From positions 1 through 25,998 of the IMG/VR virus record IMGVR_UViG_3300025108_000336: DNA of 25,998 nucleotides. One strand, given 5' to 3'. Origin of the DNA: a virus. Lineage: Duplodnaviria > Caudoviricetes. This document shows positions 1 through 25,998 of this stretch, piece by piece (positions within the stretch are counted from its first letter, which is position 1; every line of letters begins with the position of its first letter). The position numbers and the translations under genes were made by a program. The notes below the pieces were generated by a model, which saw only the letters and a list, made by a program, of their open reading frames with translations, made no database searches and was not told the origin of the DNA.

Positions 1-192
1 GCTTTTGCCAGTGGCATAGAACGTGTCTATGGCTTGCTTCTGGTCGTCCGACAAGGAAACCCCGTCACCTTCAAGCGCAGCGGCATAGGTAGATGCATCA
101 GAGTCTGTAAAGGAAAACCCGCCAACCAATCTGCCCACGATGCCCGTGGACAACGACCTCACAATGCCTCTGCTTGTAGGCCTGGTCGCCAT
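1..192 (-). CDS. Partial CDS (runs off left edge); probable tail fibre/receptor-binding protein N-terminus
   Basis: Not in the ORF track. ATG at 192-190 overlaps the TAA of the upstream gene (TAATG). Open to the edge: MATRPTSRGIVRSLSTGIVGRLVGGFSFTDSDASTYAAALEGDGVSLSDDQKQAIDTFYATGKS. Function inferred from position only. Confidence 0.6.
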   Translation of the reverse strand, partial: MATRPTSRGIVRSLSTGIVGRLVGGFSFTDSDASTYAAALEGDGVSLSDDQKQAIDTFYATGKS

Positions 193-464
193 TAGATTTT
201 CTCGTAAGAAACTTTGATGTCGGGAGAGGATGCGCCTGAAAGCACAAAGCGGAATCGTCCGGCACCGTTAGCGATGACTAGCTGACCGTTAGAAGTCAGA
301 CTGCCATCAGTAACCTCGACGGCATTGTCACCGTCGTATACACGCACAGACATTGTGCCACTGCTAAATGTGCCAAGCACATGCACGGCATATTCGCCAC
401 CCGGGAGAGGCAAACTGTCCTTGGTGCCGTTAGCATCAAACTCGATTACAGGAAAAGTTTTCAT
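192..464 (-). CDS. Small beta-rich hypothetical protein (90 aa), probably tail-fibre associated
   Basis: Same strand as the operon, 19 nt after the previous stop and coupled to the next gene. Alternating hydrophobic pattern typical of a beta-sandwich (YAVHVLGTF, VRVYDG, RFRFVLSG, IKVSYE). Confidence 0.7.
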   Translation of the reverse strand: MKTFPVIEFDANGTKDSLPLPGGEYAVHVLGTFSSGTMSVRVYDGDNAVEVTDGSLTSNGQLVIANGAGRFRFVLSGASSPDIKVSYEKI

Positions 465-483
465 GATGTTGGTTGTTGGGGAA

Positions 484-1140
484 TTAGTTGATTACGATGA
501 AATTGATTCTGGTTTCTGCGGTAGGCGCAGTATCGGGGTATAGAGTAAATGAACCATTTGCTGCTACTGCTTGCACTGCTTTCGTGGTGGCATCGTTAGT
601 GGCAACCGTGGCAATGATCACAGATTTTGTATTCACAAGCGAGTTGGTCACTACCAATGAGGATGCTGCTGCTGCAAAGTTCACCGAACCGGCAGCCTTG
701 TTGATTGTTTGTGCTCCTGTGGTAGCAGCCGCTGTGATTGTTTTGTCAATGGCCAGAGAGTCTAGGCCTCCGGTATGGATCATCTCCACCAGTTTTTGCA
801 CCTGGGTGACTACCACGTCCAAGCCCTTTTCCAGGTTCTCCATAGCACTCAGTTGTCCTTCGCGCATGTTGCGTTCCTGGAGGTAGTCTGGTCGCCTCGA
901 GATCCGCAGCGTGTGTGTGCTATCGTAAGGTGCAACAGTCACCAATGTGCCTCCTGACTCTTCGCCTGCGCCTGTAAGCGCAAAGTCTGTAGTCAAAGAT
1001 AGCTCAGTCACGTCGTTGTTTGCGTCCACTACATGACAGTAGATATCGCCGTTGTCGAAGAACTTGAACGGGATAGCATATGCAGTTACGCTGGAATTGT
1101 TTCCAGTAAACGTGGCTGTGGATGTCTCAGAGCTGATCAT
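484..1140 (-). CDS. Short tail fibre/tailspike anchor protein with T7 gp17-like N-terminal attachment domain (218 aa)
   Basis: N-terminus FTGNNSSVTAYAIPFKFFD...TDFALTG...GGTL...LRISR...LEKGLDVVVTQVQKL matches the pattern of podovirus fibre anchor domains. Lies directly after the large ejection protein. AAGGA SD upstream of the ATG. Confidence 0.8.
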   Translation of the reverse strand: MISSETSTATFTGNNSSVTAYAIPFKFFDNGDIYCHVVDANNDVTELSLTTDFALTGAGEESGGTLVTVAPYDSTHTLRISRRPDYLQERNMREGQLSAMENLEKGLDVVVTQVQKLVEMIHTGGLDSLAIDKTITAAATTGAQTINKAAGSVNFAAAASSLVVTNSLVNTKSVIIATVATNDATTKAVQAVAANGSFTLYPDTAPTAETRINFIVIN

Positions 1141-1189
1141 CGTATTCCTTCTCTTATGGTTTATTTGATAGTTTGGCTAGCCTAAACAG

Positions 1190-4100
1190 TTAATCCTCTA
1201 GTGCGGCTTCTATTAGCTTGGCAATATCTGTTACCAAATGACTGACAGAAGATGCGGCTGACAGGGTGTCATTGGCCAATGCCAGGCCTCCGAGGATTTT
1301 CTCTACCTCTTTCAGGTTCTTCATGGCGTCGCGCTCGCCAAAGTCCTTCAGGTTCCAGGTAGCCTCCATTGCCTGTGGTATGCTAGACAGCATGTTGCCC
1401 TCGGGCGACCACTCTCCTGCGGTAGCGTATATGCCGCTTTCGATAGCATCTCCTACGAATGGCATGCCTCCTAGCGGTTCGGTCAGGGTGGCAAGCATGA
1501 GCCGCTTAGGATCCCAATAGCGTTCGTCGAATACTTCGTCGTCTTCGCCGTCCTTCATATCACGCCATGCGGTGCGCATCAATGTGCCTAGAGCACCGTT
1601 GATCAGGAACATTAAGGCCAATGCGCGGCCTTTTTCACCCATGCTGGTTTGCTTGCTAAAGGTTCTGTATAAGCCCAGGGCTAGCTTCTGACGGCCTTCT
1701 GATGCAAATGCCCACCCAACACGCACAAACGGATTGGTAGCCGTGTTCTCGAAGATAGAGCGCGTGCCTGCGCGGGTAGGTTGCGCTACACGTTCGACCG
1801 ATCTCTCAGCCTCATTCTTAGCCCAGCGTTCAGCCTCGGCACCTGTCATGCCGTTCTGCTTGGCCATCTTGAGCTGATAGTCATACACGATAGCATACGT
1901 GCCTGCGGTCATGAGTGCGTCCATGCCACCGATTGCCTCGCCTGCTTTACGCACTAAGTATTTGAATGTGCTTGGCTTGCTGGCTTCCAGGCCTTTCATA
2001 GCCTCGCGCACCACGACCGGCATCTCATTAAGTCTGCGCTGAATGTAGCTGCTCTTAAATGCTTCGCGCCACATCTTCATGCCCTGCGGAGAAAACAGCT
2101 TGGAAAATCGGTAGATGTAGGATCCGACCGGCATTTCCGCGATAGCAGCACCTAGCTGTGTAGTCTGGATAATGATGACTGACAGGCGTCCAATTAGCAC
2201 TGCGCCTGCTGCACGTCCTAGCATTCTATTCAGAAGGCCTTGAATTGTGGAATATGCAGAAGCATCTACAATGCCTCCTGCGGTAAAGTATTGCTCCCAC
2301 TTGGAAAGCACCCTGACTCCTTGCTGACCTGCCTTAGACTCTACAGAATTGATGACATCTCGGTGGCGCATTACCGGTGACAAATCTTTCATCATAGGCG
2401 CATAGGCTAACCAGTGTCCGATTTGTTGAGTGTGGCTCAAGAATGTTTGAACTACGTCCCGGAACTCCGGCTCGGCAATAGATACGCCACGGGTGCGCAA
2501 ACTACCTGGAGTGAGCGATGCGGTTGACATTGACATGCCAGTAGTAGGATCGGTCATCTCCCCTTTACCTGCCTGCATAGGCTTAACGGTGATAGGAGAG
2601 TATAGAGCGTTCTGAGGCATGTTGATGCCGTTAATGTCTCTGAATGTCGGGTTGATCTGCGCATGCTCGCTACCGTAAACGTCGAGCAAATGAGCACGCA
2701 CTGCCTTAGCTTCGTCAGACAACTGGGCTTCTATTTCTGCTATGAAGTCTTCGTCGTAATTCCATTCGCCTGTCGGTTTGCCATCGTCGTCTTTGGGGCC
2801 GATCATGTGGCGACGACCGTCCTCCTGCATCCACATCATGGTGGCAGACAGTGCCTCAAACTCGGTTAGCTTACGGCCTTGTGACTCTATGCTTTTAACG
2901 CTGCCCAGCTTGTAGCGCAATTTCTCGCCTTGCAGTTTGCCACCGGCCAACTTGTTAAATAGTGCCTCTAGGCCTTCTGCGCGTGCTTGTATGAAGTCAG
3001 CCTTCTTTTGTGACGCTTTGCGCTCCAGGTCTACAAACTTCTTAACGATAGCTGAATTACGGCCAAATATGTAACCAAGCAGATCCTCGAACGAGAGGAG
3101 ATCCAGCAGGAAGTTTTTGCCGCCTGCTTTCATACCTTGTTCCTTGAGCATCTTGGCATCGCGCTCTGCACCGTGTCCTGCCTTGCCAGTAGCACGCTTC
3201 AGTTCTTTGCGCATTATCTCACGATCCTCGCGCTCCATCAGCTTCTTCAGCTTGTATGTAGCATAGCCTGCTTCAAACGCACGGGTAGCCTCTACGACTG
3301 CCTGGATCTTGCGGGACACTGATGCGTTCTTCCAGTTGCCTACAAGCCCGACCAGGTTAGCTTCCATGCGCATCTTGGCTTCTGCCTCGATTGTTTCAGC
3401 GTTGTCGGCAGCATCTAGTCTGCCATTGACGTGGGCATCTACCTCGTCCTGGCTCCACTTCTCTGCCTGCCGCAGAATGGCGAAGATGTCGTGAATGTCG
3501 GCACCTGCTTTGCCCCCAGGCTTTTTGCCTGCCACGTTTTTCGTGACCTTCTCTCGCTTGAATAGCTTCTTGAGCTGGACGTTCATTTCGCGGTTCATCC
3601 ACTTCTCGACTAATCCAGATGCAGATTTGATTCTGCCCTTGAGATACTCGAGCTGCTTCTCTGTTGTGTCCTGCTTGGCCATGGTCAAGGCACCGGTCAA
3701 TCTGCCGCGAAGATCAGGTGGCAGTGACTTTTGAATAGCCTCAAACATAGCCAGGGCATTCAGCACGCCTTCCTTCTCGTCGCTGAACTTGCCAGAGAAC
3801 TCTTTGCCAAAAGCATCGAAGTTGTATGCAGTGCCTCGGGTTTCGATGAAGGCCTGGATAGCCTGGAGCCTTTTGAGAAGATTCTCGAAGAAGGCCATCT
3901 TGAACTCGGGTGACTTGAGCATCCTGCGACGGGTAGCATCCATAAGGCCGACGACCATGTCATCTGTGCCTAGCTGGAACCGAATGTCGCCTTGTTCTGG
4001 GTCGAATCGTTGCGACAAAGGAATCACGTTTCCTGCGTCATCGCGGGTGATGGGGTCTGCTGACTTGATCTGGTTGGGGTTAAAAACTACAATTTCTGTC

Positions 4101-7100
4101 CCGTATGGCACGTTGCTACCGTATCCTTGCTTTGCAATAATGCCATCAAACCCAGCATCTTGTATCAACTTTCCTGCATAAACCCCGTCTTCATCAAACT
4201 TTTCTTCGTCAATGTTTGGAGTTTTTTGTATTAATTTTTTAAAGTTTTCCTCAGTCCCAGTATACGGGTTGGACATCGATAGATACGCAGCAACCTGTAT
4301 GTCGCCAAACTCCTCAGTGTCCCTAGCATCATCGCTAAAATAGATGCCTTCTCCTTGGCCTATTGCACTACCAACCTTAAATTTAGAAAAGGAAGCCTGA
4401 GTCCCATGCCACACAGGGCCAATGGTGTAGCCAGCAGCCTTAGCAGCCTGATCCACCATGTCCTGCACAGCATCCATTTCACCAGCCTCGACTACTGCCA
4501 TGTAGTCAGCGTCCATCTCCTGGGAGATGCTGTAGCTAAGGCCTTCTGTTACCGGTATTCTAAGCGTGCCTTGGGTAAGCAGTTCGTTCTTTGTCTCAGG
4601 CCTAAGTTCATCAAGAGTGACTTGTTTTTTTGCTCTTGCTACAGGCTCGCCTTTGATTACGTAAGCATAGCTTAGGTGCTCTGGAACACCTGCTTCTTCA
4701 GCAGTTTGTATAGTCTCAAGTGACTGACCGGGATCAATTTTGATTACGCCGACGATAGAGGTGTCAGGCAATCCTTTAAATGCAGGCTCTTCAAATTGCT
4801 CGACCATTTCTACAGCATCAGGAAATCCTGCTGCCGTCATTTTTTGCGAAAGGAATTTAGCGTAGGCAGTATGTTGCCCACGTTTTGCAGTGTAGCGTCG
4901 AGTCTTAGCAAAATAGTTTGAGCCTCGCTTGCGTTGCGGCATCTCCATGAGTGCCTTTTCCACTTCCTCTAGTGTCTTCCAGTTTTTAGTGTGACCGGTT
5001 GCCTGTTCGGAGGTTTTGCGAATTTCGTTAAGCATTTTGAGTGCTTTTGTCTTTGAGAGCTTTTTGTCGGCAATAGCTTTGCGCACCTTACCCATCCACA
5101 CAGTTGCGAAGGTTTTGTTTCCAATTACATTGCCTTCTGCCATAAGCACGAGCTTGGCATATCCACCAGTGTTTTTTACACGGTTGATTACGTCAGATGC
5201 TGCACCCTTAGAGTTAAATGCCCACACCACACGGTTGCTTAAATTTTCTACTATGGTCGGAAAAAACATTCCACCTTGAAGCGGAATGCCATCTATTTCA
5301 CCAACCTTCATGCGGTCTATTTGGATGACAGCAGTTTCGTCAGTCTCATTTAAGATCCGTTTGAACACGTCCTCGCTCATTACAGGCATAGCTTCAGGCA
5401 ACGTGCGAGGGCCAATGCTGAATGAAACGTCGCCCCAAGTCATGTCCTCTCCTTTGCGATTAGGATCGAGAGCATTGACATTAGCGTTGTTTGCCAAAGT
5501 GCCAGGCACAGCGTCTGGATCAAACCCTAATTGATTTTTTAATATGCTGTAGCTGATGTCTACTTCTGGCGTGCTTGGATCAATAAACCCTGTAGGCTCC
5601 TGACCATACTCAGGATTTTTAACGTATACCCTGGAACCTATTGACACGGCTTCTTCGCCGCCAATCACCAAACGCCTGTTTGATACATCTCTAAACCCGC
5701 TTGACCTGATTGGATTGTAAGACACTTCTGCGTATTCAGAAATGTCTTCAGGTATAACTGAGGTGCTTACTACCTCGCCAGCTACAGTAGCTAGTGGCGT
5801 TTTGCCCTGACCTGCTGCAATACGTATAGCACCACCTTTGCCACTGATTGCCCTAGTCATCATTTCCGCATTTTTTAAATGTGCCATAGGCATATAAGAC
5901 AATGTTTCCCCTACTCTAGTTGCAGTTTTGGCAACAGGCTTATGAAGCGTAACTGCATATACTGAATTGCCTGCTGCTGTAGATTTGTTCCAAGTTGGAA
6001 TGTCTATACGTGCCTCTACAAGTGTGCCTGGTTCAACTAGGTTCCCGACCTTTTTGTATTTAAGACTTTCGGGTTTGCCTATGTATTTGCGTATGTCGTC
6101 TTCAGTAGGTGGAGTCTCTACGCCTTTAGAAACAAACGGATCGATAACGTCTACTGCATCTGCATAGTCTTCGACAGTGATTTCCCCGTTCGCTAACCGC
6201 ACGGCAGCAACAGCTAGAATCGGGCTGCGTGCTTTTTGCTTATTACTCTCAGCTTTGTTTGCAGCTTTGACTTCCTCCTCGGTTGCCGGCGCATAGGTCT
6301 CTTCCAGGTTGGCAATGCTAAAGCGAATGTCAGGTTGCTCTGGGTCAAATCGCTGCGACAGAGGAATCACGTTGCCTGCGTCATCGCGGGTAACAGGGTC
6401 GGCTAGTTTGATTCTTTCTGGGTCGGTGATAGCGATTTCTTTGCCTGACTCATCTTCTCCCAGCTTGACCATTTCGAGGTCTGCGTAAGGGACGTAATCT
6501 TTTTCAGTGTCTGGCTTGAGGTATACTTGCATCTCTCTAGTGCCGTATGATATGCCAATACCAAAATCTTCCATCATTTCACGGATTCGTGGCCCATCGA
6601 TTGTGAAGTATGCGGCTTGCTTATAAAATGATGTGTTCCTGCCTCCTGGCCCTGTTCCAGTTCTGCTCATATCAAAAACGTGAAACTCATCAGACGCAGT
6701 CTGGTGAAACGCTTTGAGCCAGAATCCAGCAGCCTTCGCAGCCTGATCTACCATGTCCTGCGCGGCATCCATGTCACCAGCCTCGACTGCCGCCATGTAG
6801 TCGGCGTCCATCTCCTGGGAGATGCTAAAGCCCACTTCTGGCTTTGCTTCCATTTCTGCAATCTCAGCAGTAGCAGCAATCACGCTTTCCAACACAGATC
6901 CTTGCTCGGCATTAAGGCCAAACATTTTTCTGACTGCGTTAATCAAGCTCTGCCACAAGGTCATGCCTTTTGCTTTTGGATCAGGAATCTGGTTGAGAGC
7001 TTCCTGGAACACCCTGCTAGAAAACGTCTGTGCTACAAACTCATGCAAATTTGCTAGGCCATAGCCTACGCTGCCAGATATCCCTGCTTTTTTAGCCTGG

Positions 7101-10100
7101 GCTGACATTGGGTCGCCGGTTGTGCGACTCTGCTTGGTCAGTTCAGGGAAGTTCTTGTTAGCTAATAAATAGAGCCTGACCAGTTCTTGCATTTCTGGTG
7201 AGGCCGATTTTGCTTGCTCCTTGATTCTCTTTAAATACTCCGCGCCAATAGGCTGCTGCCCTTCCCTGTCTGTGATAGAATCTCTGGCTATAGGGTAATC
7301 GATTTCTTCTTCAATGCGCTTTTGCGTTGCGACGTGCATTACCTCATGGACGTAAGTCTCTGGGGTGTTTGCTGTAGATATGTAATTACCTTGCCAGCTA
7401 GCAGCGGCACGCTTACGCCGTGCGTTGTATACGTTGGGAGTTGTTAATACATCTTCCGGCAAACTGTCGAGTAGCTGCTGCGCAATAGGAGCCAGATCAA
7501 CAGTAGTCGTAACAGTTTGCAATACTGCGGGATAATATGTTATTGTATTGGTTGCTTCTTGTTGCGCTACGTATTGCAGGCCAGAGCGTTGGTCTTTACC
7601 CCACTTCTTGCGCTGCTCGTCCATTTGACGCTGCGCTCTGCTTTTAGAATCAGATGCATCTCCAATTTCGATAGTAGGTCTGCGCTGAAGATTTTCCGCA
7701 AACTCTTTGGCGTATCTATCTAATTCAATACCCCATCCCTCTTGCTTTTCAAAGTAATCTAAATCTGCTTCGCCTAATGCTAGCTCGTCTAATTGTTGCA
7801 ATACGCTCTTGATGCTGTTTGCTCGGTAGCCGCGAATGAGGAATGTAACGCCGTTTCCGAGGTCTAAATCTACTTCGGGTCCTCCGTAGGATAAATTTTT
7901 AAATTTCTTAATATACTTTGCCAGCGGGTGTTTTGCTATACTCGGTGGCACACCTTTAAAAATTTTGCGTGTTGCTGTAGTAACAAGTTTTTTCCCTCTG
8001 CGATAATAAAGCGCAGCATCTAGTTTCTTAATCTCTTCGTGCCTGTCTCTATCTACGATACCGCTAATATGTTCTTCAACACCAAGGTCTATTGTTTTAA
8101 TGGTGACATTGCTATATGTGTTAATATTATAAAACGCTCCACTAGGTGGGACGCTAGGCAAGTCATAGCTAATGCTGTAACCTAACGACGGGTCTTCTGG
8201 TGTTTCGCCGGTCATCTCTTGTGCTTCACGCTCTGTGCGCTGCTCCATGTCTACCTGGGAGTCGAGGCCGTATAGCTTATTTAGGAAATCATCGATCTTC
8301 TCCTCGCTGACAGTGCCGTCCTTCACGGCCTTGTTGAGTTGGGCAAGACGATAGAACTGGATTCCCCAGAACTGACGCAGAGCACGTAGCATGCTGGCAA
8401 TGCCGGTAGCTGCGCGACCCAGTGCTTCGTTCCTATTAGCCATAGCACTGACCATGCCTACCTCGATGTCTTTAGCGTTCATGTTGCCCTTGACGCCACC
8501 CTTCTTGCGGGTGCGCAGCACCATGACTTCCATTAGCTCTGCAACAGCTTCATCGATAGCTGTTGCCCTGGCTTCTCCCTCTAGTTCGTTAAAGTTGTCT
8601 GGCAGTAGCTTCAGGCCTACTTGCTTGTCGCCCACCTGCTTTGTGCTTAGGCCTTTGTCAATGTGCTGTAGAAACTCCACTACACCTTCCTCGGTCAAGC
8701 TGCCTCCAGGAGCCATAGCCTGTTTCAGGCGAACGTGTGCCTCCTCGTGGAATACTGTCATGATGTCACCACCACGAAAGATGCGAGTCACTACAGATTT
8801 GCCGTCTTTCTTCATTTGCTGGACACGCATGCCTTTGATTGGCGCATCTTTTTTAGTCTCCTGACCACGGCCTTCAGCAATTTCCTGCTGTTGGTCAAAT
8901 CGCTCTTCTGCTCCTTTGCCGTATTGTTGTTCGGCTTTTGAGCTAGTCATAAGCTCGTCTAGCTCTGCTCTTGCAGTTTCGTTGCCTTCAGTAGCTTTCT
9001 CCTGTGCCAACATGATAGAACCTAGCTCTGCTATCTCATTGACAGATTGCATCTCATACCACACATAGCGATCTTGCGCGGTTTTGATGGCTTCCTCCCG
9101 CTTCATGCCTGATCCAATAACCTCGCCGGTATTTCGATCAATGACGCTCCATGCGCCATTCGTATATTCAAATATAGGAAAGTCTTTGTTTTCTGCCTGG
9201 CGATTAGCCAACTCCATCTTCTCTTCAAACTCAGCAGCCTTGGCCTGGGCCTTCTTAAACTCTTCTACTGCTTCCTGCGCTTCTTCGCTATTCGCGTCGC
9301 GCTCCTTGTTGGCTTCTTGTAGTTCACGTCCAAACTCTGCGAAGTTGCCAGTTTTCTCTGCCTGCTCTGCCGCTTTGTCGAGACGTTCGCGTGTTTCCTT
9401 AGTCCAGCCCCAAGCACGTTTTTTAAGCTCTGAGGTGTCTCTCCAGGCTTTGTGCTGTTTTCGAGCGTTCATACCACCCGCACCCCCGAGAAAGGACAGG
9501 AAGATCATTTCTGCCGCAATATCGGGCGCACTGTTCCAGTAACCAGAAAGCTCTTCCCACCAGTTTACGTCGGGCATCTCCTCATTCAGAATGTTTGTCA
9601 AATCCATGACAACGTCCTGGGTCAGGTCTTCGCCAATCTCAATCGCGGTTTCAACACCAGTAACCAATGCGACTTTGCCTGCATACCTGGCTACCCGGTT
9701 GGTGATCGCATTGTCTAATTTGTCCATCGTGCGGTCGATCCACTGCAATCCTCTGGGCATCTTGCCGCGCACTGCAACAAGTTGCTGCACCTTGTTAAGA
9801 GCAGTCTGAGGCACTGCTACGACAGGCGCGACATTATTGGCGTAGTTTTGCGATTGTTCTTGGCTAAGGCCTGCTTGCAAACCGCGCATGAATAGATCCT
9901 CTCGTGCTGCACCTTCCATGCTTGCATACATTGCAGCGGTGCCGACATATGGCACTACCATAGATAAAGATGTAGCTGTGGTGCCTAGCGCGGAACCTAG
10001 CCACCTGCCGACGCTAGATCCTTCGATCTGGTCGTAGTTCTCGGCAGCCGTTTTTACAACAGCACGCCGGTTCAAATACTTGTTGTATTCCTGTGTAGAT

Positions 10101-11224
10101 GCCTCGCGCCTCTTGCGCTCTTCATCGGTCATAGGCACCCGTGCTCGGGGAATATCAGTGGTGAATGTCAACGGATCGACATCACCAAGCTCATAGCTAC
10201 GCAATGCGCGTTGCGTAAATGATTGCCCCATTGACGTTACGTAGGCATCCACGTTGCGCGAAAACGATGCGCTGAAGGCCTGCCAAAAGCTGTATGCCTC
10301 TGGCTTGGGCAAAGTCGCCGTGTAGGTCAATAGATCCTGCACCGCCATGTCGAACATTTCGTCATCGATGCGCATAAGCGTATCGAACTGAATGTTAGCT
10401 TGATCACCTCGGTCTAGGCCTTCGCCTTCACCAATGCTCTGGAGACCCATCAGGATCTCGTTCATTACCTGCCGGTATTCCCGTGGTCTGCTATCAAAGT
10501 CAGAAGTGATCTCGTTCCAGGCCTGCAAGTAATTTGCGTGCAATGCTTTGTCATAGCCAAGGTGCTCGCCGATCTCTTCTAGAAACTTGTTGAAACCATG
10601 CTCTCCTCCACGATTCATCAGTGATGACACTCCTGCTTTGGCCATTAGCAAATTGTGGAACTCTTTGCCGTGGGCGTATTTCGTAGCCTTGCTAGCAATC
10701 TGCTTATCGAATGCGCTGTCGTCGCCAACTCCTGCTCCGTCGAAGTCCTGGTTGGCAATGGCGTCGCGCCAAAATTCATAGGTATCGTTATCAGATAAAT
10801 CGGCGTCAATTTTCTGCGCCTTCAGTCGCGCAGCCAGGTAGCCTGTTGTGCGGTAGACCATCTTGGCCTCCTCGGGGTTATCCATCAAGGTCAGGTTGAT
10901 ATTCCTACCCTTACTCCAGGCGTCCCAATCGTTGTAGGCTCCGTATATACGGGTCAGCTCAGAAGTCATCTTGTCGATGCGCTCCTGGTATTCAAATGGA
11001 TCCTCATCCTGTATAGGTGGCTCCTCCACTATTGGCGCAGACATATTCTGTATGCTGCTCGGAATGGGCATAGTGATAGGCTCCTCTTCCTCCTCTTCTG
11101 GCGTAGGCTCAGTAGCATGGAATTTAGCCATCGATTGCTCATTGTTATCGCTTATGCCCATCTCGCCAGATTCTGGTAATGTCATTACGGAAGGATCAGT
11201 GTCTATACGGTTCGTGTCACTCAT
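1190..11224 (-). CDS. Giant internal virion/ejection protein (~3,344 aa), polyvalent-protein type with zinc peptidase and ADP-ribosyltransferase-like modules
   Basis: Uninterrupted ORF in the T7 gp16 position. Start moved to the ATG at 11224 (MSDTNRID), which overlaps the upstream stop as ATGAGTGA. HExxH motifs at 8735-8749 and 7334-7348. Two H[GQ]T...YF[ST]...EI domains. Helical N- and C-terminal thirds. Confidence 0.9.
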   Translation of the reverse strand: MSDTNRIDTDPSVMTLPESGEMGISDNNEQSMAKFHATEPTPEEEEEEPITMPIPSSIQNMSAPIVEEPPIQDEDPFEYQERIDKMTSELTRIYGAYNDWDAWSKGRNINLTLMDNPEEAKMVYRTTGYLAARLKAQKIDADLSDNDTYEFWRDAIANQDFDGAGVGDDSAFDKQIASKATKYAHGKEFHNLLMAKAGVSSLMNRGGEHGFNKFLEEIGEHLGYDKALHANYLQAWNEITSDFDSRPREYRQVMNEILMGLQSIGEGEGLDRGDQANIQFDTLMRIDDEMFDMAVQDLLTYTATLPKPEAYSFWQAFSASFSRNVDAYVTSMGQSFTQRALRSYELGDVDPLTFTTDIPRARVPMTDEERKRREASTQEYNKYLNRRAVVKTAAENYDQIEGSSVGRWLGSALGTTATSLSMVVPYVGTAAMYASMEGAAREDLFMRGLQAGLSQEQSQNYANNVAPVVAVPQTALNKVQQLVAVRGKMPRGLQWIDRTMDKLDNAITNRVARYAGKVALVTGVETAIEIGEDLTQDVVMDLTNILNEEMPDVNWWEELSGYWNSAPDIAAEMIFLSFLGGAGGMNARKQHKAWRDTSELKKRAWGWTKETRERLDKAAEQAEKTGNFAEFGRELQEANKERDANSEEAQEAVEEFKKAQAKAAEFEEKMELANRQAENKDFPIFEYTNGAWSVIDRNTGEVIGSGMKREEAIKTAQDRYVWYEMQSVNEIAELGSIMLAQEKATEGNETARAELDELMTSSKAEQQYGKGAEERFDQQQEIAEGRGQETKKDAPIKGMRVQQMKKDGKSVVTRIFRGGDIMTVFHEEAHVRLKQAMAPGGSLTEEGVVEFLQHIDKGLSTKQVGDKQVGLKLLPDNFNELEGEARATAIDEAVAELMEVMVLRTRKKGGVKGNMNAKDIEVGMVSAMANRNEALGRAATGIASMLRALRQFWGIQFYRLAQLNKAVKDGTVSEEKIDDFLNKLYGLDSQVDMEQRTEREAQEMTGETPEDPSLGYSISYDLPSVPPSGAFYNINTYSNVTIKTIDLGVEEHISGIVDRDRHEEIKKLDAALYYRRGKKLVTTATRKIFKGVPPSIAKHPLAKYIKKFKNLSYGGPEVDLDLGNGVTFLIRGYRANSIKSVLQQLDELALGEADLDYFEKQEGWGIELDRYAKEFAENLQRRPTIEIGDASDSKSRAQRQMDEQRKKWGKDQRSGLQYVAQQEATNTITYYPAVLQTVTTTVDLAPIAQQLLDSLPEDVLTTPNVYNARRKRAAASWQGNYISTANTPETYVHEVMHVATQKRIEEEIDYPIARDSITDREGQQPIGAEYLKRIKEQAKSASPEMQELVRLYLLANKNFPELTKQSRTTGDPMSAQAKKAGISGSVGYGLANLHEFVAQTFSSRVFQEALNQIPDPKAKGMTLWQSLINAVRKMFGLNAEQGSVLESVIAATAEIAEMEAKPEVGFSISQEMDADYMAAVEAGDMDAAQDMVDQAAKAAGFWLKAFHQTASDEFHVFDMSRTGTGPGGRNTSFYKQAAYFTIDGPRIREMMEDFGIGISYGTREMQVYLKPDTEKDYVPYADLEMVKLGEDESGKEIAITDPERIKLADPVTRDDAGNVIPLSQRFDPEQPDIRFSIANLEETYAPATEEEVKAANKAESNKQKARSPILAVAAVRLANGEITVEDYADAVDVIDPFVSKGVETPPTEDDIRKYIGKPESLKYKKVGNLVEPGTLVEARIDIPTWNKSTAAGNSVYAVTLHKPVAKTATRVGETLSYMPMAHLKNAEMMTRAISGKGGAIRIAAGQGKTPLATVAGEVVSTSVIPEDISEYAEVSYNPIRSSGFRDVSNRRLVIGGEEAVSIGSRVYVKNPEYGQEPTGFIDPSTPEVDISYSILKNQLGFDPDAVPGTLANNANVNALDPNRKGEDMTWGDVSFSIGPRTLPEAMPVMSEDVFKRILNETDETAVIQIDRMKVGEIDGIPLQGGMFFPTIVENLSNRVVWAFNSKGAASDVINRVKNTGGYAKLVLMAEGNVIGNKTFATVWMGKVRKAIADKKLSKTKALKMLNEIRKTSEQATGHTKNWKTLEEVEKALMEMPQRKRGSNYFAKTRRYTAKRGQHTAYAKFLSQKMTAAGFPDAVEMVEQFEEPAFKGLPDTSIVGVIKIDPGQSLETIQTAEEAGVPEHLSYAYVIKGEPVARAKKQVTLDELRPETKNELLTQGTLRIPVTEGLSYSISQEMDADYMAVVEAGEMDAVQDMVDQAAKAAGYTIGPVWHGTQASFSKFKVGSAIGQGEGIYFSDDARDTEEFGDIQVAAYLSMSNPYTGTEENFKKLIQKTPNIDEEKFDEDGVYAGKLIQDAGFDGIIAKQGYGSNVPYGTEIVVFNPNQIKSADPITRDDAGNVIPLSQRFDPEQGDIRFQLGTDDMVVGLMDATRRRMLKSPEFKMAFFENLLKRLQAIQAFIETRGTAYNFDAFGKEFSGKFSDEKEGVLNALAMFEAIQKSLPPDLRGRLTGALTMAKQDTTEKQLEYLKGRIKSASGLVEKWMNREMNVQLKKLFKREKVTKNVAGKKPGGKAGADIHDIFAILRQAEKWSQDEVDAHVNGRLDAADNAETIEAEAKMRMEANLVGLVGNWKNASVSRKIQAVVEATRAFEAGYATYKLKKLMEREDREIMRKELKRATGKAGHGAERDAKMLKEQGMKAGGKNFLLDLLSFEDLLGYIFGRNSAIVKKFVDLERKASQKKADFIQARAEGLEALFNKLAGGKLQGEKLRYKLGSVKSIESQGRKLTEFEALSATMMWMQEDGRRHMIGPKDDDGKPTGEWNYDEDFIAEIEAQLSDEAKAVRAHLLDVYGSEHAQINPTFRDINGINMPQNALYSPITVKPMQAGKGEMTDPTTGMSMSTASLTPGSLRTRGVSIAEPEFRDVVQTFLSHTQQIGHWLAYAPMMKDLSPVMRHRDVINSVESKAGQQGVRVLSKWEQYFTAGGIVDASAYSTIQGLLNRMLGRAAGAVLIGRLSVIIIQTTQLGAAIAEMPVGSYIYRFSKLFSPQGMKMWREAFKSSYIQRRLNEMPVVVREAMKGLEASKPSTFKYLVRKAGEAIGGMDALMTAGTYAIVYDYQLKMAKQNGMTGAEAERWAKNEAERSVERVAQPTRAGTRSIFENTATNPFVRVGWAFASEGRQKLALGLYRTFSKQTSMGEKGRALALMFLINGALGTLMRTAWRDMKDGEDDEVFDERYWDPKRLMLATLTEPLGGMPFVGDAIESGIYATAGEWSPEGNMLSSIPQAMEATWNLKDFGERDAMKNLKEVEKILGGLALANDTLSAASSVSHLVTDIAKLIEAALED
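3981..4070 (-). repeat. Right (C-terminal) arm of ART module, copy A; pairs with 6324-6413
   Basis: Encodes IKSADPITRDDAGNVIPLSQRFDPEQGDI(R). 16 mismatches in 90 nt versus copy B by manual alignment. Confidence 0.95.
4431..4531 (-). repeat. Left (N-terminal) arm of ART module, copy A; pairs with 6726-6826
   Basis: Encodes SISQEMDADYMAVVEAGEMDAVQDMVDQAAKAAG. 8 mismatches in 101 nt versus copy B by manual alignment. Confidence 0.95.
6324..6413 (-). repeat. Right (C-terminal) arm of ART module, copy B
   Basis: Encodes IKLADPVTRDDAGNVIPLSQRFDPEQPDI(R). Direct repeat of 3981-4070. Confidence 0.95.
6726..6826 (-). repeat. Left (N-terminal) arm of ART module, copy B
   Basis: Encodes SISQEMDADYMAAVEAGDMDAAQDMVDQAAKAAG. 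Direct repeat of 4431-4531. Confidence 0.95.
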
Positions 11225-12893
11225 TTTCTTGATTGGCTTCCGCTGCTGATGCTCGGGTTGCACCTACGTTAAAATCCTTAAACCATTGTTTAACTTTTTT
11301 CTCGTCTTTTGCTTCTTGCGGGTTCTCGCGCACCCACTGATTGAATCGTTGTATAACTTTACCTCGATTCATGTGATAGCTTTCTTTGGCAGCAGGGTCT
11401 TCTACCTCCACCATGTGCGTGCCTGATTTGCCGTCTACCACTGCCTGGATGACTGCCTTCTCCCACCTTGTCAGGTTTTCCTGTCCTTTGTTACCCCTAG
11501 TTGAATACATCTGCCGGAACAATGCTGCCTGAGCTTTGTATTCCTTTTCTGCATCTTCTGGGCTTTTTGCGGTTCTGTCAGCAGCAGTTCTGTCTCTATA
11601 GATTTTGTCATACTTGGCGCGGATATCTCGAGCCTCGGGGTAGTCGAATCCTGCACGCTCAAGAAAATCACCTCCGGTCAGGATGCCGTCCATTAGGGCT
11701 TGCCCTAACGATTGTTTTGCCAAGGTGCGATATTGTTGTTGCTGGTCTCTTTGACGTAGATGATTGTTAAGGTGTAATTCTGCTATATCCTGTTCAGTCT
11801 GCGCAGTCCTCTTTTTTTTGTCTTCTATTGCTGATATAAGGTCTTTTTTGAAATCACTATTCTCTGGAAATTTGTGACGAATTGCCATCGTTAGCTCGGT
11901 TCTAACTGGATCATAGCCAGTAGTCTTGGGTTTCCAATTTTGTATTATGCTGGCCATTTTTGAGGCTTCACGTCTCTGATAACTTAAATCTGCTATGTTT
12001 GCTGCGTGCCGCTCGCCTTTGAATTTACTATACTTTGCAACCATGTCTTCGAGCGCAGCCGGTTCAAAATACTTAAAGTCACTGCGTAGCTTTTCTTCTG
12101 AGTAGCTAGGGTCTAATGCCAATTTGTTTTCTAATAGATCCAGGCCATCAGAATACATTTTGCCTTTGGCGACACGTTGCGTTTCAAGTGCATCGTAATA
12201 GTCGTCATCACTATAACCTGGGTAGTTTCTTTTGAAATCTTCTAGGCTTCCTAAGTAGAACCCACTGCCTACTGGATCTTCTTTAATGCCATTCATGAGA
12301 TCAGCACGATTCAACCTGTGGTCGGTCTCTATTCTTATTTTTTCAATAGATTCGACAGGAAGGTAGCTGCTAAGACCATCCAAAGCATTATTCACCATGT
12401 CGCGATTACCGGTTTGCTCGCCTCGCATAACCATGTTGAGCATTGACTGCTTGGCTAGTTGCATATCTTTGATAAGCGCATCTTCCTGGATGCCCAGGCC
12501 TGCTCTTTGAGTGAGTTGTCGCGCTCGGGTTCCGTAAATGTCTTGCTCTAATTGTGACCGATTTCCGCCTGCATAGTCTCTAATAAAACCTTCGGATAAT
12601 TTTTCCCATCCTGCGTTCGCCTCGTCTGCCGACATGTTCGGGTTAGAAATGATCTCCTGCTTGTAGTCTGCGTGCATCTTGTCGAATGCCAGCTCCATCT
12701 CAGCAGCCGTGCGTTTTGCCTGCGCCTCTTTCTGCTGAAAGGCAAGTTTCATGCTGCGGTCGCCTGTTTGACTTAGCACCTCGCCTGCTTTTGCTACTGC
12801 GTCCCAGGGGCGTGCTACGTCGCGCATGCTGCCTCGCGCTCCTACATCGACAGGTTTTACTGCTTCAAATCCTGGTCTGAAATCTTCTGACAT
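11217..12893 (-). CDS. Internal virion/ejection protein (T7 gp15 position, 558 aa)
   Basis: Long, charged, helical ORF between the small ejection protein and the giant protein. Function from synteny; no catalytic motif recognised. Confidence 0.7.
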   Translation of the reverse strand: MSEDFRPGFEAVKPVDVGARGSMRDVARPWDAVAKAGEVLSQTGDRSMKLAFQQKEAQAKRTAAEMELAFDKMHADYKQEIISNPNMSADEANAGWEKLSEGFIRDYAGGNRSQLEQDIYGTRARQLTQRAGLGIQEDALIKDMQLAKQSMLNMVMRGEQTGNRDMVNNALDGLSSYLPVESIEKIRIETDHRLNRADLMNGIKEDPVGSGFYLGSLEDFKRNYPGYSDDDYYDALETQRVAKGKMYSDGLDLLENKLALDPSYSEEKLRSDFKYFEPAALEDMVAKYSKFKGERHAANIADLSYQRREASKMASIIQNWKPKTTGYDPVRTELTMAIRHKFPENSDFKKDLISAIEDKKKRTAQTEQDIAELHLNNHLRQRDQQQQYRTLAKQSLGQALMDGILTGGDFLERAGFDYPEARDIRAKYDKIYRDRTAADRTAKSPEDAEKEYKAQAALFRQMYSTRGNKGQENLTRWEKAVIQAVVDGKSGTHMVEVEDPAAKESYHMNRGKVIQRFNQWVRENPQEAKDEKKVKQWFKDFNVGATRASAAEANQENE

Positions 12894-12905
12894 AATTTTA
12901 GAAAG

Positions 12906-13412
12906 TTATGACTGACCCTTGTAGGGTTCAAATGAACGACGAATGTCATACATATTTGAACCAGTGTTGGCAACACCGCCAAACAGTGTAGACACTGCTG
13001 CAATGTTGCCTGCGCTACTAGCCTGACTGCCTTGCCACCTTTGCATGCTGGAGTCGTTCATATATGCTTCTTGCCGTCTGCGAGATTGATTGATGTCGTC
13101 TAGGGTTGCTAGCTCTAGCTCTGATGACGTTTGCCCTATGGCATCCAGGTAGCTGCCTTCTGTCATGCTGACCCCGCTACCTGCAAGAGAGGCTCGTATT
13201 TGGCCAATGCGCCTGCGATTCATGTCGCGTCTACGTCGTGAGTTTTCAGCAGACACTACTCCCTCTTGCTCTGCCTGTTGCTCTGACAGTTTGGCATTGT
13301 ATCTTGCCATAGACTCCTGAGCTTTGCCCTGTTGATATTGTCCATAAGCACTAATGCCGGTTCCAATCAGTCCAGCAGTAGCTCCTACGATAGCCATTGT
13401 TTCAAGTCCCAT
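12906..13412 (-). CDS. Small internal virion/ejection protein (T7 gp14-like, 168 aa)
   Basis: Hydrophobic Gly/Ala N-terminus (AIVGATAGLIGTGISAYGQYQQGKAQ), Gln/Arg coiled coil, IGQIRASLAGSGV motif and Gly/Ser-rich C-terminal segment, as in podovirus first ejection proteins. Confidence 0.8.
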   Translation of the reverse strand: MGLETMAIVGATAGLIGTGISAYGQYQQGKAQESMARYNAKLSEQQAEQEGVVSAENSRRRRDMNRRRIGQIRASLAGSGVSMTEGSYLDAIGQTSSELELATLDDINQSRRRQEAYMNDSSMQRWQGSQASSAGNIAAVSTLFGGVANTGSNMYDIRRSFEPYKGQS

Positions 13413-13416
13413 GAGC

Positions 13417-13845
13417 TTAGTTAGTTAGTTCTGTAGTTATGATTCTATTCACTTGGTGGTAGTTATTATCCGACCAATTAAATCCCAGCCTTTTTGCCCC
13501 GCGCAGCATTGCTCCTGGTTGCACTGTGCCGAAAAGAATGGTGTGACCACCGCTTGCCATGATGATGTCGATGCCGTCCTGCAATGCCTTGAGCATGCGA
13601 TACGAATGCTTAATGCACATACCCGGGCGGGTGACCATGCCGTGAAAAAAGGCTACGTGGTTTGCGTTGCATAGGAACACAGCACCAAATGCTGCGGCAC
13701 CTTCCTCGTCTTCTACCACGCATGATGACTGAGGAATGATCTGTTCAGGCATAGGCTCGGCGTCATGCTCCTGCCACCACCCACGCAGCACGGGGTAGTC
13801 TTCCTTTGCATATTCGCGTATGCGTATGTCAGAGCTGATCTCCAT
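13417..13845 (-). CDS. GNAT-fold-like protein in the T7 gp13 position (~142 aa)
   Basis: Likely ATG at 13845 overlapping the nozzle 3' end. IRIREY..EDY..L..WW start, beta core, VTRPG and terminal AKRLGF resemble acetyltransferase-fold proteins commonly found here. Confidence 0.6.
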   Translation of the reverse strand: MEISSDIRIREYAKEDYPVLRGWWQEHDAEPMPEQIIPQSSCVVEDEEGAAAFGAVFLCNANHVAFFHGMVTRPGMCIKHSYRMLKALQDGIDIIMASGGHTILFGTVQPGAMLRGAKRLGFNWSDNNYHQVNRIITTELTN

Positions 13846-16800
13846 AGGTCTTGAATTTGCAAACAATGGCCTGGATGTGTAGAGGCATCGGCAGGTCTTG
13901 CTTCAGAATAAAGGTCGCGTCCATTTCATAGTCGTGGTCGATCTTGAACTCTTTTATGCCTGAATACAATAGCGGTGTAGCGTTTTCTCCGTTATAGAAC
14001 GTGACAGTATCAAAAGGCCCGTTTGCATCGGTGCCTACCTTCATGCCGTAAGAATCTCGCACTGCTACTGCTAGCTCTGTGATCTGCTTCTCCCGGCTGA
14101 CGCTAGTGCCGTTTTGCATTTGCACCTCGAGTGCCATAGGCTCGAGCTGTGATTCATAGCTGATGCCCACTGAAATGTGTTCGTAATCTGTTGGATCCCC
14201 TTCTTGGTTGAGCTGTATAGCCCCGCTGGAAACTGTTCGTGGTGCTAGGACTGCGCCATTGGCGTATACCTGCACAGTCTCACCTTCTAGGTGTCCGAGG
14301 CCGGTAACTTCTGTGATAGTCCCTGGGTTGAGCAATGTGAGGCCTGCGTCTACGTAGAAGTCTACGCTATCCTCGTCGGTGACTAGCTCCCAGTATGTTT
14401 CCCAGGATGCGCCTATGCCCGGTTTGCTGCTGGCTGCCGGGGTGTGCGTAGACTTTGCTTTGTAGTTAATGCCGTCTTCGCTGGCTATGTCGCCTGCCGT
14501 GTATTGTCCCTGGATGACTTCCCAGTAGGTTGTCCAAGAAGCTCCTGTGCCTGGTTCGCGGTCTGATGCAGCCGTGTGTGCCAAGATACATTTGTATGGC
14601 AATCCATTGTGAACAGTCTCGTCGTTCAGCGCATAGGTTTGAAAGTTCTCTGTCCATTCTGATATCGATGCAGCAGGCTCATTGTTAGCTCGAGCAGGCC
14701 TAGTTTGTGCTGCTGTCCAAATAAAACCATCATGCTGCACGTCAGGATCGCCAATGCTGTATAATGGACTAGATGGCGAATACTCGGTAGGCGTATTCAA
14801 ATCGGTCACTTCTGCCCAATAAGCGGCGGTATGCGACCCTACTCCTGGCTCATTATTTGTAGCAGATGTGTGCGATTGAATGCACCGGTAAATTTTGCTG
14901 GTGGCAGAATTGTAGACGTAATTTGTGTCATGCCCATCTGCATCGTATTGGTAACTGTGGCCTATGCCATTGTTTTGCCAAGAATCTACGACATGCCATT
15001 CGTGGTCAGTTTGCGCTCCGGTTATCGGTCGAATGTAGGGTCGTAAATCGTTGTCGTATGTATACCAAGTAGACGAAGAATCAGTGTCGTGACTTACTGC
15101 GCAGTAATAAACTGCCTGGTAATAAGTTGAGTCCGAGTAATCTGCAACAAATGAAGATCCCCATACGACGTTACTAGAACTTGTGGTTTTGCGCCAAAAT
15201 ACGACATCACCAACTTGCCAGGTATTGTCTATGAGTTGCCAATCACTTTCAGTAGTCGGTAATTCGTATAATGTCCAAGGCGTCATGCCGTATGTGTCTT
15301 GGTATAGCAGTGACCATGCATCCTCCAAAAAGAACCCATCTGGCTTCAACCGTTCTATGTAGCGAACTGTTGCGCCATTGATTGTGCGCTTTACGACTAC
15401 CCATATCTGATCGTCTTGCCCTTTCACCTTGCGAACGGTTACGTCCTCGAACTGATCTGTCGTGCCGGTGCTGTGCCGGTGCCATCCTACTACGTCCTGG
15501 CCTTCGTCTAGTGTCAGCCCAATGAGCCTGCCGTCACGGGTTACTGCCCAAATGACCTGCTCTGGCTGCGATTGCAGTGCCATGCTTACGATGCCATCTC
15601 CTGTAATGTGCTCTGCCAACAAGGTAAGATCGGCAGTGTTGTATCCATCTGCCTCGAAGCTGTATGACATTTTCCTGACTACGCTGCCTCCACGTTGCAC
15701 AAATACAGTCGCGTCATCAATTAGTATGGGGGCGATGTCGTCGCTGCCGTTGCCCGAGTGCCTCCTGGCACGCACGTTCGTCGGGGTAATAATGCCTTCT
15801 TCTTTGCTCGACGAGATCACCCATTCGTCGCCTGTAGATCCGCACAGCAATGCCTTTTCACTTACCAGCCATTGGATGTCGTTTGCTTGGCCTGAGAGCA
15901 GCGTGTGCGTCCAGGATTGGTCGTCATTGTTGCCTGGCTCAAAGTTCTCGTAGTCATCCACCGAAGATGCCCAGATCGTCTGCTTGCGTGTTTCTGTGCT
16001 CGCAAACACAAGTCTTTGCTCATGGGTGCAAATCGTTTTAGGATACCCGTTTTTGTCGCTCCAGGCTCCTTCTCGCCACACAGCAGTAGCACCAGATTGC
16101 ACCGGCTTAAATACTTCCACCGCTGCTATCCGGTCTGAGTTTACTTGGGTAACTTTTACTACCCCACGAATGTATGGTTCAGCGGTATCGATTAACGCAA
16201 AGCTGCCCGTGCCTGGTGTGTCATATTGATTGTATTTAATCCGCATGCGCACAGCTTCGTCCTGTGTGCGCTCTACATCAAAGTTTGCGTCCTTGTCTGA
16301 TGTGTATATGGCAAACTGCTCCCATCCTGCGCCTTTGCCTTCATTGATCTCGAGCGTGAACTTCCCTCCCCAGGTTCCTCCTGTGCTAAATCGGTATACC
16401 CCTTGCACCCAAATTTCTGGTGAGTATTTGCCATTGTTTGCGGTAGACGCCACGATCTTTGTCTCGAACTGGTCTTTGGGCCGTTCGTGGCTAATCTGAA
16501 AGTATGATCCTACGTGTCCTGGCACAAACAGGGCGTCCGATGCTGTAAGCGTTTGCGTAGTGCCTACATAGCCAACACGTCCGGTAGTTAGGGTGAGATC
16601 CTCGTCAAGGTTCTCTGTGTTCATTGGCGGGTAGCTCCAGGCTACTTGGGCAAACGTCCACACGTCGTCATTCAACCTGGTGAGCTTGTATGGCGGGTAA
16701 TCAGGGTGGACAAAGTATGCCACGTTGTTGATCTGCTTGATGTCTATCTCAAACAAGTCTTCATCACCGTAGGGCGTAGTGACTGTCAGGTTGCCACCAC

Positions 16801-17086
16801 CAGGTGCCTGGACGATCTGGTCGTTCTTGAAAAAGCGTATTTGCGTTGCCGTGATTTCCATCACAAACGTCTTTTCGATTGATATTTGGAATGTCTCGAG
16901 TCGCGTCTTGCCTGGTGCAGTTGCAGTGTAAGACAGTCCTGGCCTGCGCTTTGCGCTGCCGTATGGAGTCAGAGTAAAGTTGCGCAGCGTTCTGCACCCC
17001 GTGCGATATTTTTCTAGATCGCTACGGTAATACAGGAGAGGTGACATTTCGCCACCGGCAAATGACGGGATATTCTGAACAATCAT
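13829..17086 (-). CDS. Tail nozzle / tail tubular protein B (T7 gp12-like, 1,085 aa) with internal carbohydrate-binding-like repeat insertion
   Basis: SFAGGEMSPLLYYRSDLEKY...NF...YGSAKRRPG N-terminus, WREGAWS...GYP...HEQRLVFA, FVQRGG...VR, DLTLLAEHI, VVGWHRH, RYIERL, FYVDAG, GLGHLEGETV and QDLPMPLHI are all typical of this family. Confidence 0.9.
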   Translation of the reverse strand: MIVQNIPSFAGGEMSPLLYYRSDLEKYRTGCRTLRNFTLTPYGSAKRRPGLSYTATAPGKTRLETFQISIEKTFVMEITATQIRFFKNDQIVQAPGGGNLTVTTPYGDEDLFEIDIKQINNVAYFVHPDYPPYKLTRLNDDVWTFAQVAWSYPPMNTENLDEDLTLTTGRVGYVGTTQTLTASDALFVPGHVGSYFQISHERPKDQFETKIVASTANNGKYSPEIWVQGVYRFSTGGTWGGKFTLEINEGKGAGWEQFAIYTSDKDANFDVERTQDEAVRMRIKYNQYDTPGTGSFALIDTAEPYIRGVVKVTQVNSDRIAAVEVFKPVQSGATAVWREGAWSDKNGYPKTICTHEQRLVFASTETRKQTIWASSVDDYENFEPGNNDDQSWTHTLLSGQANDIQWLVSEKALLCGSTGDEWVISSSKEEGIITPTNVRARRHSGNGSDDIAPILIDDATVFVQRGGSVVRKMSYSFEADGYNTADLTLLAEHITGDGIVSMALQSQPEQVIWAVTRDGRLIGLTLDEGQDVVGWHRHSTGTTDQFEDVTVRKVKGQDDQIWVVVKRTINGATVRYIERLKPDGFFLEDAWSLLYQDTYGMTPWTLYELPTTESDWQLIDNTWQVGDVVFWRKTTSSSNVVWGSSFVADYSDSTYYQAVYYCAVSHDTDSSSTWYTYDNDLRPYIRPITGAQTDHEWHVVDSWQNNGIGHSYQYDADGHDTNYVYNSATSKIYRCIQSHTSATNNEPGVGSHTAAYWAEVTDLNTPTEYSPSSPLYSIGDPDVQHDGFIWTAAQTRPARANNEPAASISEWTENFQTYALNDETVHNGLPYKCILAHTAASDREPGTGASWTTYWEVIQGQYTAGDIASEDGINYKAKSTHTPAASSKPGIGASWETYWELVTDEDSVDFYVDAGLTLLNPGTITEVTGLGHLEGETVQVYANGAVLAPRTVSSGAIQLNQEGDPTDYEHISVGISYESQLEPMALEVQMQNGTSVSREKQITELAVAVRDSYGMKVGTDANGPFDTVTFYNGENATPLLYSGIKEFKIDHDYEMDATFILKQDLPMPLHIQAIVCKFKTYGDQL
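14370..15310 (-). repeat. About five degenerate CBM5/12 (chitin-binding type)-like protein repeats inside the nozzle
   Basis: YYCAVSHDT; YRCIQSHTSATNNEPGVGSHTAAYWAEV; WTAAQTRPARANNEPAASISEWTE; YKCILAHTAASDREPGTGASWTTYWEVI; YKAKSTHTPAASSKPGIGASWETYWELV. The last two are 132 nt apart. Confidence 0.75.
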
Positions 17087-17742
17087 CGGTCTAGTCCAGT
17101 GCTTGAACCATAGCTAGTGCGCCTAGCTTTTCTCAGGTAAGAGTCTGCCATGATCCTCATGATTGGGTTGTTGTTATCGGTCACGGTCTGGTGACCATTG
17201 TGCTCCTGCGCTGATGGCAGTGCCAGAGTTGTAAACATCTCCATTAGCTCTTGCTCTTTGGAGTCGCTGCCGGTCAATGGTCGCGCAATCAATGCTGCTA
17301 GCTGATACGCTAGGGCGTCCACATACAGCGGGTCAAACGTGGTGGTGTCTTGCTGGTCAAATACATACTCGATATTCACAGTGTCGGCAGGTGCGTCACT
17401 AGCAGTGTCCAGGTATAGCATCAGCTTGCCCTGTTGCACGTCGAAGTATTCTTTAGGCTCCCATACGTTCTCACCTTCAATTTCGACTAGCTTCAGGTGG
17501 TCTACAGGTAGCGTGTAAGATGCCTGCCACTTCCAGGCAGGTGCGGCTGCGTCCTTGGATAGGCCTACTAGCTTTTTGGCAAACTTCCACTGGGCCTTCA
17601 TCAAGGTCACCCTGCGTGCGTGATCGTAGTTTTGCTTGCAAGTCCGGGCAGGCTTGCTGCCTTCGTCGTCAATGGAGTTGATGGGACTGACTCCAATCTT
17701 TTGGAGTGCAAGGTTAGCGATATCAGTTTTGCTCGTGCTCAT
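17083..17742 (-). CDS. Tail adaptor / tail tubular protein A (T7 gp11-like, 219 aa)
   Basis: KTDIANLALQKIG...I.SIDD...ARTCKQNYD..R...L....WKFAKK...YTLPVDHL...FDPLYVDALAYQLAALIA pattern. ATGA overlap with the nozzle gene. Confidence 0.9.
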   Translation of the reverse strand: MSTSKTDIANLALQKIGVSPINSIDDEGSKPARTCKQNYDHARRVTLMKAQWKFAKKLVGLSKDAAAPAWKWQASYTLPVDHLKLVEIEGENVWEPKEYFDVQQGKLMLYLDTASDAPADTVNIEYVFDQQDTTTFDPLYVDALAYQLAALIARPLTGSDSKEQELMEMFTTLALPSAQEHNGHQTVTDNNNPIMRIMADSYLRKARRTSYGSSTGLDR

Positions 17743-17752
17743 TGGCGTATGT

Positions 17753-17793
17753 AAAAAAGAAGGGGGTCTGGGGACACAACTACCCAGACCCCC
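17753..17793 (-). terminator. Rho-independent terminator after the capsid/decoration genes
   Basis: 11-bp perfect stem (17762-17772 with 17783-17793) followed on the minus strand by TTCTTTTTT. Position analogous to the T7 terminator between head and tail genes. Confidence 0.85.
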
Positions 17794-17845
17794 CGTGGTT
17801 ACCGAAGTCTAAAAGACTTAGGAATACTTTTGCGGTTCGATGCGA

Positions 17846-18340
17846 TTAGACACCAGGGGCGATGGCAATCAGGAAGCGCACCTTCTGACCAGCACTAGGG
17901 CTGGTGATGGTGCCTAGCTCGGCCTGGAGCCACATGTCCTCGGTTTCTGCAACGTCGTCTTGCGCGATGGCTTGTGCAGCCCATGCGAAGTCGAATGCAC
18001 CGCCAGCAGAGATGTTGATGGCAGTAGATACTGCGTCATCGTCATCGGTAGCGGATCCATCCACGTCGCATTTGATCAGACCGATCTTCGCAATGTTGAA
18101 TGCAGTGCCGGGATTTTCAGCACTGATCTTGCAGAGATGCGGCACGACCTTCGCGTTTGCGGGGATCTTGCAGATGTTAATCAAATCACCGGAGGTCTCG
18201 TCAGTGCCACTGGTGAGTGTGTAGGTGGCATCGATGAACAGTAGGTTACCAGTTTGCTTATTACCAGCGTCGCGGCTCCAGGTATCGGCAGCTTCGACGG
18301 GGGTTTGCTTAGTGGCAACGTCAGTTACGTGAGTTGGCAT
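17846..18340 (-). CDS. Probable capsid decoration/cement protein (164 aa)
   Basis: Directly after the MCP and before the terminator. AAAGGA SD. Beta-rich (ATYTLT...GDLINICKIPANAKVV...VRFLIAI). Confidence 0.65.
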   Translation of the reverse strand: MPTHVTDVATKQTPVEAADTWSRDAGNKQTGNLLFIDATYTLTSGTDETSGDLINICKIPANAKVVPHLCKISAENPGTAFNIAKIGLIKCDVDGSATDDDDAVSTAINISAGGAFDFAWAAQAIAQDDVAETEDMWLQAELGTITSPSAGQKVRFLIAIAPGV

Positions 18341-18390
18341 GATGTATTATCCTTTCAGGTTAATGGTTCTAGTTCAGTGATCAGGATTCA

Positions 18391-19314
18391 TCAGGGTGAC
18401 TCATCACAGGGGACTTCGACGACTTTCTCTTCCTCAGTGCGAGTGGCACCGTGGCGACCCTTGGTGCGAACCTGGAGAGTCTCGTTCAAGTCATCACGCA
18501 CGGAGAACTTAGTGCTCTTGCCGTTAGCAGCGAATGCGACACCGTCGGAGGTCATAGCGACACAGGTGCGGATATCAGTCGAGCTATCAAGAGACAGAAG
18601 CTGAGTGCGAATGAAGTGGAAGCCCATGAAGTGATCGACTTCGCCTTCGATCAGTGCCTTCACGTCGGCGTAGCGACTGTTGGAGACTTGATCGACGTTC
18701 ACGAGGAGATCATCGAGCTGAACTTGCGAAACCAGAAAGAGCAGTCTGCTACCGAGCATCTTGCTGTTGTTCTGGCCTGCGGCTTCGTTAACACCCAGGA
18801 TCGACTTGGCCTTGATAATCTTGGCCAGGGTCAGGCCGGAGTTGGATCCGGTTCCTCCGTGGATGTAGTTGACTGCCACCTTCTGGGTAGACGGAAGATC
18901 AACGGCTTCGTCGCCATCCTCGCCGACGTATGCGGTGCCAGTGGAGGCATCGATTACGGCTTGGTCGTAGGCGCGTTGGAAGGCCATTGCGTGCGACTCG
19001 ACTACAGCACTACGAGGAGAGCTGACTTCGCCGAGAAGCTCTTCGTCCCATTCGTCCTCGTGGTAGACTTCGTCATAGGCGCGGAGCGAGAGCTTGCGCT
19101 TTGCGAAGGGTGTGTTGGACGGGATGGTTTTGCCCGAGCGTGTGGTGATAAGACGAGCAGTGCTCTTGCCGATGAAATTCAGCAGTTTGCGTTTGCCCTT
19201 AACGGCTTCTTGGCGAACCAAGGAGTGAATCCGACCTTCGCCTTGCTGCACAAGGTGCTGCCAGTTTTGATCGAACTGGTCGGTATAGTGTTGGGGGATA
19301 GTAGTATCCGGCAT
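18391..19314 (-). CDS. Major capsid protein (~307 aa)
   Basis: Likely start MPDTTIPQHYTDQFDQNWQHLVQQ..GR. Motifs AMAFQRAYDQAVIDA, GLTLAKIIKAKSIL, QLDDLL, YADVKALIEGEVDHFMGFHFI, GATRTEEEKVVEV. The longer ORF-track start at 19374 lies inside a hairpin. Confidence 0.92.
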   Translation of the reverse strand: MPDTTIPQHYTDQFDQNWQHLVQQGEGRIHSLVRQEAVKGKRKLLNFIGKSTARLITTRSGKTIPSNTPFAKRKLSLRAYDEVYHEDEWDEELLGEVSSPRSAVVESHAMAFQRAYDQAVIDASTGTAYVGEDGDEAVDLPSTQKVAVNYIHGGTGSNSGLTLAKIIKAKSILGVNEAAGQNNSKMLGSRLLFLVSQVQLDDLLVNVDQVSNSRYADVKALIEGEVDHFMGFHFIRTQLLSLDSSTDIRTCVAMTSDGVAFAANGKSTKFSVRDDLNETLQVRTKGRHGATRTEEEKVVEVPCDESP

Positions 19315-19353
19315 TGGAGTGAGTTGGTTAGAATTAACGTGTTCACTCTCGGG

Positions 19354-19389
19354 AAAAAAATAGCCCGAGAGCATTCAATACTCTCGGGC
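19354..19389 (-). terminator. Terminator-like hairpin in the MCP 5' leader
   Basis: Minus strand GCCCGAGAG-TATTGAATG-CTCTCGGGC followed by TATTTTTTT, ending about 40 nt before the MCP ATG. Confidence 0.7.
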
Positions 19390-19453
19390 CTGGGCAATTT
19401 GCGGTGATCTACTACAAGGTAGGCCTGCTCGGGTGATCCGGTCTGTGGGATTC

Positions 19454-19482
19454 AATTAGCACGATTTCGCACATGGGGTCAA
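19454..19482 (-). promoter_or_regulatory. Possible promoter for capsid genes
   Basis: TTGACC (19482-19477) followed 16 nt later by GCTAAT. The -35 is good, the -10 weak. Confidence 0.3.
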
Positions 19483-19521
19483 CAGAAAACCCCTGGCCGA
19501 CTTTGTGTAATCGACCAGGGG
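19481..19521 (-). terminator. Rho-independent terminator after the scaffold gene
   Basis: Minus strand CCCCTGGTCGA-TTACACAAAG-TCGGCCAGGGG (11 bp including one G-U) followed by TTTTCTGTT. Confidence 0.75.
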
Positions 19522-19595
19522 CGAGACAGGCGTGACCATTGCCGTCTAATTGCGTCAGGCTGAATAAGCCCTAAATGATACTGAGTGTCAATGCA

Positions 19596-20594
19596 TTAGC
19601 TCATTCCCATCCAGGTGCGAACCTTGTCCACAGTGGATTCGTCGCCTGCCCAGTATTTTTTGTATTCTGGGTTGGCTTCGTTGTTGATGATGTCGTTAGC
19701 CTTAGCCTTGAAAGATGCGTTGCTGCCATCGTCGCCTTGGACAAGTTGGTCTTCGCGCATGCCGGTGCCTGCTTTTTCCAGCATCATCAGCACCTCTGCG
19801 TTGGCAAAGATCGGGTTACTCTGCAAGGCCTCACTGTCATAGCCAAACGTCATGGCTGCACGCCGAGCTATTTCCAACTTCTCGCTGAAGTCATTGCCAC
19901 TGCCCCAGGATTTCTCCAATGTCTTTTTGTTTTCGGCTAAGTGGTTGGATGTAATCTCCTGAGCTTCGGTCTCATTGCTCTCTGCCATAGCATTCATGCG
20001 CTCCATGTCATAGGTGGCCAAGCGTGCTACTTGCTGCGGAGTGAGTCCAATTTCGTGCGCTAGATTGGTAAACTGTTTTGCGTCGTCCTCAGAGAACTTG
20101 ATAGACTCGTGCAATCCTTCAGGCGCATTAAAGTTGTAGCCTTCAGGAGTTTCTGGTCTGCCTAGCTTAGTAAAGAATGCGTCCCACTCTTCTTTCGGTG
20201 CGTCCTGGGCAGGCATGACCATTGCCTCGGCCTTAGATCCAAGAAGGGTTTGCAGGCTATGCGTGTGTTCCAAAGCGTGTATAGGGTTTTTGTATTTCCC
20301 GTAATGCTTAGAGTTTTCCTTGAACTTGTCGCGCTGCGCTTCTGGCAACCGGTCGATCCAATCCGGCACAAAGTTGCCTTCATTATCCAATAGCGAACCA
20401 AACGCAAAGTCTCCACCCTTGCTGCTTGCTTGACTGTTGCTTGACTGTTGGCCTTCGCCTTCCTGTGACTGACCGTCGTTACCCTGGCCGAAGATAGTCG
20501 AGTCCTGGCCTTCGCCAGTGCCTCCACCACCGTCGCCCCCGTCACCACCTTCTTCGTTACGAAGGAATGAGTTAAACAAATGTTTGTATAGCAT
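19596..20594 (-). CDS. Capsid assembly scaffolding protein (332 aa)
   Basis: Low-complexity Gly/Gln N-terminus, EEWDAFFTKLGRPETPEGY, AHEIGLTPQQV, LEKSWG...ARRA. Lies immediately upstream of the MCP. Confidence 0.85.
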   Translation of the reverse strand: MLYKHLFNSFLRNEEGGDGGDGGGGTGEGQDSTIFGQGNDGQSQEGEGQQSSNSQASSKGGDFAFGSLLDNEGNFVPDWIDRLPEAQRDKFKENSKHYGKYKNPIHALEHTHSLQTLLGSKAEAMVMPAQDAPKEEWDAFFTKLGRPETPEGYNFNAPEGLHESIKFSEDDAKQFTNLAHEIGLTPQQVARLATYDMERMNAMAESNETEAQEITSNHLAENKKTLEKSWGSGNDFSEKLEIARRAAMTFGYDSEALQSNPIFANAEVLMMLEKAGTGMREDQLVQGDDGSNASFKAKANDIINNEANPEYKKYWAGDESTVDKVRTWMGMS

Positions 20595-20623
20595 GTGTCT
20601 GAATTTCTATAGGTTGAAGTTAC

Positions 20624-21214
20624 TTAGGCGTCCCAATCCATTGACTCGTCTAGCTCGACGTTGGTTTCAGGCTTTTCTGTCATGTGGGTTTTGCGACGTG
20701 TGAACGTGGCGTCTTTGTATCCGTTGAACTCTTCGACACCGGTTTCCTTGTTCAGCTCGAACACTGGCACCTGGCCTTCCCCTTTGTATCCGTATTTCTC
20801 TGCCCACTTTTCTGGCCGGTTTTTCTTTAGCCACTCTACGTATGCTGGAGTCTTGTCCCCGAACTTAGGGTTCTTCTTTGGCACCGGTTGCCCGATCTTC
20901 TCGCCAAATTCCACATCGTCGCGCCAATCCTTTTTGTATGCGATGGCTTCCTCCTGGGCTTCCTTCTCTACGCCTTTCATGTCAGCAGCGACCTGCTCCT
21001 CGGGCGTCAGCTTTGGACGTTCTGTGATCTCTGCCGCAGGCTCCTGCTCCGGCTTCGCATCTAATTCGTTATACCATCGGGTCACTGCCGATACGTATTT
21101 CTTAGATTCTGGCTTCAGCTTGATGTTGCCATCTTTATCGACTAGGCCAATGACTTCACCTTCACGGTGCAGCTTGCCCTTGTCGTCGATCATATACTTC
21201 TGGTTAGTCTCCAT
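20624..21214 (-). CDS. Hypothetical protein (196 aa, highly charged)
   Basis: Co-oriented, tightly packed ORF with an A/C-rich initiation region. No family recognised. Confidence 0.75.
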   Translation of the reverse strand: METNQKYMIDDKGKLHREGEVIGLVDKDGNIKLKPESKKYVSAVTRWYNELDAKPEQEPAAEITERPKLTPEEQVAADMKGVEKEAQEEAIAYKKDWRDDVEFGEKIGQPVPKKNPKFGDKTPAYVEWLKKNRPEKWAEKYGYKGEGQVPVFELNKETGVEEFNGYKDATFTRRKTHMTEKPETNVELDESMDWDA

Positions 21215-21218
21215 AGTC

Positions 21219-21449
21219 TTAGTTGTTTAGTGGTTGTGTTGCGTTGTTGTATTCTAGTTCTAAAAGTATTTGCAGGTAGTGTATGGCCTTTTCGATGTCC
21301 TGGCGTCCGTTCTTGTTGCGGTGACGGCAGACGTATTTGATCGCGTTAGCCTCGCAGAAGTTGAGGCCATTAACTTGGCAGAAATGGGTTGGTTGTATAT
21401 TGAGGTCTTTATAGTGACTCCCGCCTATTTGCTGTTTTAGTGCGTCCAT
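21219..21449 (-). CDS. DUF3310 family protein (SaV/T7 gp1.7-related)
   Basis: QIGGSHYK...IQP...LNFCEANAIKYVCRH..KNGRQDIEKAIHYLQIL is the characteristic DUF3310 pattern. Confidence 0.88.
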   Translation of the reverse strand: MDALKQQIGGSHYKDLNIQPTHFCQVNGLNFCEANAIKYVCRHRNKNGRQDIEKAIHYLQILLELEYNNATQPLNN

Positions 21450-21450
21450 T

Positions 21451-21753
21451 TTATTCCATGTCTGAGTCCATAATCTTTTGCCCTACAGCAGACTTTTGCA
21501 GGATGCCATTGATGACCTGCCGTTGACCGATCCATTCGTTCAAGTTGGCAGGCGGCGTGATGGTCTTAATGTGTCCACTGTGGTGTTCGACCGTGTCTTT
21601 AGCTGGGCCTGCGCTTTCCCACCCGATATCACGTTTCAGAGATTCTATGAATGCCTTGCCGTCTTTTGACTTTAGCAGGCGACAATACAGGCGTGACTCT
21701 ACACGATCCTGCTTGGACATCTTCTGCACAATCTGGTCTATGCTAATGTCCAT
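21451..21753 (-). CDS. Small head-module protein, Bbp19-like (100 aa)
   Basis: LY.RLL.S.DGK.FIE.L ... GQRQVI..I pattern of the small protein usually found between portal and scaffold in BPP-1-like podoviruses. Confidence 0.65.
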   Translation of the reverse strand: MDISIDQIVQKMSKQDRVESRLYCRLLKSKDGKAFIESLKRDIGWESAGPAKDTVEHHSGHIKTITPPANLNEWIGQRQVINGILQKSAVGQKIMDSDME

Positions 21754-22154
21754 CAGTCTTGGATCCTTTCGCTAAGGTGGGAATAGGTAGCTACGCCATT
21801 GGCGTATGTGAAGGCAATGGCGCCGAGCTTGATCACGGGCTTGTCGTCCAGGTAGATCACGGTCAGCTCCTGGCCGTCGTGCTCGGCACTGACTTCACGT
21901 TTGCAGATGCACCGGTAACTTATGGCCTGGATCAATTCATCCATATCCAGCTCTTCATCTTCTTCCAGCTCCTTAAGCATCTCGCGCCCGACGGCTTGCA
22001 TAATGGCTTCCTCGGTCTTGCGCGTAACGAACTGAGTCACTGCCAGGATGCGGCTGCTGACTGTGTGTTCAATGTTGTCTTCTTCCTCAGAGGGAATGTC
22101 CTGCTGGTTATCGGGCATGTTGTGTCGGGGTTGTTGTGTTTGGTGGTTATCCAC
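21753..22154 (-). CDS. Hypothetical acidic protein (121-133 aa)
   Basis: Fills the gap after the portal with a TGATG overlap to the next gene. Start is either GTG 22154 or ATG 22118, the latter preceded by an A/C-rich tract. Confidence 0.7.
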   Translation of the reverse strand: MDNHQTQQPRHNMPDNQQDIPSEEEDNIEHTVSSRILAVTQFVTRKTEEAIMQAVGREMLKELEEDEELDMDELIQAISYRCICKREVSAEHDGQELTVIYLDDKPVIKLGAIAFTYANGVATYSHLSERIQD

Positions 22155-23793
22155 CTAAAGCCTGCGCTACTCCTTGCATTTGCTCGGGGCTGACTGCGCC
22201 AATAGCTTGCGCTCCATCTTTGAGAGCTTGCATCTCTGCCTGCTGTGCCTGCATTGCTTGCTCTTGCTGGATCGCGTTTTGGTATTCTTCTGATGTGGAT
22301 AGCCACTCTTCTCTGACGCCGAAGTTGCGTGCTACTCCTACACCGGCCACATGAGGTTTGAATATGTGACGCACTGATGGATCCACTGCCATAAGAGGTT
22401 GGATTGCCTCCAGGGTGTTCATGAGTCCGTTGCTTTGCAGGCTGCGGATTGCTAGCGCAATGCGGCTGGTAAAGGAAATGCTTGGTGGTCTGACGTGAGG
22501 CCCGAGCCTATCTTCTGCTAACACATCGGGAGGAGGTTCTGGGAAACGTCCCTGCTTCATGTAGATAGAGAAGACACGTTGCAGCAATGGTTGTAGCCAC
22601 TCTTCCTGCATGCGAATAAATGTCGGCGAAAACAGCACGAGCTTCTCGCTTGCGCGTTCCGCCACTTCTCTCGCAGTCATCTGCTTGTCCAGTTGGCTGA
22701 ACATCTTGAACAGGTCATAGTGATAGGCGTCTTTGATCTCTTGCTCACGACGCTGTAAGCGTTCGATGCCAGGCTCGTATTTGCCTTCATAGCCCCAGGT
22801 CTCGGGCTTGGCATTTTGGAAAGGATTGTAGACTGTGACACCACCAGGCCCGAGTGCTACGTCATTCGCCATGTTCGCCGGGATAAGCATGCGCGGGTAG
22901 AGAGCTACCTCTGCCATAGTGTCCATCATCTTCTCGAGGAAGTTGAGTTGGCGCGCTGCTGGCAATGCTTGCCACCCCGGACACCAGCCGTATGCGTCAG
23001 TCCCCCATTTGAGGTATCTACTGCAAAAGAATGGGTGTTCGTCGTATCCGCTTTCTCGTAGCTCCCACTTTTCGTCGGGCATGAAATACGTAGACTCGAA
23101 TGGCTTTTCTACGGCCTGGAATGAGGAGTAGTCTCGATTGTTGCGAGGCTTAACGCACTGGCACACTTTAAATTTGCGGGTGTAGCGTTCGTCCGGTTTG
23201 CCATACGCTTTGCGAGATTCTGGTGACAGCTTGTCTTCGCCGAACTTACCGGCAATCTGGTCGGCGGTCATGTCGCGCTCCCAATACATGGTATCCACCA
23301 TGCCTTCTGCATTTTCAGCAACGCAGTAGCTGCCTGCTTGCGGCACCGCAAAGAATAGGCCTGACTTGTTGTTAATGCTCTCTTCGCAGAATATGGTGCC
23401 AATACCGAAGCCTCCTCGGTCTAGGCATGCTTCATGTGCGCGTGTGTAGAAAGATGAAGTCGCCAGACCTTCTGCCATGATCTCTCCTGCGCTCGCATAC
23501 CATCTCCGGCTAGCGTCGTTATCCATGTCTCGTGGAGGCTCTGCGGTGAACCACCTTTCCGAGAATGGCATAGCGTAAGTCAACTGCCCGTGCGCCAGGG
23601 TCTGGTTGGCCTGCACAGCAGTTGTGTTGTAAAGCCGAGACTCTACCTCGCCATTTGGCGCATTAGTTTTTTGGGTGATGTATGCCTTACGTGGGCATGC
23701 CACCTCTGCGATCTCCTGGATAAATGAATCCCAGGATCCTCGTTCAGATTGGAGGGCCGAGTATACTCGGCAGAGCTTTTCAATATCCGCCAT
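22147..23793 (-). CDS. Portal protein (T7 gp8-like head-to-tail connector, 548 aa)
   Basis: LQSERGSWDS..QEIAE...P, LYNTTAVQANQTLAHG, SSFY, GGFGIG, ESGYDEHPFFCSRY...AYGWCPG..ALP, MTAREVAERASEKL...SP...R.Q.EWLQPLLQR. Confidence 0.95.
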   Translation of the reverse strand: MADIEKLCRVYSALQSERGSWDSFIQEIAEVACPRKAYITQKTNAPNGEVESRLYNTTAVQANQTLAHGQLTYAMPFSERWFTAEPPRDMDNDASRRWYASAGEIMAEGLATSSFYTRAHEACLDRGGFGIGTIFCEESINNKSGLFFAVPQAGSYCVAENAEGMVDTMYWERDMTADQIAGKFGEDKLSPESRKAYGKPDERYTRKFKVCQCVKPRNNRDYSSFQAVEKPFESTYFMPDEKWELRESGYDEHPFFCSRYLKWGTDAYGWCPGWQALPAARQLNFLEKMMDTMAEVALYPRMLIPANMANDVALGPGGVTVYNPFQNAKPETWGYEGKYEPGIERLQRREQEIKDAYHYDLFKMFSQLDKQMTAREVAERASEKLVLFSPTFIRMQEEWLQPLLQRVFSIYMKQGRFPEPPPDVLAEDRLGPHVRPPSISFTSRIALAIRSLQSNGLMNTLEAIQPLMAVDPSVRHIFKPHVAGVGVARNFGVREEWLSTSEEYQNAIQQEQAMQAQQAEMQALKDGAQAIGAVSPEQMQGVAQALGG

Positions 23794-24007
23794 TAGAAAA
23801 CATGGTAGACCCTGAGCCTAGCTTAGTGTTGCCTGCGCCTTCATTAAACATGGTATTACGGCCAGGATTCTTAGTAGCTGCATAGCCTCTGCGCTTCTTT
23901 TCTTTTTTGCGCTGCGAAGTTGCTGCGCCTGCTTGGTCTTGCAATGACTCCCGCACCCGGGGAGCAGGATCTTGCATTTTAGGCGTCTTAGGTTTGCTGA
24001 GTCCCAT
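23780..24007 (-). CDS. Small basic virion-associated protein upstream of portal (75 aa)
   Basis: MGLSKPKTPKMQDPAP...KKRRGYAAT...TKLG resembles the small pre-portal proteins of T7-like podoviruses. Overlaps both neighbours. Confidence 0.7.
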   Translation of the reverse strand: MGLSKPKTPKMQDPAPRVRESLQDQAGAATSQRKKEKKRRGYAATKNPGRNTMFNEGAGNTKLGSGSTMFSNGGY

Positions 24008-24350
24008 GATAAATTTTCTGTTTGAGAGTGTCGTAACTGTAGATGCGCGGAGCTTTGCCTCTGCGCGAGAACGCTACCCACTTAACTGGCTGGTGTGGGA
24101 AAGTAAAGAACTCTTTTATGTCGCCAACTGCTAAATACATGTAGATGCAATCTAAGTTTCCTGGCGGGTTGTGGTCTGGGTCAGCCATGTCATCCAGGCT
24201 CCAATTACGCGAAACGTAACGACATAGGATAAAGCATCTGTCATTTGACAATACGTAGCCGTGCAACATGTGTGACTCCAAGTCCTGCAAAAACGTGCGG
24301 TCGCATTCCATTATCTGGTATTGCTGCGCTGCCTTTTCCGCAGGTGTCAT
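23988..24350 (-). CDS. Hypothetical protein (120 aa), possibly degenerate GNAT-like
   Basis: ATGA coupling with the upstream gene. HGYVLSNDRCFILCR...CIYMYLAVG...WVAFSRRG..RIY. Fold assignment is a guess. Confidence 0.7.
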   Translation of the reverse strand: MTPAEKAAQQYQIMECDRTFLQDLESHMLHGYVLSNDRCFILCRYVSRNWSLDDMADPDHNPPGNLDCIYMYLAVGDIKEFFTFPHQPVKWVAFSRRGKAPRIYSYDTLKQKIYHGTQQT

Positions 24351-24586
24351 ATGCCTAGGTCGCCAAAGTTTGAGTCGTATATCTCGTCGAGTATCTCCTG
24401 AGTGTGCTCGGGCAGATAGTCTGGGTCAGGTTGCTGCGCGAACTCTGCAACCAGGTGCTCCACTCTGTGCTGCGGTATCGGCCCTAGCCTAGCCAAGAAC
24501 TCGTCGCTGATGGCATTGATCAAGCCGTGGCTAATTACCGTGCCTTCAGGTAGATCGCATATCTTAATGAGAAACGGGTCGTCCAT
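24347..24586 (-). CDS. Hypothetical acidic protein (~79 aa)
   Basis: Likely start is ATG 24586 (MDDPFLIKIC), just downstream of a sigma70-like promoter. The ORF-track TTG start at 24661 lies within a structured intergenic element. Confidence 0.6.
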   Translation of the reverse strand: MDDPFLIKICDLPEGTVISHGLINAISDEFLARLGPIPQHRVEHLVAEFAQQPDPDYLPEHTQEILDEIYDSNFGDLGI

Positions 24587-24595
24587 TTGATTGTG

Positions 24596-24624
24596 ATCAT
24601 ATCCTGATAAATAGAAATCGACAA
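24596..24624 (-). promoter_or_regulatory. Sigma70-type promoter
   Basis: TTGTCG (24624-24619), 17 nt AT-rich spacer, TATGAT (24601-24596). 9 nt separate it from the ATG at 24586. Confidence 0.6.
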
Positions 24625-24626
24625 GA

Positions 24627-24701
24627 GAAGGGTGGGTGAATGACGGAGGAAAAAACACCAAACCCCCGACCTCGCATTACTGGTAGAGGCACCCACCCTT
24701 C
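24627..24701. repeat. 12-bp perfect inverted repeat enclosing two smaller hairpins
   Basis: GAAGGGTGGGTG (24627-24638) and CACCCACCCTTC (24690-24701), 51 nt apart. Confidence 0.85.
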
Positions 24702-24705
24702 AAGA

Positions 24706-25998
24706 TTATCGACGAACTCTGATTTTGCTTTTGCCGTAGCTAGTCACATTGCTACCAGAGATTTGTATCGGCTTGTCTGAGGCAGGATGATCTTCAAACT
24801 CGCTAGCGTCTGCAACAGTAACCGTGCGCCTGACCTTGCGTTTTCCTTTTTTTGATGGGTATGTGTGTGAAAGATTTGGCTCAATGATGCCTGCCCACTC
24901 TGCTTCTGCAATGTATCCAAACGCATCTGAGTCGTGACATGCCCAGTTGTTTACGATCCTGGATGTAATGGTAGCAGATTCTTTCTCCTCCTTGGCTTGG
25001 TAGCTCTCGAGAGAATCGCGCAGGTCTACGGTCTTGTCCTTGTTAAAATAGATGTTGGCGAACATCTCGCGCATCCTGTTAATCCTGCGCCACACGTCAT
25101 CGGTGCGCGGTATGATGGCTATGTTCTTCAGGCCTGCGGTGTATAGCTCTTGAGAAAAAGACATGCCTCCCGGTCTGGTCTGATTAGCATCATGTGGCAA
25201 ACAGTGCGTGCCATAGTTATAACCCTTAGCCAACATGTGGGCAACACGGTCACCGGTCTCCAGGTCTAGCCCGGTGTCGTGGTCAATGATTCGTATCGTG
25301 GGGCCGACCATCTGGAAGTAAATGACTCGAGTGTTCCAGGGCGATCCTAAGTCCCACACAGTGTGGACTAGCGCACCCTTGTCGCGCTCGAAGTTCATCA
25401 CACGGCCTGCGGCTTCTGCTTCTGCCACTTGCTTGGCGTAAATGGCACCGACGATGCCGACCGTGGGATCATTCTCATACTCTTGCCGGTATGCCTCTTC
25501 GGTCATCATCGGGTCTGTGCGGATCTCGTTCAGCTCTTGGTCATCCAGGATGCCTGACTCGCTTGCCTTCAGGTTCATCGTGAACCAGGAGTCTATTTGC
25601 TTGCCTTCACTGTATCGCTTCCATTGTCCCTTCTTGCCCTTCACGGTGCCGATCCAGATGCACCATCCTTTGTAGTCGGTCAGGCAGGGACGTATGACCT
25701 CGCGCCAGGCTACAGGGTCGATGTCCTCTGGCTCGTCGATGATGATGCCGTCGAAGTAAAGACCCCGCATGCGCTCGTAGCTCTCGCCCGAGTATAGCCG
25801 CATGGTCGTCTTGTCTGGCAGCGTTACCTTCAGCTCTGACTCGTTGGTCTGCACCCCGGGTATGTTTGCCGTAAAATCTTTAAGATAATTCCAGGCGATG
25901 TCCTTGGCCTGGGCTTGGGTAGGCGCGATGTATGCGTATCGCTTGGGTGGCCCTGGCCGGTTGTGGCTTATGGCTCTCTTTAACAGCTTCTGAAGGCT
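24706..25998 (-). CDS. terL: Terminase large subunit (5'-truncated by window edge)
   Basis: Frame is open from 25998 (SLQKLLKRA...RYAYIAPTQAQAKDIAWNYLK). RGLYFDGIIIDE Walker B, IGT coupling motif, AYRQEYE, nuclease motifs VWDLG, LPHDA and HDSDAFGY. Confidence 0.97.
   Translation of the reverse strand, partial: SLQKLLKRAISHNRPGPPKRYAYIAPTQAQAKDIAWNYLKDFTANIPGVQTNESELKVTLPDKTTMRLYSGESYERMRGLYFDGIIIDEPEDIDPVAWREVIRPCLTDYKGWCIWIGTVKGKKGQWKRYSEGKQIDSWFTMNLKASESGILDDQELNEIRTDPMMTEEAYRQEYENDPTVGIVGAIYAKQVAEAEAAGRVMNFERDKGALVHTVWDLGSPWNTRVIYFQMVGPTIRIIDHDTGLDLETGDRVAHMLAKGYNYGTHCLPHDANQTRPGGMSFSQELYTAGLKNIAIIPRTDDVWRRINRMREMFANIYFNKDKTVDLRDSLESYQAKEEKESATITSRIVNNWACHDSDAFGYIAEAEWAGIIEPNLSHTYPSKKGKRKVRRTVTVADASEFEDHPASDKPIQISGSNVTSYGKSKIRVRR

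Follow-up and report, generated by a model that had tools for sequence, protein, structure and literature searches.

A three-residue junction motif delimits exchangeable modules in giant phage proteins and is a candidate processing site

We find that a short motif, [YF]S[ILV], delimits the modules of a giant protein encoded by a marine, short-tailed phage (podophage) and, as judged from sequence comparisons, does so throughout the family of its relatives. The DNA analysed, hereafter the window, is a stretch of 25,998 nucleotides (IMG/VR record IMGVR_UViG_3300025108_000336). On balance, we lean to the view that the motif is a processing site in a swappable polyvalent array, likely cut by the zincin-like domain that lies directly upstream. 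A conserved N-part and a conserved C-part enclose the array, whose modules are joined by [YF]S[ILV] in predicted flexible linkers; in this proposal, cutting while the head matures, or once the protein has been ejected, would free each module and remove short leaders.

The giant gene is a 3,357-aa ORF starting at GTG, or 3,344 aa when counted from the ATG at aa 14. Genes for terminase, portal, capsid, tail tube and a gp14-like protein lie upstream of it, and by gene order it is the third internal-virion gene of a T7-like podophage cluster. This position suggests that the protein is probably carried inside the virion and delivered into the host by injection. Encoded with other late virion genes in a phage of the terminase-portal type, and with at least two disparate domains (ART-PolyVal, and a zincin-like domain in unit 1), it has the hallmarks of a polyvalent protein; LPD3, LPD37, PBECR5, RadC, kinase and PRTase domains are added in relatives. 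Neither the N-part nor the C-part matched any Pfam LPD. In tblastn searches of the GenBank phage collection, the C-part and units 3 and 5 had no match and unit 6 had one weak match, so that these searches yielded no cultured relative for which proteomics exists. Stand-alone C-part proteins were also sought: among 9 matches, 6 came from short contigs (about 5 kb at most), and no natural split was established.

Table 1. Features of the giant gene and its neighbours in the window (units, motifs and domains numbered in the direction of translation).
Feature	Position	Strand	Description
Giant polyvalent ejection-type protein	1190..11263	-	cargo array of variable content between conserved N- and C-parts
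Conserved C-part, 926 aa	1190..3970	-	matches no family in Pfam or PHROG
Terminal junction, FQL, aa 2429	3971..3979	-	variant; site reads [YF]S[ILV] in 49/62 relatives
Unit 6, 185 aa	3980..4525	-	ART-PolyVal ADP-ribosyltransferase module in conserved wrapper, E 4e-20
Motif 6, YSI, aa 2244	4526..4534	-	
Unit 5, 296 aa	4535..5413	-	conserved folded module
Motif 5, FSI, aa 1948	5414..5422	-	short disordered loop between leader and unit 5
43-aa unit	5423..5542	-	conserved leader of unit 5, predicted partly ordered against unit 5
Motif 4, YSI, aa 1905	5543..5551	-	breakpoint in L107, runs X12 and X14
Unit 3, 257 aa	5552..6313	-	recurrent module; weak PF25735 match
Motif 3, FSI, aa 1648	6314..6322	-	
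Unit 2, 169 aa	6323..6820	-	ART-type wrapper, short divergent core
Motif 2, FSI, aa 1479	6821..6829	-	left copy of 10-bp direct repeat flanking unit 2
Unit 1, 450 aa	6830..8170	-	N-half without assignment, then second zincin-like domain (HEVMH, aa 1306-1310)
Motif 1, YSI, aa 1029	8171..8179	-	disordered linker after zincin-like domain
Zincin-like (MPTase-like) domain, about aa 812-1018	8210..8830	-	HEEAH aa 839-843, third ligand E905
558-aa gene, T7 gp15-like position	11217..12893	-	assigned by position; no family match
T7 gp14-like internal virion protein	12906..13412	-	phrog_418, E 7e-29

The original prediction, made from the window, had placed six [YF]SI tripeptides in the middle region of the protein and none elsewhere; the sites, their absence from the rest of the protein, the lengths of the units between them and the coding pattern TWY AGC ATH of all six copies were found as described (Table 1). 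The ART repeats (4431-4536/6726-6831 and 3978-4069/6321-6412) do terminate at motifs. FQL, proposed as the variant that ends the array, is indeed at its last junction and is retained there in the close relative L107, with the correction that a YQL is also present at aa 3129. In the window alone, six [YF]SI stand against 0.65 expected (P 6e-5), which ranks second among 3,200 comparable patterns and falls to about 0.2 after correction. The enrichment is settled by the homologues.

We used 73 representatives less than 80% identical (52 in an earlier set), leaving out 10 of 99 proteins that had no N anchor, and L076, whose anchor was misplaced. Their variable middle contained 234 [YF]S[ILV] versus 43.8 expected, and no enrichment was seen in the conserved ends (21 versus 40.7 expected in the N-part, 26 versus 37.9 in the C-part). 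The 52 representatives gave 165 motifs in the variable region for 29.6 expected; in that set no other middle residue rose above 1.3-fold, and [YF]T[ILV] and [YF]C[ILV] were not enriched. At least one motif was present in 73/73 proteins, the number of motifs rose with array length (rho 0.71), and cargo-free relatives kept a single motif, joining the N-part to the C-part. The terminal junction was located independently of the motif, by the first helix of the C-part, in 62 proteins (11 of the 73 were not located): it reads [YF]S[ILV] in 49/62 and has Ser in 58/62, the substitutes being Ala, Gln and Met, and never Thr or Cys.

Module borders were then compared with motif positions. With motifs masked, 345 of 690 BLASTP breakpoints among homologues fell within 10 aa of a motif, versus 10% expected and 4-9% with decoy masks; half of the breakpoints are away from motifs, and 73 of 438 alignments run across one. 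Borders and enrichment together bear out the predicted in-frame cassette array bounded by the motif. Motif-bounded units numbered 114 in 52 proteins, of which 60 were singletons. Unit 1, an optional cargo among relatives, matches phrog_2206 (E 1e-7) and PDB 8vb2 (E 1e-4). Unit 6 scores 73.4 bits against PF18760 (ART-PolyVal / Tox-ART-HYD2; cut-off 31.2), its H, Y and D positions falling in the WHGT, IYFS and FDGI segments of the alignment. Unit 2 shares the wrapper of unit 6 (52% identity) and is missing, motif to motif, in L107, P0003 and metagenome run X12; the idea of duplicated ART modules holds in Pfam for unit 6, whereas unit 2 has no Pfam match at E<=1. Unit 3 occurs in 9 copies among the 52 representatives, with varying neighbours. 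No usable match was found for units 3 and 5 in the ESM Atlas, and fold searches with unit 5 gave at best Z 6.3, to CARD domains, with weak YTH/EVE rows (none at E<=0.001 or Z>=8). Unit 5 is inherited together with its 43-aa leader, which looks propeptide-like, and with the position of the internal motif, beyond what recombination alone needs. Overall, motifs set off leaders of 27-43 aa; one of about 29 aa precedes a different ART family.

All four motifs modelled with AlphaFold are in disordered loops, as would be expected of linkers. Motifs 1, 4, 5 and 6 have pLDDT below 50 beside folded domains, motif 5 being a 6-residue low-confidence loop that separates unit 5 from the ordered leader (about 78-82). 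Motif 1 was not docked in cis into the zincin-like domain. This domain, a candidate reader or protease, is always directly upstream of the array in relatives. Its assignment rests on a sequence pattern: in the window protein, HEEAH and E905 are on predicted helices that follow two strands. Foldseek found as best relevant match the metallopeptidase 4l7a (E 0.12), the best VIA hits (Z 5.8) were unrelated helical proteins, profile searches of PDB, Pfam and PHROGs with the alignment gave no useful match, and hhalign of this alignment with unit 1 gave a probability of 0.8%. Among representatives, the catalytic Glu and the third-ligand Glu are each present in 72/73, and the other two ligand positions are both His or acidic in 71/73; canonical HExxH is found in 27/73, the remainder being mostly EExxH, EExxE or HExxE. 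After these ligand counts, the notion that the domain is mostly dead was dropped. Motif density is the same without canonical HExxH (4.4 versus 3.9 per 1,000 aa), and P0029 and P0056, which have R-x-x-x-Q at the ligand positions, have 5 and 6 motifs.

The ART wrapper is found in 8,332 cluster representatives at E<=0.001, and unrelated giant proteins close this same module with junctions, or dialects, of their own: FQP, YMP, FSE or YRV. In 111 other giant proteins (out of 149, leaving out those below 1,800 aa or without a wrapper end), the two residues after the aromatic agree in 55/105 pairs within a protein, against 6.1% between proteins. In the rest of a given protein, its own dialect is found 1.68 times as often as expected (318 versus 189.6), and foreign dialects 0.96 times. 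An association between dialect and ligand type was not counted as evidence because kin share labels. Dialects could in part come from duplication of junction DNA, because Ser codon boxes cluster within genes (permutation P 0.001). A broader reading, which we put forward tentatively and at rather less than even confidence, is a self-reading punctuation code, in which a lineage-specific metal-site reader with interchangeable His and Glu ligands would recognize its own dialect. The same bases would then be both recombination handle and protease site, and cutting would free and activate the cassettes, with inhibitory leaders also being removed.

The conservation of the motif as protein, its linker position and the chassis-specific dialects would suit any cognate reader, including one that does not cut. 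The motif may be a signal for docking, threading or unfolding. Its reader would be the ejection machinery or a zincin-like domain with relaxed catalysis, and folded modules would be packed, or would move through the tail, one by one. The frequent replacement of the His ligands is in keeping with this, as is N4 vRNAP, which carries an HExxH (MPTase) domain and is packaged uncut according to the passages covered in PMC5512222 and PMC13434306. We consider this unlikely, given the Glu at the catalytic position in 72/73 and leaders of 27-43 aa, too short to need an unfolding signal of their own.

Cutting by another enzyme, whether a protease of the host, a zincin carried as cargo (unit 1, for example) or a peptidase that the phage encodes separately, appears less likely still. 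It would account for the persistence of motifs in P0029 and P0056, whose upstream site looks inactive, and candidates exist: a small HExxH ORF in a relative's genome (L110:3245-3556) and a gene at the scaffold position that matches a PHROG labelled protease. Against it, unit 1 is only an optional cargo, only 3 [YF]S[ILV], never terminal, occur in the 4,358 aa encoded by the other virion genes of the window, and protein-specific dialects speak against one shared host enzyme.

The motif might also be chiefly a junction in DNA (a site or scar of recombination), with the peptide as by-product; a DNA junction was one of the options in the original prediction, which had also noted the uniform AGC codon. 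In the window, AGC is used in 5/5 independent copies (P about 0.005 versus gene background); as a family rule this fails, since 92 of 145 motif serines are TCN and 53 AGY, and AGC is a lineage trait. The TCN serines indicate that the motif is selected as protein. All six Ser codons occur at family motifs, with AGY and TCN mixed in 18/33 genes; Phe, Tyr and Ile codons follow background usage, third codon positions vary freely, no wider consensus is seen in the DNA around motifs, and identical motif 9-mers were found in only 12/99 within-gene pairs. The motif is thus conserved as protein, not as DNA. The DNA nevertheless bears marks of exchange. Of 90 distinct DNA breakpoints, 37 are within 9 nt of the motif centre (6.6% expected), concentrated where the motif-coding bases begin; L107 and the independent run X12 lack unit 2 exactly, also in DNA; and a 10-bp direct repeat is present on both sides of unit 2. 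These patterns show modules to be exchanged by crossovers in the 9-11 motif-coding bases or in longer ART-wrapper repeats. The proposed DNA junction therefore stands in so far as cassettes are gained and lost, with crossovers that fall within the bases encoding the motif, but not as a conserved TWY AGC ATH sequence. Breakpoints at the first motif bases, the 10-bp repeat, an enrichment of AGC at motifs (43 versus 26.4) and the clustered Ser boxes favour a role primarily in DNA. The use of both Ser boxes, often in the same gene, the free third positions and the retention of the motif at co-inherited leader-enzyme joints make such a role improbable. There is also no attC-like, protein-independent conserved DNA site, synonymous positions being free and both Ser boxes used. 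As DNA, the motif seems to act solely as a crossover microhomology of 9-11 nt. RecT and YqaJ are encoded in the genome of a relative, where no integrase was found among the ORFs inspected; the motif being the sole sequence common to all junctions, a RecT/YqaJ-type system like that of this close relative would use it as microhomology, and a new cassette would enter in frame with a candidate cutting site at each end.

Self-cleavage through an N-to-O acyl shift at the Ser, as in Nup98 and FIIND autoproteolysis, which require a Ser/Thr/Cys nucleophile and a dedicated fold, would fit a Ser that is the best conserved position (58/62 at the terminal junction), and is very improbable given substitutes of Ala, Gln and Met, no enrichment of [YF]T[ILV] or [YF]C[ILV], Q, R, A or M at the Ser place in 42/202 sites of other chassis, and a location outside any shared fold, in predicted disordered linkers.

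The preferred reading, a processing site cut by the upstream domain, has precedents. Iyer, Burroughs, Anand, de Souza and Aravind (2017; PMC5512222) described polyvalent proteins that, like this one, are giant virion-cluster proteins with ART-PolyVal and zincin-like MPTase domains, and they proposed MPTase release of domains or autoprocessing, by analogy with RNA-virus polyproteins. The polyprotein idea is thus already published. The abstract and main-text passages covered in that paper name no junction motif, motif-bounded exchange or dialects (the word 'linker' is absent from the main text), and no paper describing the [YF]S[ILV] junction was found in the mainly open literature covered. In the giant phage SPN3US, the prohead protease gp245 cuts ejection proteins at a three-residue A-X-E site (PMC10052503). 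The parts covered describe, as here, a three-residue signal on virion-internal proteins, some propeptides holding several sites; there, a dedicated protease removes N-terminal propeptides of separate proteins, whereas here the sites are internal to one chain and none is at capsid, scaffold or portal termini. T7-type ejectosomes (T7, phiM1 gp48, N4 vRNAP) have the same order of gp14-like gene, 558-aa gene, giant protein and tail fibre, and the zincin-like domain of unit 1 has matches in phiM1 gp48 (E 1e-4) and in the N4 vRNAP family. Unlike the present protein, the T7, phiM1 and N4 ejection proteins have no reported motif-punctuated cargo array, and neither 'cleav' nor 'protease' occurs anywhere in the phiM1 paper. 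Integron-like cassette arrays and the exchange of polymorphic-toxin CT regions offer another comparison. As in integron-like arrays, junctions number cassettes plus one and cassettes recur with different neighbours; here, there is no fixed DNA site and the cassettes are fused in a single reading frame.

Zincin cutting of polyvalent proteins has been proposed since 2017, with neither a site nor an assay given in the literature covered. The present family supplies a precisely defined candidate site and a candidate enzyme whose ligands vary naturally, together with empty as well as loaded chassis and matched dialects, which makes the idea of release by cutting directly testable. Motif junctions would explain how giant proteins gain cargo without loss of frame, and they split otherwise unannotated giant proteins into units, providing a list of modules that are candidates for anti-host or anti-defence roles. 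If true, the punctuation code would be a general plug-and-play delivery platform across thousands of uncultured phage proteins.

Six [YF]SI sites and an FQL variant had been described in the giant putative virion protein, and their positions, codons and the unit lengths between them were recovered exactly. Taken alone, the window holds 6 [YF]SI against 0.65 expected, a count that is not decisive once 3,200 similar patterns are allowed for. The analysis was extended to 66 proteins found via the C-part and about 100 related loci, each homologue being anchored by an HMM of the pre-array domain and another of the C-part. In the variable region of 52 representatives, [YF]S[ILV] occurred 165 times (29.6 expected), Ser alone being enriched among the 20 possible middle residues, and no enrichment was found in their N-part or C-part. 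With 73 representatives, the counts were 234 in the variable region (43.8 expected), 21 in the N-part (40.7) and 26 in the C-part (37.9). All 73 relatives have at least one motif, and those that are nearly or wholly cargo-free (P0013, P0014, P0016, P0028, P0054) retain a single one, linking N-part to C-part. The consensus is roughly [GD]-[DGE]-[ATI]-[STPA]-[FY]-S-[IVL]-[GRA], its upstream flank being polar and rich in Gly/Pro. The terminal junction was located separately, by the first C-part helix (62 counted, 11 of 73 not located); it carries [YF]S[ILV] in 49 of 62 cases and Ser in 58; elsewhere the residue is Ala (2), Gln (window) or Met.

Homologue breakpoints map to the motif, as the original prediction proposed. 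After masking of the motifs, half of the alignment ends between variable regions (345 of 690) lay at most 10 aa from a motif (10% expected), decoy masks drew 4-9% of the ends, and 73 of 438 alignments crossed a motif. Cutting at motifs produced 114 units (13 families and 60 singletons), and unit families reappear beside differing neighbours. The motif-punctuated in-frame cassette array is real and family-wide.

The window record (26 kb, about 70% complete) carries on its minus strand a virion gene cluster of T7-like podophage type, with terminase, portal, scaffold-position gene, capsid, tail tubes, gp14-like internal virion protein, 558-aa gene, giant ORF and tail-fibre N-terminus. One YSI within the tail tubular protein is part of a CBM5/12-like repeat. 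An acetyltransferase-like gene is common at the position between tail tube and gp14-like genes, here occupied by a 149-aa ORF. Runs with at least half of the window were marine metagenomes (11 rows, 6 possibly the window's own source). Because the 39,152-bp contig carrying a relative 99% identical over the C-part belongs to an Akkermansiaceae MAG, and record names of further relatives include Terrimicrobium, Verrucomicrobiales and Coraliomargarita, the host is likely verrucomicrobial.

Features of the window and of two related loci (L107, a close relative; L110, in a relative's genome)
Feature	Position	Strand	Observation
Giant ORF	1190-11263	-	3,357 aa
Site of upstream domain	aa 839-843; 905		HEEAH; E905
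ART modules	4431-4536/6726-6831; 3978-4069/6321-6412		conserved wrapper around hypervariable core
Unit 5	4535-5413		core folds confidently; in both fold searches, below significance: weak YTH/EVE/THYN1 modified-base-reader matches (beta part), death-fold domain matches (helical insert)
Segment omitted in X12 contig	6314-6822		507 nt, in frame
149-aa ORF	13417-13866		no Pfam or PHROG matches
Tail tubular protein	13829-17086	-	insertion with CBM5/12-like repeats (PF02839, E 8e-9)
318-aa ORF	18451-19407	+	antisense to capsid gene; probably a shadow frame
Scaffold-position gene	19596-20594	-	phrog_458 match, E 3e-16; PHROG label protease
DUF3310 gene	21219-21449		between portal-downstream ORFs and scaffold-position gene
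Cargo module	L107:6502-7125		EEMIH
378-aa ORF, then 103-aa ORF	L110:2112-3556		HEMGH in 103-aa ORF; CHAP-domain gene upstream

The expectation that motifs sit in linkers agrees with AlphaFold models, in which motifs 1, 4, 5 and 6 all have pLDDT under 50. Motif 1 lies in an undocked segment in the model of the upstream domain (52 sequences, mean pLDDT 77); in that of the stretch spanning motifs 4 to 6 (10 sequences, mean 70.5), six low-confidence residues form a loop at motif 5, with an ordered portion of the 43-aa unit (about 78-82) on one side and folded unit 5 on the other. The 43-aa unit is a conserved leader of unit 5, found ahead of it in the window and in 8 of 9 aligned relatives, and a 27-31-aa leader likewise precedes another ART-like family; both look like propeptides. 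In the mechanism we propose, the giant protein would be packaged and ejected and would be cut at the motif by the upstream domain, and cutting would remove the short leaders. Cleavage of the motif, by whichever protease, is probable; a non-cleaved docking or threading signal is unlikely.

As for the candidate enzyme, in the domain directly ahead of the array the catalytic-position Glu and the third ligand are each conserved in 72 of 73 relatives. The other two ligand positions have both His and Glu: 34 His and 37 Glu at ligand 1, 35 His and 34 Glu at ligand 2. Only 27 of the 73 have canonical HExxH. Motifs persist (5 and 6 copies) in two relatives whose site looks dead, and neither fold nor profile searches confirmed a zincin fold. 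Of 126 long proteins with the wrapper, mostly belonging to other chassis, 83 show a hydrophobic-HExxH pattern, compared with 1 in shuffles. We slightly favour cutting by the upstream domain, and regard another protease as quite unlikely. With its EEMIH, the L107 cargo module is an example of the same replacement of a His ligand by Glu in a zincin-like domain of the cargo. The 378-aa ORF of L110, without Pfam matches, is presumably phosphoesterase-like by its look.

Exchange takes place at the motifs. L107 lacks unit 2, the sequence left of motif 2 running directly into that right of motif 3, and its cargo differs from motif 4 onward; in the window, unit 2 has a 10-bp direct repeat on both flanks, covering the motif. 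Where a contig of metagenome run X12 omits this stretch, 10 letters fit both sides (depth 5, short side 46 letters, 85% likeness), and loose ends from runs X12 and X14 were located within motifs 1, 2 and 4. Among 67 genes, 37 of 90 distinct DNA breakpoints are at most 9 nt from the motif centre (6.6% expected), piling up at its first bases. The remainder include breakpoints in the longer ART-wrapper repeats, a second exchange level at which ART cores are swapped and units reordered. A relative's genome encodes RecT, YqaJ and RusA. Crossovers fall at motif DNA, but the proposed DNA junction TWY AGC ATH is not a fixed site: Ser codons are AGY in 53 and TCN in 92 of 145 motifs (38 genes). Both boxes occur within one gene in 18 of 33 genes, and the codons for Phe, Tyr and Ile match background usage, which argues for selection on the motif as protein, its DNA serving as microhomology; a DNA-first junction is very unlikely. 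AGC shows a mild excess (43 versus 26.4), and the codon boxes are clustered by gene (P 0.001), a pattern that copying of junction DNA by recombination would be expected to produce.

The ART wrapper consists of an N-terminal DxxY helical hairpin and a C-terminal ADPVTRD...PLSQRF, and the core between them is swapped via homologous recombination. Cores of three related loci (L080, L082, L088) look unlike ARTs. The wrapper profile matched 8,332 cluster representatives (E<=0.001), and the C-part accompanied only 14 of 149 new top matches. In 111 long proteins with a readable wrapper end, mostly of other chassis, an aromatic residue comes after the wrapper and then a pair of residues characteristic of the individual protein (FAA, [FY]QP, FMP, [FY]SK, FSE, [FY]SP, YRV). 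Between proteins this pair is identical in 6.1% of comparisons; within proteins it is identical in 55 of 105, an agreement to which duplicated junction DNA may add. Elsewhere in a protein, its own pair shows 1.68-fold recurrence and foreign pairs 0.96-fold. Ser occupies the middle position at 149 of 202 sites, the rest being mainly Q, R, A or M. The junction code is thus a property of the chassis and not of the module, with the aromatic residue as its constant and Ser chemically dispensable; Ser autoproteolysis is hardly credible.

The giant protein belongs to the phage polyvalent proteins, which Iyer et al. 2017 (PMC5512222) define, proposing MPTase processing and mentioning that N4 vRNAP is packaged uncut. 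No junction motif was found in the passages of that paper covered, nor was a description of one found in the literature searched, which included portions of PMC9503650, PMC13434306, PMC11440229, PMC10052503 and PMC9024508; the phi24B preprint presents gp47 (2,811 aa) as a proposed ejection protein. What distinguishes the giant protein from other polyvalent proteins is a defined junction code doubling as a recombination handle. The motif would give predicted cleavage in polyvalent proteins a directly testable form.
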